In this document: in pieces, positions 1 to 64,000 of the stretch
Position numbering within the stretch: the first letter of the stretch is position 1
How the letters are laid out: each line of letters begins with the position of its first letter
Origin: a virus
Lineage: Duplodnaviria; Caudoviricetes
Virus record (IMG/VR): IMGVR_UViG_3300028914_000003
Coordinates: 68,636 to 132,635 of that record
Direction: 5' to 3' (one strand)
DNA: 64,000 bases
Translations under genes and position numbers: made by a program
Notes under the pieces: model-generated
What the model saw: only the letters and a program-made list of their open reading frames with translations
The model's database searches: none
Told to the model about the DNA's origin: nothing

Positions 1-31
1 ACTCCTCGTCGTCTGTGTCGCCGACGCGCTT

Positions 32-484
32 TTATGATACGCTGCTGGCAAATTTGCTGTCGCCTGAGATGGGGTTGTCGACGTGCAGTGGCATGTTGCG
101 CTTGCGGTAGACCATGTCCTGACGCTTGCGGATGATGGGATCCTGCGGATGACGGCTGAACGAATGGCGCGTCGGGTCAAACTCGCCACAGTCCAACTCG
201 CGCTTCATGTTGCAGGCCGGCCGGAACTTCAGGCGTTTGGTAGCTGGATAGTGGCGCATCTCGTCGGTGTCCTTATACGCATAGCGGCGAACGCGCTCCG
301 GCACGTCGACAACGGCAAAGGTGCCGAACGAGTCGATGGGCACACACGGGTAGTGGCCCTCTATGAGTCTGTATCTGATCTCGTCGAAGACAGCCGGCAG
401 CACCGTCTCGACGGTCGCCTGGCAGATGCCGCTGCGCTTACTGACGGCCGCGGCCAGTTTCTGAAGGTTTTGTTTGGGGAGCAT
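32..484 (-). CDS. HU/IHF-like DNA-binding protein
   Basis: N-terminal helices, then IDSFGTFAV and KRLKFRPA, matching the HU GFGxF and (K/R)F(R/K)P motifs. Confidence 0.75.
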   Translation of the reverse strand: MLPKQNLQKLAAAVSKRSGICQATVETVLPAVFDEIRYRLIEGHYPCVPIDSFGTFAVVDVPERVRRYAYKDTDEMRHYPATKRLKFRPACNMKRELDCGEFDPTRHSFSRHPQDPIIRKRQDMVYRKRNMPLHVDNPISGDSKFASSVS

Positions 485-552
485 AACTGGATGTTAGATG
501 TATGATATATATTAAACTGTGTTAAAGGTGTGTTACAAAAATACCCAATGCC

Positions 553-855
553 CTACAACACTCTTAGAATGAAGTCGTCGGCGCGCAAAATGCAGCAGTC
601 ACGGAGCCTTCTGGTCTGGCCGCTGGCGGTGAACTGTACGAGCCTGGACGGGTAGGCACCAGGACTGTCATCGGTATAGACAGCGAGCGTGACGCACTCC
701 TCTCCGCAGATCACGTCGCCGTTGGAGGCTGCGACGTACCAGACACGCCAAGGAACACGGACATTGACCATTGACCATTGACCATTGACCATTTGCCGTT
801 CGGTGGTAAACCGCTCTGCCACGCGTCGAAGTTCTGATAATGACAGTGTTTTCAT
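553..855 (-). CDS. hypothetical protein (100 aa, start MKTLSL)
   Basis: ATG at 855 overlaps the upstream stop (ATGA); contains a heptamer repeat encoding MVNGQWSMVN. Confidence 0.6.
   Translation of the reverse strand: MKTLSLSELRRVAERFTTERQMVNGQWSMVNVRVPWRVWYVAASNGDVICGEECVTLAVYTDDSPGAYPSRLVQFTASGQTRRLRDCCILRADDFILRVL
762..793. repeat. heptamer tandem repeat (CATTGAC)x4.5
   Basis: cattgac at 762, 769, 776 and 783, plus a partial copy. Confidence 0.9.
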
Positions 856-1436
856 TTGGCAAATATCTTTTTCAACAGCACAAGCATCCATGACTTTTTC
901 CTGAACGTTATTGCTCCTGCAAGCGCGGCAAGCAATACGAGCGCAATGTTACCGAACCACAGCCGAGCCTGCTGCCACCATGACAGTGGATTGGACACTT
1001 TCTTTACGACTGTCTTCTCCTTGGACTGAATCAAAGATTCTGCATGACTGAGCTGCTGCTGGAGTACGCGCATTGTCGAGTCCTGGATATCGAGACGGTG
1101 CATCAGCATCTCGCGCTCCTGACGGTCACTCTCCCTGGTCGTCTCGCGTACATTATTGATAATAGTCGTCTCCTTGATAACCTTACCAGCAGAATCCACC
1201 ACGACATAGTGGCTGGTATCGCTCTTCTCTTTGATGCTCTCAAACTGCCTCAGTATTGTTTCGCGCCATGCACTATCCTGCTGTACGACGGTCTTTGTCT
1301 TGATGACTGAGTCCATACGGTCCATCAGCGTCTGTACCCGGTGCTGCTCTACATAAGAAGTCTCTTGCTTTGTGGTGGCACAGGCAGCCATCAACATGCA
1401 GGCTGCCACCATTGTAATAAGATGTTGTCTTTTCAT
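852..1436 (-). CDS. lipoprotein with C-terminal TM helix; candidate unimolecular spanin
   Basis: Signal peptide with lipobox LMAA-C, coiled-coil middle, C-terminal hydrophobic helix FGNIALVLLAALAGAITF followed by RKK. Confidence 0.65.
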   Translation of the reverse strand: MKRQHLITMVAACMLMAACATTKQETSYVEQHRVQTLMDRMDSVIKTKTVVQQDSAWRETILRQFESIKEKSDTSHYVVVDSAGKVIKETTIINNVRETTRESDRQEREMLMHRLDIQDSTMRVLQQQLSHAESLIQSKEKTVVKKVSNPLSWWQQARLWFGNIALVLLAALAGAITFRKKSWMLVLLKKIFAK

Positions 1437-1451
1437 AACTCCCTTTTTCCG

Positions 1452-1487
1452 GAAATATAGAACGGCGATGTCCGTTTGTAAAGGGCA
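1452..1487 (-). promoter_or_regulatory. phage late-type promoter motif (variant)
   Basis: TGCCCTTT-N20-TATATTTC upstream of the spanin-like gene. Confidence 0.55.
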
Positions 1488-1488
1488 G

Positions 1489-1540
1489 AAAAAGAGGCGC
1501 CACCGTCCTAAGATATAAGTTACAACAAGGACAGTGGCGC
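1489..1540 (-). terminator. intrinsic terminator
   Basis: 13-bp stem 1497-1509/1528-1540 followed by a U-tract on the minus strand. Confidence 0.65.
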
Positions 1541-1572
1541 TACAAAATTACAGAAAATGTCGCCTCTCGGCG

Positions 1573-1642
1573 TTTGGGGAGCGGATTCGCACCGCCGGTC
1601 TCCTGGTTACTCCAGGCGAGCTGCTTGATGCTCTTTTCCGCA
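1573..1642 (-). ncRNA. degenerate tRNA-like structure within a short non-coding transcript
   Basis: D-arm GAGC/GCTC, arm CCTGG-AGTAA-CCAGG, T-arm GGCGG-TGCGAAT-CCGCT; the acceptor stem does not pair. Confidence 0.45.
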
Positions 1643-1724
1643 TGTGGTCCCGCAATATGACAAACGGGGCTTAATGGTCAAGGTGTGTGCAAGGCTGTTT
1701 TGTTATCTGCCTTGTATTGCGGTG

Positions 1725-1756
1725 CAAAGTTACTCATTTTTTTAATAACGACCAAA
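1725..1756 (-). promoter_or_regulatory. Bacteroidetes consensus promoter
   Basis: TTTG-N20-TAACTTTG on the minus strand. Confidence 0.75.
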
Positions 1757-1764
1757 CTATTAAA

Positions 1765-2320
1765 GAGTTATCTGATTATAAAAATGAAATTTTTTCGCGT
1801 AGTTATCAAATTATCTGGCAGTTCCAAAAACCAAAAATAAAACATATTTCGCTGATTATCAGTTATTTACACACTATTTTTGCGGTTATTTTTTTATTTC
1901 TTCTTAGGAAAAGTATATGAAAAAATAAATAAAAAAACATATAATATGTATATAACTATCTGATAATCAATCTTTTTCTTTATTTGTTTATATTTATTTT
2001 ATTAAATGTGGAGTGCGAGGAGTGCCGTATACATGCGGTGAGTTTGCTTGATGAATAACGGAAGTTCTTCATGTTGTACTTTTACTTTTTATATACTTTT
2101 ATCTGAAAAACGCCTTTTTCAGATAACTGCCCTATTTTCATAGTATAACATACTGATAACCAGTATAGTTACGAGTTATCTGAACGTCAGATAACTAAAC
2201 GCCAAAAAACCGCCAAAAATACATTGTAACATTCTGATTTTCAGCAGTTCCACAAATTTATCAAAACAGTTATTTTTTTGCATTTGATTTATGGAAATCA
2301 TGGCATTTTCAGATAACTGT
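1765..2320. repeat. AT-rich region with dispersed AGTTATCTGA-like motifs
   Basis: Several copies in both orientations; palindrome AGTTATCTGA-ACG-TCAGATAACT at 2174-2196. Confidence 0.6.
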
Positions 2321-2398
2321 CAAATCATTTGTCGCGTATGGAAAAGTTTTCGTACCTTTGCACAGCGGCAGCAGTGTCGCCCCTTAAACTACAAACCT

Positions 2399-3022
2399 AT
2401 GGATAAGAGTTTCAGACTGCCGGCAGTTGCCTGGCTTCGCGTCGCCGACTATCAGCATAGCTGGCTGCAGCGTGAGCTTGGAGGAGAACTACGCATCAAG
2501 GACCAGAGGGTCATTAGCATCCAGCATCTGCAAGGCGCGCGCGAGGTATTCAGAATGGAGACCTTCAATGATACCGAACAGACAAGACACGTCTGCAATG
2601 CCATGTCTGCGACACGCAGGAACATTATCGAAACCGGTATCAGTATCGACCCCGAGACCACAGAACGTCTCTTCGGCGTAACCAAGGAGAACATCGGGTT
2701 CTTTCTTCCTATCGAATGCCCGAAGATGTGTATGAACGCAAATGGTGTTCTCAGACCGTGGGCACCTGAGACATGCTTCGGAAAACAGCAGGCATCTGAG
2801 CTGCAGCTGTTACTGCGCCGTGAGTTCTGGAAGGCCGTGGCCGATTTTGACGCGGCATTTGCCAAGGAATCAGGTGGAAAGCGCTACCCTATCGCCAGAA
2901 TGATCGAGGCTTTCTGTGTCCAGACACGCACGCCAGACCTGTATGTAGAAGCCATGAGAAGGGAATGGCAGAGAATCGTCCAGAAGGGACGTAAACATCA
3001 TGCAGCAAAAAAGTTAATGTAA
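2399..3022 (+). CDS. hypothetical protein (start MDKSFRL)
   Basis: TACCTTTG promoter element at 2353-2360 places the start at ATG 2399 rather than 2291. Confidence 0.7.
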   Translation: MDKSFRLPAVAWLRVADYQHSWLQRELGGELRIKDQRVISIQHLQGAREVFRMETFNDTEQTRHVCNAMSATRRNIIETGISIDPETTERLFGVTKENIGFFLPIECPKMCMNANGVLRPWAPETCFGKQQASELQLLLRREFWKAVADFDAAFAKESGGKRYPIARMIEAFCVQTRTPDLYVEAMRREWQRIVQKGRKHHAAKKLM

Positions 3023-3049
3023 GTTAAAGGGCGTTACAAACACGCTCTT

Positions 3050-3916
3050 TTACCTGCGCATGTCACTGCCTTCCAGCTTGATAGCCCTTGTGATGGCACG
3101 CAGGCGACTGATGACTGCAGATCCGTAGCGTTCCTCGATAGACGTCGGATATGGCCATGGGCCTTTCAATCCAGCAGGCTTCGGTGTCGTACTAAGATTA
3201 GTCGTAATAATAAGCAGCTTCCCCTGACGCTCCGCGGCATCGCACAGCTCGAAGAACGGTGTGCGCCGGTTCCCGTAGGTACGCGTCTCGACAGGTTCCT
3301 TTCCGAGGTCATCAATGATGATACAGCGCTCTTTCATCAGTTCGTCGATACGCTGGTTCATCTCCTGTGCGGACACCGATACATATCTGATTTTCCTCTC
3401 TGCCAGAAACGCCGCCAACACCTTACTGCACAGGCACGTCTTCCCGAGTCCAGGTGTTCCTACAAGGAGCAGCCCCCTACCCTTGTTGTCTGCGAGCCAT
3501 TCCGCGACGCGGTCATAATCCGGCAGCCACCTGCAGCTGTCACCAATGAAATACCTCAGGCCGTCCTCCATGCGCTTACGTGCGTTTTCGACTGCGACAT
3601 GCGGAATCGTCTGTGTACCCTGAAAAGATTCCGTTCCTGACGGCTGCTGCCCGCCACGTTCCTGCAGGACTCTGTACCTAAGCGTGAATCCGCTGCCAAA
3701 AGCCGCTAACAAGATTTCCGACATCAGGCGCTGGCAGAACATCTCCAGATATTCATAGACATAGCGGCTCGGCACGCGCAAAACCACAACGTTCTGTTCG
3801 GCATCATAGCTGTCTATAGCCACGTCCGCGAACCACACGTTGTATATCCGCTCATTATTCACTCTCTCGCGGATCGCCGCGAGACACTGTTCCCATTTCC
3901 TCTGACTCTCTTCCAT
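3050..3916 (-). CDS. DnaA N-terminal domain fused to a DnaC/IstB-like AAA+ ATPase (putative helicase loader)
   Basis: N-terminus WEQCLAAIRERV..YNVWF..LRVPSRYVYEYLE resembles DnaA domain I; Walker A GTPGLGKT, Walker B IIIDDLGKE, ITTNL, ERYGSAVISRL. Confidence 0.8.
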   Translation of the reverse strand: MEESQRKWEQCLAAIRERVNNERIYNVWFADVAIDSYDAEQNVVVLRVPSRYVYEYLEMFCQRLMSEILLAAFGSGFTLRYRVLQERGGQQPSGTESFQGTQTIPHVAVENARKRMEDGLRYFIGDSCRWLPDYDRVAEWLADNKGRGLLLVGTPGLGKTCLCSKVLAAFLAERKIRYVSVSAQEMNQRIDELMKERCIIIDDLGKEPVETRTYGNRRTPFFELCDAAERQGKLLIITTNLSTTPKPAGLKGPWPYPTSIEERYGSAVISRLRAITRAIKLEGSDMRR

Positions 3917-3932
3917 GCCGTTTCCTTATTAT

Positions 3933-5129
3933 CTACCATTCTTCCATGTCTACATGCCCGGAAGACCGCTGACCGCACGTGTCGACCACCTTCTGAGCTG
4001 CCATCTCGTCAATGAAGTTACGCAGAGAGACCAGGGCATGACCGCGGTAGTCGCTGATGGTTACGCCCTCAATACGTCCTGCACGAACATCTGCGTAATA
4101 CTGGCGAAGCTCCAGTGCCTTGTCACGCAGCCGTGTGTACTTCGCGGCAGGTATCTGCTTGATAAGTCTGTTGGCATCCGTCACGTTCAGTCCCAGTGAT
4201 ACGATGCCGGAACGCAAGTCCGTAGCGTCCTGGCTCTCCAGTTGTGCGCGCTTGATGTTTCTACCCAAGTCCGTTAAGTGTATATGGAACACTATATTCT
4301 CCGGCGTACCGCGCTTCTTGCCTGCAGGATACTCGAACTCATAGTCGAAGGTGCAGTCGATGCGGTCGGCTGCTTCGGCAATCTCCTTGCGGGCTGGCTC
4401 CAGCACACGCTTCTTGAAATCGTTGATATCCTTATATTTATCTACCGTCACCTTCTGTGTCGTCTCGTCATAGGACGTGAGTAGTATCTTTCTCAGTTTC
4501 TCGTATGAAATAACCCACCTCTCAAGCTGCTTGTTCGCGTTGATAAGCAGGTATATACGACCGGCGTAGTTGCTCGAAAACAGGAAGATGGCGTCCTTCA
4601 GGTAGCGGTGGTATGGTGTGATATGGAACAAATCCTTTGCCGTCGATTCCGTCATGTGCAGGTAGATGTTCTGCCGGCGCTTTCCGGGAATATCCTTGTC
4701 GATGTCGATAACAGGAAATGCCACGGTATAACGCATCTTCCCGTCCACCTCCTTCTCATACACGATACGCTGCATCGCCTTTGCCGCCACGTCGACATCG
4801 CTGTAGTGTGTGGGTTCCACACCCAGTTCCGAGTAAGCCACCTTGAAGGTAAGATACTTTGAGCGGTCGTCCTGCGAGATAGGCTTATAGTCTTCTGACT
4901 CGAACAGGTCGCCGGTAAATCCGACCTTCGCCTTTCTGTCCAGTGCGCGCCTGATTTTGTCCTGCAGCTTCTCCATGATGGTCGTCTGTATGCGTGTCTG
5001 CATCATCGACATCTCGCCGTTCAGGTACGTGATTGTGATAGGCTGCATAATCATCTTACGCTGCTCTACGGGGACGCTGCTGATAATCTCCTGCTTCAGC
5101 TGCTCTGCTTTGCGTGATTTTCGTGCCAT
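3933..5129 (-). CDS. plasmid-type replication initiator (Rep_3/RepB-like winged helix)
   Basis: SSNYAGRIYLL and YKDINDFKKRVLEPARKEI motifs; lies next to an iteron array. Confidence 0.85.
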   Translation of the reverse strand: MARKSRKAEQLKQEIISSVPVEQRKMIMQPITITYLNGEMSMMQTRIQTTIMEKLQDKIRRALDRKAKVGFTGDLFESEDYKPISQDDRSKYLTFKVAYSELGVEPTHYSDVDVAAKAMQRIVYEKEVDGKMRYTVAFPVIDIDKDIPGKRRQNIYLHMTESTAKDLFHITPYHRYLKDAIFLFSSNYAGRIYLLINANKQLERWVISYEKLRKILLTSYDETTQKVTVDKYKDINDFKKRVLEPARKEIAEAADRIDCTFDYEFEYPAGKKRGTPENIVFHIHLTDLGRNIKRAQLESQDATDLRSGIVSLGLNVTDANRLIKQIPAAKYTRLRDKALELRQYYADVRAGRIEGVTISDYRGHALVSLRNFIDEMAAQKVVDTCGQRSSGHVDMEEW

Positions 5130-5162
5130 AATAAATGAGTATTGTTGTAACTTTTGGCCGCG

Positions 5163-5725
5163 AAGTTACAAAAATGTCCGAATAGTTCCAAGCGTTTCAG
5201 TATTTATTTTCAGACGGTTAGGCTTATTTAACATTTACAAATAACAAACATAGTTACGTTTTTGTCCGAGAATAGTTGCGTTTTTGTCCGTGTTCTAACC
5301 AGTACTTCCGAAACTGTCCGAATGTGTCATAGTTACGTTTTTGTCCGAGAATAGTTACGTTTTTGTCCAGAAAGAACTACGGATCTGTCCGGATGCTATT
5401 ACGCTTTTGTCCGAGTACACTTCCGGAACTGTCCGAATAAAGTTCCGTATATGTCCGAATTACATATTATATATAACTGATTTTCAGTAAGTTGCATAAC
5501 GACAATATACTATATCTTATATATACCAATAATAAAAATAGAGATTTGTCCGACTCATTCTTTTTTATTTTTTTTATCTGCAGAGTAAATCCATGTGAAG
5601 CGTAAGTATCTGATTATCAGCTCTCCCTTATTTGGGCCTATAATCCGGACACATTTGTAACTTGGACAAAAACGTAACTCGGACATTTCAGTAACTCCAT
5701 TTTCAACTCGGACATTTATGTAACT
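5163..5725. repeat. iteron array / replication origin
   Basis: Consensus AGTTACGTTTTTGTCCG. TGTCC cores at 5342, 5364, 5386, 5408, 5430 and 5452 (exact 22-bp period), more near 5175, 5263, 5285 and 5315. AT-rich core ~5460-5580; inverted copies at 5646, 5663, 5680 and 5709. Confidence 0.9.
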
Positions 5726-5879
5726 AAAGATGACGACCTTGAAGATAAGTCTTGTCGGCAACACCTCTCCCCCTACCCCCTCCCCTATGTGGAAGTTAAA
5801 AGTGATAAGAGAAAATACAAACCGCCAGACAACGGATGTGCCTGGCGGTGTGAAACGGTGACGGATTGTCACTGGTTGC

Positions 5880-7454
5880 TTAGCCCTTCTGATTCTCTTT
5901 TTTGAAGGCGTCACGGGCTGCGGCCAGGCCGTACTTGAAGTCCTTCTCCGAGTCGATGCCTGCCGACTCCAGGTACCTGACGTAGAGATCGCAGGTCACG
6001 TCGTCGTCGCAGCGGACGATACGCTCGCGGGCGAACTTCAGGATGTCGCGCTCGGTGATGAACTCGGCGTTGAAGGTGACGCTGCGCTGGCTATTGTAAT
6101 AGTCCTCGAAGGCGCGTATCACATTATCCTTCTCGCCGCGCTGCAGTGCTTCCATGCTGCTGACGGGCAGCACCACGAGGTTGACCTGCGGGTTATAATC
6201 CCAGTTACCGAAGGCTCCGAGGTTGCCACAGATCTGGCAGAAGCAGTCCATGCGCCCCATCAGTCCCGTCGGCGGGAAGTAGAGCTCCTTACCGGCGATG
6301 GTGTTCACCGGGTACTGCAGCTCATGGCGGTGCTTGCGATAGTGGGCGACGGTGAAGTTCAGGTCCTTGCGCGCCGGAGGCGGCACGTTGAAGTCGGCAG
6401 GCGTGAGCGAGCGGTCGTAGAGCAGGCGGTCGAGGTCTGCATCGCCACAGATACGTGCGATGTTGTAGCCGTTGTGGATGAGCGTGTCAAGCTCCTTGAT
6501 TTTCGCAGGACCTACGTTGCGCTCTCCACGGATGACGACCTGGATGTTCTTGGTGATGGCCGGCTTCAGGTCGGCGCCCATCTCCTTCAGTGCCTCGCGC
6601 AGCTGCTTGCGCCCGATATGGAAGAAACCTGTCAGCACGACGGCTGCACCGTAGATGGGGTTGGTATCGGCTGTATTCAGGCTCGAGTAGTCCACGTCGT
6701 CTGTTCCGTCCTCTGACTTGTCGAACTGTTTGTTGTAGAAGGTGGGTGCTGGTGCCGGTTCCACTGCTCCATCGTCGCCAGACGACGAGCTGGTTGACGC
6801 CAGTGCTTCTGCAAACAGGTCGAGCTGCTGTGCCTGATAGTGACGGTTCTTCTCATTCTCTGCCTCGCGCTTCTTCCTGTCATACTCCGCCATCATGCGA
6901 TTTGACAGTTCCCAGTCCGGCTGCCTTCCCTGCTGCCAGGCGATGATGGCCTGCGCACACATGACAGAGTCCGCTCCTGCGTCGTGGTGGTTCTCGTACG
7001 GGATGCCGAGCGCATAGCAGCATGCCTGCAGTCCCCTTCCGTCGTTCCACGACTTCATGCACGGACGCGGGAAGAGAAGGATTGACTCGTTGATGACAAG
7101 CGGCTCATGTGGGATATGATAGTAGTCGGTGAGATTCTTCTCAATCACCCGCCTCTCGGTGCTGGTGGCATTGTGCGCCCACAGCTGGCGACCGCGAAGG
7201 TAAGGCTCTATCTCCGGCCACACCTCCGGCAGCGTCGGCGAGTCCTCGGTGTCGGCTGGCGTCATGTGATGGATGGCCGTCTGGCCTGCTCCGTAGCGGT
7301 TGTCCTTCGGTCTGATCTTCCATGTGTGCGGCTGCTGCACCACCCCACCCTTCACCTCGGCCAGCCCGAACTGGCAGATATACTGGTCGTGGTCTGCATA
7401 TTCAACGTCGATAACCACGAAGTCGTCTTTAGGTTTTTCGTTATATGTATCCAT
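5880..7454 (-). CDS. DEDDh 3'-5' exonuclease with BRCT domain(s)
   Basis: VVIDVE, WAHNA and HDAGADS exonuclease motifs; BRCT-like VVLTGFF..RKQL..MGA..ITKN and a second BRCT-like segment. Confidence 0.85.
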   Translation of the reverse strand: MDTYNEKPKDDFVVIDVEYADHDQYICQFGLAEVKGGVVQQPHTWKIRPKDNRYGAGQTAIHHMTPADTEDSPTLPEVWPEIEPYLRGRQLWAHNATSTERRVIEKNLTDYYHIPHEPLVINESILLFPRPCMKSWNDGRGLQACCYALGIPYENHHDAGADSVMCAQAIIAWQQGRQPDWELSNRMMAEYDRKKREAENEKNRHYQAQQLDLFAEALASTSSSSGDDGAVEPAPAPTFYNKQFDKSEDGTDDVDYSSLNTADTNPIYGAAVVLTGFFHIGRKQLREALKEMGADLKPAITKNIQVVIRGERNVGPAKIKELDTLIHNGYNIARICGDADLDRLLYDRSLTPADFNVPPPARKDLNFTVAHYRKHRHELQYPVNTIAGKELYFPPTGLMGRMDCFCQICGNLGAFGNWDYNPQVNLVVLPVSSMEALQRGEKDNVIRAFEDYYNSQRSVTFNAEFITERDILKFARERIVRCDDDVTCDLYVRYLESAGIDSEKDFKYGLAAARDAFKKENQKG

Positions 7455-7460
7455 AGGTAT

Positions 7461-7549
7461 TATTGCTTTATTGAATTATTGTGTTACTGCAATATTGCAA
7501 TAGTGCCGTATTGTTATAATGCCATTATGCACTATTGACGTATTGCGTT
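7461..7549. repeat. degenerate 8-bp tandem repeats (TTGCAATA-like), centromere-like
   Basis: About 11 in-phase octamers directly downstream of the par genes. Confidence 0.75.
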
Positions 7550-7937
7550 ACATAGACGACGAGCTGTTGTCTGAGGACTTTCGGCCTTTCCATCCATATC
7601 CGTAGGGAAGTCCAAAGGCTTGGTCGTACTGCTCGCTTGTAATGATGCCCTCGGCTTCCAGTCCCTTCAGTATCAACTCGAAGAAGAAGCGCTTGGCGGT
7701 GAGGTCGCGGTCTTCTGCGGCTCGTGATGCCAGGCGGTGGATTGACTTGGGGAGGAAGCACAAGGCTCCGACAGCTTTCTCAGCGGCCATTCCAGTCGGT
7801 TCCGGTATAGAACTCGTAGAGTGGCTATTATCCCCTACCCTACTCTCCATTGCTCGTTTGCGCTGCAGAATATCTTCCGGAGACTCTCCGAGAATCTGCT
7901 GCGACTTTTCCTGTTTGCTTTTTCCAAATGCTGCCAT
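7548..7937 (-). CDS. ParG-like ribbon-helix-helix partition partner
   Basis: Small gene after parA; disordered N-terminus, then CFLPKSIHRLASRAAEDRDLTAKRFFFELILKGL. Confidence 0.65.
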   Translation of the reverse strand: MAAFGKSKQEKSQQILGESPEDILQRKRAMESRVGDNSHSTSSIPEPTGMAAEKAVGALCFLPKSIHRLASRAAEDRDLTAKRFFFELILKGLEAEGIITSEQYDQAFGLPYGYGWKGRKSSDNSSSSM

Positions 7938-7963
7938 GGCTCTATTTGACTATTTAATATTTA

Positions 7964-8131
7964 TTGCATTACTGTTTTATTGACTTATTGAACTATTGCA
8001 TTACTGTTTTATTGCCATATTGCAATATCGTACAACTCTTTTATTGCTTTATCGCAATAGAGCAGTATTGCAATATCTTATTATTTCATTATCGCCATAT
8101 TGCATTACTGCACTATTGCATTATTGCAATA
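7964..8131. repeat. degenerate 8-bp tandem repeats (TTGCAATA/TTGCATTA), centromere-like
   Basis: About 21 in-phase octamers between parA and its partner; further copies at 9030-9070 next to the parA promoter. Confidence 0.8.
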
Positions 8132-8957
8132 ATGTTTTAGTGCGTTTGACGATTTCATTGGCCAGCATGGTAAACTCGTCGCGTGACGTGCTTGCACCTG
8201 CGATGGAGTAGATGCTGGTGAACTCGCGCTGGCTTTTGGCAACGGCCTCACGCTCGCTTATAACAACAGGAAGTACTTGTTTGGCGTACCTGTCTCTTAG
8301 CAACTCTTCCGCCTCTCGCTGCCCCTTGATGTTGGACTTGCGGCGTGATATCAGGAAACCGAGGTTCTGCAGCTCGTCGTTCTCGCTCTCGCGAATCTCC
8401 TGGATGTATGCCAGGTAGTTCTGCAGTCCATGAAGAGCAAACCCTTCGAGGTTGATAGGAACAAGAACGGCATTGACGGCAATAAGGATATTGTCGATGA
8501 GTACCTGTGGGCCGACCGGTGAGTCTATCAGGATATAGTCGAAATCATCAATCCAGTCCGTCAGTCCCTTTCCCGTATGGTCGTCAGGTGCCTTCTGGAG
8601 GGCACGCGTCAGTTTCATAGCCGGGTTGCGCATCGTCGGCAGCTGCTGGTCCACCTTGTTCATAATAGAGGTGGACGGACAGTAGAAGAGTCCCGACTTG
8701 CTCTGGTAGACGGGAATTGGCGCTTCCTCACAGAGTACGTTGTAGATGGTGGGGTAGTGCTGCAGTTCGAGATCCGGGTCCCATTCCAGGCAGCTGGACA
8801 GATTGGCCTGACGGTCCATGTCAATGACCATCACACGGTATCCCTGCAGATGCAGGGCCATGGCCAGGTTCAGGGTGGTCGTAGTCTTGCCTACGCCTCC
8901 TTTGTAGTTGCCGATGCCAATAACAGCACGCAACTGTGTCTTGCGTTTTTTATCCAT
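8121..8957 (-). CDS. parA: ParA/Soj partition ATPase
   Basis: KGGVGKTT, IDMDRQANL and DYILIDSP; TATCTTTG at 9012-9019 supports the start at 8957. Confidence 0.92.
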   Translation of the reverse strand: MDKKRKTQLRAVIGIGNYKGGVGKTTTTLNLAMALHLQGYRVMVIDMDRQANLSSCLEWDPDLELQHYPTIYNVLCEEAPIPVYQSKSGLFYCPSTSIMNKVDQQLPTMRNPAMKLTRALQKAPDDHTGKGLTDWIDDFDYILIDSPVGPQVLIDNILIAVNAVLVPINLEGFALHGLQNYLAYIQEIRESENDELQNLGFLISRRKSNIKGQREAEELLRDRYAKQVLPVVISEREAVAKSQREFTSIYSIAGASTSRDEFTMLANEIVKRTKTLLQ

Positions 8958-9112
8958 AATTGAAATGTTTTGTGGAACGGCTATCGGGCCGTCCGGTGTT
9001 GTAACTCGGTGCAAAGATAGGAATTATTATTGAAATATTGCAATATTGCAGTAACTTTTTATTGCAATAATATCGAAAATAAGTATTATTAACATTTGCG
9101 TCCAATGCCGTC

Positions 9113-9148
9113 TGCCCTTGACCATTGTATCTGCTCTATGTATCTTGG
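9113..9148 (+). promoter_or_regulatory. phage late-type promoter motif
   Basis: TGCCCTTG-N20-TATCTTGG. Confidence 0.7.
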
Positions 9149-9170
9149 GCAAAAAAGATATTTTTTTATT

Positions 9171-10274
9171 ATGATTCGTAAAATCCAGAGTAGCGAGTAC
9201 CTTCGTCGTATGGACAATATGACCGCAGGCGAGAAGGGCGAGTACCAGAAGAGGGTAGGGGAGTGGCTGGACAAGCAGTCTATCCTGTTGATACCCAAGA
9301 TACAGGATTCTCTATCGGTATTTCAGAACGCAGTACAGTGCAGTATCTTATGGAACGATGCAGAGTGTAAGGCCTGGTGCGAGGGCGCACAGTTGCTGAC
9401 AGCACTGGCCGGAAAAGCCGACACATGGCTTCCGGATATGCTTTACGCGAAGTCGGCTAAGAGAAGCATCAAACAGATGATAAAGAATCTCTCCTCTGTT
9501 TTTTCTGCAAGTAAAGAGAACGGCGGCAACGGACGGATGGTTGGCGGAGCAGCGAAGGAGAAAGGATACGGGAATGCGGCTCAGGCTCGACCAGAAGTCG
9601 AGGTGACGAAAGAGGAGCCTGCGGATGGAACCGGAAGGGCAACGCAGGCCGTAGCCGCTAATCCCGCTGTATCACAGCAGGGAACTCAACTGAAGCCTGT
9701 TCCTGTCCGTCCGAAACACATCGACCAGTATGTACACCTGCTGCCGGAGAGCACGCAGAAGAAGGCTGCGACGGTACAGGGACTGCTGCGCGAACTGGAC
9801 GTGGCGCGTGAAAATATGCGTCTACTGATGAACGACCCCAAGTCCAAGAGTGACAGCCGTGCGCAGTGGGCAAAGATGGCTACGACGCTTGACGCAAAGG
9901 TGAAGGCTATCTACAGGGAACTGGATGCAGAGTGGGAGAAGCTGGTACAGTCGGGTAGGGTAACGGTCGACGATCTCGGCAATGCACATGTTGTGGATGC
10001 TCCTGCCGATGGTAGTCCGACAGAAACGGCGGACACCGCGTCATCACAAGAACAGAAAACCGAACTGACATCAGAGCAGAAGGCTCAGATCAAATCTCTA
10101 CGGTCATGGCTGCGTGACACACGCGGCCCGAAAGAGGCTGGCGAGAAGCACGATGCCTATATCACCCGCTGGAAGGAGAAATATCAGGAGATGGTGGAGC
10201 TCGGCGGCAAGGATACCGTTACGGAGGCTGTCGAGAAGGCTGCGGAGCTGTACGGAATCGAATTGTCTAACTAA
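9171..10274 (+). CDS. hypothetical phage protein (367 aa)
   Basis: Long ORF, first gene after the promoter motif; A/T-rich start context. Confidence 0.75.
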   Translation: MIRKIQSSEYLRRMDNMTAGEKGEYQKRVGEWLDKQSILLIPKIQDSLSVFQNAVQCSILWNDAECKAWCEGAQLLTALAGKADTWLPDMLYAKSAKRSIKQMIKNLSSVFSASKENGGNGRMVGGAAKEKGYGNAAQARPEVEVTKEEPADGTGRATQAVAANPAVSQQGTQLKPVPVRPKHIDQYVHLLPESTQKKAATVQGLLRELDVARENMRLLMNDPKSKSDSRAQWAKMATTLDAKVKAIYRELDAEWEKLVQSGRVTVDDLGNAHVVDAPADGSPTETADTASSQEQKTELTSEQKAQIKSLRSWLRDTRGPKEAGEKHDAYITRWKEKYQEMVELGGKDTVTEAVEKAAELYGIELSN

Positions 10275-10286
10275 CACAAAAAGATT

Positions 10287-10427
10287 ATGTTCTCAGTACA
10301 GAAGAGAGACTTTTTCGGACAGTGGGTGGAAATCTACAGGGCTAACATGTTCCTTGACGCAGAAAGATTCAAGAACACGTTAGCCAGCGGAACTGCCAGG
10401 ATCGATGCAAGGATAGTCCAGTTATAA
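10287..10427 (+). CDS. small hypothetical protein (46 aa, MFSVQKRDFF)
   Basis: Fills the gap between genes; A-rich start context; not in the ORF track. Confidence 0.55.
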   Translation: MFSVQKRDFFGQWVEIYRANMFLDAERFKNTLASGTARIDARIVQL

Positions 10428-10440
10428 ATCGCAGATTAAG

Positions 10441-10992
10441 ATGACATTCTCTTGGATAGTAAGACAGTGGTGCAAAGCATACAAGCCGATGCTGGACACA
10501 CCGAAGAACAGGCGATTCTACCTGACCGACTCGACGGCCGGCGTGGTAGAGCTGGCAAAGGGCGCGACGCCCATGCTCTCGCCCTGCGTGGTGATGGAGA
10601 GCGACGTCTCAGGCGGCGGGCCGGTGGACCGTCCGGTGATGACATACCCGGTGTACTTCTTTGTCAGGGCCGACAAGATGGCCGACGGTGACGAGGCCGC
10701 CGTGGCCAAGGAGACGGCCAAGGAGCATGCCAGGAACTTCGTGGCGTGGCTGAAGATGAAGCACGACGAGGAGATTGGCGAGAACCGCGACGGCGACTTC
10801 TGCCGTATCGACCTCGACGGCTATGTGGACTACCAGACGGTAGGGCCGCTGGAGAACGGGTGGTATGCCGTGCTGGTGCAGCTGGAACGAGAGGAGCCGC
10901 TGAACCTGTGTGTCGACGAGAACCTGTATCTCAATGACGACTGCTGTTGTCAGAATGACCACATGGCTGATGACAAGCAGGATGAACCATAA
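10441..10992 (+). CDS. possible tail terminator/neck protein
   Basis: Size and acidic beta-rich pattern (PVYFFVRA, VGPLENGWYAVLV); function inferred. Confidence 0.4.
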   Translation: MTFSWIVRQWCKAYKPMLDTPKNRRFYLTDSTAGVVELAKGATPMLSPCVVMESDVSGGGPVDRPVMTYPVYFFVRADKMADGDEAAVAKETAKEHARNFVAWLKMKHDEEIGENRDGDFCRIDLDGYVDYQTVGPLENGWYAVLVQLEREEPLNLCVDENLYLNDDCCCQNDHMADDKQDEP

Positions 10993-11221
10993 CAGTGACA
11001 CGGATATGGGAAAGAACTGCTGTAACTGCGGACGTTCGGCTATGCTCGAGAACTGTATGACCGGGAAGATGTCAAGACGCTGCCGTATCAACGGGAAGCC
11101 CGTGAACAGACGCATGTGCTGCGAGGAATGGGCAGAGCCTGGCACAACGCCTGGTTGTGATGCCAGGAGGCCTGTCTTTGCTATCAGCACGAGAGGCATT
11201 CTCTATCAGAAGAAGAGGTAA
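10982..11221 (+). CDS. small Cys-rich protein
   Basis: CCNC..C..C..CCEEW, a possible zinc-binding pattern. Confidence 0.5.
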   Translation: MNHNSDTDMGKNCCNCGRSAMLENCMTGKMSRRCRINGKPVNRRMCCEEWAEPGTTPGCDARRPVFAISTRGILYQKKR

Positions 11222-11263
11222 TGGCAAGCCGAGGCTACCAGACAAGATAATACCAATAAGACT

Positions 11264-11602
11264 ATGGAAAAGGAAGAAAACAGCGGGCCGCAGACGGTGA
11301 CTGACCTTGATGCGCTGCAGTTGAATGCCGAAGCAGCCGCGAAGGAATTTGGACGGAGATGGATGTCCGCCCCTAAGTTCACGCTGAACTGTGAGGTCAT
11401 GGACCAGGCACAGCTGCGCGATGCCATGGGGCTCAGGGCGACCTTCGAGTACGGAGATCCGTGGCCTGCCGTCGAGGAACTTCTGGTATCCATGGGATTC
11501 AGGTGGCATCTGCTGGGCTCTCAGCGTGTCATGTTCCTGATGGAGCGCAAGGACTACACCCCTGACACGGGATGGGAGGAAGCAGAGGAAGTTAGTTCAT
11601 AA
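11264..11602 (+). CDS. hypothetical protein
   Basis: ORF in operon context. Confidence 0.7.
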   Translation: MEKEENSGPQTVTDLDALQLNAEAAAKEFGRRWMSAPKFTLNCEVMDQAQLRDAMGLRATFEYGDPWPAVEELLVSMGFRWHLLGSQRVMFLMERKDYTPDTGWEEAEEVSS

Positions 11603-11619
11603 TTCTAAAACCATACGAT

Positions 11620-12288
11620 ATGATTACCTACAAACTCGGAAGCACTGGGCCTGTGGTAAAGCAGATACAGAAGGCCCTTGGACTGATTCAGGACGGCATT
11701 TTCGGCAAGCTCACCCGCGAGGTGCTTATACAGTGGCAGCGCGACCACGGGCTCACGCCAGACGGCATCGCCGGTCCCGCCACGCTCGCAAAGCTGTTGC
11801 CAGAGGCTGCCGCACGCACCATAGGACTGAAGAAATCAAGGCGCAAGATTACGGACATTGTCGTACACTGCACAGCCACCAAGGCCGGACAGGACCTGTG
11901 TGCTGCAGACATCCGCAGGATGCACAAGCGCCAGGGATGGTCCGATATCGGCTACCACTATGTGATTCGTCTGGACGGCAAGATCGAGTTCGGACGAGAC
12001 GTAGACATTGTCGGTGCTCATGTCAACGGACACAACGCCAACAGTATAGGCATCGTATATGTCGGAGGCCTTGACAAGGACGGCAAGGCAACGGACACAC
12101 GCACAGACCTGCAGAAGGCTGCGCTGCGCCACCTGCTCAAAAACATGAGGACAATGTATCCGACGGCCAGGATAAGCGGACACCGTGATTTCTCTCCAGA
12201 CAAGAACGGCGACGGTATCATATCGCCATGTGAGTGGATAAAGCAGTGTCCGTGCTTTGACGCGAAGACCGAATACAGTGATATTTAA
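11620..12288 (+). CDS. endolysin: peptidoglycan-binding domain plus N-acetylmuramoyl-L-alanine amidase (Amidase_2)
   Basis: DGIFGKLT..WQRDHGLTPDGIAGPATL; IVVHCTAT, DIGYHYVI, GAHVNGHN, GHRD, CPCFD. Confidence 0.95.
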   Translation: MITYKLGSTGPVVKQIQKALGLIQDGIFGKLTREVLIQWQRDHGLTPDGIAGPATLAKLLPEAAARTIGLKKSRRKITDIVVHCTATKAGQDLCAADIRRMHKRQGWSDIGYHYVIRLDGKIEFGRDVDIVGAHVNGHNANSIGIVYVGGLDKDGKATDTRTDLQKAALRHLLKNMRTMYPTARISGHRDFSPDKNGDGIISPCEWIKQCPCFDAKTEYSDI

Positions 12289-12300
12289 GAAAGACTTACT

Positions 12301-12954
12301 ATGGCATTACAACTATCACAGGAACTGCAGCGGTGGTCGCTCCTCCATTTTGAAAAGGGTGTGCCGATCTGCGACATCGCCATCCACAAGGATGCGAAAG
12401 ACCGTCTGGCGAGGGTGAGCCATGTCTACTGGCAGTGGAAGAAGAACCCGTTCCTCGATACCAAGGAACTGTTCCGGGCGATGGCCAAGGGAAAGTATTC
12501 GGGTACGGGTGCCGAGTGCAACGCCTGTAGCATGGACCAGCTGCTTTTCGACTTTGTGGTCAATCATGTCGCCCCGCCGAGCCGTGCCATGGCTGCCGCG
12601 AAGGTGCGCGCCGTGGCCGACCGCCTGATGCGTAATGGCATGGAGACGGACAACGGCAAGGACATGGCCGAGGGTGCGAAGATCATCATGAAACTCGACC
12701 GTCTCGACCAGCCGGAGTCAGAGCAGGCGGATATGAACAAGGTTGCCTTCATGCCGACAGTGGTAGTCACTGACATCCGTGAGGTGGATGACACCAAGGA
12801 GAATATCGACGACGAGGAGACAAAGCGCATCATTGCCAAGTACGGCGCCTTTGTGGACGAGAAGCACAAGGCGGTAGAAGAGAAGGTGGCACTGATGGAG
12901 GCGAGAAACGGAGCCGGAACCATAGAAGAATCTGAATATACAGAAGACCAGTAG
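12301..12954 (+). CDS. putative terminase small subunit
   Basis: Helical 217-aa protein upstream of terL; positional inference plus recalled similarity. Confidence 0.4.
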   Translation: MALQLSQELQRWSLLHFEKGVPICDIAIHKDAKDRLARVSHVYWQWKKNPFLDTKELFRAMAKGKYSGTGAECNACSMDQLLFDFVVNHVAPPSRAMAAAKVRAVADRLMRNGMETDNGKDMAEGAKIIMKLDRLDQPESEQADMNKVAFMPTVVVTDIREVDDTKENIDDEETKRIIAKYGAFVDEKHKAVEEKVALMEARNGAGTIEESEYTEDQ

Positions 12955-12989
12955 TCTGGTCATATTATTAACATTAAAAACATAAGACT

Positions 12990-13169
12990 ATGAGTAAGAA
13001 AATGTTTGCACTCGTCTCAGGTATCGTAGGAGGCCTGCAGACGATTGGTGTGGCGTTGGTGACATACACCAGCCCGGAGTATGCTACGGCCATCAACTCG
13101 GCTATCGTCATTGCCGGTGCCGCCGTCATCGAGATTTGTAATCTCTTCACGCCTACAGAGACGAAGTAG
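12990..13169 (+). CDS. small 2-TM protein, holin candidate (59 aa)
   Basis: MSKKMFALVSGIVGGLQTIGVALVTY..AINSAIVIAGAAVIEICNLF; close to the endolysin. Confidence 0.5.
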   Translation: MSKKMFALVSGIVGGLQTIGVALVTYTSPEYATAINSAIVIAGAAVIEICNLFTPTETK

Positions 13170-13174
13170 TTCTC

Positions 13175-13768
13175 ATGGCAAGAGACTGGAAGGGCGGCAA
13201 CGCTTCTACTTTCAAGACTATCGGCGCGAGCAACCACTGTGCGGAAGAGCGCGCCGATAAAGACTACTACGCCACTGAGCCAGCTGCCACGGAATGGCTG
13301 TGCCGACTGGAGCACTTTGACGGTCCGATACTGGAGCCGTCGTGTGGCGAAGGCCACATGAGCGAGGTGCTGAAGAAGCACGGCTACGAAGTGGTAAGCC
13401 GAGACCTTGCCGACCGCGGCTATGGAGAGGTGGCCGACTTCCTGTCTCCAGAGAACAAGGAGTGGGGTGGGGATATCGTCACAAACCCGCCCTACGCCTT
13501 TGCTCAGGAATTTGTCGAGAAGGCTCTGCAAATCATCCCCGAAGGCCGTAAGGTCGCCATGTTCCTGAAGCTGACATTCCTTGAAGGCAAGAAGCGTGCC
13601 TCGATGTTCAAAAATTACCCTCCCCGAAAAGTATACGTCAGCCGCTCGCGTCTGAAATGTGCCAAGAACGGCGACTTCGAGCACTCGCCTGGCAGTGCCA
13701 CATGCTATGCCTGGTTTGTCTGGGAAAAGGGTTACACAGGACATCCTGAGATAAGATGGTTTAACTAA
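13175..13768 (+). CDS. N6-adenine DNA methyltransferase
   Basis: Motif I ILEPSCGEG and motif IV IVTNPPY. Confidence 0.85.
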   Translation: MARDWKGGNASTFKTIGASNHCAEERADKDYYATEPAATEWLCRLEHFDGPILEPSCGEGHMSEVLKKHGYEVVSRDLADRGYGEVADFLSPENKEWGGDIVTNPPYAFAQEFVEKALQIIPEGRKVAMFLKLTFLEGKKRASMFKNYPPRKVYVSRSRLKCAKNGDFEHSPGSATCYAWFVWEKGYTGHPEIRWFN

Positions 13769-13800
13769 CATAGTTCCATGAATAAATATCACAAAAAATT

Positions 13801-14244
13801 ATGGCAGACATTTTGAAAATTGCAGAAGAGATCTTTCATCTCACGTCACAGGAGTTTGAGGAACTTAACCACAAGCTCGGGGAAGTAAGTCACAGTGAAT
13901 GTACCTACCAGCAGGACATCTACGAGACGGGTATGCTGTCGTTCAGCAGCGCGCTATGGGCATTGAAGCACGGCAAGCCCATCTGCCGTGAGGGATGGAA
14001 CGGAAAGGGCATGTTCGTCGTCCGTCAGGTTCCTGCACATATCACGGGAGACGTCATCCCGAACATGCAGTCACTCCCGCAGAGCGCCAAGGACATCCTG
14101 ATGTGCCGTGAGGAACCGCACATAGACTACACCTGCCAGATGCTTATCATCCGTCAGGACGGCCGTGCCGACTCATGGGTGCCTTCCGCTGCGGACGTAT
14201 TGGCCGAGGACTGGAAGATCTACAAGGAAGAGATGTATGTTTGA
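13801..14244 (+). CDS. tad2: DUF2829 / Tad2-like anti-defence sponge protein
   Basis: FSSALWALKHGKPICREGWNGKGMFV and WVPSAADVLAEDW match Tad2-family motifs. Confidence 0.8.
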   Translation: MADILKIAEEIFHLTSQEFEELNHKLGEVSHSECTYQQDIYETGMLSFSSALWALKHGKPICREGWNGKGMFVVRQVPAHITGDVIPNMQSLPQSAKDILMCREEPHIDYTCQMLIIRQDGRADSWVPSAADVLAEDWKIYKEEMYV

Positions 14245-14560
14245 CCTTGACAAGCTGAAGGACAACAACGCGTCGTTCTGGGTGTTCCGTCTCCCGGAGC
14301 TGCGCAGGATAGCAGCCGATTGCGGATGGGCGATAGCCTTCCACGGCTCGCTGGTCCACGACCTTGACCTGATGGCCATGCCGTGGACGGAGACGCATGT
14401 CACCGCCGATGAGCTGGCGCAGCGGTTCACCGACAGCATGCCGGAAAACTGGCGCCGTCCCTACGAGAAGAGCAAGCCTGGCGACAAGCCCAACGGACGC
14501 ATCGTCTACACCATCTTCATGGGAGACACATACATTGACATGAACGTGATTGAGAGATGA
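14237..14560 (+). CDS. minimal Pol-beta-like nucleotidyltransferase
   Basis: hGS..DxD signature AFHGSLVHDLDL; start overlaps the end of the tad2-like gene. Confidence 0.55.
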   Translation: MFDLDKLKDNNASFWVFRLPELRRIAADCGWAIAFHGSLVHDLDLMAMPWTETHVTADELAQRFTDSMPENWRRPYEKSKPGDKPNGRIVYTIFMGDTYIDMNVIER

Positions 14561-14575
14561 CGAAAAAGTGGAATC

Positions 14576-14869
14576 ATGACCGAAAACCTACAAATAACAG
14601 CCAATTCGACAACTATGACAGTACAACAACGTAAGGCAATCGGGATCCTGAACAACCTCAGGACGGAGAAGAATGACGACGGCACGCCCGTGATGAGCGA
14701 GGACGACTATTTTTTCCTGTTGGACTTCGTCATCAGAGCACAGGAGGATGTGCGGTTTGTGCCTCAGGTGATACCGACGCAGTGGCCGTTCCCCGGCACC
14801 GTACAGCCGTACTATGAACAGCCTGGCATCCAGCGTTGGGAGATAACGTGTAAGACAGGACAGCAATGA
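14576..14869 (+). CDS. hypothetical protein
   Basis: ORF whose stop overlaps the terL start. Confidence 0.6.
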   Translation: MTENLQITANSTTMTVQQRKAIGILNNLRTEKNDDGTPVMSEDDYFFLLDFVIRAQEDVRFVPQVIPTQWPFPGTVQPYYEQPGIQRWEITCKTGQQ

Positions 14870-16803
14870 GCAGGATAGGCACGAACCCCAACGTGAGCAG
14901 CGACCATCTGGAGGCGAAGATGCTTCCGGATGTCGATGGCATGAACCCTGAAGAGGGTGGGGCGGTGGACTACGCCCACGACGGCGTGCATAAGGTCTAC
15001 CTGAACCGCTGGCAGAAGGAGGTGCGTAACTTCGGTTCGCGCACGACGTTCGTCCGTGCCGGTCGTGGTACGGGTAAGACGTCGTTCATCGGCGTTCACA
15101 TGGTGGACGTGACTATCGGTCTGCCGCGTCAGATGGGCGGATTCGTCGGTGCCAGTGCCAAGCAACTCTACACCCGCACGATGCCCAACGCCCTGAAGGT
15201 GGTGAACACGCTCGGTTTCGAGCAGTTCTACTTCCTCGGTCAGGCGCCCGCCAAACTGCACTGGGACTATCCGCTGGCCCGTCCGCGCAACTGGGAGAAC
15301 ATCGTCCACTTCAGCAACGGCTTTTGCTGGCAAATGCTGTCGATGTGTATCCGAGGATCCGGAAATGGGTTAAATTTGGCTGCGCTCATCGGTGACGAGA
15401 CGAAGTACCTTCCATGGCAGCGTGTCAAGGAAGAGATACTGCCTACGCTGCGTGGTGACTTCATGCCGCCGTCGGCGCGTAAGGTGGAGCAGAAACGGTG
15501 GGGCTACGGCACAGACCCGAAGATCAACAACCACTGGCTCTCGCAGTTGTGGGTGAGCGATGCCGGACTGACACAGGCGCAGACGCTCTGGGAGAAGGAG
15601 AAGGACTTTGAGACCCACGAGATCAACGACCAGCTGACCACCATGATGGCGGAACTGAAGTATCTGGAGAAGCACAATCCGCAGGCTGCGGTCGCCCTGT
15701 CGCAGAACGATAATTTCCTCAGGCAGCTGCACCGTCTCAGAACGGAGAGTATCTGCTACTGGAACCTCTCCAGTGCCGAGAACCTGTCGATGCTCGGTGA
15801 GTCATGGCTGCGCGACATGCAGCGCCAGATGCCGCCGCTGTTGTTCGGACTGATGGTCTTGGGCGTAGAGAAGGGGGCTGCCAAGGACGGATTCTACTGC
15901 AACCTCGATATTGAGACCATTCATGGTTATCTCGAAGAGGAGTACAGCACGGAGTACGGCGACAGCTACTCGATGCTGGCCGACAAGTATATGATTAAGA
16001 AGAAGGGTAAGGCGCTGGACTCTACCCGCTGGTTGCAGGAGGTTGAGACGGAACAGCTGGACCTCGATACCCTTGGCCGTCTCGGCGAGGAGGATACCTG
16101 CGAGCTGGATATGGATCTCGACTGGCAGAGTCCGCTGCTGATTGCCTTTGATGCCAATGCCAACCTGTCGTGCTTCGTCGTCGGACAGCTGCGTGGCGAC
16201 GAGCTGCTGGTGCAGCGCTCCATGTTTGTGATGAACGAGCGGAAACTCAGGGCTCTATGTCACGATTTTGCCCGTACCTACAAGCCCTTCCTGCGTCGTG
16301 GCTGCAAGGAGGTCATCCTGTATTTCACGGCGACGGTGAAGCAGGGCGCCAGTACCGCCTACGCCGTGGAGAACGGCGACGACAACCGCTTCGACAAGGT
16401 GGTGGTGCAGGAACTGACCGACCTCGGTTTTAAGGTTACGGCCATCGACACCGGCGCGGCACTCGCCCATGCCGTGAAGTTCCAGCTGATGGCAGACCTG
16501 ATGTCGGGTGCCCAGAATCCGAAAATCAGGATTTGTAAGTCTCCTGGACGCAATACCTACCTCATACCCGCCCTCGAAAATACTGGACTCAAGCCCGGCA
16601 GTTTCTCCAAGGACAAGAGCCGTGAGAAGTTGAAGGCTACCGATGAAGAGAGCCTTGGCGGCGACCCCCGTACCCGCACGGATATCACCGACGCTTTCGA
16701 CGACCTGGTGATAGGCGTGAAGTATCATGGGCTTAATCCACGTCCGAAGATCGGCGGAGGACTACGCAACAGGTTCCAGCATCTGGCAGGGATTCCGCAT
16801 TAA
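14866..16803 (+). CDS. terL: terminase large subunit
   Basis: Walker A AGRGTGKT, Walker B LIGDE, nuclease motifs AFDAN and DITDAFD. Confidence 0.9.
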   Translation: MSRIGTNPNVSSDHLEAKMLPDVDGMNPEEGGAVDYAHDGVHKVYLNRWQKEVRNFGSRTTFVRAGRGTGKTSFIGVHMVDVTIGLPRQMGGFVGASAKQLYTRTMPNALKVVNTLGFEQFYFLGQAPAKLHWDYPLARPRNWENIVHFSNGFCWQMLSMCIRGSGNGLNLAALIGDETKYLPWQRVKEEILPTLRGDFMPPSARKVEQKRWGYGTDPKINNHWLSQLWVSDAGLTQAQTLWEKEKDFETHEINDQLTTMMAELKYLEKHNPQAAVALSQNDNFLRQLHRLRTESICYWNLSSAENLSMLGESWLRDMQRQMPPLLFGLMVLGVEKGAAKDGFYCNLDIETIHGYLEEEYSTEYGDSYSMLADKYMIKKKGKALDSTRWLQEVETEQLDLDTLGRLGEEDTCELDMDLDWQSPLLIAFDANANLSCFVVGQLRGDELLVQRSMFVMNERKLRALCHDFARTYKPFLRRGCKEVILYFTATVKQGASTAYAVENGDDNRFDKVVVQELTDLGFKVTAIDTGAALAHAVKFQLMADLMSGAQNPKIRICKSPGRNTYLIPALENTGLKPGSFSKDKSREKLKATDEESLGGDPRTRTDITDAFDDLVIGVKYHGLNPRPKIGGGLRNRFQHLAGIPH

Positions 16804-16843
16804 AAGTACACCAAAAAAGAACCGTCCCTTTTTTGTATTTATT

Positions 16844-17036
16844 AAAAAGCGAGGGACAAGTCTTTCGACCTGCCCCTCTATTGAAGTCGGCGTGACAGCT
16901 ATTTACCTATTCGTCCCGATTCTGTCCGGTATTTATTTTTTCGTCGGTTGTGCAGACCCTTGCTTCCCTGTCCGACTGGGAGCACCCACATTTAAGGGCT
17001 TTCGGGAACACTATCACTCTGTGTTGTGCCTTATTT
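16844..17036 (-). ncRNA. candidate ~190-nt sRNA
   Basis: Consensus promoter TTTG-N20-TATCTTTG (17043-17074, minus strand) and a GAAA-loop terminator at 16851-16878; no convincing ORF. Confidence 0.5.
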
Positions 17037-17133
17037 ACGCTGCAAAGATAAGCATTATTTCCGAAGCCGCCAAATAATTCGTAAGAAATTTGTGGTCATT
17101 TGTGGAAATTCGTGTTTTATCCACGGTGTCCTC

Positions 17134-17169
17134 TGCCCTTGATTTCTGATTTCTTTCTCACTATCTTGC
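17134..17169 (+). promoter_or_regulatory. phage late-type promoter motif
   Basis: TGCCCTTG-N20-TATCTTGC upstream of the portal gene. Confidence 0.75.
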
Positions 17170-17193
17170 AGGCAGAAATAAATATCTATAGTT

Positions 17194-19014
17194 ATGAAGA
17201 AAGGCAAATCTTCCATCCCTACGCATACCGTCCACAATAGGAGCGAGTTCTCAAAAATAAACCGCAAGCTAAACAGCCGTGGGTATGTCGCCATTGACGC
17301 CTTGAAGCCGGGGCTGGTCAGGACGCTCACCTTGGGCGACGGTGCCGACAAGGGTGCTAAGCAGATGGCCGCTGGCATGGGCTGCGGGTCGTGGTCGAAC
17401 GGTCCGCTCTCGAAAGTGGCATGGTCGTTCGACTCGCGTGACAATGCCGTGCATGCCGTGAAAGATAAGGACGGCAAGCCGATGGGTTTGGGCTACGTTG
17501 ACTGGGGGCCTGGCAACTCGACGCCGAGTGTCATCCCGCCGCTGGCATGGTCGCTGCCCTATACCGCGTCGCCGCTGAGATATCTGGCTGACCTGACGGC
17601 AGGACTGGGGCCGAAGCTGATGTACGCCTTCGACGACGACACGATGTGCGAGTACAAGAAGGCGGGCTACCGCATCCTGGAGCGCATCGAGAAGCTGAAG
17701 AAAGGAGAAGAGGGAGATACCTATGGCGGAGACCTGGCGAAGGATCCTGTCAGCGGTACCATCATTCCCATTAGCGAATTAGAAAAGGATAAGCGTCCAG
17801 ACCCGATACTCCGCGGTCTTGGCATCGACTACTGGAAGGATGCCTACCGCGAGTGGGAGCGGACATGGCTGGGTTACGACGAAGAGGTGCAGATGACGGA
17901 CACCGTCACCGATACCGAGCACGTCCCCGGCGCCAAGGAGTTCTTAGAGAACAACAACCTGAACCTGCACCTGTCGCAGTGCGAGCAGGACGACGTGATG
18001 CTCGACATCTACTTCCCCACCGTCGGTTTCCATACCACCGGCTACAAGCGCAGCTGGAGGCCAGTCATCAACCGTGTCGGTTTTTTGCCTGCCCATTCGA
18101 TGAGACTCGAAAAGATGGACTCCAATAGGTACATCCATCACTGTTATCTATCTGACCAATGGCGTACGCTCGGCATCGGCACCCGCACCGTGACCGACCC
18201 GGAGAGCATGAAGATACAGATGTACCCCGCTGCCATGCCGCAGGACATGCTGCACGAGCTGCGCTATATCGTGGAGTCAAACCAGAAGAAAGGACCCAAG
18301 AGCCGTCCGTTGTGGATTGTCTGCCCGACGTTCTACCCCAGCGGACAGAAGCCGTACTACCCGCAGCCGGCATGGTGGAGCGTATTCTCGAGCAAGGCCT
18401 TCGACTTTGCCAGCACCATCCTGTATGACAAGTACAAGCAGCGTGAGAACAACACCACGTGGGGGCGTATCATCTATATCTCCTTGGACTACCTGAACAT
18501 GGTTTTCGCAGACCTTGGCATCGAGGGCGACATGGGGGCGCAGCAGAAGTACATCGACGAGCTGGATAACAACGTGGATCAGTTCCTGCAGCAGCGCGAG
18601 AACACGGGCAAGACCATGCGCCAGTTCATGTGGGACGGCCCCGACGGCAAGATGCACAAGAACGTCGAGATTGTAGATATCAAGGAAACCACCAACGACG
18701 CCGTGAAGGCAGGCAAGGAGGAGCTGGAGCTCTCCACGTCGCCTATTTTCCTGGCACTCGGTGTTGACCCACGCTTGGTCGGTGTGCCGATGGTGCAGGC
18801 CTCGAACGGCGGTACGGCGCTCCGTGAGATGCACCTTCTGAAACAGCAGCAGCTGAACGTCAAACAGCGGCTGTATTTACATTTTTTGAACTCGGTTGCG
18901 AAGTTCAACGGGTGGGACGAGCATGCACAGTTTGAGATTATCCAGCAGACGCTGACCACGCTGGACAACAGCAAGACCGGAACAGTAGAAACTGTGGCAG
19001 GCGAGGGTGCTTAG
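17194..19014 (+). CDS. portal protein
   Basis: Follows terL; YYPQPAW, LGVDPRLVG and GGTALRE motifs as in Bacteroidetes phage portals. Confidence 0.8.
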   Translation: MKKGKSSIPTHTVHNRSEFSKINRKLNSRGYVAIDALKPGLVRTLTLGDGADKGAKQMAAGMGCGSWSNGPLSKVAWSFDSRDNAVHAVKDKDGKPMGLGYVDWGPGNSTPSVIPPLAWSLPYTASPLRYLADLTAGLGPKLMYAFDDDTMCEYKKAGYRILERIEKLKKGEEGDTYGGDLAKDPVSGTIIPISELEKDKRPDPILRGLGIDYWKDAYREWERTWLGYDEEVQMTDTVTDTEHVPGAKEFLENNNLNLHLSQCEQDDVMLDIYFPTVGFHTTGYKRSWRPVINRVGFLPAHSMRLEKMDSNRYIHHCYLSDQWRTLGIGTRTVTDPESMKIQMYPAAMPQDMLHELRYIVESNQKKGPKSRPLWIVCPTFYPSGQKPYYPQPAWWSVFSSKAFDFASTILYDKYKQRENNTTWGRIIYISLDYLNMVFADLGIEGDMGAQQKYIDELDNNVDQFLQQRENTGKTMRQFMWDGPDGKMHKNVEIVDIKETTNDAVKAGKEELELSTSPIFLALGVDPRLVGVPMVQASNGGTALREMHLLKQQQLNVKQRLYLHFLNSVAKFNGWDEHAQFEIIQQTLTTLDNSKTGTVETVAGEGA

Positions 19015-19074
19015 ACTATTTTATAAGTCATCGAAATGATTTGACAGAATCACTTTTCAAGACCTGTATACAGT

Positions 19075-19110
19075 CGCCCTTGACAGTTGGAGCGAAACTT
19101 TTTATATTGC
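19075..19110 (+). promoter_or_regulatory. phage late-type promoter motif
   Basis: CGCCCTTG-N20-TATATTGC; terminator hairpin at 19160-19187 just downstream. Confidence 0.6.
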
Positions 19111-19213
19111 GACCAATAAAACTTTTTATGCTATTCAACAAATTATTTACGGTTATGGTGTACGGGAAGCCGTGAGGTTTCCCGTACTTCTTCTTCTTTG
19201 ATACCATCTTATG

Positions 19214-19249
19214 TGCCCTTGACCGTGCATCCTACGCACCATATCTTGC
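19214..19249 (+). promoter_or_regulatory. phage late-type promoter motif
   Basis: TGCCCTTG-N20-TATCTTGC. Confidence 0.75.
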
Positions 19250-19261
19250 AGCAAAAACGGC

Positions 19262-19747
19262 ATGGAACAGATGTTTGTCAGAAGACGCACAAGGGTATCA
19301 TATCCTCTCAGGATCGAGGGCGTGCAGAAGGCTCCTGTGACTGCGGAACCTGACGACGCGGAGCTGGCGGCTCAGGCGCTATTAGAGAGTATCGCAAAAC
19401 TCTCCAAAAAAACAGATGTAAATAATACGGCTGAGCCTAAGAAAGGCACATCCGAATATTATCTCAGACTGGCAGGCAGGATACACTCTGCCCACAATTC
19501 TGAGCGTCTCAGGGCAATGCGACTTGTGGCATTTGTCGAGCAGGAGTTGCAACACACCGACCTTCCTGTCAGCGGAGAAGGATCTCTTGGAATCTTGAAC
19601 GCTGAGCTACTGAAACACATTGACGCTATTAACAGAGATGGCGGAGAGCTGAAGCGCCGGTGGCAGCACTGCCTGGCCGAGGTCACCGTCATGATGATGA
19701 AAGGCGGTCCGGCTATATCGGACGATACCACAGATCCAACACAATAA
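19262..19747 (+). CDS. hypothetical protein
   Basis: Has its own promoter motif and a downstream hairpin (19771-19803). Confidence 0.7.
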   Translation: MEQMFVRRRTRVSYPLRIEGVQKAPVTAEPDDAELAAQALLESIAKLSKKTDVNNTAEPKKGTSEYYLRLAGRIHSAHNSERLRAMRLVAFVEQELQHTDLPVSGEGSLGILNAELLKHIDAINRDGGELKRRWQHCLAEVTVMMMKGGPAISDDTTDPTQ

Positions 19748-19808
19748 CTTCATAGAATAAATCATACTTCAGAGGGCAGGTGGTCGTGAGGCCGTCTGCC
19801 CTTTCCTC

Positions 19809-19844
19809 TGCCCTTGATTTTCTGTGAAAATCACTTTATCTTGC
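19809..19844 (+). promoter_or_regulatory. phage late-type promoter motif
   Basis: TGCCCTTG-N20-TATCTTGC at the head of the ACP-TMP-glycosyltransferase operon. Confidence 0.75.
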
Positions 19845-19862
19845 AGACAAAAACATAGTATT

Positions 19863-20126
19863 ATGTACAGGAAAGAGATTATAGACACCGTGAACGCCAT
19901 CATCGGCGAGAAGGCAGACATTGCAGCCGAATACATCGAACCGGATGATTGTTATGACGAAATCGGTTTGAGCCTTGACCAACTCATAGAGTTATCGGTG
20001 AAGATGGAGGACGAGTTCGTCATCGACATCACGGGAACCGATATCCTGCACTTCAATACCATGCAGGACATATACGACATCGTCGAGAAGAAAATTGTAG
20101 ACACCCACGGATTCCAGGTGTATTAA
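19863..20126 (+). CDS. acyl carrier protein-like protein with a non-canonical attachment site
   Basis: Acidic 87-aa protein; EIGLSLDQLIELSVKMEDEFVIDI..NTMQDIYDIV aligns with ACP helices II-IV. Confidence 0.75.
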   Translation: MYRKEIIDTVNAIIGEKADIAAEYIEPDDCYDEIGLSLDQLIELSVKMEDEFVIDITGTDILHFNTMQDIYDIVEKKIVDTHGFQVY

Positions 20127-20147
20127 CGAACCAAGGACTGAACAGCT

Positions 20148-20708
20148 ATGGCATTATTTTCAGAAGCGGAACGCAGTTGGGCAACCGACAAGTACGGTGA
20201 CAAGGTGAAGCGGTGGGACTGGGACTGGCGCGATGAGCGCATCATGGACTGGATCCACAACTTCGAGCGCATCAGCCGCGAGAACACCGAGGAGAACGTG
20301 GAGCGTCTGAATGCCGTGCGCACCGGTGCCATGAAGCGGTCGCTCTGGTGGAAGACGTGGGCGACGAGCGGCGGCGACACACAGGTGTTCGCGGCGCGCT
20401 ATCTCTACTACTCGAAGTTTGTGGAGTTGGCCGTCGGCAAGAACGAGCCCTACGACAGTCCGGTGCCCAAGATTCCGCATCCCTACTGGGAGCCTATTGC
20501 CGTGCCCACCCGTAGTCGCAGGGGTAAGCCCTTCGTCGTGACCGAGATGCGCACGCAGGCCGCCAAGTTCGCTGCTGTGGCCCGCAAGGAGTTCAGCTTC
20601 GCAGGAACCATGTTCCTCGTCTTCGCCATGGGCAGCAACCAGGATGCCCACCAGGCCGTGAACCGCGCCCTCTTCTGGCGACAGCGTCATGACAGAATCT
20701 GGAGATAA
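20148..20708 (+). CDS. putative neck/tail-completion protein
   Basis: TGAMKRSL and YSKFVELAVG resemble HK97 gp10-like proteins; directly upstream of the TMP. Confidence 0.45.
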   Translation: MALFSEAERSWATDKYGDKVKRWDWDWRDERIMDWIHNFERISRENTEENVERLNAVRTGAMKRSLWWKTWATSGGDTQVFAARYLYYSKFVELAVGKNEPYDSPVPKIPHPYWEPIAVPTRSRRGKPFVVTEMRTQAAKFAAVARKEFSFAGTMFLVFAMGSNQDAHQAVNRALFWRQRHDRIWR

Positions 20709-20757
20709 CCAACAACAAACACGAAAACGAACACGAACACAAAAACGAATACAAGAT

Positions 20758-23700
20758 ATGGCAACACGTCACGAACTTATCCACATCGACTTTGTGGCCA
20801 ACGCCGGCAAGGCGAACCCGGTATTGCAATCGCTGAAGGATTCCTGCGAGGAAGCCCGTATAGCAAAGGAAAAACTCGACAATGAGCTGACCAGCGCCAA
20901 GGCTGCCAATGCGCCCAAGGATGTCATAGAGAAAATCAACAAAGACCTGATAGAGCAGACCAAGATTTACCAGGCTCTGCAAAAGGGAGTACGCGAATAT
21001 GCCAAGGGCATCGACACGCTGTCGAAGGGTATTAAGGAGTACAACGAAGGTACGCTCGACCAGATGTCGCCGAAGTTCAATAAGGCTTTGGCTAATTCGG
21101 CCAAACTGGCACAGAGCAACTTCAAGAGCAACACTAAGGAATGGAGCGACCTGCAGACAGTCATAGAGGCCGCCCAGCGCAACGTTACCCGTGCCCGTGA
21201 GGACATTGACGGCCTGATGCAGTCGATGAAGACAGGAGCGTCGGTCAGCGCCAACCAGCTCACCACCGCCCGCGACGTGCTGAAGGATCTTGCCGACCTG
21301 GCCGTCGTAGGCAGCGAGGACTGGCGCGGACTGCAGAAGCAGATGAACGAGGTGGCGCAGGCCGCCGTGACCGTTGCCGAGACCGAGCGCCGCCTGAAGG
21401 GCGAGATAGTGGACGAGCAGGATGCCATCCGACTGTCGAACACACTCACTAAGGAGGCCATTGCCCAGCGTCATGCCATGGGCGAGGCGTTCGTGCAGGC
21501 TGCACAGAAGGAGCGCAGCGGCATCGAGGAAAGTATGAAGGGTGTCAGCCAGAAGATGGTACTGGAACGTCAGGAGCGCGAGGAACTGAAAGACACCATA
21601 GAACTGCAGGAGAACTACGACAAGCTCATAGAGAAGCGCGACAAGAAGATTGCCGACGCAGAAGGGAGGAAGCAGGAGGCCGAGAAGCGCAAGGCAGAGG
21701 CACAGGCCACTATCAACGCCTATGACGAGCAGGAGAAGAAAATCCAGAAGCTGAAGGCTGAGAAGAAGGATCTGGAAGAACAGCAGAAAAAGGAGACGCA
21801 AGCCGCCGAGAAAGCCGCCAAGTCCACCAAAGACCAGGGCGATGTCACCGAAGGCTTAACAAAGAAGGTGAGCACCCTTAAAGGAGAAATCGGTGGACTG
21901 GATACAGAACTGAAAGAACTGGATGCACAAATCGAGAACCTTAACAAAACACAAGGTTTAAGAAACGAGAATCCTATAATCGAGGGTGTAAAAGAAGGCG
22001 CAAAAGACGCACAACAGGAAATTCTGAAGCTCGCTCAGTTACAGGAAGAACTAAAGCAAGCCACGGCAGGGTACAAAAGAGATGCCAGCCAGCTTGACCT
22101 TATGGAAATACTGAATCGTTCGGCGCAAACAAGGTTTGGGAAAGAACAAGGTACATCTACAACATGGCATGGGCGTTTTGAAAACGACGCTTCTTTGAAA
22201 GACACTGTTAATGGACTTGCTAAGACAATGTCGAAAGACAATGCTTATTGGATTTCAACTGCCAAAGAACAAATCAAAAACAGAGTCGGATCTTTCCTGA
22301 ATGAAGACAAGTCGCTTGCAGATCTAAAAGCATTCCGTGAAGAGTGGTCAAAGGTTGTTCAGAGTCTTTATGATGAAGGGAAAGGTAGTGGCAACCACAT
22401 GGAAGCTATTCGCTATATCGACAATCTTATTGAAAAAACCGAGCAACTCAAGAATATTCAAGAGAAACGCGCCGCTGTTCAGAAGCAGCAGGCTGTTGTC
22501 GATGGATTAAAAAAAGAATCAGCTGCAATAGAAGAGACCACCGCTGCCAAGAAAGAGGAGGTTAAGACAGAGGGAGCTGTCATAAAGACCACTGAGACCG
22601 AGACAGTTACAGTCGAATCTCTCATGAAAGCAAATGACAAGCTGAAGGAGAGGTTGGCTGTCCTATATGAAGAAGAGAGAAAACTTTCCGAAGCAAAAGA
22701 GCATGGAACCGAAGCCGTCAAGGAGGAAACTAATGCCATCAAGGAGGAAGCGAACGCCTTTAAGGAACTGTCTAAAGAACAGGCGCAGGCAATGCTTGAC
22801 GCGAAGCAGAAGCTGGCGACATTCAGCACTGCCAACGGCAAGACAACCACCACAAACCTCGAAGAGGCACAGTCGTTCATCTTCGAGGCAGCTAAGAAGA
22901 TTAGCCCGAGTGGCACCAAGGGCGGCAATGTAACGCTTGAAGGTGAAAAGCAGATAGTCGACCTGGTCAGCCAGTTCCAGAGCCACTATGGCCTGCAGAG
23001 TGCCGACGAAGCACAGGGTATTATCAAGAGCGTACTCGGCGACGGCGGGCTTATTAAGAAGGGCTTCATGAACAAGTTCATTCTTAACATCGAGCAGGAT
23101 ACGCCAAAGGTTGCTGCGTATAACAAGGAAATTAAAGACTTGACTACAGTCATCAGCGGTGAGGTTGAGACCATTAAAGAGGAAAGCAGGGCTGTAGAGG
23201 AAAATGCCGAAAAGAAGCGTACGCTCGAACAGGTACAAGCGGAGATTAAGCAAATAGAAGATGAATCAAGAGCCATCTCCAAACAGACATACATTCTTCA
23301 AGGTCAGGCAAGAGAAGCCACCGAAGCCGATACGCAGAGCCTTGAAGAAAATACTGAGGCAAAGAGGAAGAACATAGAAGTAACCAAGGCTGCAATCCTT
23401 GCCGCTAAAGACATGACGGCTGAGGAGGCAAAACTGGTTAAAGATGATTTGACGGCTATCTCAACCGTCGGATGGAAGGCCGGCAAGGTTGACATGTCGA
23501 ATCCGGATGAAGTACAGAATTTCCTTATCGCCGCAATGGGCGGAAAGAAGTTGATTGGCGAAGACGGAACGCTTTCTGTAAAAGGCAGTAAAGTTGAATC
23601 CATCTTGGGTGAGTTCCAGAAAAGATATGGCTTTGAAGGCGATAGACAAACGGCCAAGGAAATTCTCAAAGAGATTGTAAATGGTAGGGACGGAGGCCTG

Positions 23701-26700
23701 TTTAATCCTGGCGGAGCAGTCGATTTCAATGCAGAGAAACTCTCCATCAAAGTCGACAAGGAGGCTTTCGATACACGTATCCAGTTGGTACAAGCACTTA
23801 CTAAAGTTACAAACGCCGCAGCAGAAGCAGAGGCAAAGGTCGTCGAGGCAACAAAGAAGGATACAGAAGCCACCAAGGAAGCCACCAAGGCTACAGAAGG
23901 AGAGACTGACGCCATTGCAGAACAGATACAGGAATTGAATCGTCGTAAGTCGGCTTACGATAAGGCCAACGACGACTACGAAGCAGCGAAGGCAGAGCTC
24001 ACAAAAAAGAGATCAAGACTCAGCAGACTGCCAAAAACCGGTGCAGACGCTCTTCTTCAAAGAGATCAGCTTCAGGGTGAGATAGACGAATACAATGATA
24101 CTACAGTTAAGCCTTTAAGAAAAGAGGCCGGTCGATTAAAGAAACTATGGGAACAGTATAAAGAATCGGCAAGTGCAGAGGGAGAAGCAACCGAGAAAAC
24201 CAAGAAGCGCACCCGTGCCACCGAGGAACAGACCAAGGCCACCGAGGAAGCCGTCAAGGCGGAGATGACCATGGAGGAGATGCTGGCGAAGAGGGCAGAG
24301 ATTGAGTCCCAACTGGAAGCCAAGAAGAAGAAACTGGGTGAAGCCCAGACGACACTCAACGAGCTTCAGCAGCAGAGCATCGCCGGCGACAAGGCCGAGG
24401 CAAACTCCACCGCAGAGCTTCTGAAAAAGAAGGAAGAAGAATACAACCAGGCGACGGCTGACCTGGCCGGCATGAAGGAGGGTAAGGCCAAGGCCAAGAG
24501 AACCATCAGAAGTGCCGACCGCACCATCGCCAGTGCCGACGAGACCATCAGTACCACAAAGAACGAGGCTTTGCCGCAGCGCATGAGCGAGGCCGAGGTG
24601 GGCAAAATGAAGAAGCGCGTGGCAGAGCTTGACGAGGAAATCAAGAAGGACACGCAGGACTTCGACGAACTGGCGCAGAAGATTGCCGCCGTCAACAAGC
24701 GCGAGACCGACGCGGCCATCGAGATGGCACAGTCGGAGAATGTCAGCATGGAGAAGGTAAAACAGGCCATCGACCTGCTGAAGGAGAAGATACGCACCGA
24801 GGCCACCGACGAGCAGACCATGCAGGCACGCGGCGAGGCCATCAACCGGCTGACCGAGCGCTACACGCAGATGAACGCCGAGGTGGTGAAACTCTCCAAG
24901 CCTATCGCAGACCGCCTTTCTGCCGAGGACTTCGGCAAGATGAGCGAGACAGAAATCCGTCAGGGCATTGATGCAGCCAACCAGCTTATCAAGACCTACG
25001 AGAGCGGCAGCGACGAGGCGAAGCGGCTGGCCGAGAACATTGTCCGTGCCGAGAAGCACATCAGGGAGAACGGCGTGGAAGCCGCCCGTCAGGCACAGCA
25101 GCAGAAGGATGCCATCGAACTGATGCAGAACCAACTGTCGAAAGGCAGCGCATTGACCGAGAGCGCATTGAAGACTCAGGTGAAATACTGGCAGCAGCTG
25201 GCCGACGACCCGAAGACGGCGGCAGAGAGCGTCAAGGTTTACACCGACAACCTGAAGGAGGCGCAGGAATTGCTGAAACAGAAGAGCGAGGCCGACATCC
25301 GCGATAAGGCAGGGCGACTGCAGAACATGGATAACTACAGCGTGTCGGAGTTGAAGGAGGGCATCGAGGCCGCCAAGGTGATGCAGCAGACGTTCCGCCT
25401 ATCCGATGACGAGGTAAAGAAGTTGTCTGAGGACATCGTGGCCGCCGAGACCCGCATCAACAAGGTCAGCGTCGAGACGGAGCGCGCAGCACAGAAGCAG
25501 CGCGAGAGCATTGAATTGATGCAGAACCAACTGAACAGCGGGGCGGAATTGACCGAGAGCGCATTGAAGGCTCAGGTGAAATACTGGCAGCAGCTGGCCG
25601 ACGACCCGAAGACGGCGGCAGAGAGCGTCAAGGTTTACACCGACAACCTGAAGGAGGCGCAGGAATTGCTGAAACAGAAGAACGAGGCCGACATCCGCGA
25701 CAAGGCAGGGCGACTGCAGAACATGGATGTCTACAGCGTGTCGGAGTTGAAGGAGGGCATCGAGGCTGCCAAGCAGATGCAGCAGACGTTCCACCTGACC
25801 GATGACGAGGTAAAGAAGTTGTCTGAGGACATTGTGAAAGCCGAGGTGCGCATCAGCAAGGTCAGCGTCGAGACGGAGCGGGCGGCACAAAGAGAGCGCG
25901 AGGCCATACAGCAGATGGAGAAGCAATTGGCAGGGCTGACAACCAAGATGTCGCAGCATGAGGATGTATCTCTCGATGTTCTGAAAGCACAGCACAACTA
26001 CTGGCAAAAACTTATCAACGACCCAAAGAACGCAGGACAGAGCCTGCAAAAGTATGAAGCCAATCTGGCCGAGGTGGAGCGTCTGCAACGCCGCATGGTA
26101 GGCAAGATGGGACAGGAAGCCTTTGAGTGGTTTGAGAGAGGCGACGATGCCAATGCCAGTGCCAATGATATAAAGGAGCGAACCGACGCCATGAAGGCAT
26201 GGCGCGACACGCTGCCAAAACAGGACAAGGCCGAAGTCATTGCCAAGATAGACGAGTATCTCCAGAAGACAGGCCGGTCGGCCAAGAAAGCTGCCGAGGA
26301 CATGATGTCGCTCGACGAGGCGCTGGAACTGGCCAAGAAAGCCGGAGAGAACTACTATCTCTCTGGCGGTAAGGAAGGCTTCGTTGCATCGCCCCAGCAG
26401 ATTCAGGCAGCAACGAAAGCCATTGAGCAGGAACGTGACGCTCTCATCAAGACCATACAGTCCAAGAAGGCCAACGGCGACGCTACCAAGGAGGAAGAGA
26501 AGAAACTCGCCAACCTGACGAAGAAGCTGAAGGACCTGAAGTTTGAGCAGGACAACCTGAACATGAGTCAGGAGAAGATGCAGATGCTGATGAAGCAGCC
26601 CACGCAGGCGGTGAACCTGGACGAGCTGCGCAGCGCCATCAAGCGTGCCGACGGCGAACTGAAGCGCATGGAAGGCTCGATGGGCAAGAACTCGAAGCAG

Positions 26701-29700
26701 TATAAGGAGTTCGCCGCAGAGGTGAAGAATGCCAAGAACGTGCTGAAGGAGATGGAGGGCCAGGCCAAGGCCACCTCGTCGGCATGGGACAAGGCGTGGT
26801 CGCGACTGAAGACCTACGTCGGTATGTACATGGGCTTCAATGCTCTGTGGAACAAGATAACCGGGACGTTCAGCGACATTCACGAACTGAGTGACCGCAT
26901 GGGTGAAGTCAGGAAGACGACTGGATTCACAGCTGATGAAGTTGGGCGATTGAGTGACAAGTTGGCCGAACTTGACACCAGAACAGGACTTACTAACCTG
27001 ATGTCGATTTCTGCTAAAGCGGGTCAGCTGGGTTTGAAGAACATGGAGGATGTGATTGGATTCACCGAGGCTGCTAACAAACTGATGGTTGCCCTGCCTG
27101 AAATGGGAGAGGAAGCCGCCACGCAGATGATGAAGGTAGCCATCGCTACTGGCGAGGTGAACAAGATACAGAAGGAGATGGACGAGGGAGTGACCGAGGG
27201 ATCATCGGCTACGGCTGTGGCTCTGGAGCGTATCGGTTCTACCATCGACCAGTTGCGTGCCAACAGTGCCGCTGCCGCACCGCAGATCACGGACTTCGTG
27301 AAGCGTGTAGGTGCCGTGGGTGCTCAGAGCAATATCAGCATTGACCAAGTTGCAGCGCTGGGTTCTACGGTGGACGCTCTCGGTATGCGTGTCGAGATGT
27401 CGGCCACGGCTCTGTCACGAATGATACCCGCCATCAAGCGTAATGCCTTTGAGGTGGCCAAGGCCATCGGCATGGCTCCGAACGCCCTGCGCCAGATGTT
27501 CGACGAGGCAGGCGGTGGTATGAACGCCATGCTGGCCATCTTCCAGCACATCAAGGATGCAGGCATGAACGCCGACGACATTGAGAAGATGATGGGTATG
27601 GGCGGTATGGCCGACATTATGAAGGACTTGAACCAGCAGGGCGCCCGTGCCGGTATCGTGTTTGCCGGTCTGTCGCAGAATGTCGATGAACTACGCCGAC
27701 AGTTGGGTGTGGCCAAGACTGCCTATGAGGAGAACATTGCCATACAGAACGAGTATGACAAGATGAACGAGACGACCGCTGCCAAGTGGGAGCGTCTGAG
27801 CAATAAGATTGAGGAGATATTCGTCAGCGACACATCGCAGAATGCGCTTGGCGTGATCATCGACGGACTGCGCACCATCATTGACCTGATAACGGGTCCG
27901 CTGAGCACGGCCTTCAATACAACTGTGCTTGCCGTCACTGCCATCAAGACCGGTTTGACAGAAATCCCATCGAAGATAGGCGGATTCTTCGACTACCTGA
28001 AAGAGAGTGCCATGAAGGCTGGCGAAGAACTGCAGAAAGCCGCCAACTCCACGGGCGACATAGCCAAGGCGGCGGAGGGCATTGAGGGTGCAGGCGATGC
28101 CGTGAGCGACATCAGCGAAGCACTGGGCGACGCACAGGAGGCAGGCGAACAGGCTGGCGAGGCTATGGAGACGGCTACGGGTGCCATCGAGGGCATGACG
28201 GGTGCAACGAGAGTGAGCATCTTCAGCGTGCAGGGACTGAAGACCGCATGGAAAGGTCTCGACACTACGATGAAGGCCAATATCATCGTGGCCGTTGTCG
28301 CCCTGCTCTACACACTGGGCAAGGCTCTCTACAATGCGCTGACCGAGACGAGCAAGTACAGCAAGGCCGTGGCCGATGCCAATGCCATGATACAGATTGC
28401 TATCGACCGCTTCGAGGGCTACTGGGAGAAGCTGAAGGAAACTGCTGCCGCTCTTGACAGGGCAAAGAAATCGACCGAGGGGCTGAAGGAAGGAAGCGAC
28501 CAGCTGACAAAAGCCACCATTGACCTGACCAAGGCAGACAATGCCCACAAGGCTGCCATTGCCGACATCAATAGTATATATGGTAAGTACCTGGGCTTCA
28601 TGCTGACGGAGGCCAACTATGCCAACCTGAGTGCAGCAGCCCACGACAAAGTGGCCGCTGCCATCCGTCGCGAGATGCTGGCCAAGCAGCAGCAGGCCGC
28701 CATCGACCAGGTGACACAGGAGAACACCGAGAACCTGAAGGACGGACTCGCAAACCTGACGGAGGAACTGCGCGAGGACGGACGCCTGAACAACCAGGAG
28801 GCCGCCAAGGCGAAGAGTGCCGTGCAGAAGTTCATGAGGGAGAACATCAAGTTCAATACTGCCAGCGGAGAGTATGAGGTAAGCCAGCAGGCCTATCAGT
28901 ATCTGACGGGCAAGGGTGCCAACTTGGGTAAGCTGAAGGGGCTTAACCCCAACCAGCTTGCCGCAGGATGGCTCTATGAATACCTGAAAGAGAACTTCCA
29001 CCTGAACGATGCGGCACTGGCCGACATTACGGGCGTATTCCCACAGGGCGGTAGCTACAGAAAGACCAATGTAGGCGGCCGTAACTTCCGTGGCGACTAC
29101 GCCAGTGCATATCTCGACAATATGCAGGACGTGGCCGAGGTGCAGGACGTGTTCGCAGGTGACCTTGGCGACGCTCAGAAGGAAGACCGCAAGGCCACCA
29201 CGAAGCTCGTTGAGAAACTGAAGAAGCAGGCCGACGCTGCCAAGGCAAAGATTACAGACAAGAGCACCAGCGAGAAGGAGCGCAACGCCGCCTACGAGGA
29301 TTTGGCAAACGCTCTGGAAGGTCTCGACGGCAACATCGACCAGCTGAACCCCGTGGAGAACAAGACACTGATAGATGCCGTCAAGAAGCAGGCCGACGAT
29401 ATATCGAAGTCGGTTGACAAGGATAAGCTGCTACGTGCAAGAACCAATGCCCGCAGTATCTTCGCCCGTGCTACCGGCAGTGAGAACGGTTATACACCAG
29501 AGGTTCCGCTGACACCTGAGAGTAATCCTTGGGGCACAAAGCAAGGTGCCTATTCTACCGACTGGGCGAAAATGACCGCCGAGCAGTTGGTGCAGCGCCG
29601 TAAGCAGATGAAAGACTTCGTGAACTCCATACAGACGGACACCGACGTAAAGGCCGTGCTTGAAGAGGATGCTGCCCTAAAGAAAGCCATCGAGAAGGGT

Positions 29701-32658
29701 ATGTCGAGCGACATGCGCACCGTCATCGAGTGGTATAATACGCAGCGCCTGAAGATTCAGGACGAGCTGCACGCCCGCCACCTGACGAACACCGGCGACT
29801 GGCTTGACCCGAAGAAGGGAGCCGGCAACTGGCGTAAAATGGTGCAGAACGACTTTGACACCTACCTGCGTGTTCTCGATGCCTACTACACCGAGCGCAA
29901 GGCAGAGATAGAGAAGGCGCAGGCCGAGGAGGGTCTGAGCGAGGCCGAGGCGCAGCGTCTGACGATAGAGAACGAGACGGTATGGCGCAAGCACCGCATC
30001 GAGCTGCAGCAGATTTACCAGGGCAAGAGCGAGAAGATTGCCAAGGAGGAGCGTCAGCGCATCTACGACATATTGGCCGAGCAGGACGAGGACTCTGCAG
30101 AGTTTGTGGAGAAGACCATCATGAAGTCCATCGACAAGATGAAGATCCTGGAGGGCAAGAGCGAGGTGGAGTTCCGCAAGATTATGTCTAAGATTACAAA
30201 GGACATTTCCACTGACTTCTACAAGCAGCAGAACGCTGTATCGAAGCAGATGGAGGCCATTACCGCCATCATCGCCAAGGAGCGTCCGTTCAACGGACTG
30301 ACGGAGAACCTGAAGAAGAATCTCTCGACGATGGGCATCCTCTTTGCCGACCTTGACAAGATCCGTCAGGAGGCTATTGCCAAGGGACTGGAGCCTGAGG
30401 ACGACATGACGAAGCGTGCCGAACAGACCAACAAGCGACTGAGGCTATTGCTGGATGCTGCCGAGGACGCCTACTCGATGACGTGGGAGCAGCTGAAGGA
30501 GAAGATGCAGAAGGAAGGTCTGGGCGACTGGGCCAGCGCGCTGGAGATTGATGAGCAGCAGAAGCAGGCCGTCCTGGCCTCTCTCCATTCGTTCTATGAC
30601 GAAGTGCAGGATGCCATCAAGAAGGAGTCTTCGTTGATTAAGAAGCAGACAGAGATTGCATGGAACGATGCTATCATTCCCGGTGCAGACGGTGTGAACC
30701 AGAGCATGAAGGGTGTGTTTGAGAAAGCTATCAGTCAGCTCGGTCTGGAGCAGGGCCGCGTGAGCCGTGCCAACTCGCTGATAGGTGCCGGACAAGCCTC
30801 GGAGCGTGTGGCCGACCGTATAGCCATCAAGCAGCTGAAGGTACAGATATCCATGCAGCAGGCTTACTATGACCTGATAAAGAAAAAGGGTGCCGACCGC
30901 ATAGCAAAGCTGGAGAAGGAGGCCGAACTGCTTGAGAAGCAGGGCAAGATAGATGAAGCCAATATCAAGCGTCTCGACGTGAAGCATGCCAAGACAGCCC
31001 TTGCGCTGAGTGATGCCGAGGAGCAGACAAAGATCATGGAGCTGCAGAACCAGCTGTCCGAGAAAGCAGAGGAGAGCCAGAACCGCCTCTATACCGAGCT
31101 GCGCGAGTGGGCCGAACTGATTGCGTCTGCCACCAAGGATCTTATTGACGCTTATAACGCCGGCAATGCGGAATACTACGACGAGCTGGCGAAGCTGAAC
31201 CTGACGGGCAAGGGCGGTCCCGGCGCAGGCACGTATGTCGTTATCGACAATGCAGGTACCAGCAAGGCTACTGCTCACTACGAATACTTAGATGAGCGTG
31301 CCGCCCTGGAGCGCCAGCACGAGATAGAGCAGCAGAACGCCCAGGCCGAGGCATGGAAGAAGGTGATGGACGACATCAATCAGAAGATGAACGACCAGAT
31401 AACGGACTGGATGAACGCCATGCTGCAGAACCAGAGCATCGACGCGAATACGGCAGCGGTGCTTGCCAACACCGCGGCGCTGACAGATCTGAGCGGAGCA
31501 ATGAAAGGAGACAAGGCCGGCAGTGCTCTCGGCAATATAAATCTCGGAGGCGGTACTGGCGGTACTGGCACAGGAGCAGGAGCCATGACAGGTTTAACAA
31601 CCGGCGAGATACAGGAGTGGAAAGAGGCCCTCGGCGACAACCCGATGGAGTTCTGGTCTGAGCAGAGTAATCTCGCCACTCAGAACATGGTTGAAAACAA
31701 CGAGAAGATTCAGAAGAGCACACAGTCGGCCTTTGCCAAGATGACAATGGCGGCCAATCTCTATGGCATTGCCTATCAGACCATGAGCAACGACAATCTG
31801 AGTGCTGCCCAGAAGTTCCAGCTGTTTGCCGTGCAGGCAGCCGGTAATGCCGCCATCGCCATGCTGACCACGAATATGGCCACCACGGAGGGTGATGTCG
31901 CCACTCAGCTTCCTGGTATTCTCGGAAAGGCTGCTGCACAGCTTGGTCCTATTGCCGGTCCTATTGCCTTTGCAGCCATGAGCGCGCTGCTCGGCGGCCT
32001 GATGGGCCTGGCCGTCTCGAAGATCACCAAGTCAAAGCAGACTATTGCGCAGGCCACCGGTGCCTCTGTCAGCGCCGGCCGCCTGTCTACGGGTATGCTG
32101 ACATACGCCAGCGGTAACGTGAACGAGCTCACGGACCCGAATACGCTGACCCCCGGACGCCACTATAACGTGGACGGTGCCGACGGCAAGACCTACCGCG
32201 CGAAGTACACGGGCAAGAACCCACGGACACACATCACCAACGGTCCTGAGTTCCACCTGGCAGGCGAGAAAGGCCGCGAGGCGATTATCGACGCCCACAC
32301 CACGAGGCTGATGCAGATGAACGACACCGGCATCTGGAAGTCGATACAGATACTGTACAACGGCGGATCTCGCGGTCTCTCGGCCGTGCGCCGCAGGGGT
32401 AGGGGAGTGAAGGCCTTCGCAGATGGTAACCTCGATGACTTCGCCGGCTACGAGGAGGTGACCGACGGTGCAGGACTGGGCTTCGACCCTGTAGCCCTGC
32501 AGGCATCGCTCGACCGTAACAGTTCCGTGCAGGAGGCCCTGCTCGAAAGGCTGTCACAGCCTATACAGGCGAAGTTCGACGTGTACGGCAAGGGCGGTCT
32601 TGTGGACTCGTACGACACAGGCAAGAAGAACGTGACCAGACACGGAGAGAAGTATTAA
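20758..32658 (+). CDS. tape measure protein (~3966 aa)
   Basis: Very long helical Ala/Glu/Lys-rich ORF; TMP core domain at ~26850-27800 (VRKTTG..GQLG..IGSTIDQL..LGST); likely start MATRHE at 20758. Confidence 0.9.
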   Translation: MATRHELIHIDFVANAGKANPVLQSLKDSCEEARIAKEKLDNELTSAKAANAPKDVIEKINKDLIEQTKIYQALQKGVREYAKGIDTLSKGIKEYNEGTLDQMSPKFNKALANSAKLAQSNFKSNTKEWSDLQTVIEAAQRNVTRAREDIDGLMQSMKTGASVSANQLTTARDVLKDLADLAVVGSEDWRGLQKQMNEVAQAAVTVAETERRLKGEIVDEQDAIRLSNTLTKEAIAQRHAMGEAFVQAAQKERSGIEESMKGVSQKMVLERQEREELKDTIELQENYDKLIEKRDKKIADAEGRKQEAEKRKAEAQATINAYDEQEKKIQKLKAEKKDLEEQQKKETQAAEKAAKSTKDQGDVTEGLTKKVSTLKGEIGGLDTELKELDAQIENLNKTQGLRNENPIIEGVKEGAKDAQQEILKLAQLQEELKQATAGYKRDASQLDLMEILNRSAQTRFGKEQGTSTTWHGRFENDASLKDTVNGLAKTMSKDNAYWISTAKEQIKNRVGSFLNEDKSLADLKAFREEWSKVVQSLYDEGKGSGNHMEAIRYIDNLIEKTEQLKNIQEKRAAVQKQQAVVDGLKKESAAIEETTAAKKEEVKTEGAVIKTTETETVTVESLMKANDKLKERLAVLYEEERKLSEAKEHGTEAVKEETNAIKEEANAFKELSKEQAQAMLDAKQKLATFSTANGKTTTTNLEEAQSFIFEAAKKISPSGTKGGNVTLEGEKQIVDLVSQFQSHYGLQSADEAQGIIKSVLGDGGLIKKGFMNKFILNIEQDTPKVAAYNKEIKDLTTVISGEVETIKEESRAVEENAEKKRTLEQVQAEIKQIEDESRAISKQTYILQGQAREATEADTQSLEENTEAKRKNIEVTKAAILAAKDMTAEEAKLVKDDLTAISTVGWKAGKVDMSNPDEVQNFLIAAMGGKKLIGEDGTLSVKGSKVESILGEFQKRYGFEGDRQTAKEILKEIVNGRDGGLFNPGGAVDFNAEKLSIKVDKEAFDTRIQLVQALTKVTNAAAEAEAKVVEATKKDTEATKEATKATEGETDAIAEQIQELNRRKSAYDKANDDYEAAKAELTKKRSRLSRLPKTGADALLQRDQLQGEIDEYNDTTVKPLRKEAGRLKKLWEQYKESASAEGEATEKTKKRTRATEEQTKATEEAVKAEMTMEEMLAKRAEIESQLEAKKKKLGEAQTTLNELQQQSIAGDKAEANSTAELLKKKEEEYNQATADLAGMKEGKAKAKRTIRSADRTIASADETISTTKNEALPQRMSEAEVGKMKKRVAELDEEIKKDTQDFDELAQKIAAVNKRETDAAIEMAQSENVSMEKVKQAIDLLKEKIRTEATDEQTMQARGEAINRLTERYTQMNAEVVKLSKPIADRLSAEDFGKMSETEIRQGIDAANQLIKTYESGSDEAKRLAENIVRAEKHIRENGVEAARQAQQQKDAIELMQNQLSKGSALTESALKTQVKYWQQLADDPKTAAESVKVYTDNLKEAQELLKQKSEADIRDKAGRLQNMDNYSVSELKEGIEAAKVMQQTFRLSDDEVKKLSEDIVAAETRINKVSVETERAAQKQRESIELMQNQLNSGAELTESALKAQVKYWQQLADDPKTAAESVKVYTDNLKEAQELLKQKNEADIRDKAGRLQNMDVYSVSELKEGIEAAKQMQQTFHLTDDEVKKLSEDIVKAEVRISKVSVETERAAQREREAIQQMEKQLAGLTTKMSQHEDVSLDVLKAQHNYWQKLINDPKNAGQSLQKYEANLAEVERLQRRMVGKMGQEAFEWFERGDDANASANDIKERTDAMKAWRDTLPKQDKAEVIAKIDEYLQKTGRSAKKAAEDMMSLDEALELAKKAGENYYLSGGKEGFVASPQQIQAATKAIEQERDALIKTIQSKKANGDATKEEEKKLANLTKKLKDLKFEQDNLNMSQEKMQMLMKQPTQAVNLDELRSAIKRADGELKRMEGSMGKNSKQYKEFAAEVKNAKNVLKEMEGQAKATSSAWDKAWSRLKTYVGMYMGFNALWNKITGTFSDIHELSDRMGEVRKTTGFTADEVGRLSDKLAELDTRTGLTNLMSISAKAGQLGLKNMEDVIGFTEAANKLMVALPEMGEEAATQMMKVAIATGEVNKIQKEMDEGVTEGSSATAVALERIGSTIDQLRANSAAAAPQITDFVKRVGAVGAQSNISIDQVAALGSTVDALGMRVEMSATALSRMIPAIKRNAFEVAKAIGMAPNALRQMFDEAGGGMNAMLAIFQHIKDAGMNADDIEKMMGMGGMADIMKDLNQQGARAGIVFAGLSQNVDELRRQLGVAKTAYEENIAIQNEYDKMNETTAAKWERLSNKIEEIFVSDTSQNALGVIIDGLRTIIDLITGPLSTAFNTTVLAVTAIKTGLTEIPSKIGGFFDYLKESAMKAGEELQKAANSTGDIAKAAEGIEGAGDAVSDISEALGDAQEAGEQAGEAMETATGAIEGMTGATRVSIFSVQGLKTAWKGLDTTMKANIIVAVVALLYTLGKALYNALTETSKYSKAVADANAMIQIAIDRFEGYWEKLKETAAALDRAKKSTEGLKEGSDQLTKATIDLTKADNAHKAAIADINSIYGKYLGFMLTEANYANLSAAAHDKVAAAIRREMLAKQQQAAIDQVTQENTENLKDGLANLTEELREDGRLNNQEAAKAKSAVQKFMRENIKFNTASGEYEVSQQAYQYLTGKGANLGKLKGLNPNQLAAGWLYEYLKENFHLNDAALADITGVFPQGGSYRKTNVGGRNFRGDYASAYLDNMQDVAEVQDVFAGDLGDAQKEDRKATTKLVEKLKKQADAAKAKITDKSTSEKERNAAYEDLANALEGLDGNIDQLNPVENKTLIDAVKKQADDISKSVDKDKLLRARTNARSIFARATGSENGYTPEVPLTPESNPWGTKQGAYSTDWAKMTAEQLVQRRKQMKDFVNSIQTDTDVKAVLEEDAALKKAIEKGMSSDMRTVIEWYNTQRLKIQDELHARHLTNTGDWLDPKKGAGNWRKMVQNDFDTYLRVLDAYYTERKAEIEKAQAEEGLSEAEAQRLTIENETVWRKHRIELQQIYQGKSEKIAKEERQRIYDILAEQDEDSAEFVEKTIMKSIDKMKILEGKSEVEFRKIMSKITKDISTDFYKQQNAVSKQMEAITAIIAKERPFNGLTENLKKNLSTMGILFADLDKIRQEAIAKGLEPEDDMTKRAEQTNKRLRLLLDAAEDAYSMTWEQLKEKMQKEGLGDWASALEIDEQQKQAVLASLHSFYDEVQDAIKKESSLIKKQTEIAWNDAIIPGADGVNQSMKGVFEKAISQLGLEQGRVSRANSLIGAGQASERVADRIAIKQLKVQISMQQAYYDLIKKKGADRIAKLEKEAELLEKQGKIDEANIKRLDVKHAKTALALSDAEEQTKIMELQNQLSEKAEESQNRLYTELREWAELIASATKDLIDAYNAGNAEYYDELAKLNLTGKGGPGAGTYVVIDNAGTSKATAHYEYLDERAALERQHEIEQQNAQAEAWKKVMDDINQKMNDQITDWMNAMLQNQSIDANTAAVLANTAALTDLSGAMKGDKAGSALGNINLGGGTGGTGTGAGAMTGLTTGEIQEWKEALGDNPMEFWSEQSNLATQNMVENNEKIQKSTQSAFAKMTMAANLYGIAYQTMSNDNLSAAQKFQLFAVQAAGNAAIAMLTTNMATTEGDVATQLPGILGKAAAQLGPIAGPIAFAAMSALLGGLMGLAVSKITKSKQTIAQATGASVSAGRLSTGMLTYASGNVNELTDPNTLTPGRHYNVDGADGKTYRAKYTGKNPRTHITNGPEFHLAGEKGREAIIDAHTTRLMQMNDTGIWKSIQILYNGGSRGLSAVRRRGRGVKAFADGNLDDFAGYEEVTDGAGLGFDPVALQASLDRNSSVQEALLERLSQPIQAKFDVYGKGGLVDSYDTGKKNVTRHGEKY
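25111..25905 (+). repeat. 396-bp (132-aa) tandem duplication inside the TMP
   Basis: Near-identical sequence at 25153 and 25549; more diverged copies on both sides. Confidence 0.9.
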
Positions 32659-32660
32659 GT

Positions 32661-32695
32661 GAAGAATGAAGAATAAAGAATGAAGAATAGAGAAT
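32661..32695. repeat. heptamer repeat (GAAGAAT)x5, degenerate
   Basis: Spans the start codon of the Stealth/GT gene. Confidence 0.8.
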
Positions 32696-35109
32696 CTTTC
32701 CCCATTGACCTGGTGATTCCCATGGTATTCCCGCAGGACCCTGAGTGGCAGCGGGAATACCTGAAGCATAAGGGAGGTGATGCCGCTGGGCACGTAAGAT
32801 ATCGCAGCTGGGGCACCGAGGAGCTGCAGATACGGTGTGTGATGAAGTTTATGCCGTGGCTCAGACGCATCCATATCCTGCTGGCGCAGGAGAGCCAGGT
32901 GCAGGAGTGGATGACGGCGTTATCACGGTATAACGGCATAACGGAATTACGAATTGTCTTTCACAAAGACATCATTCCGAAGGAATACCTGCCGTGTTTC
33001 GCCTCTCCGTGCTTCGAGATGTTCCTGCATAGGATACCTGGGCTCTCCGAGCAGTTCATCTATGCCAACGACGACATGTTCCCGCTGAGTCCGCTGGAGC
33101 CGGAGGACTTTTTCAGGGACGGACTGCCTTGCCAGCATATTACGGACAGGGCGTATCCGCCGGCACCGAACCTGTTCCAGCGCAAGTGCATGTGGCAGCA
33201 GAACATGATAGCGAAGCCGTTCGGCAGGCACTTCACGAAGACATATCCCGATACGGGGCATATCTTCTCCGCCATCCTGAAGAGCTCGTGTGAGGAGGTG
33301 TGGCGGCGTCACGGCGAGGAGATCACCAGGAACCTGAGTCCGCTGGCACGTACCGACCACTCTGCCAACAACTGGATATACCTGCTGTACCAGCAGTACA
33401 GCGGGCGGTATATAGACCACAGGCCGACGCGGCACTATACCGACCAGGACACGTCGACGGAGAAGTTGGCGGAGATTATCCGTGACCCCGACGCCGGCAT
33501 TGTCTGCATCAACGACAACGAGGCGCTCCGCGACTGGAAGCAGCGTGCCGCCGTTGTCAGGCGCGAGATAGAGGCAAAGCTGTGTATGCTCGCAGCAGGG
33601 GCGGTGAAGACACGCCGCATGAAGATTGCGCTCGTCGCCATCGGCCGCCTGGAGAACCGCTATGCCCGTGAGTTCGTGAACCACTATCTCCTGCTGGGCT
33701 TCGACCATGTCTTCATCTGTGACAACAACCATGACGGTGAGGAACGCTTCGAGGACATCCTCGCCGACAGGATCGCCGAGGGTACCGTCTCCGTCCATGA
33801 CTACCGTGACCGCGAGGCGGTGCAGGCCACGGCCTATAACGAGATGTACCGGCAGTACGGCTCCGGGTACGACTGGCTTGCCTTCTTCGATTTCGACGAG
33901 CTGCTGGTGATGAGCGGCGCCATGAGCGTCAGGGGATGGCTCGCCTCGCAGCCCTCCGATGCCGAGGTGGCACTGGTGAACTGGATGTGCATGACCGACT
34001 CCGGCCTGCAGTATGACGACGGCCGTCCGTCGATGGAGCGTTTCACTGTCGCCATGCCCTGCAACAGAGCCGTTCAGCGTGCCCGTCCCGAGAACGACCA
34101 TGTCAAGAGCTTCGTCCGCGGCGGACTCGGGGAGGTATGCTTCGTGAACCCCCATGTCCCCGTGACGCCGCATGACCAGAAGCCGTCTCCGTTCCGTCCC
34201 TATGACTATTCGGCCTGCTACCTGAAGCATTTCGTCACCAGGACTGCCGGTGAGTGGCTGTCATGCAAGTGCCGGCGTGGTGTCGGCGACCGCAGCAAGG
34301 AGAGCTTCGACCGCAAGTACCATGACCGTTTCTTCAAATATAACGACATGACGCCCGGGAAGCAGCGCTTCATGGAGGAGTGGCAGCGCAACAGCGCCGC
34401 CGCACTAACGGCGGCCATCGTACACTATAACACACCGAAGCTCACGCGTGCCGCCGTCCTGTCGCTCTGGAAGCATACGCCGGGCTGCAGGGTGGTCGTC
34501 TTCGAGAACAGCGACCGCCTGCCCATCAGCGGATGCACACAGTGGGACGCGCTCAGGTGGAATCCGCTGGTCACCGTCATAGACAACACAAGAGGACAGA
34601 TTATCGACTTCGACAAGATGCTGGAGCAGTATCCTGACCGTGAGTTCTTCGACCGTAACATGAGCAACTTCGGCAGTGCCAAGCACACCGCTTCCGTGGA
34701 CTGGCTCTTCGGCTTCCTGCCTGACGGCTTCCTGCTGCTGGACTCCGATATCCTCGTACGGCAGGATGTGGCGCCTCTTGCGGACAGGAACGTTGCCGCC
34801 GCCGGTGAGCTGAAGCCCAACGCGGGCGTCATGCGCCTGCTGCCGCTGCTGTGCTGGCTGAACGTGCCGGTGCTCCGCGAACACGGCATCCGCTATTTCA
34901 ACGGCGAGAAGATGTGGGCGCTCTCCGGCCGCAAGCCTGACAACCGCTATGACACCGGGGCGTGGCTGCTGGAGGAGGTCAGACGATACGGCCTGCCGCT
35001 CAGGGAGGTCAGTACCAGGGACTATGTCCTGCACCTGGGCCATGCCTCGTGGAAGGGTAACCGCAGCCCGATGGGGTGGGTGAGGGAACACCGGGACTTG
35101 TGGGAGTGA
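32680..35109 (+). CDS. tri-domain glycosylation enzyme: Stealth sugar-1-phosphate transferase, GT-A domain (GT2_4/GT92-like) and GT2-like domain
   Basis: Stealth motifs PIDLV, MPWLRRIHI, HRIPGLSEQFIYANDD and CIND; ENRYAREFVNHY..GFDHVFICDN..FFDFDE; IVHYNTP..LLDSD. Confidence 0.85.
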   Translation: MKNRESFPIDLVIPMVFPQDPEWQREYLKHKGGDAAGHVRYRSWGTEELQIRCVMKFMPWLRRIHILLAQESQVQEWMTALSRYNGITELRIVFHKDIIPKEYLPCFASPCFEMFLHRIPGLSEQFIYANDDMFPLSPLEPEDFFRDGLPCQHITDRAYPPAPNLFQRKCMWQQNMIAKPFGRHFTKTYPDTGHIFSAILKSSCEEVWRRHGEEITRNLSPLARTDHSANNWIYLLYQQYSGRYIDHRPTRHYTDQDTSTEKLAEIIRDPDAGIVCINDNEALRDWKQRAAVVRREIEAKLCMLAAGAVKTRRMKIALVAIGRLENRYAREFVNHYLLLGFDHVFICDNNHDGEERFEDILADRIAEGTVSVHDYRDREAVQATAYNEMYRQYGSGYDWLAFFDFDELLVMSGAMSVRGWLASQPSDAEVALVNWMCMTDSGLQYDDGRPSMERFTVAMPCNRAVQRARPENDHVKSFVRGGLGEVCFVNPHVPVTPHDQKPSPFRPYDYSACYLKHFVTRTAGEWLSCKCRRGVGDRSKESFDRKYHDRFFKYNDMTPGKQRFMEEWQRNSAAALTAAIVHYNTPKLTRAAVLSLWKHTPGCRVVVFENSDRLPISGCTQWDALRWNPLVTVIDNTRGQIIDFDKMLEQYPDREFFDRNMSNFGSAKHTASVDWLFGFLPDGFLLLDSDILVRQDVAPLADRNVAAAGELKPNAGVMRLLPLLCWLNVPVLREHGIRYFNGEKMWALSGRKPDNRYDTGAWLLEEVRRYGLPLREVSTRDYVLHLGHASWKGNRSPMGWVREHRDLWE

Positions 35110-35169
35110 AGGCAAAGCCCTTGCGGTTGCCTCCCCAACTTGATATGCCAATTTGGCATTTCAAGATTT

Positions 35170-35640
35170 TCAGGCGCATTGGATGTCACAATTTGTGATT
35201 TCCAATCTGTTGTCAGACACGGGTGGCTTTTCAACCATCAGGTTCATGCCCAAGTCCTCTGAAAGCATATCTATTCCCTTGCGGATTCTCTGTATTGTAT
35301 CCTCCTTCGGATAACGCAGGCTGGTGACGTACTGGCGCAGCACCGAGGCGTTCATGCCGATGTACTTGGCAAAGGCCGTCACGTCGATGGGGTAGTAGTC
35401 GAAGAACGACCCCACGTCAAAGCGCAGGTCGAACTCTACGTCTGGGAACTCCTTGCCCTCCTTCGCCCACTCTTCCTTCTCTTCCTGCAAGCACAGCTTC
35501 AAGTCCTCTATGGCCTCACGCGACGTGCCGCCGAAGCCACCGAGACCTACATTTTCGATACTCTCAGGGCAGAACGCCGAGAAGTTCCTCTTCCCCTTGC
35601 CGCGCTCCACGATTGCCAACAGCTTTACCTTCTTCGTCAT
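35170..35640 (-). CDS. hicB: HicB-family antitoxin with C-terminal HTH
   Basis: AIVERG..FSAF..GFGGTSREAIEDL; FAKYIGMNASVLRQY. Confidence 0.85.
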   Translation of the reverse strand: MTKKVKLLAIVERGKGKRNFSAFCPESIENVGLGGFGGTSREAIEDLKLCLQEEKEEWAKEGKEFPDVEFDLRFDVGSFFDYYPIDVTAFAKYIGMNASVLRQYVTSLRYPKEDTIQRIRKGIDMLSEDLGMNLMVEKPPVSDNRLEITNCDIQCA

Positions 35641-35733
35641 ATATATCTTAAATGTATCGTTCCTAAAATAAAGTGACCGCCACACTATTCCACTCGGTAT
35701 CTCTGCAGCGCCCCCTCTCGGGATTACTCGGGA

Positions 35734-35917
35734 TTAGAGCCCGAGTAACCTTTTTTCGAGAGTTTTCAGAAGTCCTGTCGGAACTTCCTGGGAACCGTGG
35801 CGCGGAACGTATCCGTATAAGCCCGTAATCGGACTATACCACTTGTCGTGTTCGCCACCGTGCCTGACCAAGCGGCATCCCGCCGCTCTCAGGCGTGCTA
35901 CAAATTTACTCTGTTTC
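35734..35917 (-). pseudogene. hicA: HicA toxin whose start codon is split by an IS insertion
   Basis: Frame KQSKFVARLRAAGCRLVRHGGEHDKWYSP..VPRHGSQEVPTG; the AT of its ATG lies at 37814-37815, beyond the IS. Confidence 0.88.
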
Positions 35918-35934
35918 TTGACATACTCCCACGG

Positions 35935-37083
35935 CTAAAGCCGAGGGATTCTTAGGTGCTTACGCCCCCGCACAGTCACCTTTCCAGGCTCCTGCGTCTT
36001 ACCAGGACTCCCCAACGAGGCAATGCCCTGCCTCAGAATATTACAAGCAGCATGAAGGTCGCGGTCGTGATGACGGCCACACTCAGGACAAGTCCACTCC
36101 CTGTCATGCAACGCTAAATCTTTATACACATGACCACAGTCACACAGCTTAGAGGACGGGAAGAAGCGGTCAACCTTCTGCACCTTCACACCGTACTTGC
36201 CTGCAAGATACTCCAGCTTGCGGACAAACTTTCCATGGGCGAGGTCCTGCATCTTGCGTCCCCACAGCGAGGTCATTCCAGTGAGCTGCAAGTCTTCGAT
36301 GCAGATGGTGTCGAAGCGGCGGCACAGGTCGTGCGCCAGCTCCCACTGCCAGTTGTCGCGGCGGTTGGTGATGAGCTCCTCCACACGGTTCTTCGCCCGT
36401 CGGGCAGCCTTGCGGTGGTTGCTGCCCTCCTGCTTCTTAGAGAGGCGGCGGTCGGCGGTGCGCTTCATGCCGAGAGCCTGCTTCAGATAGCGCGGCGACT
36501 GGATGCGCTCACCCGTGGAGAGCGTCATGTAGGTCTTCAGGCCGAAGTCGATGCCTACGGATGCACCATTATGTGTCTTTCCGATAGGCTCTCCCTTGGT
36601 CTCGATGAAGAGGTACACGAAGTATTCCCCGACGGGAGTGCGCTTCACGGCCACGTTCTTGATTTTGCCTACGCCGACATACGGACGGCTCAGCGAGAAC
36701 TTGAAGCGTTTCTTGATTTTGTTGATGGTGAGCACGTTCCCGTTCAGCGAGAAGCCGCCCTGCTTGAACATGAAGCTGCGGAAGCCGTCAGCCCGCTTGA
36801 ACTTGGGAGGCCGGACCTGAATATGCTGGAAGAAACGCTGGTAGGACTTGTCCTGACGCTCCAGTATCTCCTGCACGGTCTGCGAATGAAGACGGCTGCT
36901 CTTGCCGTACCAGCGCACCCACTTTCCCTTTATGCGGTTCACGTCGATGTACTTTCTGTACATACGATAGTACCGCTTCTGCAGGGCCAGCGCATGGTTC
37001 CATACCCACGATGCCTCACAGAGCATCGCGTCAAGGTGCTTCGTCTGCTTGGTCGTATAGAGCTTATACTTGTAGGCTATCAT
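35935..37083 (-). CDS. tnpB: TnpB RNA-guided endonuclease
   Basis: RuvC residues appear intact (GIDFG, IEDL, DRDLHAACNI); zinc finger CDCG..CPECG. Confidence 0.95.
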   Translation of the reverse strand: MIAYKYKLYTTKQTKHLDAMLCEASWVWNHALALQKRYYRMYRKYIDVNRIKGKWVRWYGKSSRLHSQTVQEILERQDKSYQRFFQHIQVRPPKFKRADGFRSFMFKQGGFSLNGNVLTINKIKKRFKFSLSRPYVGVGKIKNVAVKRTPVGEYFVYLFIETKGEPIGKTHNGASVGIDFGLKTYMTLSTGERIQSPRYLKQALGMKRTADRRLSKKQEGSNHRKAARRAKNRVEELITNRRDNWQWELAHDLCRRFDTICIEDLQLTGMTSLWGRKMQDLAHGKFVRKLEYLAGKYGVKVQKVDRFFPSSKLCDCGHVYKDLALHDREWTCPECGRHHDRDLHAACNILRQGIASLGSPGKTQEPGKVTVRGRKHLRIPRL

Positions 37084-37339
37084 GCGCTTCTATCAAATAT
37101 GGGGCAGCACTGCGCGTTGCTATGGCCATCTATGCGAAGCCACCGGGGCATTACTGCTACCCGACACGGTTACTGCCCCAATGGGGTTTGTTCCTTAATT
37201 TATGGGTACAAAAATAGCCGCTCGGCGGCGGCAACTCTCGTACCGCATAGATGTTTAAGCGTTGCAAAGGTAGGCATTTATTTTCGTCCTTGCAAATTTT
37301 CCGGCAAGAATTTATCTTCAAGCCATACAATTTATTGCG

Positions 37340-37786
37340 ATGGCCGACAGATTCAACTACAATTCTCACTGCGTTTACAACCTTGGCTAACATGTTATAT
37401 GGTGTCCGAAGTACCGCCGCAAGCTGCTCCAATGGGGCATCGACGAGCGGCTGAAAATACTGCTCGTGGAGAAGGCCGTCGCGATGGGCTGCCATATAGA
37501 GAAGATGGAAGTCATGCCCGACCATGTGCATATCTTCATCAAGACGCCACCAACCATATCGCTCGACAAACTGGTGCAGGGTCTGAAAGGCTATACTTCC
37601 AACATCCTGCGGCACGAGCGTCCGTGGTTGCGCAACCTGCCTTGCCTTTGGTCACGATCCTATTATGTGGAGAGTATCGGCCATATCTCGGAAGAGACAG
37701 TCCGACGATATATCGAAGACCAGAAAGAGACAGCAAACAGAAAAGCAAACAACAAACGGGCGGGGTCGCTTTCATCCCACAGCTAA
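37340..37786 (+). pseudogene. tnpA: Y1 transposase TnpA with a premature stop
   Basis: HCVYNLG*HVIWCPKYRR with TAA at 37388-37390; HUH motif DHVH and YIEDQ downstream in the same frame. Confidence 0.9.
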
Positions 37787-37850
37787 AGCAATGGGTATTC
37801 CCGCTCAAAATTCATAATGTAACAGATCACTTTTGGCTTAATTGCCGGTG

Positions 37851-37882
37851 CAAAGGTAACAAATAAGTTGCAAACCGCCAAA
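37851..37882 (-). promoter_or_regulatory. original hicAB promoter
   Basis: TTTG-N20-TACCTTTG upstream of the split ATG. Confidence 0.75.
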
Positions 37883-37970
37883 TCTTTTTGCAACTTTTTT
37901 GTTAGCAAGCATCATTTTTAACATTCCAGCATACAAGACAAGCCGCCCATCCTTGTATGCTCTAAACGTC

Positions 37971-38006
37971 TGCCCTTGATTTTGCAGGGCGGTGTCTGTA
38001 TCTTGC
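37971..38006 (+). promoter_or_regulatory. phage late-type promoter motif
   Basis: TGCCCTTG-N20-TATCTTGC. Confidence 0.75.
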
Positions 38007-38028
38007 CGGTAGACAAAACGATACGACC

Positions 38029-39288
38029 ATGTTCATAACAACAGAGAACGAGATCAACAGCCTGATGCCCACGGCACGTTGGGACAGGCCGGATCAGCTG
38101 AAGGGCTATCTCGAGGAAGAGGAACGCGTAGCGCTGGAACCCCTTCTCGGTACGACGCTGTACCAGCACCTGTGTAATGAGTACGAGCGCTTGCGTGACA
38201 CCTATGTCGATATCACGGCCACCACCATCAAGCCGACGAAGAAGGCCAAGGACGATCCCGGTGTCCCCTATGCCGACGTCACCGAGCGCCTGAATATGAT
38301 TCAGAAAGGAGGCCGTCATACCGTCCCCTGCCCACTGATTCCCGACGAGTATGTCGATGTGCCGGAGAAGGACATGCTCACGATACGCCTGCTGCGCATC
38401 TGCCAGCAGATAGAGTTCTACAAGATGCTGTCGCACAAGACGGGCTTGCTGACTGTCTCCTTCAACGAGGGCGGCGGCATGAACATGGTCTCTGCCGAAG
38501 GCTACGAGCCCGCCGACGAGAAGCGTATGGAGCGTGTCGTGAAGGATGCCTTCATGAGTGCCGGCCGCGCCGTCGACTCGCTGCTGCTGTTCCTCGAGGC
38601 CGACGCCAAGGGCGACAGGGTCTTCACCCAGATGTGGCAGGAGGCCGATGCCTTCTGGCTGCACAGAGACCTGCTGTTCCAGACGGCGCGCGTGCTTAAC
38701 GAGTACCTGGACATCCGTGGTGAGCGTGCCGCCTATGTGTCACTTGTCAGGGACATCCGCTTCTGTCAGAACACCTACCTGAAGCCGCGCATCGGCGCCC
38801 GTCTGCTGAAGTCCGTCGTGGAGTATGCCAACGGCCTCCTTACCCCCGACTCCAAGAAAGGCGATGACAGCGACTCCATGGGCAGCAGTTCCTCTGGCTC
38901 CTCCATCTCTTCCGGCCTGCCTGACGGCGAGACGATGGACGAGCTGCTGTCGATGCTCAGGACGGCGCTGGCCTTCTATGTCGAGAGCCGCCGTACTACG
39001 CTGGGACCGAAGGAGGAGAAGCTGGCGCGGCGCGACTCGATGACCGAAGCCCAGCAGGCGATGGCCATGGCCTGCCAGTTCGTCGAGGAGAACCTCGATC
39101 TGCTTGGCGATGCCGCCAAGGACTCCCCCATATACAAGAAGGTGAAGGAAGCAGAGGCGCAGGCCGCCAAGGACGCTGAGAATGCCGAGGCGGCACACCG
39201 CCGTCACTGCCGTCAGCAATGCGAGCAGTCACGGCGCAAGCTCTTCACAGCGTTCCCTGCCACGCACAGGACGCCGGAGAGGAAGTGA
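38029..39288 (+). CDS. putative head-tail adaptor (DUF6712-like)
   Basis: Duplicated motif LEPLLGTTLY / LKPRIGARLL; internal DDSDSMGSSSSGSS loop. Confidence 0.5.
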   Translation: MFITTENEINSLMPTARWDRPDQLKGYLEEEERVALEPLLGTTLYQHLCNEYERLRDTYVDITATTIKPTKKAKDDPGVPYADVTERLNMIQKGGRHTVPCPLIPDEYVDVPEKDMLTIRLLRICQQIEFYKMLSHKTGLLTVSFNEGGGMNMVSAEGYEPADEKRMERVVKDAFMSAGRAVDSLLLFLEADAKGDRVFTQMWQEADAFWLHRDLLFQTARVLNEYLDIRGERAAYVSLVRDIRFCQNTYLKPRIGARLLKSVVEYANGLLTPDSKKGDDSDSMGSSSSGSSISSGLPDGETMDELLSMLRTALAFYVESRRTTLGPKEEKLARRDSMTEAQQAMAMACQFVEENLDLLGDAAKDSPIYKKVKEAEAQAAKDAENAEAAHRRHCRQQCEQSRRKLFTAFPATHRTPERK

Positions 39289-39321
39289 TAACGACTACGA
39301 ATTAAACGAATTATACGAATT

Positions 39322-39495
39322 ATGAAAACAGCAGCTTATGCAATTATGATGTTCTTGCTCATCGCATCAACCATCATGTGTTATTTCAAGGACGGACAGG
39401 AAAAGCCGGAGAAACATCGGACGTACAACTTCAAGAGATTCGCCATCGGATCCCTGTTATTCAGCACTCTCATTTCCCTCATTTACTGGCTCTGA
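39322..39495 (+). CDS. small 2-TM membrane protein (57 aa)
   Basis: MKTAAYAIMMFLLIASTIMCYF..FAIGSLLFSTLISLIYWL. Confidence 0.55.
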   Translation: MKTAAYAIMMFLLIASTIMCYFKDGQEKPEKHRTYNFKRFAIGSLLFSTLISLIYWL

Positions 39496-39581
39496 CACCC
39501 TGCCCTTGGCTTCGTCGAGCGCAACCATCACCTCGGCATAACCATCGAGTAAGACTCGTGGATTCTGCACTCGGTTTAAGT

Positions 39582-39617
39582 TGCCCTTGATGACCGGCCC
39601 TGTTCTTAGTAAATTTG
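39582..39617 (+). promoter_or_regulatory. phage late-type promoter motif
   Basis: TGCCCTTG-N20-TAAATTTG. Confidence 0.7.
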
Positions 39618-39643
39618 CAATAACGACACAAAAATATTAGGAT

Positions 39644-41545
39644 ATGAACATCGGACTATTAAACATCATGCACACGAAGGTGTGGGACTTCCGCCCCGAC
39701 ATGGCACAGACGTATGCCGACGCGCTGAAGAACGCCATCGAGCTGCATATCCCCAACGACATCGAGAAGAAGCACGGCTACTTCCTCTCGAAGAAGGGAT
39801 TCCAGAGGGACGGACAGACTGTCGGTGCGAACTTCGAGGACAAGCTCTACGTGGGCAACATCCACCGTATCGAGAGCCACCTGTACTGGAACGACGAGGA
39901 GCTGCAGGAGGACGACCAGATCATCAACGTGGTCGTCGTCGACGGTCCTGTCACCCGTGACGGCGACGGCTGCTCGTACGGCACGAAGGACTTCCGTGAC
40001 CAGGTGATGTATGCCAACACCATCCCGCAGGTGGTGGGCCACCTCTTTGTCATCAACACCCCCGGCGGTCAGGCATCCTGCCGTAACGACTACGACATGA
40101 TGATTGAGGACTGCCGGAAGAACGGCAAGCCCACCGTGGCCTTTGTCGACGGCATGTGCTGCTCGTCAGGTGTTGCCCTTGCCTGCCGCTGCGACCGCGT
40201 CGTGGTGATGAACCCGCGCGACGAGTACGGCTGTATCGGCACCATGGCTGCTTTCTGGGCTGTTGCCCATGACACCGTCGACTCCGACGGCTACCGCTAT
40301 GTGGAGCTCGTCGGCAAGGACTGTCCCGACAAGAACGCCTGGTATCGCGACGCCGCCAAGGGCGAGTACGAGAAGCTGCAGGCCGAGCTCGACAAGAACA
40401 CCGAGGAGTTCCATGATGACGTACGCCATAACCGCCCGCTTGTCACCGACGATATGCTCACCGGCAAGGTCTTCGAGGCCCAGGAGGTCATCCCAGCACT
40501 TGTCGATGAGATCGGTGACATGAACCGCGCCATCGAGTGCGTGTTTGAACTCGCCGACGAGACGCTCACCGCCGCACGCCTGGTGACGGCAGAACCGAAG
40601 GAGGACGAAGGTGAGAAGCCGGAGCATGAGGAGCCCGAGGAACTGGCCAGGCTCACAGAGCAGCAGAAGGCCGCCATGGCTGCTGAAGCCAGCAAGGGTA
40701 ACCTCGTGATGGCCGAGGACGGACACGTCACCAAGGAGGTGGACGGTTTCTTCGGCCCTGAGACAGTAGAAGTTGCACAACCCCAAAACGAGAATAATAT
40801 GACAGAAGAAGAGAAGAAGGCCGCTGAAGCTGTCGAGATGCAGCAAGCCGCCGAGCAGGTAGAACAGCCTGCCGCAGAAGCAGCAGCCGAGGAAGCACCC
40901 GCGACCGAAGCTCCCGCTGCAACAGAAAAGACGACTGAGGAAGCACCTGCTGCCGAAGAGGAGAAGCCCGCCGAGGAAGCACCTGCTGCCGAAGAGGAGA
41001 AACCCGCTGAGGAAGCACCTGCTGCCGAAGAGGAGAAACCTGCCGAGGAAGCACCTGCTGCCGAAGAGGAGAAACCTGCCGAGGAAGCACCCGCTGCCGA
41101 AGAGGAGAAGCCCGCCGAGGAAGCACCCGCTGATACCCAGCAGGCCCTGCACGATGCCCAGCAGATGATTGCCGACAAGGACAAGGAGATTGCAGACCTG
41201 AAGTCCGACATGGAAGGCAAGGCCAACAGTATCGAGCAGCTGCAGGCAGACATCGACCAGGCCCGCAAGGACATCGAAGCTGCCAACGGCACCCTCGCCG
41301 AGAAGGACAAGTCCATCGAGGAGAAGGACGCCCTGATCGAGCAGCTGAAGAAGCAGGTCAGCGACCTGAAGGACGAGGTGAAGGAGCTGGCCAGCAAGCC
41401 TGCCCCGATGACCGACGAGAAGAGCGGCATCCCCGCCGACAACGGCACCGGCGGTGCTCCGAAGGTTCGCCAGAAGCGCATCACCCGTGAGAACATGACC
41501 TACGAGAACTGCCGCAAGGCAGCCAAGGAAGCCAAGGCAGAATAG
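39644..41545 (+). CDS. S49-family prohead protease fused to a scaffold region
   Basis: INTPGG, GMCCSSG and GCIG motifs; acidic repeats and a coiled-coil C-terminus; upstream of the capsid gene. Confidence 0.85.
   Translation: MNIGLLNIMHTKVWDFRPDMAQTYADALKNAIELHIPNDIEKKHGYFLSKKGFQRDGQTVGANFEDKLYVGNIHRIESHLYWNDEELQEDDQIINVVVVDGPVTRDGDGCSYGTKDFRDQVMYANTIPQVVGHLFVINTPGGQASCRNDYDMMIEDCRKNGKPTVAFVDGMCCSSGVALACRCDRVVVMNPRDEYGCIGTMAAFWAVAHDTVDSDGYRYVELVGKDCPDKNAWYRDAAKGEYEKLQAELDKNTEEFHDDVRHNRPLVTDDMLTGKVFEAQEVIPALVDEIGDMNRAIECVFELADETLTAARLVTAEPKEDEGEKPEHEEPEELARLTEQQKAAMAAEASKGNLVMAEDGHVTKEVDGFFGPETVEVAQPQNENNMTEEEKKAAEAVEMQQAAEQVEQPAAEAAAEEAPATEAPAATEKTTEEAPAAEEEKPAEEAPAAEEEKPAEEAPAAEEEKPAEEAPAAEEEKPAEEAPAAEEEKPAEEAPADTQQALHDAQQMIADKDKEIADLKSDMEGKANSIEQLQADIDQARKDIEAANGTLAEKDKSIEEKDALIEQLKKQVSDLKDEVKELASKPAPMTDEKSGIPADNGTGGAPKVRQKRITRENMTYENCRKAAKEAKAE
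40937..41131 (+). repeat. 36-bp tandem repeat encoding EEAPAAEEEKPA, 5.4 copies
   Basis: Units start at 40937, 40973, 41009, 41045, 41081 and 41117. Confidence 0.95.
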
Positions 41546-41557
41546 TCCGCTGCGGCC

Positions 41558-41593
41558 TGCCCTTGATTTCGCAGGGAAATATTGCTAACTTAG
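41558..41593 (+). promoter_or_regulatory. phage late-type promoter motif
   Basis: TGCCCTTG-N20-TAACTTAG upstream of the capsid gene. Confidence 0.65.
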
Positions 41594-41637
41594 CATTATC
41601 GAAACATATTTATCAACCCACAAAAACAAAACAGATT

Positions 41638-42909
41638 ATGGCTTACGCATTAAGTATTGCTGAGATCCAGTCCGTTAAGGAACAGATCCATGAGGAACTG
41701 GTGGCCAAGGCCTACCTCCTCGACGACTCAATGTTTGGAGACCTCGGTTTCAAGGTGACTACCAATGTCGAGAACATCGACATCTGTCGTATCTTCAACC
41801 GCAAGGGTCTCGTAGCACGTCCCTACCGTGTAGGTAACGTGAAACCCTCACAGCTGGCTAAGATCCTTGACAACCCCGCCAAGGTCGAGCCTTACTACAT
41901 CAAGGCTGAGGACTCTATCGAGCGCTACCGCGAGAAGGGCCCGTACAACGTAGTCGACGGCTCCGGTGAGTCTGAGATGTCTCAGAAGAACATGCAGGAG
42001 ATTGCCGGCCGCGCCGCTGAGGACGTCCGCTTCAATGTATGGTTCGGCAACCCCGCCAACCGTTCGCTGGAGGATACCGCTGAGAACCAGGTGAAGCTCG
42101 GCCTGAGCCTGTTCAAGGGTATCTACACCATCATCGCCGAGAAGCGTACCGATGGTACCATCAGCGTTCAGAACCGCAACCTGATCATGACCGGCGACAT
42201 CACCGGCAAGACCGCCAAGCAGGTGTACGACATCCTGGTGGACTTCTACACCAAGCTGCACCCGGCACTGAAGAAGCCCGAGCAGACCACGTACATCTAC
42301 GCTGCCGACAACTTCTGCCGTCTGGCCATCAAGGGTTACATGGAGACCTTCCCGCAGATCTCTCCGCAGGTCACACAGGCCGGCTGGAAATTTGTCGAGA
42401 TGCCTAACATCATCCTGAAGACTTCTGCTGCCATGGGCGTCGGCGGCCAGCTCGTCGCCTCCGTCGACGGTAACCTGGAGTTCATCTGCGACACCCGCGA
42501 GGGAACAGCCCAGATCCGCATCGGCCAGACCAACGAGGACCTGACCATCATCGGCTACCAGATCAACGCCGCTGCTACCACGCGTATCCGCGACTACGAT
42601 CCTCAGGTATTCGCATGTAACGATGCCGTCAACACGTACGACTGGACTCCCGGCCAGTACATCGCCGACATCTTCACTGCCACCAGCGAGGACACCACTG
42701 AGGGCACCGTCTCTATCGTGAGCGGCCAGAAGGACCTCTATGCCGACGGCGACATCATCACCGTGAAGGCTGAGCCCAAGGACGGCTTCAAGTTCGTAGG
42801 CTGGAGCGACAAGAGCACTGCCAACCCCTACAACTACGAGTTCGGCGGCGGCGTTGTCAACCTCGTCGCACGCTTCGAGGAAGAGGATGACAGCTCTTCT
42901 GGCGAGTGA
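41638..42909 (+). CDS. major capsid protein with C-terminal InlB-B-repeat/Ig-like domain
   Basis: Follows the protease/scaffold; strong codon bias; C-terminal ITVKAEPKDGFKFVGWSD..LVARF. Confidence 0.8.
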   Translation: MAYALSIAEIQSVKEQIHEELVAKAYLLDDSMFGDLGFKVTTNVENIDICRIFNRKGLVARPYRVGNVKPSQLAKILDNPAKVEPYYIKAEDSIERYREKGPYNVVDGSGESEMSQKNMQEIAGRAAEDVRFNVWFGNPANRSLEDTAENQVKLGLSLFKGIYTIIAEKRTDGTISVQNRNLIMTGDITGKTAKQVYDILVDFYTKLHPALKKPEQTTYIYAADNFCRLAIKGYMETFPQISPQVTQAGWKFVEMPNIILKTSAAMGVGGQLVASVDGNLEFICDTREGTAQIRIGQTNEDLTIIGYQINAAATTRIRDYDPQVFACNDAVNTYDWTPGQYIADIFTATSEDTTEGTVSIVSGQKDLYADGDIITVKAEPKDGFKFVGWSDKSTANPYNYEFGGGVVNLVARFEEEDDSSSGE

Positions 42910-43017
42910 TACGATTGGGGGTGAGCGGGGTGAGTAGCATCCCTCCTGCCTTGCAAAAGCCCTGCCCCCTGATTTTCTTTCATAAGTTCAACACAAAAAC
43001 CCTAAATAAGAACGATT

Positions 43018-43587
43018 ATGTCAAATCTTTGCATTCCTAAGTCAGTTCTCTCCAGCGCCAGCTGTATTGAGAACCCCGCAGGCCTGAGCAACCATCTCTG
43101 GGCCGTTCACATCGACGATGTGAAAGTCACCGTCAGCGATGACAAGAACCAGTACGAGATTGAAGCAGCCGCCGGCGGAGCTGCGGCCATCCAGGGTATC
43201 CGTATCGACTTCAAGAGCCAGACCGGACAGTACACCTCTGAGGACAACGGCACCGGCAAGGGCTGGACAGGTACCGGCACCGGCCGCGTCGAGCTCAGTG
43301 AGGACGACATGGCATGGACATCGCGTGTCCTGCACAACTCGGACAAGTACCTGTACTTCATGCCTACCGGCAAGAAGGTGACCGTCAACAACGTCCAGGT
43401 TCCCGAGTACGTCGTTATCGGTAACGACAACGGCGAGGCCGAGTGGGCTGTCGCAGCCGACACGGGTGCTGCACGTAACGATGACCACGGTCAGACGTTC
43501 ACCATCACCTGCGCCTACCAGCTGTACCCGATCACCAAGTTCTACGGCACCATCCAGGAGAAGGCCGTGGACGATTCAAGCAACTAA
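43018..43587 (+). CDS. major tail tube protein (putative)
   Basis: 189-aa beta-rich protein (CIENPAGL, VVIG, DTGAA) after the capsid gene; followed by a terminator. Confidence 0.6.
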   Translation: MSNLCIPKSVLSSASCIENPAGLSNHLWAVHIDDVKVTVSDDKNQYEIEAAAGGAAAIQGIRIDFKSQTGQYTSEDNGTGKGWTGTGTGRVELSEDDMAWTSRVLHNSDKYLYFMPTGKKVTVNNVQVPEYVVIGNDNGEAEWAVAADTGAARNDDHGQTFTITCAYQLYPITKFYGTIQEKAVDDSSN

Positions 43588-43630
43588 ACGGGCTGCACGA
43601 GTCATAGTGTTTAGATATTTTGTTAGTCAG

Positions 43631-43666
43631 AGGCTCAGGCTCCGCATGATGGGCCTGGGCCTTTTT
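43631..43666 (+). terminator. intrinsic terminator
   Basis: Stem aggctcaggctc/gggcctgggcct followed by a T-tract. Confidence 0.75.
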
Positions 43667-43697
43667 CAGTCACAGTCAGACCTAAAAGTTCATATTT

Positions 43698-44390
43698 ATG
43701 AGAATCATTGAGCCATGTTGCGCAGAGAGACAGATGCTGCAGCTGCGCAAATCCATAGAAGGCGGCGGCAATACACAGTTCCGGGGCTATGGCGACCTGT
43801 CGCTCACCGAGATACTGCCGGCCCTTCTCACCCGCTACAGCGAGACGGAGATGATGATTGTCGCCCCGTCGGTGCCGGACCAGGCCGCCGAGATCATCCG
43901 CCGCTGGATGAAGCGCCAGTGGGCACGCATGGACGGCAGGGGACAGCTTGATGTCATCGCAAAGCTGACCATCGTCGCCGACCTGTCTGAAGAGAAGTCA
44001 CCGCTGGCCAGCAGCTGGCTGAAGGACAATCCCTTCGACGGACGCCTCGTGCTTGCCGACAGGGCACAGACAGACACCGCCCTGCTCCTTCCGGACCTTG
44101 CCGTCACCGGACCGCTGAATATGCGCTACGGCCATACGTTCATCTGCCGTGTCACCGCCGACAAGGATGATGTCGACGCTCTCTGGAAGCAGTATATGCG
44201 TCTCGCCAAGACAGCCGCACGCAAGACCAGGAAGACCGTCGGCAGACAGGATGACAGCGAGGCCGCCGAGACCGTGCAGGAGCCCGTCATAGAGCCTGCC
44301 GCAGAGGCACCGGCTGCAGAGGAGCCAGTAGTCACCGAGCCAGCCGACGAAATGCCGGAGGCTGCCGAAAAAGAGGAGACAGGAGAATGA
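43698..44390 (+). CDS. hypothetical protein, possibly a degenerate PLD-like fold
   Basis: AVTGPLNM resembles the GSxN element, but HxK is absent; acidic tail. Confidence 0.4.
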   Translation: MRIIEPCCAERQMLQLRKSIEGGGNTQFRGYGDLSLTEILPALLTRYSETEMMIVAPSVPDQAAEIIRRWMKRQWARMDGRGQLDVIAKLTIVADLSEEKSPLASSWLKDNPFDGRLVLADRAQTDTALLLPDLAVTGPLNMRYGHTFICRVTADKDDVDALWKQYMRLAKTAARKTRKTVGRQDDSEAAETVQEPVIEPAAEAPAAEEPVVTEPADEMPEAAEKEETGE

Positions 44391-44890
44391 GAACGTGCCG
44401 CGAATATGAGCTTGACGACCTGCTGGCCGTCACCGCTATCCCCGTCGACGATTTTCCGCTGGGGCTGCAGGCATGGCAGCTGAAGCCTGTCATCCCCGGT
44501 GAGGCGTTCTCGCCGGTGAAGACTAACGCCATCGTCATAGGCCAGCAGCCTGCCACCCCCGGCGGCATGCTCGTGCCTATCGTGCGCATGTCCGGCAAGG
44601 TGAAGGATGAAGAGGACGATGCCGTAGCCGGGCGCAGGCATGTCGTCACCGTGACCTGTGAGGCCGATGACCGCGACCTGGCGGCCGACAGCGGCGGCAG
44701 GACTGTTCCCGACTATATGCTGCAGCTGGAGCGCACGCCGAGCCATCTGCTGCTCATGTTCCGTGGCGGCACACAGGCTTTCGTCGCTGCCACCCGCGAC
44801 ACCTATGTCTGCAAGGTCGACCGTGACGGTGCCAAGACGGGCATCACCCTGAAGGTCGAGGACATGATGGGCATACAGAGAATTTTGTAG
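44387..44890 (+). CDS. hypothetical protein
   Basis: ATGA overlap with the upstream gene. Confidence 0.7.
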   Translation: MRTCREYELDDLLAVTAIPVDDFPLGLQAWQLKPVIPGEAFSPVKTNAIVIGQQPATPGGMLVPIVRMSGKVKDEEDDAVAGRRHVVTVTCEADDRDLAADSGGRTVPDYMLQLERTPSHLLLMFRGGTQAFVAATRDTYVCKVDRDGAKTGITLKVEDMMGIQRIL

Positions 44891-44911
44891 TAGTTTGTGT
44901 GTTAATAATGG

Positions 44912-44947
44912 TGGGGTGCCGGTACCAACATGTGGCCGGCACCCCAC
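44912..44947. terminator. hairpin between convergent operons
   Basis: tggggtgccgg/ccggcacccca stem. Confidence 0.6.
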
Positions 44948-44996
44948 AGTCTATCACGGCAAGTGATGGATATCGGGTGATGTGAGATGCAGGGTA

Positions 44997-45281
44997 TTAT
45001 CTTAACAGGCCCGCCAGCTTCCTGAGAGCCCAGATTCCTGCCTCGTAAGCAGCGTTGCCTGCAACGTTTGACAGGAAGTCCTGCCCAAAGGTCTGCTGGG
45101 TCTGCTGCAGCTTTGTCAGCTGTGCCGACTGCTGCTGGAGTGCTTTCATGATATCGTCGGTGCTATGCTGCTGCATGGCCATCCTGACGAAGAGTTGTCT
45201 TTCCTCGGGTGTCATGCGGTCGTAGATGTCTTCAAGCATCCTTCGGCGCATGAGCGCTTCGGCGGCAGCAGCATAGCCCAT
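44997..45281 (-). CDS. hypothetical Gln-rich protein (94 aa)
   Basis: Last gene of the minus-strand module; likely start MGYAAA. Confidence 0.65.
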   Translation of the reverse strand: MGYAAAAEALMRRRMLEDIYDRMTPEERQLFVRMAMQQHSTDDIMKALQQQSAQLTKLQQTQQTFGQDFLSNVAGNAAYEAGIWALRKLAGLLR

Positions 45282-45316
45282 GACATGAAAACGTATTAAA
45301 TCACGCCAGGTACGGC

Positions 45317-45817
45317 CTACCACAGGAAGTACTTGCGGATGTTATAGACGCCGTCCTTGTCCTTCAAGGTCTTCAGGGCCAGCTTATAGCAGGCGGTGAT
45401 GATATCCTTGTCGTTAGGACTGAGCGGCTTTCCGAGCAGCTCGGCAATGACGTCGCCGGCATCGCTGTACTGCTTGTTCATCTCGACCCACAGGGCGCAA
45501 CTGTTATAATAGGGAGCATCCTCTGTGGGAAGGCCGAAGGACTCCATGGTCTGCTTCCATACATCACGCGACCATGGTCCTTTCGGGTCCATGCCGGCGA
45601 TGATTTTCTCTGCCTCTGCCTTGGTCAGGTACTGCTTCCACTTGATGCTCTCGAGCTGGTCAATCATCTCCTCGGCCTCACTTGGCAGCTTCTGGATCAT
45701 GACGTCCATCATCTTTGTCATCACACACCCGAAGGCCTTCATGTTCTTCGGGTCTTTCGAGTTGGCCATGTAGTCGTACAGACTGTCATAGCGTTCTTTG
45801 AGTTCTGTTGCGTTCAT
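45317..45817 (-). CDS. conserved helical phage protein of unknown function
   Basis: WVEMNKQYSD and LALKTLKDKD, recalled from a widespread gut-phage family. Confidence 0.65.
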   Translation of the reverse strand: MNATELKERYDSLYDYMANSKDPKNMKAFGCVMTKMMDVMIQKLPSEAEEMIDQLESIKWKQYLTKAEAEKIIAGMDPKGPWSRDVWKQTMESFGLPTEDAPYYNSCALWVEMNKQYSDAGDVIAELLGKPLSPNDKDIITACYKLALKTLKDKDGVYNIRKYFLW

Positions 45818-45924
45818 CTTATTTTCAAATTAAACAGTTTTTCACCTTGCTTCAGACCTGCTTACTTGCAGGACACCTGCAAGAACAGGCTGAAGACGTG
45901 GAATTTTATTTCCTTCTTTTTGAA

Positions 45925-46368
45925 TTAGCCGCGGTCCTGGCCTTCTTCTTCGCCGTTGTTTCCTTTTGTGGCTGTGCCTTTTCCGCTGCGTGAGCGCCGC
46001 CGCATGCCGGGCACGGTGTCTCCGGCACGCTTCTTGTCGTCATCGGCGGTATCTGCTGCTGAAAAAATCTTTCCATAGATGTAATCATAAAGTCTGTCGA
46101 CAAGTCCTTCCGTCATCTCCAGCCAGATGGCTGCATAGGCAGAAAGGAAGGATATGGCGAGCAGCCGTGCCAGGCCGGAGGGGTTGGCGGCAAAGCCGTC
46201 GCCGCTCAGGCCGTATGCCAGTACACACCAGAACGTCAGGCACCGCGGGCAGCTGATCACCGGCAGCGCCTTGCGCTTCCTGAAGACCATCCTGATAGCC
46301 GTACCTATCAGTCCCATGTGGTTCGCTGTGGTACAGACGAACACGATCGACGCTATATCCTTCCACAT
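45925..46368 (-). CDS. membrane protein with CxxC motif
   Basis: Hydrophobic segments flanking SCPRCLTFW. Confidence 0.65.
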   Translation of the reverse strand: MWKDIASIVFVCTTANHMGLIGTAIRMVFRKRKALPVISCPRCLTFWCVLAYGLSGDGFAANPSGLARLLAISFLSAYAAIWLEMTEGLVDRLYDYIYGKIFSAADTADDDKKRAGDTVPGMRRRSRSGKGTATKGNNGEEEGQDRG

Positions 46369-46553
46369 TGTCAAGTTCCTACTAAGTTCGTATCAAGCTC
46401 CTACTAAGTTTGCCTTTGAACATTCCGCAGGCATGTCAAGAGATGTCAAAGCTGTTAATTCCAAGAGCCGGGTGGAATCCACTTTGTCAATCTCAGAGCC
46501 ATTATCAATACCAATGTGCAAGCACATCAATATTGATAATGGTCCGGGATGCT

Positions 46554-47030
46554 TTACGCTCCTGCTGTCACCTCGATAGATGTCGTGATGGCAATCTGGT
46601 TCGTACACGGCTTCGTAGCACGACAGCATCCGCATCCGTTGTTCACATAGTAGGTGATGGGCTTCGGGCTGGCGTTGATAGTACCCAAGGCGAGCTTTGG
46701 CTGCGTGGCCGACGTTGTGGTGATGCAGTCCTGCCATGTGACGTACTCTGTTTCGGGCTTGCACGAACCGCACGGGCAGTAAGTCACAGTTCCAGAAATC
46801 AGAAACTCCTGGCAGTAGATGCCGTTTCCGAGGTCAACAGGGTTGCCTACAGGCGAAATCTGCAGGTCGGAGATGACGGGATGCGCTGGGTCGGCCAGCA
46901 GCATCTTGCGGTTGCCACAGGTGTAGTGCGTCAGCCCGAAGGCATACACACCGGCGGTCTCGGATGCCAGCAGGAAATCCTTCCTGTCCGAGCCGTTCTT
47001 GCAGTTACAGTTACAATTACAGTTCATCAT
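46554..47030 (-). CDS. Cys-rich beta protein (14 Cys in 158 aa)
   Basis: NCNCNCNC, YCPCGSC, GCGCC. Confidence 0.75.
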   Translation of the reverse strand: MMNCNCNCNCKNGSDRKDFLLASETAGVYAFGLTHYTCGNRKMLLADPAHPVISDLQISPVGNPVDLGNGIYCQEFLISGTVTYCPCGSCKPETEYVTWQDCITTTSATQPKLALGTINASPKPITYYVNNGCGCCRATKPCTNQIAITTSIEVTAGA

Positions 47031-47147
47031 GTTTTGTTTTTGTGTTGTTGATTATCTCGGGAGCCTACTCTCGTGCGCCGCTCCCACCATGCGCTGTATG
47101 TCTGCCGGTGTACCACCTTCTGTACTGGTACACCCCTGGTACACCCC

Positions 47148-47468
47148 CTATTCCTGTCCTGTGAAGAGGTCGCCCTGGAAGGGTAGGGGACTGGACAGCT
47201 CTGCCTCCGACGACTGTATCGCCGCAATCTTCGTCTCCAGGTCCGTGATGCGCTGTGACTGGATATCCAGGCGCTGGATGATGCTGTTCATCACCTCGAA
47301 GGACTGGAACGACAGCATCGAGGCGCAGCATATCTGCTGCTGCATGGAGCATCGTCTGCAGTCTTTCGGACACGGGCGCGGCTGACCGATCTGGCTGGCT
47401 GACGGTGCCTGCATCCCCTCTTGCTTTGGAGCGGCGCCTGCCTGCTCCTGTTGTTTTGTCTCTGCCAT
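47148..47468 (-). CDS. Cys-cluster coiled-coil protein
   Basis: CPKDCRRCSMQQQICC followed by heptads. Confidence 0.7.
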   Translation of the reverse strand: MAETKQQEQAGAAPKQEGMQAPSASQIGQPRPCPKDCRRCSMQQQICCASMLSFQSFEVMNSIIQRLDIQSQRITDLETKIAAIQSSEAELSSPLPFQGDLFTGQE

Positions 47469-47535
47469 AATTCTGAGTTTTGTTAACCGTCCGTCGGCGA
47501 TACGTCATACCGTTTGTCGCCGATTTCCGCGTTTC

Positions 47536-47736
47536 TTATCTGAAATGATTGATGATCTGATTCTTGACTAAGATATTCTTGTTCCATTTCGGAACGGCCA
47601 TGGCAATCTTGCTGCCGGTGACCATGATGCCCATCTCTCCGAGCTGGTCGACAAAGCCGCCGAGCGCATGGCGCGCCTGCTCTGCCTCCTGCTCGTCTTC
47701 GGCGTATATCTTAATGGTTATTGGAAATACTTTCAT
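47536..47736 (-). CDS. hypothetical protein (66 aa)
   Basis: ORF in operon context. Confidence 0.65.
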   Translation of the reverse strand: MKVFPITIKIYAEDEQEAEQARHALGGFVDQLGEMGIMVTGSKIAMAVPKWNKNILVKNQIINHFR

Positions 47737-47763
47737 CTTGCCGTGACTGGATTTAATGGATAA

Positions 47764-48144
47764 TTACTCTTCGTTGATGGGCGGCAGCGGTGCGGCTGCC
47801 GGTGCCTCTGCTGCCATGCCCGGTATGGTGAGGGGCGGCAGGCGGTTGCCCGTCATGCCACGGATAATCTCATACACCTGCAGCAGTCCCTTCTGGTGCT
47901 CGCCGCCCCAGGAGAGGATACCGTTGAGCGTGTTCTTCGTCGAGTCCATCCATGTCGGTTCCGGCTGGTCCACTGTCGGCAGCTCCTCTATTACGTCCGC
48001 GAAATAGTCGCGCAGCTTCCTTGCTTCCTCGATGTCACCCTTGGCAATCACCAGGCACTGCTGCGATATCGACATCTTACTCGTCGGCTGTATCATACGT
48101 ATCATGTTGAGCATCTCCTCTCGTTGTCTTTTCTTGTTCCACAT
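47764..48144 (-). CDS. hypothetical protein (126 aa, start MWNKK)
   Basis: ORF in operon context; Pro-rich C-terminus. Confidence 0.7.
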   Translation of the reverse strand: MWNKKRQREEMLNMIRMIQPTSKMSISQQCLVIAKGDIEEARKLRDYFADVIEELPTVDQPEPTWMDSTKNTLNGILSWGGEHQKGLLQVYEIIRGMTGNRLPPLTIPGMAAEAPAAAPLPPINEE

Positions 48145-48276
48145 ATTGTTGCCGTGACGGAAATAAGATGGACGGAAAGTGCTTAATTGTACATTTCTGT
48201 ACATTATAAGACCGCTTGAACAGGCTTATTCTGACGTTTTTGTACAAATAAGCACATTTCCGGCCAAATCAACATC

Positions 48277-48870
48277 TTAGCCGTTGCATCCGCATCCGGG
48301 GCAGCCGCAGGGAGCGGGAGCCGAGTAGATGGTGACAGGCGTCGGGTTGAGCGAGCTCTTGCCTGTGACGGCATCGGCGAAGGTCTGTGTCATGATCTGC
48401 TGCACGGAGGTGTCGATGGCAGAAGTCTGGCTGACCTGTGCTGACTGTGCTGCGCTCTGCTGACCGCTGATCGTGTCGTTGATGGTCTGGGTTACCGTGA
48501 GACCCTGTGCCACGCGTGCGTCTGTCTCGCGCTGCAGGCCGACCAGCAGACGATCGATGTTGTCCTTGGTGTTCGCGTTGCCCTGGGCGATGAGCTGGAG
48601 GGCTGCATTGTACTGGGCGTTGGCCACCTTCTCGGAAGCAACGGCTGCCTCCTTGGCCTGACCGGCCTTGGCGCTGGCGTACATGTTGTTAAGAACTGCG
48701 CTGGCGATAACACCGACGAGGGCGGTGCCGCCGAAGACAAGGCCTGTGACGGCCACGGCGCTGGGGCGCTTCGACTCCATGTGCATGGTCTTCACCTGCT
48801 CGTAGGGAGTCATCCCTTCCTTCTCGCCCATAGACTTCAGGGCCATAAGATCTTGCATTTCAAGTGCCAT
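48277..48870 (-). CDS. TM/coiled-coil protein ending in CGCPGCGC
   Basis: Hydrophobic Gly-rich segment, Ala/Gln coiled coil, Cys-Gly tail; first gene after the promoter. Confidence 0.75.
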   Translation of the reverse strand: MALEMQDLMALKSMGEKEGMTPYEQVKTMHMESKRPSAVAVTGLVFGGTALVGVIASAVLNNMYASAKAGQAKEAAVASEKVANAQYNAALQLIAQGNANTKDNIDRLLVGLQRETDARVAQGLTVTQTINDTISGQQSAAQSAQVSQTSAIDTSVQQIMTQTFADAVTGKSSLNPTPVTIYSAPAPCGCPGCGCNG

Positions 48871-48918
48871 TGTGTAAAGTTTTTGTGGTTAATAATGTGA
48901 ACTTGGCTGTTGCCGTCA

Positions 48919-49006
48919 CAAAGATACACACAGAAAACTGCTTCTCCACCAGCAATGTGGCGGTATCGCATGAAGCCGTCTCTTCATGCGTGAAGCGTGC
49001 TCTTCA
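48919..49006 (-). promoter_or_regulatory. promoter with two palindromic operators
   Basis: TATCTTTG at 48919-48926 with no -33 TTTG; TGAAG-N6-CTTCA at 48971-48986 and 48991-49006. Confidence 0.7.
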
Positions 49007-49013
49007 CAAGCCT

Positions 49014-49241
49014 TTACACAGTGGCGGACAGGCGGCTGACGATGTTATACACCTGCCTGTCGGAGATGCCGTAGCGCTCCGCCAGCGTCAGCAGCACGAC
49101 CTTGCGACTGGCATTGGATGCCGTCATTGCCGTATAGTCACGGTAGAGGTCGCAGTACTTGTAGTCATCCAGACGGATACCCGCCTGTTTCATCTTTTGA
49201 AGAATCTCCTTGTTAAATTCGATTAAATCTGCACGCGTCAT
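49014..49241 (-). CDS. small Mor-like HTH regulator (75 aa)
   Basis: LAERYGISDRQVYNIV helix-turn-helix. Confidence 0.75.
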   Translation of the reverse strand: MTRADLIEFNKEILQKMKQAGIRLDDYKYCDLYRDYTAMTASNASRKVVLLTLAERYGISDRQVYNIVSRLSATV

Positions 49242-49276
49242 GATTGTTATTGGTGAAAAATGATTACCTTTGCAGC

Positions 49277-49415
49277 CTCTTACCTTCATTTCCGGAAAAA
49301 AGCATCCGACACCCGCTGAAGAAGAGGATCTATTGTCCCCGGCCTTTCCGCGAGTGTCGGATAGCGTAGAAAGAAGGTAAGAGAGCTTTGAGCGTGCAGG
49401 CCGGGGACATTTCTA
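49277..49415 (+). ncRNA. structured RNA, possibly pseudoknotted, antisense to the HTH leader
   Basis: TACCTTTG at 49265-49272; perfect helices 49277-49287/49373-49383, 49304-49312/49354-49362 and 49334-49345/49398-49409. Confidence 0.65.
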
Positions 49416-49540
49416 TGGGGCGGTGGTACGGGACATGACAGTCCCGGCTGCCGCCTCTTCCGTTTGAGGGATGGGGCCGTCCCCGCCAGGCGGCATGGCA
49501 GCGGCCGCTGGGGGCCTGTCCGATGCCGCGCTGTATAGGC

Positions 49541-49576
49541 GAAAGATATACTTTGTGGCACGAATCGTCAAGGGCG
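49541..49576 (-). promoter_or_regulatory. phage late-type promoter motif
   Basis: CGCCCTTG-N20-TATCTTTC on the minus strand. Confidence 0.65.
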
Positions 49577-49665
49577 CGCCCGATGACACGCCACACACAA
49601 TCCCCACTTGCCGTCGCGGCTGGTGGGGACATGCAATCAAAAATAACTTAGCTTCTTATTAACAA

Positions 49666-49695
49666 GGACAGCCTGCCTTCGCAGGTGGGCTGTCC
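49666..49695. terminator. hairpin at the end of the tail operon
   Basis: ggacagcctgcct-tcgc-aggtgggctgtcc. Confidence 0.6.
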
Positions 49696-49771
49696 GTACA
49701 TAGCCAATGAAATAAAATTAAACTAATCTAATAACCTATTCTATGAAAAAAAACATTGGAAACGAGTCCGC

Positions 49772-49942
49772 CTACCGCTGTAGGTCAGCCGTATTGTCTA
49801 TCTCCACGCCGGTGACAACCGTCTTCCCGATCATCAGCGTCTTCAGGTTGCGTACCAGCCGCATGACATCCTTCTCTGTCTCGCCGTCCGTCTCGCGACC
49901 GGTCTGTACGGTCAGCACGACCGTTACCTTCTTCTCCTTCAT
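49772..49942 (-). CDS. small hypothetical protein (56 aa, MKEKKVTVV)
   Basis: Directly follows the upstream gene; not in the ORF track. Confidence 0.55.
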   Translation of the reverse strand: MKEKKVTVVLTVQTGRETDGETEKDVMRLVRNLKTLMIGKTVVTGVEIDNTADLQR

Positions 49943-49948
49943 ACGCTT

Positions 49949-50485
49949 CTATATCAGTGCGCCAAGCAGCGCCATATACACCGGCAGCATAGCCGTCACT
50001 TCAAGAAGGAATACTCCCTTGCCGGCAGTAGCATCATTGACCTTGGCTATCCACTTTACCTCCTGCTCAAAGGTAGAGAGAACAGCCAGTACAGCCCATA
50101 GCCCCCATAGCATCAGCCACCAAGGACTGATAAGTGCCACGCAGATCTGAGACATCACACCACCGAAGATACCGAGGTTATAATGCCAGCACCAGCGGAC
50201 ATCCTCATCACCGGGGATCAGCGGCAGAGCACCGACAACACCGATGCTGGCGATAGTGACATAGGCTATCATACCCTGCCACCAAATATTGCCCATCACA
50301 TCAAGCAGAGGAATAGCCAGCAGGCCTACTATCAGCCACACCCATACACTCCACAGGTACTTGCCTATCAGAGGCAGGTCATAGACGATAGCACTGATGC
50401 TCACCGGCAACTCCTTCTCCTTGTTAATGGCAGCGGCAATGCCTATCGCCGCCACCAATATACTTAGTATTACTAACGTAATCAT
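49949..50485 (-). CDS. multi-pass membrane protein
   Basis: Five to six hydrophobic segments. Confidence 0.75.
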   Translation of the reverse strand: MITLVILSILVAAIGIAAAINKEKELPVSISAIVYDLPLIGKYLWSVWVWLIVGLLAIPLLDVMGNIWWQGMIAYVTIASIGVVGALPLIPGDEDVRWCWHYNLGIFGGVMSQICVALISPWWLMLWGLWAVLAVLSTFEQEVKWIAKVNDATAGKGVFLLEVTAMLPVYMALLGALI

Positions 50486-51000
50486 GACTCATCCTCTTTA
50501 AGCAGTTCCTCATAGGGTTCCCAGTCAATCGAGTCCTTTCGCTGCCAGCCTTCTTGCAAGCACTGATTGATGAAAGCCACACCCTGCATGTAGAACTCCG
50601 TCAGCACGTTAAGCGAGTTGAATGTATGATACACAGGCTCACCATTCTCATCCTCGCCCAGCTTGAACTTAACAGGCAGTGATTGTCCTTCTGTCATCAT
50701 GGCCACCCTCTGAGCCTCGGAGAAGTTCTTCTGATTCTCCTCACTCAACCACACGGGCTTGTTGTTCCAGACAAAACCCGTCAGAATCTTCTCGTCAGTC
50801 TGTTTGTTGATGTCCTCATGGATGGCTCTCTTCACTGCCTCCAAGTTGGGCTTTCCGTCTCTCTTCTTGAAGAAATAGACCTCGTGCCACTCGTACATGT
50901 CATTCACTCCTGTAGCTGTCAGGCCGTAGCCAACCACATATCGGCTGCGCTCTTCTCTTACCAGAGAGAAATCTTCTATCTTTCCACTTATCTTACTCAT
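50482..51000 (-). CDS. DUF4376-like tail-fibre-associated protein
   Basis: VWLSEENQKNF, LPVKFKLG, GWQRKDSIDW. Confidence 0.6.
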   Translation of the reverse strand: MSKISGKIEDFSLVREERSRYVVGYGLTATGVNDMYEWHEVYFFKKRDGKPNLEAVKRAIHEDINKQTDEKILTGFVWNNKPVWLSEENQKNFSEAQRVAMMTEGQSLPVKFKLGEDENGEPVYHTFNSLNVLTEFYMQGVAFINQCLQEGWQRKDSIDWEPYEELLKEDES

Positions 51001-51018
51001 AGTTATATTCTTTATTAG

Positions 51019-51753
51019 TTATTGGACTGGACGAATCGCTAAGCCGCCGCAGCGCATGTTGTTGCCGTTAGGCGACGACATGGACGAAAAAAAGACCAGG
51101 GCATGGCCCTGCGTCGCCGTATAAAACGATGACGCCCAGCAACCACCGTACAAGCCACGGTAGGACAACGACGTATCACTTCCATAGCCGGAACAGGGGA
51201 AGAACAGGATGTTGCCGTTAATCTTTGACTTCAGTCTGATACCAACAATACCGTTAATGGTTGTCGTCTTATCTGTTCCGCTAATCACATCGCCGTTGGC
51301 ATCAACATAGTCGATGTTGTCAAACAACTCTGCAAATTCTTCGCTGCTTGGCATTCTCCACGGAGCACCACAGTTCACGGCAGCAGCATCGTATGACATA
51401 GGAATGTCTCCTGTCAATGCTGCACCAGGAGTTAAAGCATAAGGGCCATCATTTGATGTGCCAAAGTCATAGTCAAAAGCACCTTGCGCATCAGGATTGT
51501 GGCCAGCCGTATTACCCCAGCTGAAGAATGAGCAGTCGTAGGTAAATGGCGAAATCTCACCGTTCACCTCTTGGAACTTACTGTTCGTAGTCAGGTCAAT
51601 ATTTGCCTTTGCCCACAACAGGCCAGAGGGCAGTCCCATATCCACCCAGAAGTCACTCTCGACGACTCCCTTCAACTGGTTGAACACATGCACCACTGCG
51701 TCGCCTCTTTGCAGTACAAGGTCGTCATTTTCGTCTTTCAGTACAATCCTCAT
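51019..51753 (-). CDS. C-type-lectin-fold (DUF1566/Fib_succ_major-like) adhesin, DGR-target type
   Basis: WVDMGLPSGLLWAKANI, DAA..WRMPSSEEFAEL, FFPCSG, CWASS, terminal IRPV. Confidence 0.75.
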   Translation of the reverse strand: MRIVLKDENDDLVLQRGDAVVHVFNQLKGVVESDFWVDMGLPSGLLWAKANIDLTTNSKFQEVNGEISPFTYDCSFFSWGNTAGHNPDAQGAFDYDFGTSNDGPYALTPGAALTGDIPMSYDAAAVNCGAPWRMPSSEEFAELFDNIDYVDANGDVISGTDKTTTINGIVGIRLKSKINGNILFFPCSGYGSDTSLSYRGLYGGCWASSFYTATQGHALVFFSSMSSPNGNNMRCGGLAIRPVQ

Positions 51754-51756
51754 ATC

Positions 51757-51990
51757 TTATTCCTCCTCTTCGTTAATAGGTTCCTCACTATCTTCTTCTC
51801 TCACGGGCGGCTCCATGCCGATGCTCTCGTAGAAAGCCTTGTAGCTCTCTTCTGTGTAGGGCTGTTCCTCGTAGTTGTCAATGCTGTCTGATGCACCTAA
51901 GCAGATGTCCTCACCCATGATGAAACCGTCCCTCTTTCTCACTATGAAATTGCCCTTCTCGGCGTAGTAGTTTCTTCCTTTCTGTATCAT
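51757..51990 (-). CDS. small acidic fibre-associated protein
   Basis: ORF lying between fibre genes. Confidence 0.65.
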   Translation of the reverse strand: MIQKGRNYYAEKGNFIVRKRDGFIMGEDICLGASDSIDNYEEQPYTEESYKAFYESIGMEPPVREEDSEEPINEEEE

Positions 51991-52023
51991 AATTTTAGTG
52001 TTATGTTTTTATTATACTACTGG

Positions 52024-54195
52024 TTATACAAGCCTTACTACATTGTTGCTCCTCTCGAATGTAGTGCAGAAGTCATTGCCTGCTGCCACGTCGAGCTGCA
52101 AGTACGGACTGTTGTAATTCAGGTTCTTCGGGATGTCGATATGCCGGCATCGCAGACTCGATGAGGTGGTGTCGGTACAGTTAATTTTCAGGTAGATGTT
52201 CTCGGCCGACAAGTGCAGGGTTCTCAGATGGCTCTGCGGCTCCTTTTCATCCGTTCCGTATATGATATGCTGGTTACAGTTATCAAAGATACATGACACT
52301 ATATCGTCTCCGAAATACAAGTATGTACAATTAGGCCCAATCATCAAATTTCGGCAGTCGTTTCCGAAGTACGCATTACTAATCATTTCAAAAACAGAAC
52401 CTTTCATATTCTTGCCAAAACACACCTTTGCGCTGTTGGGACCGATTCTGTTCCATCTGAAACCTGAATTTACGACAAGGCCAATAGCCTGCTTAATGGT
52501 GTTTTGATTACAATTCGAGAAGCAGATGGACGAATACAGAGACGTAATATTATTTTCTGTGAAACTATACGTCGCTATTACATCGTGCAATGCAACAATA
52601 TTGTTGTTCTCTGTATTTTGGCCGAATGTAAGGTTATATGAGTTCGGCCCTATAGTGTTGTTACGGACCCGCGGATTTGAGGTGTTTGCAATAATAAATA
52701 CTATACGATTGATGTAGAGTAAATCTCCGCTGCAAAACGCTCCTATCTTGTTTTTGCGTACGATTCCCTTTCCGAGTGACACGGTAGCATCCGTATAGTT
52801 GCTGCCATAGTTGAAGGTGTACATGTGCCTCGCTGACGGAAGTCCTGTACTTGAAGAAATATTAACCTTCACATATATAGTAGCATATATATTGCTGCTT
52901 GATGCCTGGAACGTTAACGGCAGATACAATGCAGATCCGTCAATGACAGCTGCATCAAGATTACTGTCCACATAGGTGTCTGTCAGGGCGCTGCCCCAAA
53001 CAGGATTTGAGGTTATCATGCCGAAGAGCAAAGGTCTTCTTTCTCTATCAGATGTGCTTTGAAGCATGTCGGCAAGCTGTTTCATGGCGGCCACACCGAA
53101 GTAGTTGTATGTTGCATCGTCTATATAGGATGCAGGCATGACGAGTTCGGTTGACCACCGCCAGCGCTTCGTCATGATATTCTTGAAGTCGTAGGGAACG
53201 TCGTTATCCCTGTCATCAACCATCCTGTAGATGACACCCTTGCCTCCTTCACAGGTGTCTGCGATGGCTCCGCTTGCCGTCACGGATTCAGCCACGCTGT
53301 TGTCGTATGCCGTATCTCCGGCGGCAGGGTTCTCTGTTGCCGTATATACGGTCGCGGTGCTGCGCGTCCATGCAAACGGGTAGTCACTGCCAGCGTCGTC
53401 TGCATTTTCGTTCCTTACGTACCACTGTTCAGACGCGGTACCGACAGGAGCACATATCGACTTGCCAGCAACAGCCCACGCGAACTTTGTGGTATCATTG
53501 TCAAGGCAGTAGCTTATCTTCCACGCTTCCAGTGGCACGCCGTCGAAGTAATGCACCTCGTCATACTTCTCCTGATAGTCCGCTGCCGAGGTGTCCTCTG
53601 GGATATAGTCGGCAGGGTACTCATGCTTTGTGGCATAGGCATCCTCACAGAGCGTGGACTCGTCGAGAGCCAGCACTACAACGTCAAACCTGTGCCCTGC
53701 ACTTCTTGTATTGCTCTCTGCCGTGGTGGTCACATAGTCGGTGATACGATACCACTGGCCGGGATTCAGGCCGCTGTTGTCGCGCAGCGACTTCAGGGCG
53801 GAGTAGGTGATGTCGATGCACTTGGACAGGAACTTGCCGTCGACATAGTCCTTCACCTTCCTGGGTACTGCCGGCGTCTTGACGTCGCTGGTGGAGATGG
53901 CACCATCAAGGGTAGCATTGTAGGCATTGGCCTCTGCTGCCGACAGCGTGTCACCGGCCACCTTCGATGCCCCTGTGACAGCAGCATTATAGGCAGCTGC
54001 CTGCGCGGCCGTCAGCGGCGTCGTGCTGTCGAGTGCCCCCGTCAGCAGGGCGTTATACGCATTGACCTCTGACTCGGTGTATAACACGGCATCCGTCACA
54101 TTGGGGATACCGATATAATCGTCCTTGAATTTCTGGAAGCTGTGCTTCATGCCGTCCACTCTTACAGCTTCATCTTTGTGTCCTACTGTTGTCAT
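52024..54195 (-). CDS. tail fibre/spike with C-terminal beta-helix-like repeats
   Basis: YRITDY and DVPYDFKNI motifs; Asn-rich NxxG repeats in a lower-GC C-terminal part. Confidence 0.7.
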   Translation of the reverse strand: MTTVGHKDEAVRVDGMKHSFQKFKDDYIGIPNVTDAVLYTESEVNAYNALLTGALDSTTPLTAAQAAAYNAAVTGASKVAGDTLSAAEANAYNATLDGAISTSDVKTPAVPRKVKDYVDGKFLSKCIDITYSALKSLRDNSGLNPGQWYRITDYVTTTAESNTRSAGHRFDVVVLALDESTLCEDAYATKHEYPADYIPEDTSAADYQEKYDEVHYFDGVPLEAWKISYCLDNDTTKFAWAVAGKSICAPVGTASEQWYVRNENADDAGSDYPFAWTRSTATVYTATENPAAGDTAYDNSVAESVTASGAIADTCEGGKGVIYRMVDDRDNDVPYDFKNIMTKRWRWSTELVMPASYIDDATYNYFGVAAMKQLADMLQSTSDRERRPLLFGMITSNPVWGSALTDTYVDSNLDAAVIDGSALYLPLTFQASSSNIYATIYVKVNISSSTGLPSARHMYTFNYGSNYTDATVSLGKGIVRKNKIGAFCSGDLLYINRIVFIIANTSNPRVRNNTIGPNSYNLTFGQNTENNNIVALHDVIATYSFTENNITSLYSSICFSNCNQNTIKQAIGLVVNSGFRWNRIGPNSAKVCFGKNMKGSVFEMISNAYFGNDCRNLMIGPNCTYLYFGDDIVSCIFDNCNQHIIYGTDEKEPQSHLRTLHLSAENIYLKINCTDTTSSSLRCRHIDIPKNLNYNSPYLQLDVAAGNDFCTTFERSNNVVRLV

Positions 54196-54267
54196 TTGTA
54201 TATGATTTTAATGATTTTTCAACTGCATGCAGGCTGTCCCGTTCCACCGTGGCCGGTGCCTGCGCCG

Positions 54268-54432
54268 TCAGACGAGCTCGGTAATGATGTCCTCGCATGT
54301 CTGGTTCGAGGCGTACGGCACCTCCGCGTCTTCCTTCGTCGCGTACTTGCCTTTGATTTTTGCCTCGAAGTAGTTCAGCATCGTGACGGTCACCAAGCTA
54401 TCCGGGTTTGTAAGATCCAGTGCGTTTACCAT
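54268..54432 (-). CDS. 54-aa putative fibre adaptor
   Basis: MVNALDLTNPDSLVTVTMLNYFEAKIKGKYATKEDAEVPYASNQTCEDIITELV; each half matches a terminus of a neighbouring protein; not in the ORF track. Confidence 0.8.
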   Translation of the reverse strand: MVNALDLTNPDSLVTVTMLNYFEAKIKGKYATKEDAEVPYASNQTCEDIITELV

Positions 54433-54463
54433 AATCTCTTTCTGTTTATGTTTATGTTTCTAT

Positions 54464-54498
54464 TGGTGACTCCGCAGGGAGTCGAACCCTGCGGAGCC
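54464..54498 (-). ncRNA. tRNA minihelix-like element
   Basis: GGCTCCG CAGGG TTCGACT CCCTG CGGAGTC ACCA. Confidence 0.55.
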
Positions 54499-54511
54499 TG
54501 AGTGAGAGAGA

Positions 54512-55435
54512 TTAGATCGTGCTGTCCGAGCTGTCGCCGCCGAAGATCTCGTCGATGTCGCTGGTAGAACCGACCTTGACGGTCTTCTTGTGAGCGGAGA
54601 TCTCGCCGTTTGCGTTCTGGGTGATGTCGCTGATGAAGGTCAGCGAGTAGCCGCTGGCGGTAGGATCTTCGACAGCCGTCTGCTTGGTCTTGTACTCAGA
54701 GAGAGCGTGACCGGAGTCAACGGGGTTGCCGTTGGCGTCGAACTCGGCGATGTTACCCTCTACGGCGTCGGTGTCCTTGTCGGCCTTGGCGCCCAGGTTG
54801 TCGTTCAGGGCATCGAGCTTAGCCTTGTCCTCCTTGGCCAGCAGACCGTCCTGACCGGCGATGCTCTGCTCAGCATCGGGAGCGACAGCGTTCTGCACGG
54901 TCTTCTTGTGGACGGTGATCTCGCCGTTCTCGTTCTGCGTCACGCTGTCGACGAAGGTGATGCCTGTGCCGGCAGTCGTAGCGTCGCCGTCAGTGACAGC
55001 CGTCTGCTTCGTCTTGTAGTTCGACAGGTCGATGTCACCCTGGAACACGTCGTACTTGTATACGCCGGTCGATGGGTTGGCGACATACACGTTGGCTCCC
55101 TTGGGGATGTTGTGGCCGGCACCCTCCACGAAGTCACTCGTGGTAACGAAGGCATCCGAGATGTTCCACATGAAGCCGAGGCAGCCCTCTACGAGGTCTG
55201 TCGACGGATTCAGCTGTGAGAACGAGCGTGTGCCCTTGGGGATGATGGCAGAAGGAAGGCCCTGAATCTTGCTGAGCAGCTCAGCGAGGGCACCCTCTAC
55301 GGTCGTAGCCGTCAGGCCGCTGATGGCGGCGATGGCCTTGGTCTGATACTTCTGCGCCAGCTTACCTTCAAAATAGTTAAGCAAGCTGATGTCGACCAGA
55401 TTGGTCGGATTTGTAATAGCATTTGAATTTGCCAT
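54512..55435 (-). CDS. fibre protein with an internal repeat
   Basis: Two copies of YKTKQTAV..F..xxTQNxNGEIxxHKKTV; strong codon bias. Confidence 0.7.
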   Translation of the reverse strand: MANSNAITNPTNLVDISLLNYFEGKLAQKYQTKAIAAISGLTATTVEGALAELLSKIQGLPSAIIPKGTRSFSQLNPSTDLVEGCLGFMWNISDAFVTTSDFVEGAGHNIPKGANVYVANPSTGVYKYDVFQGDIDLSNYKTKQTAVTDGDATTAGTGITFVDSVTQNENGEITVHKKTVQNAVAPDAEQSIAGQDGLLAKEDKAKLDALNDNLGAKADKDTDAVEGNIAEFDANGNPVDSGHALSEYKTKQTAVEDPTASGYSLTFISDITQNANGEISAHKKTVKVGSTSDIDEIFGGDSSDSTI

Positions 55436-55577
55436 AATTACAAAGGGTATTAGTGAAACATGTGAAAAATATCTGGGGGCCGTAGTTATCGGCCAAATCA
55501 GAAACTTTTGTCACCCGGCCGACGCCGGGACTGTTTCCGTCAGACGGGCTGCGTATATGACGCACCCGCCCCGCTCA

Positions 55578-55925
55578 TCAGGCCTTCCCGGCTTTCGCCT
55601 TCGCTTTCGCCTTCGGCCTCGGCTGCTTCGAGCCCTGCTTCCTGCCTGCACCCTTCTTGGGGGCGGCCTCGGCGGCAGCCTGCTCCTGCTCAGGATCCCG
55701 CTTGACTTCCACCAGCTTTGAGATGATGGCCCTGCCATCACCTGCCGGCAGTGCCAGCGTGTCCTGTCCCGTCTTCTTACAGAACGTACGCATCAGGGCG
55801 CTGAACATCGTGAAAATCTCCTCTTCGGTGATTTTGTGGCTGCCCAGTGCCAGCGTGCCGTTCTGTAACATCCGTCCTGCAAAGAACCCGTTCTGCGTCA
55901 GGACAATCATGATTTCATTTGCCAT
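55578..55925 (-). CDS. hypothetical protein with basic tail
   Basis: ORF in operon context. Confidence 0.65.
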   Translation of the reverse strand: MANEIMIVLTQNGFFAGRMLQNGTLALGSHKITEEEIFTMFSALMRTFCKKTGQDTLALPAGDGRAIISKLVEVKRDPEQEQAAAEAAPKKGAGRKQGSKQPRPKAKAKAKAGKA

Positions 55926-55933
55926 AATAGATA

Positions 55934-56647
55934 TTATTGGTTAAAAATCTCGTCGATGTCTTCACGTGTGCCCATGTTCTGCTGACGGTCCTCTTCAATC
56001 TGCTCCTGCACATCCTCACGAATCGTCTCCGTGTCGGCGATGCCCTGAGCGGCACGCATCATCTCAGGCACGGTATCAATCACTCCATCGGGGTTATCGC
56101 CCTCTATGAACCTCTTGAACTCATCACCAGTCATGGTCTCTAATATGACTTTTCCCATATCTTCAATAATTTTTCTTTTTGGATTCTTGAAACAGATTCT
56201 CTTGCCGTCAGAGGTCAGTATGTACTTGCCGTCGCTTCCGCACAGGTAGTCATCACCGTCGATGCTGACGCTCCACACCTCCTCATAGTGTACGACATGC
56301 TTGCATTTACACTGTGAAGATACATCAGATTCACGAACTTTGCAAGGGCATCCCCTGTAGGCCACCCTGAAGAGCTCCTGGAAGTCCCTGAAGATGCGCT
56401 TCTGACCATCGAAATCATCATCCTCGTAAGCCCCTGTGAAGTAGGCGTAGAACACTCCCTTGTGGATAGGGTCGATGGTAAAGTACCACTGTCCCTGGTC
56501 GTCCCAGAAGCAGTCGTTCTTGGTGATGGTCTGGCGCTGCCGTCCGTACTGGTCCAATATCACTATGACGAAGTCATCCTCCGACAGCTGGAAGTCCGGC
56601 TGCGAGGTCGTCACCCTGAATTTCTTGTTTTCGCCTGGGTAGTTCAT
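55934..56647 (-). CDS. putative tail/fibre anchor protein (237 aa, start MNYPGE)
   Basis: Beta-rich N-terminus; C-terminal EDIDEIF. Confidence 0.65.
   Translation of the reverse strand: MNYPGENKKFRVTTSQPDFQLSEDDFVIVILDQYGRQRQTITKNDCFWDDQGQWYFTIDPIHKGVFYAYFTGAYEDDDFDGQKRIFRDFQELFRVAYRGCPCKVRESDVSSQCKCKHVVHYEEVWSVSIDGDDYLCGSDGKYILTSDGKRICFKNPKRKIIEDMGKVILETMTGDEFKRFIEGDNPDGVIDTVPEMMRAAQGIADTETIREDVQEQIEEDRQQNMGTREDIDEIFNQ
56315..56350 (-). promoter_or_regulatory. intragenic phage late-type promoter motif
   Basis: TGCCCTTG-N20-TATCTTCA. Confidence 0.55.
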
Positions 56648-56655
56648 ATTCTTCT

Positions 56656-57912
56656 CTATGTTAGTTCCGTGATGATATCCTCGCAGGTGGCTGCCGATGC
56701 AAACGTCAGCACGTCCTGCTTTGCTGTGAGCGCTGTGTAGATGCCGCCGGAAGTGACGACATTGGTGCTGTTCTCCGTGGGCACGGTGTCGAACTGCATC
56801 TGGGCAAGGACATCGCGTGCCAGCTCGTCGCGCTCGGCCTGCGTCATAGAGGCCCAGTCGAGCGACAGCTTCGCGCCGCGCACATACTGCTGGGTGGCAT
56901 AGTCCCATGAGTAGAAGTATCCGGCATCGCCGGGATGCGACAGCGTGCCGTCGGCGATATACGGCGGATGACCGGCGATGTTCTCACTGCGGCTGTGGTC
57001 CTGCTGGGCCTGTGTGTGGTCGGCGCCTGCCGTCGCGATGGCGGCCTCTATCTGCGGCTTCATGTTCTCCAGCCAGTCTGCCCATGCCGCCGATGCCGCC
57101 TGGTCAAGGTCGGAGAGGAACGTGAACGTGCCCTCAGAGTTCTTGCAGTACAGCCGTGCGTTCTCGGCGCTCGTGGGGTCTGTCGTGGCGATGATGACGA
57201 ACTTTCCCTGCGGCACGTTCTGCGCGTCGGCGTTCATTGCCGCAACGCTCTGGTAGGTGCGGTATATCTCGAAGCCGATGTTCACAGACTGCGGTATGCC
57301 GTTACGGTCGGTGATGGTCACCGTCATGTTAAAGAGCTGTGCGTTGACACGGGAGGCTCCTGCTGTAGCGACGTCGGCAGCCTGCGCTTTCTCGTCGGCA
57401 TTACGGGCGGCGGTATTCGCTGCTCCTGCCGCGCTGTTGGCAAGCGCTGCCTTTGAGTCAGCATTCTGCGCTGCCGTACCGGCGGCTCCTGCCGCGCTGT
57501 TGGCAAGCGCTGCCTTTGTGTCTGCGTTCTGCGCTGCCGCGTTTGCCATTGACGCTGCCAGTGCTGCTGCTGCCGCCTCGTTATCAACGCGTATCATCTC
57601 ACCGTCGTCGTTACGATACAGCCAGTCGCCGTTGTAGTGCCAGTACATACCCTGGTACACGCCCTGGTTGTCGTAGTAAGGCTCGATGGTCAGTGCCACC
57701 TCTTCGCCTACCATGCCCAGCAGCATACTTATCAACTGCGGTATCAGCACCTTCTTGGCGCTGTTCTGCTCGGCGCCTGCAGCCTGCAGCAGTATGCTGT
57801 CGGTCTTCAGTACACTTGTAGCCGTCTGAAACACCGGCAGTACGTCGGCAGGTGTCAGCTGGTCGATTCTTACGGTGTATTCGACATTGTCGATAGTTAC
57901 ATGTCCTTCCAT
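56656..57912 (-). CDS. tail fibre-like protein with Ala-rich coiled coil
   Basis: AQNADxKAALANSAAGAA repeats; DTVPTENSTNVVTSGGIY; C-terminal TCEDIITELT. Confidence 0.7.
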   Translation of the reverse strand: MEGHVTIDNVEYTVRIDQLTPADVLPVFQTATSVLKTDSILLQAAGAEQNSAKKVLIPQLISMLLGMVGEEVALTIEPYYDNQGVYQGMYWHYNGDWLYRNDDGEMIRVDNEAAAAALAASMANAAAQNADTKAALANSAAGAAGTAAQNADSKAALANSAAGAANTAARNADEKAQAADVATAGASRVNAQLFNMTVTITDRNGIPQSVNIGFEIYRTYQSVAAMNADAQNVPQGKFVIIATTDPTSAENARLYCKNSEGTFTFLSDLDQAASAAWADWLENMKPQIEAAIATAGADHTQAQQDHSRSENIAGHPPYIADGTLSHPGDAGYFYSWDYATQQYVRGAKLSLDWASMTQAERDELARDVLAQMQFDTVPTENSTNVVTSGGIYTALTAKQDVLTFASAATCEDIITELT

Positions 57913-57927
57913 ATCTTATTCGTTTTA

Positions 57928-60900
57928 TTATTGACTTAATGCTGCTATATTACCATAGATGTCACGTCTTTCAAGAATGTACCAGTAAGTACCATTACTC
58001 AAAAGTCTTACATACATTGTATCTTTTGATAACTGAATGTAATTCGATTGAATGGTTCCCTGCCTGTATGTGGCATCAAAGAACGTCCAATTTGCAACAT
58101 TAGGGTCTGTTCCAATATGCCATAAATAATTGTTGTCGCCCTTATAAATCTCTATTTGCTTTCCCTCTATTCCCGACGGATTTGGAATATATATACAATG
58201 CCTGTCAGGCCAATCTCGCTGCAAAAACACTATATCAAGCAGACCACAACCAACGTATTCGCAGTTTGTCATTACATATCCGTCATCAGAATGACTGCTA
58301 TAATCTTCCGGCGCTACATAGTCACCCATTGTAGTATGTCCGTCAGCGTATGTCCAAAGATACGAAACACTGCCGTTAGAAGTGCTGAAGAAGCCCATAT
58401 TCTGATAGATGCCTTTAGACTTGATGATGCCGCCAAAGGCTGCATTTCCTTTACTTATCAGGTTTCCTGCGGCATCAACGGAGAAAGTATTCTCTCCTGC
58501 GCTGTTCTGGATGACAAAGTTGTCAGTGGTAGCCTTGATAAGTCCTGCGGTTATGTCGATGCCGGTCTTTGTCAGACCATCCTCCACTTCCATATTGATA
58601 CGACGCGCTGTCTGCTCAAAGATAGATGTGAAATCGCTTGGTGTCACAACAAAGCCCTTTTGTAACTTTATATCAGAAATCCATACATCCGCTGGGGTCG
58701 AATTATCCCCATAATATGTGGCAAGGATATTCATCTTTGTAGTCACATCATTGCTCTTCGAGACATACAGGTGAATGAAGTATTGTTTCCATACATTTGA
58801 CAGCCTGATTCTTTGGTCTCCGTCAGCACGAGCTCCTTCAAGTATTGAGCCCGTCTTTCCGTCATCATACAACTTTTCACCTATATTATCATCACCGATA
58901 TTTCCAGCACAATATGACCTGATAATGAATCCGTTTGCCGATGAGCACTTTGCCCAAAAACTTAAAGTATAGATATCTCCTGCCTCAAAAGTTATACCGT
59001 TTTGGCTTTGCAGACATAATGTATTACCTGACATATTATCTTTATAATAGCAGGTACGGTTATCTATCAACTCTGGACCGACTATACCATTCTGTTTCGT
59101 GATGTCAGTGATAAGATTACTCCCTCCTTTATATTCAAGGTCCTCGTCTGCTTCGACAAAGCACGTAGCTATATCACCACGCTCGATTTTCAGGTGGCGA
59201 ATGTATATGTTATAGTCGTTAGTGTATTGCGCCTCAAAGTCTATCCAACCGTTCAAAGCTGTATAATCTATCAATTTTTGGTTTGGAATATTGTAATGAA
59301 GTTCAAAACTCTTCCATGTCGTATTCAGCGAAATATTCACAGATGTTGTAATAGACCCTTTGTTCAATTCAGGATTTACATCACAGAGGTTCACATTGAC
59401 ATTACCGTTATTTGACGACAGTTTTGCTTGGAATGTAACGACAAAATCTCCTCCTACCGTTCCAAATCCAAGGTTACCTATACGACCTTGTTTTTTCCCG
59501 TTATATGAAGAATTTACAATGGCTCCATAGCCTTGAATCCATGGACATACACCCCAATTATCGTAGTTCATCACACAGCCCTTGCTGAATCCAAACAGAT
59601 TCCTGTTGAACGAGCCTGCCTTTGACTGTCTTTCGGAGAACTGCTGCGTCAAACCCTTTGCGGATGTCTGAATATCAACGGTATATGCTCTTTTAATCAC
59701 ATTGCCCATTCCTGCGGGCGTGTAGTCTGTCTGTTGTCCAAACACACTCTCCACGCCGCCGATAATAGTTCTTGCCAACGTGCCAAGACGGGTAACAAAG
59801 AACGGAATCCTGACAACGAACGAGAAACGACCGTCTGCCGTGGTACCGCCACTTGAAGCAACCGTAGAGACCGTAAACTGAATATAACCTTCTGTTGCTC
59901 CATCAGTAATACTGGTAAACGATACCGTCAATGTCTGCGTACCATTACCAGACACCGTTGCGTCACAGTTGCTTTTCGTCAGTGTTCCTGTCTGGATTAT
60001 ATACTGCGCATCATTTCCCTGCTTAATCTGAACAGTCGGATTTACATCCGTTAAGTCAAGTTCTGCAGCACCTGTCTGCGCATTATAGCTTTCATTGAAG
60101 ATTGACACATCAGGATTGACAATAATACTGAAGCCGTTGGCGCCATTGTCACCGTTCTCCACATACTTTACCGGTCCTTCCCAGGCACTACTCAGAATCT
60201 CAACACGCTCAGTTGTGCCAGACACAGCAGCCTGTATAGTGAAGATAGGTGCCGTGCCGCTTGGTATGGTACGAGTCCAGTCATTAAGTTTTCTGGTGTC
60301 GATAGCCGTTTCTATATTGCCGGATTCGGTAGTATACAGTTTTCCGTTGGAGAACTGATACCACGCCGAGCTGCTCGGCTTGGCGGGTGTCGGATTCTGT
60401 GTCGTAGGCGTATAACGCTGATAGAGAATAACAGTAGCCGAACTACGACCTGCTGGTCCTGCCGCACCGTCCTTTATAACTGGGACTGTCTCTCTGTCGA
60501 GAAGCGTGCCCGCGCTGTTGAACATGGCGATATAGACATTCTGCTTGTCGTTGGCAACGGTGATACAGCCGGCACTTGGCCATTCCGTTCCATATCCCAT
60601 GCCTTCAGGCATACTGTCAAAGCTGTAGCGAATCAGGGCGATACCATAGGCAGAGGGATTGATTTCAGAAACCACACCGCTGTCGGTCTTTACTATTTTC
60701 AGCGTCAGCGTTCTGGAGGCAGGCGTGTAGGCACCGTTCGCGTACGCAAACGGGATGGACGACATACCCGGCTTCAGCTGGAAGATGGCCAGTCCTTTGG
60801 ATGACGACAGCGTAAAGCGCGCCGTATATGGCTTGCTGTTATAGGAGCAGCTGATGGTGATGTCGTAGATATCCTGGAGCCTCATGGCAGTGGTAAACGC

Positions 60901-63900
60901 CCATGTCAGCACCTTACCCTTGCCGTCGGCGGCATCGGTGATGGCAGGACTGAGTGTTTGAGACTGTCCACTGGCATCTGTATAGGTAATGCCTGATACA
61001 GTAAGATTGCTCATGCTCTGTAGGCTGCTGCCGTCGTAGACATGTACTGTGGTCACAACATTCCGTGCTGCCAGCACCTTACCATCAGAGTCTGTCTGCA
61101 CCATGTCCATCTCGTTGTCGATGTCCATGCGCACGCTGTTCTCCCCGTTCTTTGCATAGCGGTCGATGATCACCGGCGTCTGCCAGCCGGACCACCGGTT
61201 ACCCATGTACTTGTTCACGCTCTGGTACATCACCTGTCCCTGAGCCGTGAAGCCGGGGTTATCATCGTACCAGCCGCCGTCGACGTCCCAGTCAGGTATG
61301 ACGGGGTTGCCGGCAGTACCCGGGTGGTTCTGATTAAGGACTGTCACCGTCGGCTTATTACCCTGCGAGTCGTCTGCAGCACGGTAGTAGGCGAACTCCA
61401 CACCACTGCCGTCCTGTCCCCAGTAGGACACCAGGGTATAGACGATCTTCGGATAGGTGATACCGCCGACGGTGACCGCCTGCTCCTGGCCGTTCACATA
61501 GTATCTGGCCGTATCTCTGGCATAGAGGTACTTGTTCGTGGCGTTGTAGTTGGCGGGAGTGCTCTCGCTCCAGGAGGATTCCGGCAGGCCTGCCAGCTGC
61601 TGCGCCGTCTTCGTGGACGCCGATGCGTAGTAGTCGCGGTCGTGGATGACGGTGATGGTGTTGCCGGTGCCCATGGTGCCATACACATACACGTAGGTCT
61701 GTTCGGAGTCCGAGAATGTCGTGATGGTGACATAGTGGATGAACTTTCCTTCCTGGGCCGCCGGGCAGTGTTCGTATATATAGGGAGATTCGGAGCTGCT
61801 CGAGCTGTCGGAACTGCTCGATCCATGGTCGTACGGTGGCGGCGTGCTGCTGTCCATCGGGGCGGTATAGAGGGTGATGCTGCCTGTCATCCTCGTGGCC
61901 TCTGCAGACACGCCGGTATCGACACCGCCGATATACCAGTTGCCGTCGTCGCCGACGGATATCTGCGCGCCGTTGCGCAGGATGGGCACACCCTCCGACT
62001 CGTAGTCCTTGCCGTCGAGCTTGACGGCGAAGACAATCTCGTCAATCGTATCAAAGCGCTTCTGGCTTGAACCTGCGATGGCGTCGTTCTGTATGCCTGC
62101 GCGGAACTGGGCGAACGTCTTCGGCACGCCGTTGATAAAGAATGTCAGGCTGTCATGGATATCGCCGGAATCGGTAATCTCCGTCAGCTGGTTGTTGCTG
62201 TCGTATGACAGCAGCTTGCAGGTGACCGTTTCAGCGGTATAGTCGTATTCGGCATTCTCGATGGTCTTCCTCTGAGCGTTCCACGTGCCGCCCTTCATGG
62301 TACCTATCACCTGTCTGACGCTCGGCGCGATGACATAGACAGCCTTGTCGGTAGTGACGTTCAGTGTGAAGGGCATGACATTCTCGTACTCCACGCCGTC
62401 GACGATGGTGGTGACATTGAACAGCAGAACATTGCTGACGCCTATCTCCTTTGTCACGCCACTCTCGGTGTATGTCTTATGGATACTGGCGACGGGGATG
62501 ACAATCTCCGCGGCCATGTGGGCGCTGGCCGGGTAGATGACCGTGCCTTCGGCATTCCTGTAGTCTGCCCAGCGCAGCGTGTACGGCAGGCCGGAGGCGG
62601 CATGGAGCCATCCCGGCGTGTTCAGCAGCACGATATCGGGGACGGCTGGGGTGACGCCGTTCTGCGACTGTATCATCACAGGCTTGCCGGCACTCGAGGC
62701 CGTCAGCGGAATGACGATGCTCCCGGTGTTGGTCCAGGCGCCGTTCTTCGTGCTCCAGTTGACGGCAGCCACCTCGTTATGGCTCTCCACGCTCACGGTG
62801 TCCGTGGGGATATGGACGAGCTGCACGCGGTAGTCCTTTGTCACGGCCGTCTTGCCCTCGAGGTTCAGCGTCACATGGACGACACACTCCTTCATCGAGC
62901 GCATCAGCTGATACTCCTCCGGCGTCCTGTTATAAGAGGTATTCGGATTCGTGCCAGCGTCGCCGTCGTTACAATGCCAGATACCTGTTATATATACCGT
63001 GGAGCCATTCACTTTCACGTTACAGCCGGAGCCGAGCGCCTCCATGGTAAAGTTTCCCTCACCCAGCACCTCGCTGTCATCGACGGCCTTGCAGAGATGC
63101 AGATAGCTGCCGCCCTTCATGACGGTGGCAGAAGTGAAGAAGCGATAGGCGTAGTACTCGTTGTTGTCGGCATCCTTACTCACCGTACGGTAGCCGCCGA
63201 CGATATTGCCGGAGGGGTCGATGGTGGCACTGTCGGAGGACTTCGTGAGTTCCACGGAGTAGGTGTCTTCGCCGTCCTCTGCCTTGCGTACATAGCCGAC
63301 GGTGGCACGTGCAAGCACTATCTGCGCTGCGTTCTCCATCCAGAGATTGATGCTCTTCTCGGCGCTGAACTCCTTGACGGGAAGGACAGCCACGCCGCCG
63401 GAGAATACCAGCTCCTTCAGGTTGTCATCGGTCTCCTCTTCGTCGGCAGGCAGGTAGTAGACATGCAGGCCGGCCTGGTCGATATGTGTCTGGTCGACAT
63501 AGGCGACACTGCCGTCCTGTGCCTTGGCACGGATACGCACGGTGACGCCGCCGGCAGGCGTATAGGTCTTGGTCTCCGGGTCGTACTGTACGATGGCATC
63601 CGATAGCTCCAGCTCGTAGGACTCCACCGTCTCTGCATAGACGGTGATGATACCCGTGGAGAGCGGTGCGATGACCATGCCGCCGGAGCTGCCCGACGAG
63701 CTGTCGGAGCTGTCTGAAGAACTGCCGGAGCTGCCGGAGTCGCTGGAGCTGCTCTCCTTCTCGCCCCAGGCAGTGACGGTGAACGTGGCAGCCACGGCAG
63801 CTCCGAAGTCGTCAATGCCGCTGCGCTGGTGATAGAGCGTGATCTGGCCGTCAGGCATCCTCTTTGCCGTCGCCGGGTCAGGGGTCTCGCCTGCAGGGAT

Positions 63901-63999
63901 ATACACACCGGGATAGCTCCATAAGAGATCTGCCTCGGCATTGCCGGTATTACGGGTGATGGTCCAGAAGAGAACGCCCTCGGCGGTATCGCTCCAGCC
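57928..63999 (-). CDS. very large tail/host-specificity protein, truncated at its 5' end by the window
   Basis: Frame stays open to the window edge (..WTITRNTGNAEADLLW..); Ig-like repeats, GxDG linkers, two CBM-like domains (VVTFQAK, YTLSFWAK) in a lower-GC distal part. Confidence 0.8.
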   Translation of the reverse strand, partial: GWSDTAEGVLFWTITRNTGNAEADLLWSYPGVYIPAGETPDPATAKRMPDGQITLYHQRSGIDDFGAAVAATFTVTAWGEKESSSSDSGSSGSSSDSSDSSSGSSGGMVIAPLSTGIITVYAETVESYELELSDAIVQYDPETKTYTPAGGVTVRIRAKAQDGSVAYVDQTHIDQAGLHVYYLPADEEETDDNLKELVFSGGVAVLPVKEFSAEKSINLWMENAAQIVLARATVGYVRKAEDGEDTYSVELTKSSDSATIDPSGNIVGGYRTVSKDADNNEYYAYRFFTSATVMKGGSYLHLCKAVDDSEVLGEGNFTMEALGSGCNVKVNGSTVYITGIWHCNDGDAGTNPNTSYNRTPEEYQLMRSMKECVVHVTLNLEGKTAVTKDYRVQLVHIPTDTVSVESHNEVAAVNWSTKNGAWTNTGSIVIPLTASSAGKPVMIQSQNGVTPAVPDIVLLNTPGWLHAASGLPYTLRWADYRNAEGTVIYPASAHMAAEIVIPVASIHKTYTESGVTKEIGVSNVLLFNVTTIVDGVEYENVMPFTLNVTTDKAVYVIAPSVRQVIGTMKGGTWNAQRKTIENAEYDYTAETVTCKLLSYDSNNQLTEITDSGDIHDSLTFFINGVPKTFAQFRAGIQNDAIAGSSQKRFDTIDEIVFAVKLDGKDYESEGVPILRNGAQISVGDDGNWYIGGVDTGVSAEATRMTGSITLYTAPMDSSTPPPYDHGSSSSDSSSSSESPYIYEHCPAAQEGKFIHYVTITTFSDSEQTYVYVYGTMGTGNTITVIHDRDYYASASTKTAQQLAGLPESSWSESTPANYNATNKYLYARDTARYYVNGQEQAVTVGGITYPKIVYTLVSYWGQDGSGVEFAYYRAADDSQGNKPTVTVLNQNHPGTAGNPVIPDWDVDGGWYDDNPGFTAQGQVMYQSVNKYMGNRWSGWQTPVIIDRYAKNGENSVRMDIDNEMDMVQTDSDGKVLAARNVVTTVHVYDGSSLQSMSNLTVSGITYTDASGQSQTLSPAITDAADGKGKVLTWAFTTAMRLQDIYDITISCSYNSKPYTARFTLSSSKGLAIFQLKPGMSSIPFAYANGAYTPASRTLTLKIVKTDSGVVSEINPSAYGIALIRYSFDSMPEGMGYGTEWPSAGCITVANDKQNVYIAMFNSAGTLLDRETVPVIKDGAAGPAGRSSATVILYQRYTPTTQNPTPAKPSSSAWYQFSNGKLYTTESGNIETAIDTRKLNDWTRTIPSGTAPIFTIQAAVSGTTERVEILSSAWEGPVKYVENGDNGANGFSIIVNPDVSIFNESYNAQTGAAELDLTDVNPTVQIKQGNDAQYIIQTGTLTKSNCDATVSGNGTQTLTVSFTSITDGATEGYIQFTVSTVASSGGTTADGRFSFVVRIPFFVTRLGTLARTIIGGVESVFGQQTDYTPAGMGNVIKRAYTVDIQTSAKGLTQQFSERQSKAGSFNRNLFGFSKGCVMNYDNWGVCPWIQGYGAIVNSSYNGKKQGRIGNLGFGTVGGDFVVTFQAKLSSNNGNVNVNLCDVNPELNKGSITTSVNISLNTTWKSFELHYNIPNQKLIDYTALNGWIDFEAQYTNDYNIYIRHLKIERGDIATCFVEADEDLEYKGGSNLITDITKQNGIVGPELIDNRTCYYKDNMSGNTLCLQSQNGITFEAGDIYTLSFWAKCSSANGFIIRSYCAGNIGDDNIGEKLYDDGKTGSILEGARADGDQRIRLSNVWKQYFIHLYVSKSNDVTTKMNILATYYGDNSTPADVWISDIKLQKGFVVTPSDFTSIFEQTARRINMEVEDGLTKTGIDITAGLIKATTDNFVIQNSAGENTFSVDAAGNLISKGNAAFGGIIKSKGIYQNMGFFSTSNGSVSYLWTYADGHTTMGDYVAPEDYSSHSDDGYVMTNCEYVGCGLLDIVFLQRDWPDRHCIYIPNPSGIEGKQIEIYKGDNNYLWHIGTDPNVANWTFFDATYRQGTIQSNYIQLSKDTMYVRLLSNGTYWYILERRDIYGNIAALSQ

Positions 64000-64000
64000 C

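Follow-up and report, generated by a model that had tools for sequence, protein, structure and literature searches.

The window analysed here is a 64,000-nucleotide stretch of the genome of a 132 kb rumen phage, in which the gene of a large fusion enzyme directly follows that of the tape measure protein (Table 1). The 3989-aa open reading frame upstream matched three PHROG tape measure families with a best E-value of 3e-10, and its orthologue in a related locus, L006, bears PF10145. As originally predicted, the enzyme gene starts 21 nt 3' of the tape measure TAA. No terminator-like hairpin was found between the two genes, and the operon as a whole is flanked by two such hairpins. In 10 relatives, the enzyme gene likewise came immediately 3' of the tape measure gene; in the complete genome G017, the two overlap at the tape measure stop. 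The assignment of the enzyme gene to the late tail operon, outside a lysogenic-conversion context, is thereby supported. In particular, the hallmarks of Gtr-type lysogenic conversion, which are a membrane-bound enzyme or flippase and expression apart from the late genes, were not observed for this gene.

A DNA-level search with the head region against deposited phages returned no match. A Bacteroidetes host is plausible for the phage because the nearest relatives of its IS605 TnpB all lie within Bacteroidales MAGs. The genome also carries a Rep_3 initiator, which is a plasmid-like maintenance gene.

Table 1. Positions of the enzyme gene, the genes of serine-tagged proteins and neighbouring features in the window.
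Feature	Coordinates	Strand	Basis or remarks
'ParG-like' protein, 129 aa	7548..7937	-	C-terminal SSDNSSSSM
Terminator-like hairpin	19160-19187		Flanks the operon
Tape measure protein, 3989 aa	20689..32658	+	PHROG phrog_167, phrog_28, phrog_4211
Fusion enzyme, 809 aa, soluble	32680..35109	+	Pfam, CpsY/GNPTAB sequence matches, invariant motifs
Terminator-like hairpin	35724-35748		Flanks the operon
Conserved head-module protein, 419 aa (putative 'adaptor' of the original prediction)	38029..39288	+	Ser-run loop GDDSDSMGSSSSGSSISS at 38860-38916
Major capsid protein, HK97-like core and C-terminal Flg_new_2 Ig-like domain	41563..42909	+	Fold matches, Flg_new_2; C-terminal tag EEEDDSSSGE at 42877-42906
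Tail tube protein	43018..43587	+	Tail-tube/Hcp fold matches; C-terminal tag VDDSSN
Putative fibre protein, 307 aa	54512..55435	-	C-terminal GGDSSDSTI at 54515-54541
Putative large tail-region protein, 1992 aa	57928..63906	-	Two poly-Ser linkers, residues 51-76 (63679-63756) and 695-707 (61786-61824)

The enzyme was divided into the following three parts: a Stealth part (residues 1-305), a GT92/GT2_4-type GT-A domain (residues about 306-570) and a third domain (residues 571-809). Within the Stealth part, residues 40-148 matched Stealth_CR2 (PF11380) with 94.2 bits against a Pfam gathering cut-off of 39.4, and residues 7-279 aligned along the full length of the CpsY catalytic domain from M. tuberculosis (8j2n residues 1-279) with an E-value of 1.7e-19. 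The catalytic domains of GNPTAB also matched this part, with E-values of 1e-15 to 4e-12. CpsY requires E305, N322, D324 and R419 for activity (PMC10668966). By alignment, the first three of these correspond to E113, N130 and D132 of the enzyme, which are invariant in 15 phage homologues, and the whole N130-D-D132 motif is invariant among homologues; the counterpart of the essential CpsY R419 is probably the invariant R224, which lies 1-2 positions off in the pairwise alignment. The Stealth part is thus a predicted sugar-1-phosphate transferase with conserved catalytic residues.

The middle domain matched both PF13704 (Glyco_tranf_2_4; residues 328-420, 49.1 bits against a cut-off of 27.5) and PF01697 (GT92; 29.8 bits against a cut-off of 23), and its DxD motif, D404-F-D406-E, was invariant in 10 homologues. 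A Pfam search with the third domain gave no match, the third domains of relatives gave only marginal matches to GT8 (E-value of 0.013) and GT2 (E-value of 0.06), and comparison of the third-domain profile with PDB sequences revealed nothing significant and one marginal nucleotidyltransferase match. The motifs HYNTP..FDNSD and D688-S-D690 of this domain, the latter invariant in homologues, are compatible with GT-A, and we regard it as a probable GT-A domain. The predicted architecture, an 809-aa fusion of Stealth with two GT-A domains that each carry a DxD motif, therefore stood with respect to the Stealth part, the middle domain and the invariance of both motifs, and the second GT-A domain was left as a probable assignment. 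Neither a signal peptide nor a transmembrane segment was found in the enzyme, for which the peak 19-residue hydropathy was 1.35.

The six Asp/Ser tags that had been predicted on proteins of this phage were all present where they had been placed. PHROGs and Pfam provided no role-assigning match for the capsid, tail tube, 419-aa, fibre and large tail proteins; the capsid and tail-tube roles were then drawn from fold searches, which backed both of the labels given earlier. The capsid model, which is of low confidence (pLDDT 53), gave HK97-fold matches with Z-scores of 5-7.6, and nearly all of the top 50 fold matches of the tail tube protein were tail-tube or Hcp folds with Z-scores of 5-7.9. Additionally, the capsid gene is preceded by an S49 prohead protease gene. 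Because enzyme-free relatives hang an extra domain of ~45 aa on a flexible linker at the same capsid C-terminus, this end of the protein is exposed, and the shared position suggests that the tag and the small domain are two interchangeable capsid decorations.

The remaining tagged proteins were compared with their counterparts in relatives. In the window, L006, L007, L010 and G017, all of which bear the enzyme, the loop of the 419-aa protein contained Ser runs; such runs were present in no enzyme-free relative and were missing from three enzyme-bearing ones. At one homologous site of the 1992-aa protein, a poly-Ser insert of 10-25 residues was found in 5/5 enzyme-bearing genomes and was absent from the enzyme-free genomes G008 and G022. 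The sole partial homologue of the fibre protein in an enzyme-free genome (G004) had the C-terminus AEEEGE, which contains no Ser. The orthologue of the 'ParG-like' protein in the enzyme-free genome G001 (72% identical) stopped at ..GWKGRKQ, with the tail missing; this protein, which had no family match in PHROGs or Pfam, may be non-structural.

To determine whether the tags co-occur with the enzyme, as the original prediction had proposed to check, we compared related genomes from three lineages. Eight of the enzyme-free relatives are complete genomes without a match to the enzyme; some of the others are incomplete contigs, and for metagenome loci the enzyme state was taken only from the slot between the tape measure gene and the 419-aa gene. 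We found that the tags accompanied Stealth and were missing where the enzyme was missing. In the lineage of the window (lineage A), a serine-tagged capsid C-terminus was present in 17/17 enzyme-bearing and 0/20 enzyme-free relatives, which is the opposite of tags being equally common without the enzyme, and 5/5 independent contrasts were concordant. The 'SS' tail of the tail tube protein showed a similar distribution (14/16 enzyme-bearing versus 0/20 enzyme-free relatives). The window is sister to L013, which is enzyme-free and untagged, with 84% identity; between the window capsid and that of the closest untagged, enzyme-free phage, only the last ~10 residues switch. The capsid tag of lineage B was found in 7/7 enzyme-bearing and 0/19 enzyme-free phages, with 3/3 concordant contrasts, and in lineage C none of 23 enzyme-free phages was tagged, with about three concordant contrasts and no discordant one. 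Overall, about 11/11 informative phylogenetically independent contrasts agreed and none disagreed. No BLAST similarity linked the capsid proteins of any of these three lineages to those of another.

Among the phages compared, tags were never seen without Stealth, and tags on genes 20-25 kb from the enzyme also switched with its presence. Acidic C-terminal Ser tags were found on 17/768 open reading frames of five enzyme-bearing genomes, as against 0/707 of four enzyme-free genomes. A loose census of polar runs with at least three Ser did not separate the enzyme-bearing from the enzyme-free genomes; the only classes that did so were the C-terminal acidic tags and the long poly-Ser inserts. The presence of Stealth was not always accompanied by a tag, as the capsid was untagged in five Stealth-bearing phages of lineage C. 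No clear poly-Ser was found anywhere in the loci L188, L194, L198 and L204, which are of this kind, and no tags were found near the more distant Stealth homologues on low-GC jumbo-phage contigs.

Stealth emerged as the core enzyme because the tags never occurred without it and because two phages with Stealth only, the complete genome G017 and the locus L202, were nevertheless tagged. A search of the whole G017 genome for GT2, GT2_4 and DUF4422 genes found none. Across the phages, the GT-A modules were variable and Stealth was constant, and the tagged Stealth-only phages point to Stealth as the likely primer.

We consider it probable, with a likelihood of roughly three in four, that the phage encodes a system that would glycosylate its own virion proteins at serine tags by means of the Stealth enzyme. 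The earlier proposal that the enzyme puts a (phospho)glycan on the virion tags gained support from the co-variation of tags and Stealth, the solubility of the enzyme and its position in the late tail operon; from the sequences, we infer the glycan and its attachment, the Ser-O-phospho-sugar linkage, the order of steps and the benefit, which may be shielding, adhesion or colloidal stability. The enzyme would be made late alongside the tail proteins and kept in the cytoplasm, where its targets would be short exposed Ser-rich tags, placed at the C-termini of the capsid and tail tube proteins and, in other virion proteins, in loops or linkers. Sugar-1-phosphate from a UDP-sugar would most likely be moved to the tag by the Stealth domain, either straight onto Ser hydroxyls or in the form of a short poly(sugar-phosphate) chain, after which the two GT-A-type domains would append further sugars. 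The finished particle would be coated with an anionic glycan. A more specific version, to which we give somewhat less than an even chance, is that Stealth transfers sugar-1-phosphate directly to capsid and tail serines through recognition of a terminal ..SS[E/D/N]-COOH motif, with the product possibly extended to a capsule-like poly(sugar-phosphate), and that several unrelated gut and rumen phage lineages use this product as an anionic coat. Such direct transfer to Ser, if true, would give Stealth a new class of acceptor, and protein phosphoglycosylation would for the first time be known beyond the eukaryotes.

The priming step could also belong to another enzyme, from the host or in the form of a phage GT-A domain, which would glycosylate the tags before Stealth adds only sugar-1-phosphate, in the manner of GlcNAc-1-phosphotransferase on mannose. 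The acceptors of every Stealth enzyme characterised so far are sugars and not protein serine, and the fusion of Stealth to two GT-A-type domains in the window would suit this order of events. We nevertheless regard it as unlikely, since the Stealth-only phages are tagged, G017 without any of the glycosyltransferase genes searched for, and since the GT-A modules vary while Stealth does not; a priming enzyme from the host would still be compatible with these observations. Less probable again is a role away from the virion. Phage glycosyltransferases often convert host serotypes, and the enzyme might convert the serotype of the host or exclude superinfecting phages by altering a polysaccharide of the host surface, be it capsule, LPS or exopolysaccharide; the tags would then be unrelated low-complexity tails. 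Bacterial Stealth enzymes make capsule polymers, as for CpsY (PMC10668966). The plasmid-like Rep_3 gene likewise fits such a role, as it makes a carrier state possible. This explanation, however, leaves the tracking of the enzyme by tags in three unrelated capsid families unaccounted for. Moreover, no promoter-like break separates the enzyme gene from the late tail operon, and the enzyme is soluble, with neither a flippase nor another membrane partner encoded nearby.

We find it very hard to credit that enzyme and tags are linked merely genetically, as passengers on one recombining structural module without an enzyme-substrate relation. Phage genomes are mosaic, and the enzyme, capsid and tail-tube genes of lineage A lie within about 10 kb; however, the core of the window capsid is closest to that of an untagged, enzyme-free phage and only its extreme C-terminus switches, and distant tags switch as well. 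In G017, the enzyme gene stays by the tape measure gene although the tagged head genes are ~55 kb from this pair, and the pairing of tag and enzyme arose in three unrelated capsid families. Two other candidates were rejected. The Bacteroidetes periplasmic O-glycosylation motif is D-(S/T)-(A/I/L/V/M/T), and glycosylation of the tags by this host pathway was dismissed because the motif rarely fits them and virions assemble in the cytoplasm. DNA glycosylation was dismissed because it is protein tags that the enzyme tracks and because a scan of large proteins revealed no hydroxymethylase-type gene.

We found no publication describing Stealth-dependent glycosylation of virions at serine tags, and no phage is yet known to have a phosphate-linked sugar coat on its virion. 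If Stealth-dependent tagging is correct, virion glycosylation would extend to phages that are abundant in the gut and rumen and infect Bacteroidales-type hosts, would draw on another family of enzymes and probably on another chemistry, with a phosphate link, and would have emerged several times, on capsid proteins that are unrelated. A Stealth gene together with ..SS[E/D/N] termini would then be a genomic signature that predicts sugar-coated uncultured phages, and the tags would be short, portable elements for the glyco-engineering of phage particles. It would also offer a hypothesis for how gut phages tune their surface charge, adhesion to mucus and particles, and immune visibility.

The proposed system shares features with several known ones. 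The phage enzyme and the Stealth family (CpsY, N. meningitidis CsaB/CsxA and GNPTAB) have the conserved regions, the catalytic residues and a catalytic domain of ~300 aa in common. In contrast to the known members, whose acceptors are capsule polymers or mannose on N-glycans, the phage enzyme would act on a virion serine tag, is encoded by a phage and carries two additional transferase-type domains in the same polypeptide. In Dictyostelium and Leishmania, protein phosphoglycosylation places sugar-1-phosphate on serine in Ser-rich regions. The Ser-linked chemistry proposed here would be alike, but the known pathway is the eukaryotic secretory pathway, and we know of no viral or bacterial case of protein phosphoglycosylation. 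[quoted passage not shown] In both cases, soluble transferases act, or would act, on Ser-rich tracts in the cytoplasm before final localisation, whereas the tags of the phage are short and belong to virion subunits, and the bacterial substrates are secreted adhesins with long repeats, GT-B enzymes and accessory Sec export.

To our knowledge, mycobacteriophages are so far the only phages shown to glycosylate their virions with enzymes of their own, which alters antibody recognition; O-glycosylation of the virions of Che8 and its relatives was reportedly described by Freeman et al. (2023, Cell Host Microbe 31:1216). Two reports on Che8 and related phages (PMC11256854, PMC12619734) describe O-glycosylation of the virion by phage-encoded transferases, with a coat over the whole particle. 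The phage of the window likewise encodes its own transferases and has Ser-containing C-terminal extensions on its capsid and tail tube proteins, and a coat over the whole particle is predicted for it. A tblastn search of 50,697 phage records with the enzyme revealed no mycobacteriophage match and so gave no sign of homology to Che8-type enzymes; the matches were confined to 15 Lak phages of Prevotella and, within the enzyme, to the middle domain. Unlike the mycobacteriophage system, the one proposed here is centred on a Stealth enzyme, its genes lie inside the tail operon, its glycan is a prediction from sequence, and its phage belongs to a different host phylum, with hosts that are probably Bacteroidales.

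The original prediction held that an 809-aa enzyme, composed of a Stealth domain and two GT-A domains, glycosylates virion proteins at Asp/Ser-rich tags. All of the listed tags were found at the coordinates given for them, and the check proposed for related genomes, co-occurrence of tags and enzyme, favoured the proposal: the capsid tag was present in 17/17 enzyme-bearing and 0/20 enzyme-free phages of lineage A. The relatives in this lineage were gathered by means of the capsid protein from viral and metagenome collections, giving 37 non-redundant phages of known enzyme state. The enzyme was scored by whole-record search where feasible and otherwise from the slot that separates the tape measure gene from the gene of the 419-aa protein; a capsid was considered tagged when at least three Ser lay within its last 10 residues. 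Likewise, 'SS' in the tail-tube tail was scored in 14/16 enzyme-bearing and 0/20 enzyme-free phages. Eight enzyme-free genomes were rated complete, and no match to the enzyme was found in any of them. On a capsid tree computed without the tails, the enzyme state switches five times and the tag switches along each time; the closest relative of the window on this tree (84% identity) is both enzyme-free and untagged. Two seeming exceptions in lineage A were resolved, as the enzyme was encoded outside the fetched locus in both.

Enzyme-free capsids either end directly after a conserved ..F-E or carry there an extra domain of ~45 aa on a flexible linker. The presence of this domain at the same end shows that the capsid C-terminus is exposed. 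The domain (..TPTYTAV.NPSGNPA..GWYEKSGDVYSLTEDTEV.SGKTYYTKG) was observed in the enzyme-free loci L013 (10037-11455), L017, L018, L020-L022, L029 and L031, where a variable linker of low complexity (PEPT, GS or acidic repeats) carries it, at exactly the site of the Ser tag in enzyme-bearing phages. It had no Pfam match and looks like an alternative capsid decoration.

The association extended beyond the head genes. Across whole genomes, we found two to five acidic C-terminal Ser tags per enzyme-bearing genome and none in four enzyme-free genomes. Poly-Ser inserts occupied one homologous position of the putative large tail protein in 5/5 enzyme-bearing genomes and 0/2 comparable enzyme-free genomes, and Ser runs in the loop of the 419-aa protein, a putative adaptor, were limited to enzyme-bearing phages, of which some had them. 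The original prediction had named the Ser-rich end of the ParG-like protein as a caveat; an orthologue 72% identical to this protein is encoded by an enzyme-free genome and is missing precisely the Ser tail.

A search with the Stealth domain revealed matches in many other viral contigs, including two further phage lineages (B and C) in which Stealth follows the tail-tube gene and precedes the next tail gene. By BLAST, the capsid proteins of these lineages showed no similarity to that of the window or to one another; ..SSSS[E/D/N] ends are carried in these lineages by the capsid and tail-tube proteins and in some cases by a third one. Tags were present in 7/7 Stealth-bearing and 0/19 Stealth-free phages of lineage B, with 3/3 contrasts concordant, and in 7/12 Stealth-bearing and 0/23 Stealth-free phages of lineage C, where about three contrasts were concordant, none was discordant and two were ties. 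Taken over the three lineages, about 11/11 informative contrasts were concordant (sign test p about 0.001). Among 63 distinct tagged termini, SS occupied positions -3 and -2 in 46, and the final residue was E, D or N in 45. Four lineage C loci (L188, L194, L198 and L204) encoded Stealth alone, in the slot behind the tail tube where the enzyme is usually found, and had no poly-Ser tag on capsid or tube, and no clear poly-Ser was found in them; in the fifth Stealth-bearing phage of this lineage with an untagged capsid, Ser runs were located on other proteins. A downstream lineage C protein of ~180 aa has the same ending (..QPSQTESSASGS) whether or not the relative carries Stealth. Distant homologues of Stealth (loci L219-L252; 28-37% identity) had no Ser-tagged ORF within 10 kb and may serve another purpose; these loci are viral contigs of 15-355 kb with a GC content of about 30-40%, partly from jumbo phages.

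GT92-type, C-type and DUF4422 modules were variously fused, split or absent, with Stealth constant. In the complete 102-kb genome G017, the sole enzyme module is Stealth, encoded as 305 aa by a gene that overlaps the stop of the tape measure gene by 17 nt; no GT2, GT2_4 or DUF4422 match was found in this genome, and its capsid, tube and other proteins are tagged despite Stealth alone. Stealth stays with the tape measure in G017, whereas the tagged head and tube genes lie ~55 kb off on the opposite strand (G017:C1:66753-76605 versus 16299-21931). Locus L202 is also Stealth-only and has a strong capsid tag. Because Stealth is always present, and G017 and L202 are tagged with Stealth alone, we assign it a putative role as the primer, or as the sole catalyst, in assembling a glycan that is itself predicted.

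Pfam placed Stealth_CR2 at enzyme residues 40-148 (94 bits) and Glyco_tranf_2_4/GT92 at residues 328-420. Residues 7-279 aligned with the complete catalytic domain of CpsY, a Stealth enzyme of solved structure (E 1.7e-19), and with GlcNAc-1-phosphotransferase catalytic domains. Mutation of E305, N322 or D324 cripples CpsY, and R419 is essential (PMC10668966). In the alignment, the first three correspond to E113, N130 and D132 of the phage enzyme, which are invariant among 15 phage homologues, and the invariant R224 is the probable counterpart of R419. The middle domain contains an invariant D404-F-D406-E. The last 239 residues had no Pfam match and no PDB sequence match, and the third domain gave only marginal GT8 and GT2 matches in relatives; it is a probable GT-A domain because of its GT-A-like motifs and invariant D688-S-D690. 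No transmembrane segment was found in the enzyme.

The window is the second half (positions 68636-132635) of a complete phage genome of 132,635 bp with 127-bp direct terminal repeats. The 3989-aa ORF upstream of the enzyme was identified as the tape measure protein by matches to three PHROG families; its orthologues have ~2100-3800 aa, and, if mostly helical, it would imply a tail several hundred nanometres long. The enzyme ATG lies 21 nt after its stop, with no terminator found between the two genes. Relatives keep the gene order tape measure, enzyme, 419-aa protein, S49 prohead protease, capsid and tail tube. The capsid was assigned by HK97-fold matches (Z 5-7.6), obtained with a structure model of low confidence, and by its place behind the protease; the tail tube was assigned by a fold-match list of almost purely tail-tube and Hcp folds (Z 5-7.9). 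The Rep_3-type initiator and RNase_T-type protein suggest plasmid-like maintenance, and a phage-plasmid lifestyle is possible. As to the host, a member of the Bacteroidetes is plausible: the nearest homologues of the IS605 TnpB-like gene (57-62% identity) were all in Bacteroidales MAGs (Prevotella, Paludibacteraceae and Porphyromonadaceae), and the enzyme middle domain matched Prevotella Lak phages.

Coordinates of the features in the window
Feature	Position	Strand	Remark
Rep_3-type initiator (Rep3_C)	3933-5129	-	beside ParG-like gene
RNase_T-type exonuclease domain protein	5880-7454	-	beside ParG-like gene
ParG-like protein	7548-7937	-	
Tape measure protein	20689-32658		
Enzyme	32680-35109	+	
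TnpB-like gene	35935-37083	-	between enzyme and 419-aa gene; not at this position in relatives
419-aa protein	38029-39288	+	
Capsid	41563-42909		
Tail tube	43018-43587		
Putative large tail protein	57928-63906	-	1992 aa

In the papers searched, mycobacteriophages were the only phages for which virion glycosylation was described, and none of these papers reported Stealth enzymes on phage particles. Known Stealth enzymes use sugar acceptors, in contrast to the phage enzyme proposed here, whose acceptors would be Ser tags on virion proteins.

What the first reader, a model, noticed from the sequence alone, without database searches (positions are those of the whole stretch)
35734..37882. IS605 element splits the ATG of the hicA toxin; its tnpA is dead while tnpB looks intact
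Seen: removing 35918-37813 joins ..ACATTAT to GAAACAGAGT, giving ATG AAA CAG AGT and a complete 61-aa HicA behind a consensus promoter. TnpA has a TAA at 37388, where a Tyr is expected. TnpB keeps its three RuvC acidic residues. The HicA frame also continues in phase after the tnpB TAG, with no start codon near its N-terminus. Established: IS200/IS605 elements excise precisely, and the TnpB guide comes from the right flank. Inference: excision (needing TnpA in trans) would turn the toxin back on, and TnpB would target TTAT+GAAACAGAGTAAATTT, i.e. excised copies or sibling phages with intact hicA. This is either a locked toxin switch or an RNA-guided exclusion of relatives.
Basis: partly seen in the sequence, partly recalled or inferred. 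Interest (0 to 1): 0.75.

Follow-up and report, generated by a model that had tools for sequence, protein, structure and literature searches.

The report
Insertion sequence splits phage hicA start
A 1.9-kb mobile element has landed inside the start codon of a toxin gene (hicA) of a large gut phage. It has lost its own transposase but kept an RNA-guided nuclease aimed at the uninterrupted gene, which a 98%-identical sibling phage still carries; this is a clean natural example of a known kind of selfish element, not a new mechanism.

Summary
Window 35918-37813 is a 1,896-bp IS608-like IS200/IS605 element. It sits 3' of TTAT, between the T and G of the hicA ATG, in a 132.6-kb phage with terminal repeats.

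- **Ends:** eight independent copies fix them as TTAT|G...TCAA|. The left-end guide is AATA, and one relative with AAAG sits at TTAC.
- **tnpA:** it is intact except for a TAA where all relatives have Tyr or Phe. Its dN/dS of 0.09 says the stop is recent.
- **tnpB:** the RuvC triad is D179/E263/D342 and dN/dS is 0.10-0.21. A covarying structure about 118 nt long ends at the right end, as expected for an omegaRNA.
- **Empty allele (new here):** a Logan contig (L174) 98-98.6% identical in both flanks carries intact hicA. It matches the predicted TAM and 24 nt of guide exactly, and encodes the same 61-aa HicA.
- **More distant relatives:** they have 8-14 guide mismatches, or they lack the TAM.

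Best reading: an ordinary insertion into a dispensable toxin gene, now non-autonomous. It is expected to persist, and perhaps spread among co-infecting siblings, by TnpB-guided homing, which is published for plasmids. The "toxin switch" idea has no support. This scan earlier noted tnpB elements in hicA codon 5 of enterobacterial phage-plasmids.

The parts
37851..37894 (-). hicAB promoter and operator region. It holds the -7 box TACCTTTG (37851-37858), a TTTG about 20 nt upstream, and the inverted repeat GTTGCAAA-N12-TTTGCAAC (37867-37894). It now points into the left end of the insertion sequence.
   Evidence: The block is conserved in L002-L005 and L174-L178. Function as a promoter or HicB operator is inferred.
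37814..37817 (-). TTAT, the insertion target and predicted TnpB TAM. Its last two bases (AT) are the first two bases of the hicA start codon.
   Evidence: Seven independent insertions of AATA-guide copies lie 3' of TTAT. The empty allele L174 reads ACATTATGAAACAG.
35918..37813 (-). The complete IS200/IS605-family element, 1,896 bp. The tnpB strand (minus) is the top strand. There are no terminal inverted repeats and no target duplication.
   Evidence: Boundaries come from comparison with L006, L008, L166-L173 and L179, and from the filled versus empty comparison with L174.
37776..37813 (-). Left end: 18 nt (GAATTTTGAGCGGGAATA, whose last four bases AATA form the left guide) followed by the imperfect hairpin CCCATTGC-TTTA-GCTGTGGG (37795..37776). 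The tnpA stop codon lies in the hairpin loop.
   Evidence: The geometry matches IS608 as described in PMC3201880. The guide AATA goes with TTAT and AAAG (L006) with TTAC.
37340..37786 (+). tnpA pseudogene (Y1 HUH transposase, 148 codons). A TAA at 37388-37390 replaces the conserved Tyr17. The HUH motif (HVHIF) and the SYYVES tyrosine region are otherwise intact.
   Evidence: (PF01797, 118 bits). The gene is called as a 100-aa fragment in other assemblies.
37101..37177 (-). A c4-2-like structured RNA element in the tnpB 5' leader, downstream of an internal -7 box TACCTTTG at 37265-37272.
   Evidence: Rfam RF02944 scores 29.9 bits here, and 42.2, 37.7 and 31.5 bits in L008, L006 and L166 (gathering score 41).
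35935..37083 (-). tnpB, 382 aa, an RNA-guided nuclease with an intact RuvC triad (D179, E263, D342) and zinc finger.
   Evidence: NF040570, 241 bits against a cut-off of 100; dN/dS 0.10-0.21.
35918..36035 (-). Predicted omegaRNA scaffold of four covarying helices that overlaps the tnpB 3' end. It includes the right guide GAAT (35951..35948), the right-end hairpin CCCTCGGC-TTTA-GCCGTGGG (35947..35928) and AGTATGTCAA (35927..35918).
   Evidence: 27 pairs, 95.3% of cells paired against 48% or less when slid, 19 pairs with compensatory changes, 0 of 500 shuffles as high.
35898..35917 (-). Predicted omegaRNA guide and target, GAAACAGAGTAAATTTGTAG. This is the G of the split ATG plus hicA codons 2-7 and the first base of codon 8.
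   Evidence: The position directly 3' of TCAA. It matches the empty allele L174 exactly, and the phage itself has no TAM-flanked copy. Guide use is inferred.
35734..35917 (-). hicA remnant: the third base of the start codon, 60 codons and the stop. It is undecayed.
   Evidence: It differs from intact hicA of L174 by one synonymous base.
35170..35640 (-). hicB-like antitoxin gene, 156 aa: an N-terminal HicB/dsRBD-like domain and a C-terminal Xre-type HTH. Its last 14 residues replace the family's YV(E) ending.
   Evidence: relatives named HicB by NCBI and JGI; Z 5-6 to HicB structures. There is no Pfam, NCBIfam or PHROG hit.

Best explanation
An IS608-like member of the IS200/IS605 family (divergent tnpA and tnpB, TTAT target) inserted by single-strand 'peel and paste' transposition 3' of the TTAT that overlaps the hicA start codon of a roughly 132.6-kb phage, probably one that infects Prevotella or other Bacteroidales.

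Shown:
- The insertion separates hicA from the first two bases of its ATG and from its promoter by 1.9 kb. No nearby in-frame start remains, so the toxin is very probably silent. The downstream hicB-like gene is kept.
- The element then lost its transposase through one recent nonsense mutation. Its ends, tnpB and a conserved 3' RNA structure are intact.
- An exactly matching TTAT plus 24-nt site exists in a 98%-identical sibling phage that has intact hicA.

Inferred:
- The element is now non-autonomous and could be moved only by a related TnpA supplied in trans. Intact TnpA proteins 88-92% identical exist in similar metagenomes.
- TnpB with its omegaRNA, guided by the first 16-20 nt after the right end, would cut any empty allele. 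That means an excision product or a co-infecting sibling genome.
- Recombinational repair from an IS-bearing genome would then copy the element back in. This is TnpA-independent homing or retention, as shown experimentally for IS605-family elements in bacteria and plasmids.

The choice of hicA is best explained by a TTAT at that spot together with the dispensability of a toxin gene, not by a regulatory purpose.
For: - Ends and target: with IS608 geometry per PMC3201880.
- Filled versus empty alleles with no duplication.
- HicA identity.
- tnpA stop at a conserved Tyr or Phe with low dN/dS.
- The same stop in other assemblies of this phage.
- TnpB intact and under purifying selection.
- omegaRNA-like covariation.
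- Guide matches the sibling 24 of 24, and the phage has no self-target.
- No suppressor tRNA, so the stops are real.
- Published homing and gene-drive behaviour: PMC13565253, which cites Meers 2023 and Mears 2025.
Against: - No expression or cleavage data exist, so TnpB activity, omegaRNA production and the TAM are inferred from sequence only.
- Only one empty-allele contig was found (1.3 kb, from a different sample). Co-occurrence of both alleles in one population is not shown.
- Exact-pattern scans of IMG/VR and JGI metagenomes found no empty junction.
- hicB expression after the insertion is unknown.
- Whether the sibling's allele is ancestral or an excision product cannot be told, because excision is seamless.
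Confidence: 0.7

Rival explanations
1. Passive, decaying insertion. The element landed in a dispensable gene and is on the usual path from an autonomous IS605 to a relic. On this view TnpB does nothing of consequence in this phage, and the filled and empty alleles merely reflect one old insertion in one lineage.
For: - Close relatives have already lost tnpA (L006) or most of it (L008).
- tnpB-only copies dominate the 60%-identity group.
- Only one IS copy is in the phage.
- The filled and empty alleles come from different samples.
Against: - tnpB shows purifying selection (dN/dS 0.10-0.21), and the catalytic residues are kept.
- The omegaRNA helices are maintained by compensatory changes.
- The 90%-identity cluster of this TnpB has 115 members in many contexts.
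- These signals describe the family rather than activity in this particular phage.
Confidence: 0.2
2. Locked toxin switch. The insertion is a reversible OFF state of hicA, and excision by a TnpA supplied in trans turns the toxin back on as a regulated or bet-hedging device.
For: - Excision would be seamless and would restore an undecayed hicA behind its promoter.
- The left and right ends are intact.
- Compatible TnpA proteins exist in similar samples.
Against: - The element's own transposase is dead.
- TnpB is predicted to cut the restored site.
- Nothing links excision to any signal.
- Restoring hicA next to hicB would only re-create a neutralised pair.
- No empty and filled mixture is documented within one sample.
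Confidence: 0.05
3. Adaptive toxin loss. Selection favoured knocking out hicA while keeping hicB as an orphan antitoxin, for example to neutralise a host or rival HicA, and the IS was just the mutagen.
For: - hicB stays open and is 96% identical to the sibling protein (alignment A2).
- This scan noted IS605-family elements in the 5' end of hicA in unrelated enterobacterial phage-plasmids (unchecked notes).
Against: - hicA itself shows no decay, with a single synonymous difference, so the event is recent and hicB conservation carries little information.
- No evidence shows that HicB acts alone.
- Every other relative examined keeps hicA intact.
Confidence: 0.04
4. Artefact. On this view the IS is an assembly chimera, or the TAA is a sequencing error.
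For: The source is a metagenome-derived record, and reads could not be inspected.
Against: - Both junctions fall exactly at TTAT| and TCAA|, as in seven or more other copies.
- The identical TnpB, with the same neighbouring genes, is on three contigs of 50-200 kb.
- The truncated 100-aa TnpA product is on record from two contigs drawn from JGI/IMG and ENA sources.
Confidence: 0.02

Closest known systems
IS608 / IS605 of Helicobacter pylori (IS200/IS605 family, IS605 group)
   Same: - Y1 HUH TnpA plus TnpB.
- Subterminal imperfect hairpins on one strand.
- The left cleavage site lies 18-19 nt 5' of the left hairpin, and the right cleavage site TCAA ends 10 nt 3' of the right hairpin.
- Four-base guides sit 5' of each hairpin (GAAT on the right; AAAG on the left in relative L006, which targets TTAC).
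- Insertion is 3' of a tetranucleotide with no duplication (PMC3201880).
- tnpA and tnpB are divergent, as I recall for IS605 itself; the scan note on ISEc46 also describes this layout as IS605-type.
   Different: - The target and left guide are TTAT and AATA instead of TTAC and AAAG.
- Both stop codons lie in the terminal hairpin loops.
- A c4-2-like RNA sits in the tnpB leader.
- The host is a Bacteroidales-type phage.
- tnpA carries a nonsense mutation.
- TnpB is only 60% identical to the nearest copies in reference genomes.
ISDra2 TnpB-omegaRNA and TnpB-mediated homing or gene drive (Karvelis 2021, PMC8612924; Meers 2023; Mears 2025, bioRxiv 10.1101/2025.02.20.638934, as summarised in PMC13565253)
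   Same: - TnpB domain set and RuvC triad (E 4e-35 to PDB 8bf8).
- A structured RNA overlaps the 3' end of tnpB and runs to the right end.
- The guide comes from the right flank, and the TAM equals the transposase target.
- The predicted target is the empty site.
- The dead tnpA parallels the TnpA-independent, TnpB-dependent spread reported for plasmids.
   Different: - Nothing is tested biochemically here.
- The TAM is TTAT rather than TTGAT.
- The replicon is a phage, for which homing between co-infecting genomes is so far only proposed (PMC13565253, Table 1).
tnpB-only or ISEc46-type elements inside hicA codon 5 of enterobacterial phage-plasmids (scan notes e1-207894 and e1-196440)
   Same: An IS200/IS605-family element with tnpB interrupts the extreme 5' end of hicA on a phage-type replicon and leaves hicB.
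   Different: - Different phylum, IS lineage and position (codon 5 versus inside the ATG).
- Here tnpA is still present as a fresh pseudogene, and a matching empty allele was found.
- Those notes were not re-checked here.
Free-standing homing endonucleases of T-even phages (Seg and Mob; localized marker exclusion)
   Same: The predicted outcome is the same: a phage-borne nuclease cuts the allele of a co-infecting relative that lacks the element, and repair copies the element in.
   Different: Recognition is RNA-guided and reprogrammed by the flank. The nuclease belongs to the RuvC/TnpB family, not the GIY-YIG or HNH families. The behaviour is not shown for this element.

Membership tests
IS200/IS605 family (IS605 group) | Y1 HUH transposase TnpA | tested here: met
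   PF01797 at 118 bits and NF033573 at 119 bits. The HUH motif and the C-terminal Tyr region are present. The gene is a pseudogene because of TAA at codon 17.
IS200/IS605 family (IS605 group) | Subterminal imperfect hairpins at both ends on the same strand, and no terminal inverted repeats | tested here: met
   The left hairpin is 37795..37776 and the right hairpin is 35947..35928, both on the minus strand. The right hairpin covaries across 25 copies.
IS200/IS605 family (IS605 group) | Insertion 3' of a specific tetranucleotide, without target duplication | tested here: met
   Seven independent TTAT sites. The filled versus empty comparison with L174 shows no gain or loss of bases.
IS200/IS605 family (IS605 group) | The cleavage site is specified by a 4-nt guide 5' of the hairpin foot | tested here: met
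   AATA goes with TTAT in seven copies, AAAG goes with TTAC in L006, and GAAT goes with TCAA at the right end. The rule is from PMC3201880. This is correlation only.
IS200/IS605 family (IS605 group) | Transposition through a single-stranded circle | not testable with these tools
   This needs an excision and integration assay with TnpA supplied in trans.
TnpB-omegaRNA (OMEGA) RNA-guided nucleases | TnpB domain architecture with the RuvC D-E-D triad and a zinc finger | tested here: met
   NF040570 at 241 bits (cut-off 100). Pfam HTH_OrfB, OrfB_IS605 and Cas12f1-like_TNB all match. D179, E263 and D342 align with ISDra2 D191, E278 and D361.
TnpB-omegaRNA (OMEGA) RNA-guided nucleases | A structured RNA that overlaps the tnpB 3' end and terminates at the right end | tested here: met
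   Four helices, 27 pairs, 19 of them with compensatory changes, 95% of cells paired against 48% or less when slid. No Rfam family matched. Transcription is not shown.
TnpB-omegaRNA (OMEGA) RNA-guided nucleases | TAM-dependent, guide-dependent DNA cleavage | not testable with these tools
   This needs an interference or in vitro cleavage assay.
HicAB type II toxin-antitoxin | HicA_toxin domain with the conserved His | tested here: met
   PF07927 at 39.5 bits against a cut-off of 27. The His of the xHD motif (H24) is invariant in the window, L174 and L002-L005. Its catalytic role comes from my knowledge of other HicA proteins.
HicAB type II toxin-antitoxin | A downstream HicB antitoxin with a partial RNase H-like N-domain and a DNA-binding domain | tested here: inconclusive
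   No Pfam, NCBIfam or PHROG hit. The AF2 model has pLDDT 87.8. Its N-domain matches HicB structures at Z 5.1-6.0 (3k6q, 6g1c, 6u0i, 6hpb) and its C-domain matches Xre-type HTH folds at Z 4.5-6. Relatives 63-73% identical are named HicB by NCBI and JGI. The operon position is conserved.
HicAB type II toxin-antitoxin | Toxicity of HicA and its neutralisation by HicB | not testable with these tools
   This needs expression tests.

The most novel reading that the evidence does not exclude
This may be a natural TnpA-independent, RNA-guided gene drive operating in a phage population. The transposase-dead element would spread by TnpB cutting the intact hicA start of co-infecting sibling phages and being copied in during repair, converting toxin-plus genomes to toxin-minus ones. 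Together with the scan's enterobacterial cases, the 5' end of hicA would then be a recurrent safe harbour for IS605-family elements on phage-type replicons.
Probability: 0.25. Interest if true: 0.65.

Novelty: new member of a known kind. Interest (0 to 1): 0.4.

Why it matters
TnpB homing has been shown in bacteria and plasmids. For phages it is so far only a proposal. This locus supplies a ready natural test case:
- a fresh tnpA pseudogene;
- an intact tnpB and omegaRNA;
- a defined TAM and guide;
- both the filled and the exactly matching empty allele in 98%-identical phages;
- a natural TAM-less allele (ACCATG) in more distant relatives that can serve as a control.

It also shows how a phage toxin-antitoxin pair can be reduced to an orphan antitoxin in one step. 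In addition, it documents a TTAT-targeting IS608-like lineage that is common in gut and rumen Bacteroidales viromes.

Tried and rejected
- **Stop-codon recoding:** this could have rescued tnpA (TAA) or fused TnpB to HicA (TAG). I rejected it because the phage has no tRNA genes (aragorn) and relatives' TnpB proteins end at the same RIPRL/RIHRL C-terminus as the window's.
- **Public phage records:** megablast of the locus found nothing.
- **Exact-pattern scans:** searches for the empty junction and for the tnpA stop site in IMG/VR and JGI metagenomes gave no hits. The empty allele was found only through a near-identical HicB protein in Logan.
- **Reference genomes:** the nearest TnpB is 60% identical, so no host copy or in-trans TnpA source could be pinned down.
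- **Rfam:** no omegaRNA family matched. A MIR5998 hit at 37856-37905 is just the promoter palindrome.
- **HicB family assignment:** no profile library matched, and the structural matches are only middling.
- **c4-2 literature search:** unproductive.
- in mid-session I placed the IS at 35919-37814.
Full report
**Context.** The window is bases 68636-132635 of a 132,635-bp IMG/VR virus record with direct terminal repeats, rated complete. The genome is 53% G+C, has no tRNA genes and uses Bacteroidetes-type TAnnTTTG promoters (32 in the window against 18 expected). Close homologues of its hicB-like gene occur in contigs labelled Prevotella sp.. The nearest genomic TnpB relatives are in Prevotella, Porphyromonadaceae, Paludibacteraceae and other Bacteroidales MAGs. 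The locus lies between a giant tape-measure and glycosyltransferase operon and a rightward block that begins with a 419-aa gene.

**The observation.**
- On the minus strand the text runs ...CTGTTACATTAT | GAATTTTGAGCGGG ... GGGAGTATGTCAA | GAAACAGAGTAAATTTG. TTAT is at 37817..37814, the element spans 37813..35918, and the G of the split ATG is at 35917.
- Deleting 35918-37813 gives ATG AAA CAG AGT and a 61-aa ORF.
- Residues 2-61 of that ORF match Pfam HicA_toxin above its cut-off and the PHROG 'toxin' family 353.
- tnpA (37340-37786, plus strand) has TAA at 37388-37390 within YNLG*HVIWCPKYRRK.
- tnpB (37083-35935, minus strand) is a full 382-aa ORF.
- The hicA remnant is in the tnpB reading frame after the TAG. 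The first in-frame start, TTG at 35871, would give a product lacking the first 16 residues.
- The in-phase arrangement has a one-in-three chance expectation. With no suppressor tRNA in the phage, and relatives' TnpB proteins ending at the same C-terminus, I treat it as coincidence.

**Element boundaries and family.** I collected independent copies through the TnpB and TnpA proteins.
- All close copies end ...GAAT-hairpin-AGTATGTCAA, after which the flanks differ (G, T, G, T...). All begin with G after TTAT.
- Seven independent insertion sites have TTAT immediately 5' of the left end and AATA immediately 5' of the left hairpin. These are the window, L166-168, L169/171, L170, L172/173, L008 and L179-182.
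- The one relative with AAAG at that place (L006) sits after TTAC.
- This follows the IS608 rule: cleavage sites are read by 4-nt guides 5' of the hairpin foot, with TTAC/AAAG about 19 nt upstream on the left and TCAA 10 nt downstream on the right (He et al. 2011, PMC3201880).
- Here the distances are 18 nt and 10 nt.
- The element is therefore an IS608-like IS200/IS605 member with divergent tnpA and tnpB and a TTAT target.
- Both stop codons lie in the loops of the terminal hairpins.

**State of the genes.**
- *TnpA.* Every intact relative has Tyr at the stop position, or Phe in one subgroup. Intact 148-aa proteins 88-92% identical exist in metagenomes, and L166 is a complete copy with both genes. 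Against those relatives the window's tnpA has dN/dS of about 0.09. The rest of the gene, including the HUH motif and the tyrosine region, is untouched. The stop is therefore a recent single hit.
- *The stop in other assemblies.* The truncated 100-aa product is on record from two contigs from JGI/IMG and ENA sources. The identical TnpB, with identical neighbours, is on three contigs of 50-200 kb. An assembly error is therefore unlikely, although reads were not available.
- *Close relatives.* They show later stages of the same path. L006 has no tnpA, and L008 keeps only its last 40-50 codons.
- *TnpB.* It hits NCBIfam guided_TnpB (241 bits against a cut-off of 100) and ISDra2 TnpB structures (E 4e-35). 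D179, E263 and D342 align with D191, E278 and D361. The zinc finger is present, and dN/dS is 0.10-0.21 against three relatives.

**Guide RNA.** Rfam has no matching family. An alignment of the last 230 nt of 25 diverse copies gives four helices in the final 118 nt or so (window 36035-35918).
- 95.3% of cells are paired, against 48% or less when partners are slid.
- 19 of 27 pairs show compensatory changes.
- None of 500 shuffles reached the observed covariation.
- Three of the four helices lie in coding sequence, so the covariation is best explained by an RNA, the expected omegaRNA scaffold.
- The last helix is also the DNA hairpin read by TnpA.
- By the established rule (Karvelis 2021, PMC8612924; Meers 2023), the guide is the 16-20 nt after TCAA, GAAACAGAGTAAATTTGTAG, and the TAM is the transposase target, TTAT.
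- The phage contains no TAM-flanked copy of this sequence. Its own copy is preceded by TCAA.

**The empty allele.** Pattern scans of IMG/VR and JGI metagenomes for the predicted junction found nothing. A protein search with the hicB-like product then found a 98%-identical protein (P0121) on a 1,295-bp Logan contig, L174 from SRR16020854.
- L174 aligns to the window at 97.9% over the 290 nt upstream of the insertion, including the start of the 419-aa gene.
- It aligns at 98.6% over the 693 nt downstream, and the 1,896 bp are simply absent.
- It reads ...CTGTTACATTATGAAACAGAGTAAATTTGTAGCACG... and encodes a 61-aa HicA identical to the reconstructed window protein, with one synonymous difference.
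- So the split gene has not decayed, there is no target duplication, and the predicted TnpB target (TTAT plus 24 of 24 nt) exists in nature in a sibling phage.
- More distant relatives would not be targets. L002-L005 keep TTATG but differ at 8-14 of 24 positions. L175-178 (87% identical) read ACCATG, which has no TAM, and have two guide mismatches.

**The partner gene.** The 156-aa downstream product has no profile hit.
- Its operon position after hicA is conserved in all relatives.
- Homologues 63-73% identical are named HicB by NCBI and JGI.
- A confident AF2 model (pLDDT 87.8) has an N-domain that matches HicB structures at Z 5.1-6.0 and an Xre-type HTH C-domain.
- I call it HicB-like, with membership formally inconclusive.

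**Mechanism.**
- *Shown:* the anatomy above.
- *Inferred:* hicA is silent, and the element cannot move itself. Its TnpB-omegaRNA would cut an empty site and so retain the element or copy it into co-infecting siblings. Such TnpA-independent, TnpB-dependent spread has been reported for IS605-family elements in plasmid populations (Mears et al. 2025). It has been proposed for phages as 'non-restorative homing' (review PMC13565253).
- *Why hicA:* the phage has 840 TTAT sites. Survival of an insertion at this one is most simply explained by the dispensability of a toxin gene.
- *The switch reading:* I found nothing that supports it.

**Comparison and novelty.** This is a new member, with a TTAT-specific lineage, of a well-understood family, and the predicted behaviour is already in the literature. 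This scan had earlier noted tnpB elements in codon 5 of hicA on enterobacterial phage-plasmids (I did not re-check those notes). The recurrence is a mild curiosity. The value of this locus is as a clean natural test case, with paired filled and empty alleles and a natural TAM-less control.

Noticed in passing
window 37101-37177 (-); L008:2409-2492; L006:2907-2984; L166:1628-1693: A c4-2-like structured RNA (Rfam RF02944) sits in the tnpB 5' leader of all four close IS copies. Scores are 29.9, 42.2, 37.7 and 31.5 bits against a gathering score of 41. By eye, the window and L006 differ by compensatory changes in one stem. Its role in an IS605-type element is unknown.
   Followed up: partly
window 37867-37894 and 37851-37858 (-): The inverted repeat GTTGCAAA-N12-TTTGCAAC overlaps the -33 region of the hicAB promoter and is conserved in all relatives, so it is probably the HicB operator. 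After the insertion this promoter reads into the IS, antisense to tnpA and sense to tnpB.
   Followed up: no
window 35170-35225 (-): The window's HicB ends ...PPVSDNRLEITNCDIQCA where the family ends ...PPVSYV(E). Homology with sibling L174 stops at about 35225, which suggests a mosaic junction next to the glycosyltransferase gene.
   Followed up: partly
window 37784-37786 and 35935-37937; family alignment A1: The tnpA stop codon lies in the loop of the left-end hairpin and the tnpB stop codon (35935-35937) in the loop of the right-end hairpin (CTTTAG). The tnpB arrangement is conserved across most of the family.
   Followed up: partly
L175:3700-3760 (also L176-L178): Relatives 87% identical have ACCATG instead of ATTATG at the hicA start. 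This allele has no TTAT, so it should resist both insertion and TnpB cleavage.
   Followed up: no
L008:2040-3000: A related IS copy in a 128-kb viral contig keeps only the 3' end of tnpA. It carries an extra 166-aa ORF between the c4-2-like element and tnpB.
   Followed up: no
L006:3970-4353: In a 140-kb viral contig, a tnpB-only relative with a TTAC target is inserted so that a 127-aa ORF on the opposite strand runs into its right end.
   Followed up: no

Follow-up and report, generated by a model that had tools for sequence, protein, structure and literature searches.

What does a block of small, cysteine-rich genes do in a large rumen phage of Prevotella type, and how is it switched on? Phage lysis and late gene control are poorly understood in Bacteroidota, the dominant bacteria of gut and rumen, and this block is kept in order amid capsid and tail exchange without an assigned function, fold, or family beyond one DUF. 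We analysed a window of 64,000 nt, by which the whole stretch of DNA is meant. The reading that we tentatively prefer, at a little short of an even chance, is that a portable regulatory cassette drives a conserved nine-gene cargo, and that the cargo makes a late inner-membrane complex linked to lysis.

The cargo genes and their conservation

The cargo genes, and the hairpin that follows them, are as follows.

48277-48870, minus strand: p2, 197 aa, with acidic N-terminal tail, Gly-zipper transmembrane segment, Gln-rich coiled coil and C-terminal PCGCPGCGCNG cluster
47764-48144, minus strand: p3, about 126 aa, helical, with conserved C-terminal PLPPINE
47536-47736, minus strand: p4, 66 aa
47148-47468, minus strand: p5, 106 aa, with low-complexity N-terminus, C-x3-C-x2-C...C motif and coiled coil
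46554-47030, minus strand: p6, 158 aa, 14 Cys, all-beta sandwich (AF2 pLDDT 89.7)
45925-46368, minus strand: p7, membrane protein; the first of its transmembrane segments is followed by a loop with a conserved CPxC
45906-46076, minus strand, other frame: p7b, 56 aa, basic, with PCPxC and a Lys/Arg tail (35 of 36 loci)
45317-45817, minus strand: p8, 166 aa, Pfam DUF7841, all-alpha (AF2 pLDDT 93.4)
44997-45281, minus strand: p9, about 94 aa, helical; its C-terminal helix is amphipathic or of membrane type
44911-44947, no strand assigned: GC-rich hairpin between the module end and the convergent head operon (z -3.45)

Is this a unit at all? A sequence-only reading of the same DNA had taken it for a self-contained one, and synteny agrees. 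The order of p2 to p8 is the same in all 40 distinct viral contigs recovered, it holds also in contigs whose capsid shows no more than 23-25% identity or escapes detection, and it recurs in MAGs of Prevotellaceae and in BS162P1, a cultured Bacteroides phage. The module is common to hundreds of Bacteroidota phages; clustered at 90% identity, p2 falls into at least 698 clusters, all unnamed, and p6 into 118. The eight genes listed by the earlier reading are all found, and their Cys motifs are as it gave them, but a ninth gene had been missed, p7b, which lies across the 3' end of p7 in a different reading frame. The Cys enrichment that the earlier reading had remarked on is also real: the proteins of the module contain 2.96% Cys, the remaining long ORFs of the phage 1.39%.

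Family searches with p1 to p9 gave no holin, endolysin, spanin or other functional family. The score of p8 against DUF7841 (PF25223) is 31.2 bits, above the cut-off of 25.2 (E 2.7e-7); neither a solved relative nor a matching fold was found for its confident AF2 model. For p6 there is no Pfam hit, and Foldseek returned nothing at E <= 0.001 from PDB or BFVD; its best VIA match is a CS/HSP20 sandwich (Z 6.3), a common arrangement. None of the module proteins carries a signal peptide or lipobox. Their Cys motifs are probably cytoplasmic, and thus suggest metal sites rather than disulfides.

Leader RNA, regulator and cargo promoter

The elements upstream of p2 are listed below in the direction of transcription.

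49666-49695, minus strand: terminator-like hairpin, GGACAGCC...GGCTGTCC then TTGTT
49543-49575, minus strand: phage late-type promoter motif, GCCCTTGA-N19-TATCTT, a match to GCCCTT-N21-TANNTT
49261-49418, minus strand: conserved leader RNA element, about 150 nt, pseudoknotted (covariance-model hit)
49265-49272, plus strand: TACCTTTG, a -7 box of host type opposite to the leader strand, candidate antisense promoter
49014-49241, minus strand: p1, 75 aa, C-terminal helix-turn-helix (HTH), phrog_17790
48991-49006, no strand assigned: putative distal operator dyad, TGAAGCGTGCTCTTCA, TGAA-N8-TTCA, centred 72 nt upstream of the -7 box
48971-48986, no strand assigned: putative proximal operator dyad, TGAAGCCGTCTCTTCA, centred 52 nt upstream of the -7 box
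48919-48926, minus strand: host-type Bacteroidota -7 box, TATCTTTG, predicted promoter of the cargo operon

The terminator-like hairpin closes the upstream operon of tail-fibre and membrane genes. Behind it, the late-type motif had been proposed to feed the HTH gene, which is supported for this phage, and the motif itself is non-random: GCCCTT-N21-TANNTT occurs 11 times in the 64-kb window where 0.03 copies are expected, and the remaining copies precede portal, head and capsid genes. Among the loci compared, the late motif stands ahead of the leader only in this phage and in one other (L007).

The leader had been described as hairpin-rich, and a structured fold is found at 49230-49545 with a z-score of -4.85. 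The covariance model, whose seed did not include this window, hits the element with E 7e-7. The element is a long imperfect hairpin in which strand B (49370-49383) pairs with B' (49277-49290) and C (49346-49362) with C' (49304-49320), while an upstream strand A (49398-49409) pairs with the apical loop A' (49334-49345) to form a pseudoknot. Hairpins of 23-48 bp, mostly 30-47 bp, with z from -2 to -10, were present in all 25 relatives tested. Comparison of relatives gives compensatory changes in the B helix. For A:A', 80% of cells are paired, and there are 25 double changes against 8.7 in shuffles, a count reached by 0 of 500 shuffles; the pairing also outscores every slid register. The model gives a single match per locus, on the operon strand, and the leader is always a single copy directly before the HTH gene. 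In BS162P1 the model found no match, and Rfam covariance models run on 44800-49900 gave two sub-threshold chance hits and no leader family. The most conserved stretch of the leader is the sense-strand motif GCAAAGGTAA at its 3' end. On the opposite strand TACCTTTG may be an antisense promoter; other promoters in this genome read TATCTTTGCA.

The 75-aa HTH gene is present as first read, and an alignment of 15 relatives favours the start codon giving 75 aa over the alternative of 91 aa. What kind of regulator is it? Membership of the Mor/C type had been suggested and finds no support. The score of p1 against Pfam Mor (PF08765) is 15.9 bits, below the cut-off of 24.9, and the match spans only residues 52-72; the 75 aa contain only a generic C-terminal HTH. 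Sub-threshold Mor matches in 5 of 15 relatives are no better than those to the generic HTH_23, and a PDB profile search with p1 places Mor (1rr7) at E 1.3.

The two palindromes were correctly noticed. TGAAG-N6-CTTCA occurs twice in the window, with starts 20 bp apart, against 0.08 expected, and a search of the whole genome (132,635 bp) that tolerated one mismatch found no further site. It was likewise right that the TATCTTTG promoter has no -33 box, as TTTG was looked for in its -33 region and is absent. Do the dyads go with the regulator? Exact TGAA-N8-TTCA dyads are found in 9 of the 10 loci whose HTH belongs to the subfamily with an xDRQVYNI recognition helix, and in 0 of 35 loci with other HTH types. 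The subfamily dyads are 20-21 bp apart, with conserved half-sites and unrelated 8-nt spacers. In 28 of 38 loci the ATG of p2 is preceded, at a distance of 45-94 nt, by a TAnnTTTG box; in all subfamily loci with a recognised box the proximal centre is 51-52 nt and the distal centre 71-72 nt from it, and in all of these except L048 the -33 TTTG is missing. Judged by sequence, the cargo promoter has the geometry of class I (upstream-site) activator dependence: same helix face, fixed distance and co-variation with the regulator. These comparisons fit a role of the HTH protein as activator of a promoter without a -33 box. Thus, of the HTH-gated cascade proposed earlier, the gating is in keeping with the co-variation and the fixed phasing, while the Mor/C assignment is not supported.

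Could the HTH protein be a repressor or autoregulator instead, or could the dyads work at the RNA level, as hairpins attenuating read-through? In that case the promoter of the cargo would be constitutively active with the host sigma factor, and no two-step cascade would exist. It does have a good host-type -7 box, each dyad could form a stem of 6-9 bp, and many relatives carry a conserved palindrome or hairpin immediately 3' of the -7 box, which is a classic operator position. But the dyads are set 45-80 nt upstream of the box, without overlap, and the 51-52 nt phasing, the dyad spacing of about two turns and the lack of a -33 box agree with upstream activation. The half-sites are also kept although the 8-nt spacers vary, and some dyads are imperfect stems, e.g. 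TGAAA...CTTCA. We regard repression or attenuation as unlikely.

Under the preferred reading of activation, the late promoter at 49543-49575 would, late in infection, give rise to the folded leader with its pseudoknot and to the 75-aa HTH protein. Dimers of this protein would bind the two TGAA-N8-TTCA dyads, whose centres share a face of the helix and lie about 62 and 82 nt ahead of the start site, and recruit host RNA polymerase to the host-type -7 promoter without -33 element, and p2 to p9 would be turned on.

What the cargo may do

There is a further question, what the cargo is for. The regulator does not help to answer it, because phages without DUF7841 use the same HTH/dyad cassette for a cargo that is unrelated and rich in Gly, Gln and Tyr. 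The gene neighbourhood in relatives speaks for the envelope and for lysis. In at least 11 of 33 loci, about a third and not every one, the module has genes for Phage_holin_4_1, Amidase_2, DUF5675, Peptidase_M15_3 or DUF6808 as its immediate neighbours. In relatives the module sits beside or within holin-endolysin cassettes, contiguous and co-oriented in several loci. One of them (L066) begins with a p2-like gene and two further genes; then come DUF7841, another gene, the holin, DUF5675 and a lipoprotein with a C-terminal transmembrane segment, this last outside the module. In the phage studied here the endolysin is 33 kb from the module, which speaks against the link to lysis; in its favour, the phage's own amidase (11620-12288) has neither a signal peptide nor a neighbouring membrane protein, and no Phage_holin_4_1 match was found in the whole genome.

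Does the module itself contain a lysis protein? No peptidoglycan hydrolase family was found within p1 to p9, and no holin-family match for p2, p7 or p9, though holins vary widely, and both p2 and p7 are membrane proteins of small size. In outline p2, which combines a coiled coil and Cys residues with its transmembrane segment, resembles an i-spanin such as lambda Rz, but the module offers no lipoprotein partner for a two-component spanin. Moreover, where relatives have a holin and an endolysin beside the module, those roles are already filled there, which counts against a lysis function. The preferred complex would probably assemble on the cytoplasmic membrane, anchored by p2, p7 and perhaps p9, with p3, p4, p5, p6, p7b and p8 as cytoplasmic partners joined by Cys/metal sites, and would act at or around lysis, e.g. 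in lysis timing or envelope disruption. A bolder version, which we think rather unlikely as a whole, is an undescribed multi-protein machine of the inner membrane that acts at the very end of infection, activator-gated and leader-tuned, and supplies a missing step of Bacteroidota lysis, either lysis timing or outer-envelope disruption. The intermolecular Cys/metal knuckles that keep it together would be the C-terminal tail of p2, the CPxC of p7 and p7b, the C-x3-C-x2-C of p5 and the Cys-rich p6, and the leader RNA would tune the cassette's own expression, possibly with an antisense transcript driven by a host promoter.

Two other functions have to be weighed. The sequence-only reading had thought of a spore-coat-like or protective body, and the cargo might accordingly form a structure that is associated with the virion or protects the particle, e.g. 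a coat or decoration cross-linked through Cys. The module is indeed fed via a late promoter and, in this phage, lies between tail-fibre and head genes; p6, with its many conserved Cys, is modelled with confidence as a beta-sandwich, and its nearest named Atlas clusters are spore-associated (SipL/DUF3794, CryBP1, DUF8305), though with chance-level scores of 0.83-0.85, and p2 has one weak PHROG match to a 'virion structural protein' family (E 0.0029). Such a structure is hard to reconcile with transmembrane segments in at least p2 and p7, possibly p9, with a module that stays while capsid and tail genes are replaced, and with the lysis genes that flank it in relatives. Fold matches to capsid, decoration or coat proteins were not found, and disulfide cross-linking is unlikely for soluble proteins without signal peptide in strictly anaerobic hosts. 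The protective-body idea has found no backing in fold, family or context, and we consider it very improbable. The cargo might otherwise be a membrane system for host interaction or anti-defence, unrelated to lysis, e.g. for superinfection exclusion, envelope remodelling or redox/metal sensing. It would simply occupy an accessory-gene hotspot in which lysis genes, reverse transcriptases and glycosyltransferases accumulate too. Reverse transcriptases, integrases, Stealth enzymes and glycosyltransferases do occur in the module flanks, the regulatory cassette has been swapped onto other cargo, and the C-x3-C-x2-C...C of p5 could hold a metal cluster. Yet a fixed order of seven to nine genes across very divergent phages is unusual for exclusion or anti-defence cargo, and several loci have lysis genes that adjoin the module in the same orientation. 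We judge this function unlikely, though less so than a coat.

Whatever the cargo does, the regulatory parts are directly testable: a 75-aa regulator, a pair of 16-bp dyads, a host-type promoter without -33 and a covarying leader RNA. They could yield an inducible expression device for Bacteroides and Prevotella. The cultured carrier BS162P1 grows on Bacteroides salyersiae and makes the module accessible to experiment.

Comparison with known systems

BS162P1 (OP172706) carries a homologous p2-to-p8 block in the same order (BS162P1_00095 to 00101). It differs in that the block is annotated as hypothetical throughout, the upstream regulator is of another type, the leader has no match and p9 is absent. 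No publication naming BS162P1 or DUF7841 was found; p8 belongs to DUF7841 by score, a family without known function.

The leader may be compared with the ncRNA units of UG27 reverse transcriptases (bioRxiv 10.64898/2026.09.22.753630). Each is a structured RNA of roughly 150 nt that combines a main hairpin with a pseudoknot, the two are found in one phage group, and several loci have reverse-transcriptase genes close to the module. However, the conserved motifs are not the same, and the leader is single-copy, directly before the HTH gene. The units of this genome's own UG27 array carry internal-loop motifs of the type TTTAG...CATCG...AAAGC, which the leader lacks, and the leader model gave no match in that array; by motifs and array membership the leader does not qualify as a UG27 unit.

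The lysis module of crAss001 has a matching genomic position, between tail-fibre and head genes, and its gp27-gp30, like other lysis cassettes, include small membrane and coiled-coil proteins, but they show no homology to the module proteins. Unlike lysis cassettes, the module has neither an enzyme domain nor a partner that is a lipoprotein, and the number of its components far exceeds that of any lysis cassette described.

In phage Mu, a small DNA-binding activator works from an upstream dyad on a promoter without the upstream sigma-contact element. The p1 system is like Mu Mor, Mu C and the Ogr type of P2 in that a small phage protein, made from a promoter of an earlier class, is the inferred activator, and like Mu in that it would switch on a promoter without that element via an upstream dyad. 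It differs from Mor/C in the 75 aa of p1 and its score below the Pfam Mor cut-off. It also has two dyads near -62 and -82 where Mu has one abutting the -35 region, a promoter of the Bacteroidota -7/-33 type, and a pseudoknotted leader RNA before the regulator gene.

Genome setting and conservation of the unit

The viral record is complete, at 132,635 bp with 127-bp direct terminal repeats, and the window holds its bases 68,636-132,635. A plus-strand block at about 9-45 kb of the window carries endolysin, portal, giant-protein, protease and capsid genes. The minus-strand block runs from 64 down to 45 kb, with tail-fibre-like genes and, as its last part, the studied operon.

Features of the unit and its borders (window positions, strand in brackets where assigned)
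49666-49695: terminator-like hairpin preceding the unit, 5' boundary
49543-49575 (-): late motif GCCCTT-N21-TANNTT, with 11 copies in the window vs 0.03 expected
49261-49418: conserved leader element, about 150 nt
49265-49272 (+): host-type -7 box, TACCTTTG then CA, opposite the leader, kept as GCAAAGnTAA in nearly all relatives
49014-49241: HTH gene p1, 75 aa
48971-48986 and 48991-49006: TGAAG-N6-CTTCA dyads, the sole matches in the whole genome, also when one mismatch is allowed
48919-48926: -7 box TATCTTTG, fitting the Bacteroidota consensus TAnnTTTG, with no TTTG at the -33 position
45906-46076 (-): p7b, ninth cargo gene, conserved in 35 of 36 loci; it is out of frame with p7, whose 3' end it overlaps
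44911-44947: GC-rich hairpin after the unit, 3' boundary

Because hairpins bound the unit on both sides, the earlier description of the operon as self-contained is reasonable. Is it also conserved as a unit? A search seeded with p6 gave 40 viral contigs of 5.7-145 kb, and the order p2, p3, p4, usually p5, p6, p7, p8 and often p9 is kept in all 40. It recurs in the cultured Bacteroides phage BS162P1, whose genes 00095-00101, all annotated as hypothetical, correspond to p2 to p8. Thus the synteny check that had been proposed was run, and non-conservation is refuted. Within the module identities range over 30-80%, also in contigs whose capsid protein is only 23-25% identical or undetectable. The families are unnamed, with at least 698 clusters at 90% identity for p2 and 118 for p6. 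At the DNA level the module region has no match among 50,697 phage records, and a search of full-text literature found no paper on BS162P1 or DUF7841.

Relatives of the DUF7841 protein p8 are encoded on MAG contigs of Prevotellaceae, Bacteroidaceae and Bacteroidales and in the chromosome of Segatella copri HDD04, and the predicted host of the phage is for this reason a Prevotella-type member of the Bacteroidota. Two other genes of the window may be mentioned here. Just upstream of the unit, 49949-50485 (-) encodes a five-TM protein, u1, whose position is kept in four relatives (L003, L009, L012, L014); as a relative of holin_4_1 it was rejected (hhalign against the holin_4_1 cluster, probability 1.9%). 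A 147-aa protein at 13801-14244 (+) has a Thoeris anti-defense 2-like (Tad2-like) domain (E 3.5e-18).

The regulator gene and the cargo promoter

The sequence-only reading had described a late-type promoter motif upstream of the leader, a 75-aa HTH gene, two TGAAG-N6-CTTCA palindromes and a cargo promoter lacking a -33 box. Each of these is present, and the start codon of the HTH gene fits an alignment of 15 relatives which all have MK.. at the same point. The remaining copies of the late motif in the window stand before portal, head and capsid genes. Ahead of the HTH gene the motif is found in this phage and in one relative (L007); since it is missing from the other loci of the HTH subfamily, the first step of the predicted cascade, from late motif to HTH gene, is established for this phage only.

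What kind of regulator is the HTH protein? It belongs to phrog_17790 and its C-terminal helix-turn-helix is generic. Mor is one of several Pfam matches below threshold, and a PDB profile search with the family gave nothing significant, so the membership in the Mor/C type that had been proposed is unsupported. The functional side of that analogy holds comparatively, in the dyads, the phasing and the missing -33 box. A search seeded with the HTH subtype of the window (recognition helix xDRQVYNI) gave nine further loci. Exact TGAA-N8-TTCA dyads are present in nine of these ten subtype loci, the window included, usually as a pair spaced 20-21 bp; they cover the HTH stop codon or stand immediately behind it. 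The half-sites are kept while the 8-nt spacers are unrelated, and in every subtype locus with a recognisable -7 box the distance from dyad centre to box is 51-52 nt for the proximal and 71-72 nt for the distal dyad. All subtype loci but one are without TTTG in the -33 region. Among 35 loci with other HTH subtypes, none has a dyad of this kind 200 nt or less from p2. An activator would be expected to leave just such a trace: half-sites that are kept, spacers free to vary, a fixed helical phase, and dyads that co-vary with the HTH. Neither an RNA hairpin nor a chance palindrome would do so. The reading of the HTH protein as a putative dimeric activator acting from upstream dyads thus holds up in comparison.

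The same regulatory parts also stand before other genes. In five loci of this HTH subfamily (L048, L049, L050, L052, L055) the gene behind the same cassette begins MSDMK, unlike p2; its product, as seen in L049 and in L056 (the region around L052), has 360-385 aa, is Gly/Gln-rich and carries a CQCCC motif. In L056 (G003:92000-104000), at 3458-7290, the cassette of HTH, double dyad and -7 box, together with the leader, stands ahead of this unrelated cargo, in which proteins of 114 aa (MGCNFNIP), 113 aa (Gly/Tyr-rich) and 131 aa (HEFDH motif), among others, are also encoded. No DUF7841 homolog was found in the four records searched, those with L048, L049, L052 and L055. Because the same cassette precedes non-p2 cargo in records without DUF7841, the HTH regulator cassette is, by this comparison, a portable switch.

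The cargo promoter is itself conserved: 28 of 38 loci have a TAnnTTTG box 45-94 nt upstream of the p2 ATG, and in most cases a hairpin or palindrome comes directly after it, with an A-rich leader behind. This conserved hairpin or palindrome in the p2 5' UTR, directly 3' of the -7 box in an operator-like place, is weak in the window itself; examples are L027 5340-5370 and L004 3690-3730, with sequences such as CCTTGTCAAAGCGCGATGACAAGG and TGTAGCGGG...CCCGCTACA. Three loci (L006, L054, L055) have an additional perfect palindrome, GTTGCGATATTATCGCAAC, about 12-31 nt 5' of the -7 box at the -33 location, which may be the site of a second regulator.

The leader RNA

The stretch of about 295 nt from the late motif to the HTH start codon has a far more stable fold than its shuffled versions (z -4.85), in agreement with the hairpin-rich leader noticed earlier. 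Its conserved element consists of an A-rich run, a C-rich strand A, a long imperfect hairpin (B and C with C' and B') and a 3' motif GGGTGCAAAGnTAA; the apical loop A' of the hairpin is G-rich and complementary to strand A. The hairpin is formed by all of 25 relatives of little sequence identity; it has 23-48 bp, in most cases 30-47, at z of -2 to -10, and its B helix shows GC/AU/UA/CG exchanges in a plain MAFFT alignment. For the long-range pairing A:A', 80% of cells are paired and both sides have changed in 7 of 9 pairs. Double-change cells number 25, vs 8.7 +/- 2.6 in shuffles (none of 500 as high), and the register is better than every slid one. A covariance model seeded with 12 relatives, leaving out the window, gave a single match 5' of the HTH gene for every one of 25 sources, among them the window (E 7e-7), and without exception the match is on the strand of the operon; three additional matches were sub-significant. 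A weak second match (E 0.013) lies at L030 13358-13483 (+), some 6 kb past the module in the downstream direction.

Which strand acts, and as what? The U-G wobbles in A:A', the surplus of G-U pairs when the leader is read as sense RNA, and the late motif directly before strand A in L007 favour a functional leader RNA on the sense strand. The 3' motif is also the reverse complement of TTAnCTTTGCA, the extended -7 box of other promoters in the genome. Since it reads as such a box on the opposite strand, host-driven antisense transcription of the leader is possible; RNA from this box would begin exactly at the base of the long hairpin. A terminator/antiterminator switch is unlikely, because the competing strand falls downstream of the putative terminator. 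As an RNA unit of the UG27 reverse-transcriptase type the leader was rejected: it is missing the motifs of the genome's own array, and the leader model matches nothing in that array. Rfam gave no match to the leader. Genes of about 390 aa lie a few kb from the module in L008, L012, L034, L036, L041, L049 and L056. In L049 and L056 the sequence, with its YADD/YVDD motif, identifies them as reverse transcriptases, and the other five are assigned through three RVT_1 matches and cluster membership, not member by member. No RNA link between these genes and the leader was found.

The cargo, lysis and known systems

The features given earlier for the eight cargo genes are all present, but the count was short by one, as p7b had been overlooked. 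The p7b peptide reads M.RF.QQ...PCPxC followed by a basic Lys/Arg tail, and its coding sequence overlaps that of the acidic C-terminal tail in p7. The Cys enrichment of the operon was borne out: Cys makes up 2.96% of the cargo vs 1.39% elsewhere in the phage, concentrated in p6, p5, p7b, p7 and the p2 tail.

Pfam and PHROGs searches with all module proteins matched only DUF7841 (p8) and phrog_17790 (the HTH protein); with 114 family members as queries, four single PHROGs matches appeared, which were not traced to members. No family, PHROG or solved structure accounts for any cargo protein, DUF7841 being a family without an assigned function. The AF2 model of p6, confident like that of p8, is a beta-sandwich (pLDDT 89.7) with no Foldseek match in PDB or BFVD and, VIA-wide, only CS/HSP20-like sandwiches at Z 5-6, a generic arrangement. 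That of p8 is all-alpha (pLDDT 93.4), with no Foldseek match in PDB and a top VIA-wide match of Z 4.9, again generic; a PDB profile search with the p8 family gave nothing, and no fused or longer DUF7841 forms were found, which is weak evidence. The C-terminal QGDLF of p5, considered as a sliding-clamp motif, is not kept in relatives. Clear TM segments are present in p2 and p7, and p9 has a C-terminal amphipathic or membrane helix, visible in its sequence and in relatives and unflagged by the hydrophobicity scan; the remaining cargo proteins are without a signal peptide. From the charge pattern at the p7 loop, the Cys motifs probably lie on the cytoplasmic side. The hosts are strict anaerobes, and cytoplasm-facing Cys in such cells would argue for metal sites, not disulfides.

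What might the cargo do? In at least 11 of 33 distinct loci, lysis-type genes (Phage_holin_4_1, Amidase_2 + PG_binding_1, DUF5675, Peptidase_M15_3 or DUF6808) lie immediately 5' or 3' of the module, in most of them on its strand. On a 128-kb Prevotella MAG contig (L066) a reduced module is contiguous with a lysis cassette, in the order p2-like Gly-zipper/Cys-tail protein, two small proteins, DUF7841, one gene, holin, DUF5675 endolysin and lipoprotein. This last protein (L066 7964-8407 (+), 147 aa), encoded directly after the holin and endolysin, has an N-terminal lipoprotein-like signal and a C-terminal TM segment and may be the unimolecular spanin of a Prevotella phage. In the window, the endolysin (11620-12288 (+), PG_binding_1 + Amidase_2) stands alone, with no signal peptide and no adjoining membrane protein, and Phage_holin_4_1 has no match in the whole genome; some membrane component must therefore be supplied from elsewhere. 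The best-supported reading, at somewhat less than even odds, is that the cargo would form a late inner-membrane complex acting at or around lysis. Gene context is the sole functional signal for the cargo, and this reading rests on it, that is, on the neighbourhood in about a third of the relatives in an analysis that was computational throughout. The coat that had been suggested is a less likely reading, with nothing specific in its favour.

How does the module compare with known systems? The HTH switch appears to operate similarly to the late activators Mor/C of Mu and Ogr of P2; unlike these, it is not a demonstrated member of their families and is fitted to the -7/-33 promoter type of Bacteroidota. 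In the comparison phage crAss001, the corresponding slot between tail fibres and capsid gene holds an annotated lysis module, gp27-gp30, to which sequence comparison gave no homology. The outline of p2, with a TM segment, a coiled coil and Cys residues, resembles an i-spanin, and the position and outline of the cargo are like those of a lysis-accessory module. Unlike lysis cassettes, the cargo contains neither an enzyme nor a lipoprotein, and to our knowledge it has many more parts than any cassette described. We rate the finding as a putative activator-gated, late or lysis-linked phage module, and there is a real chance that its cargo is something categorically new.
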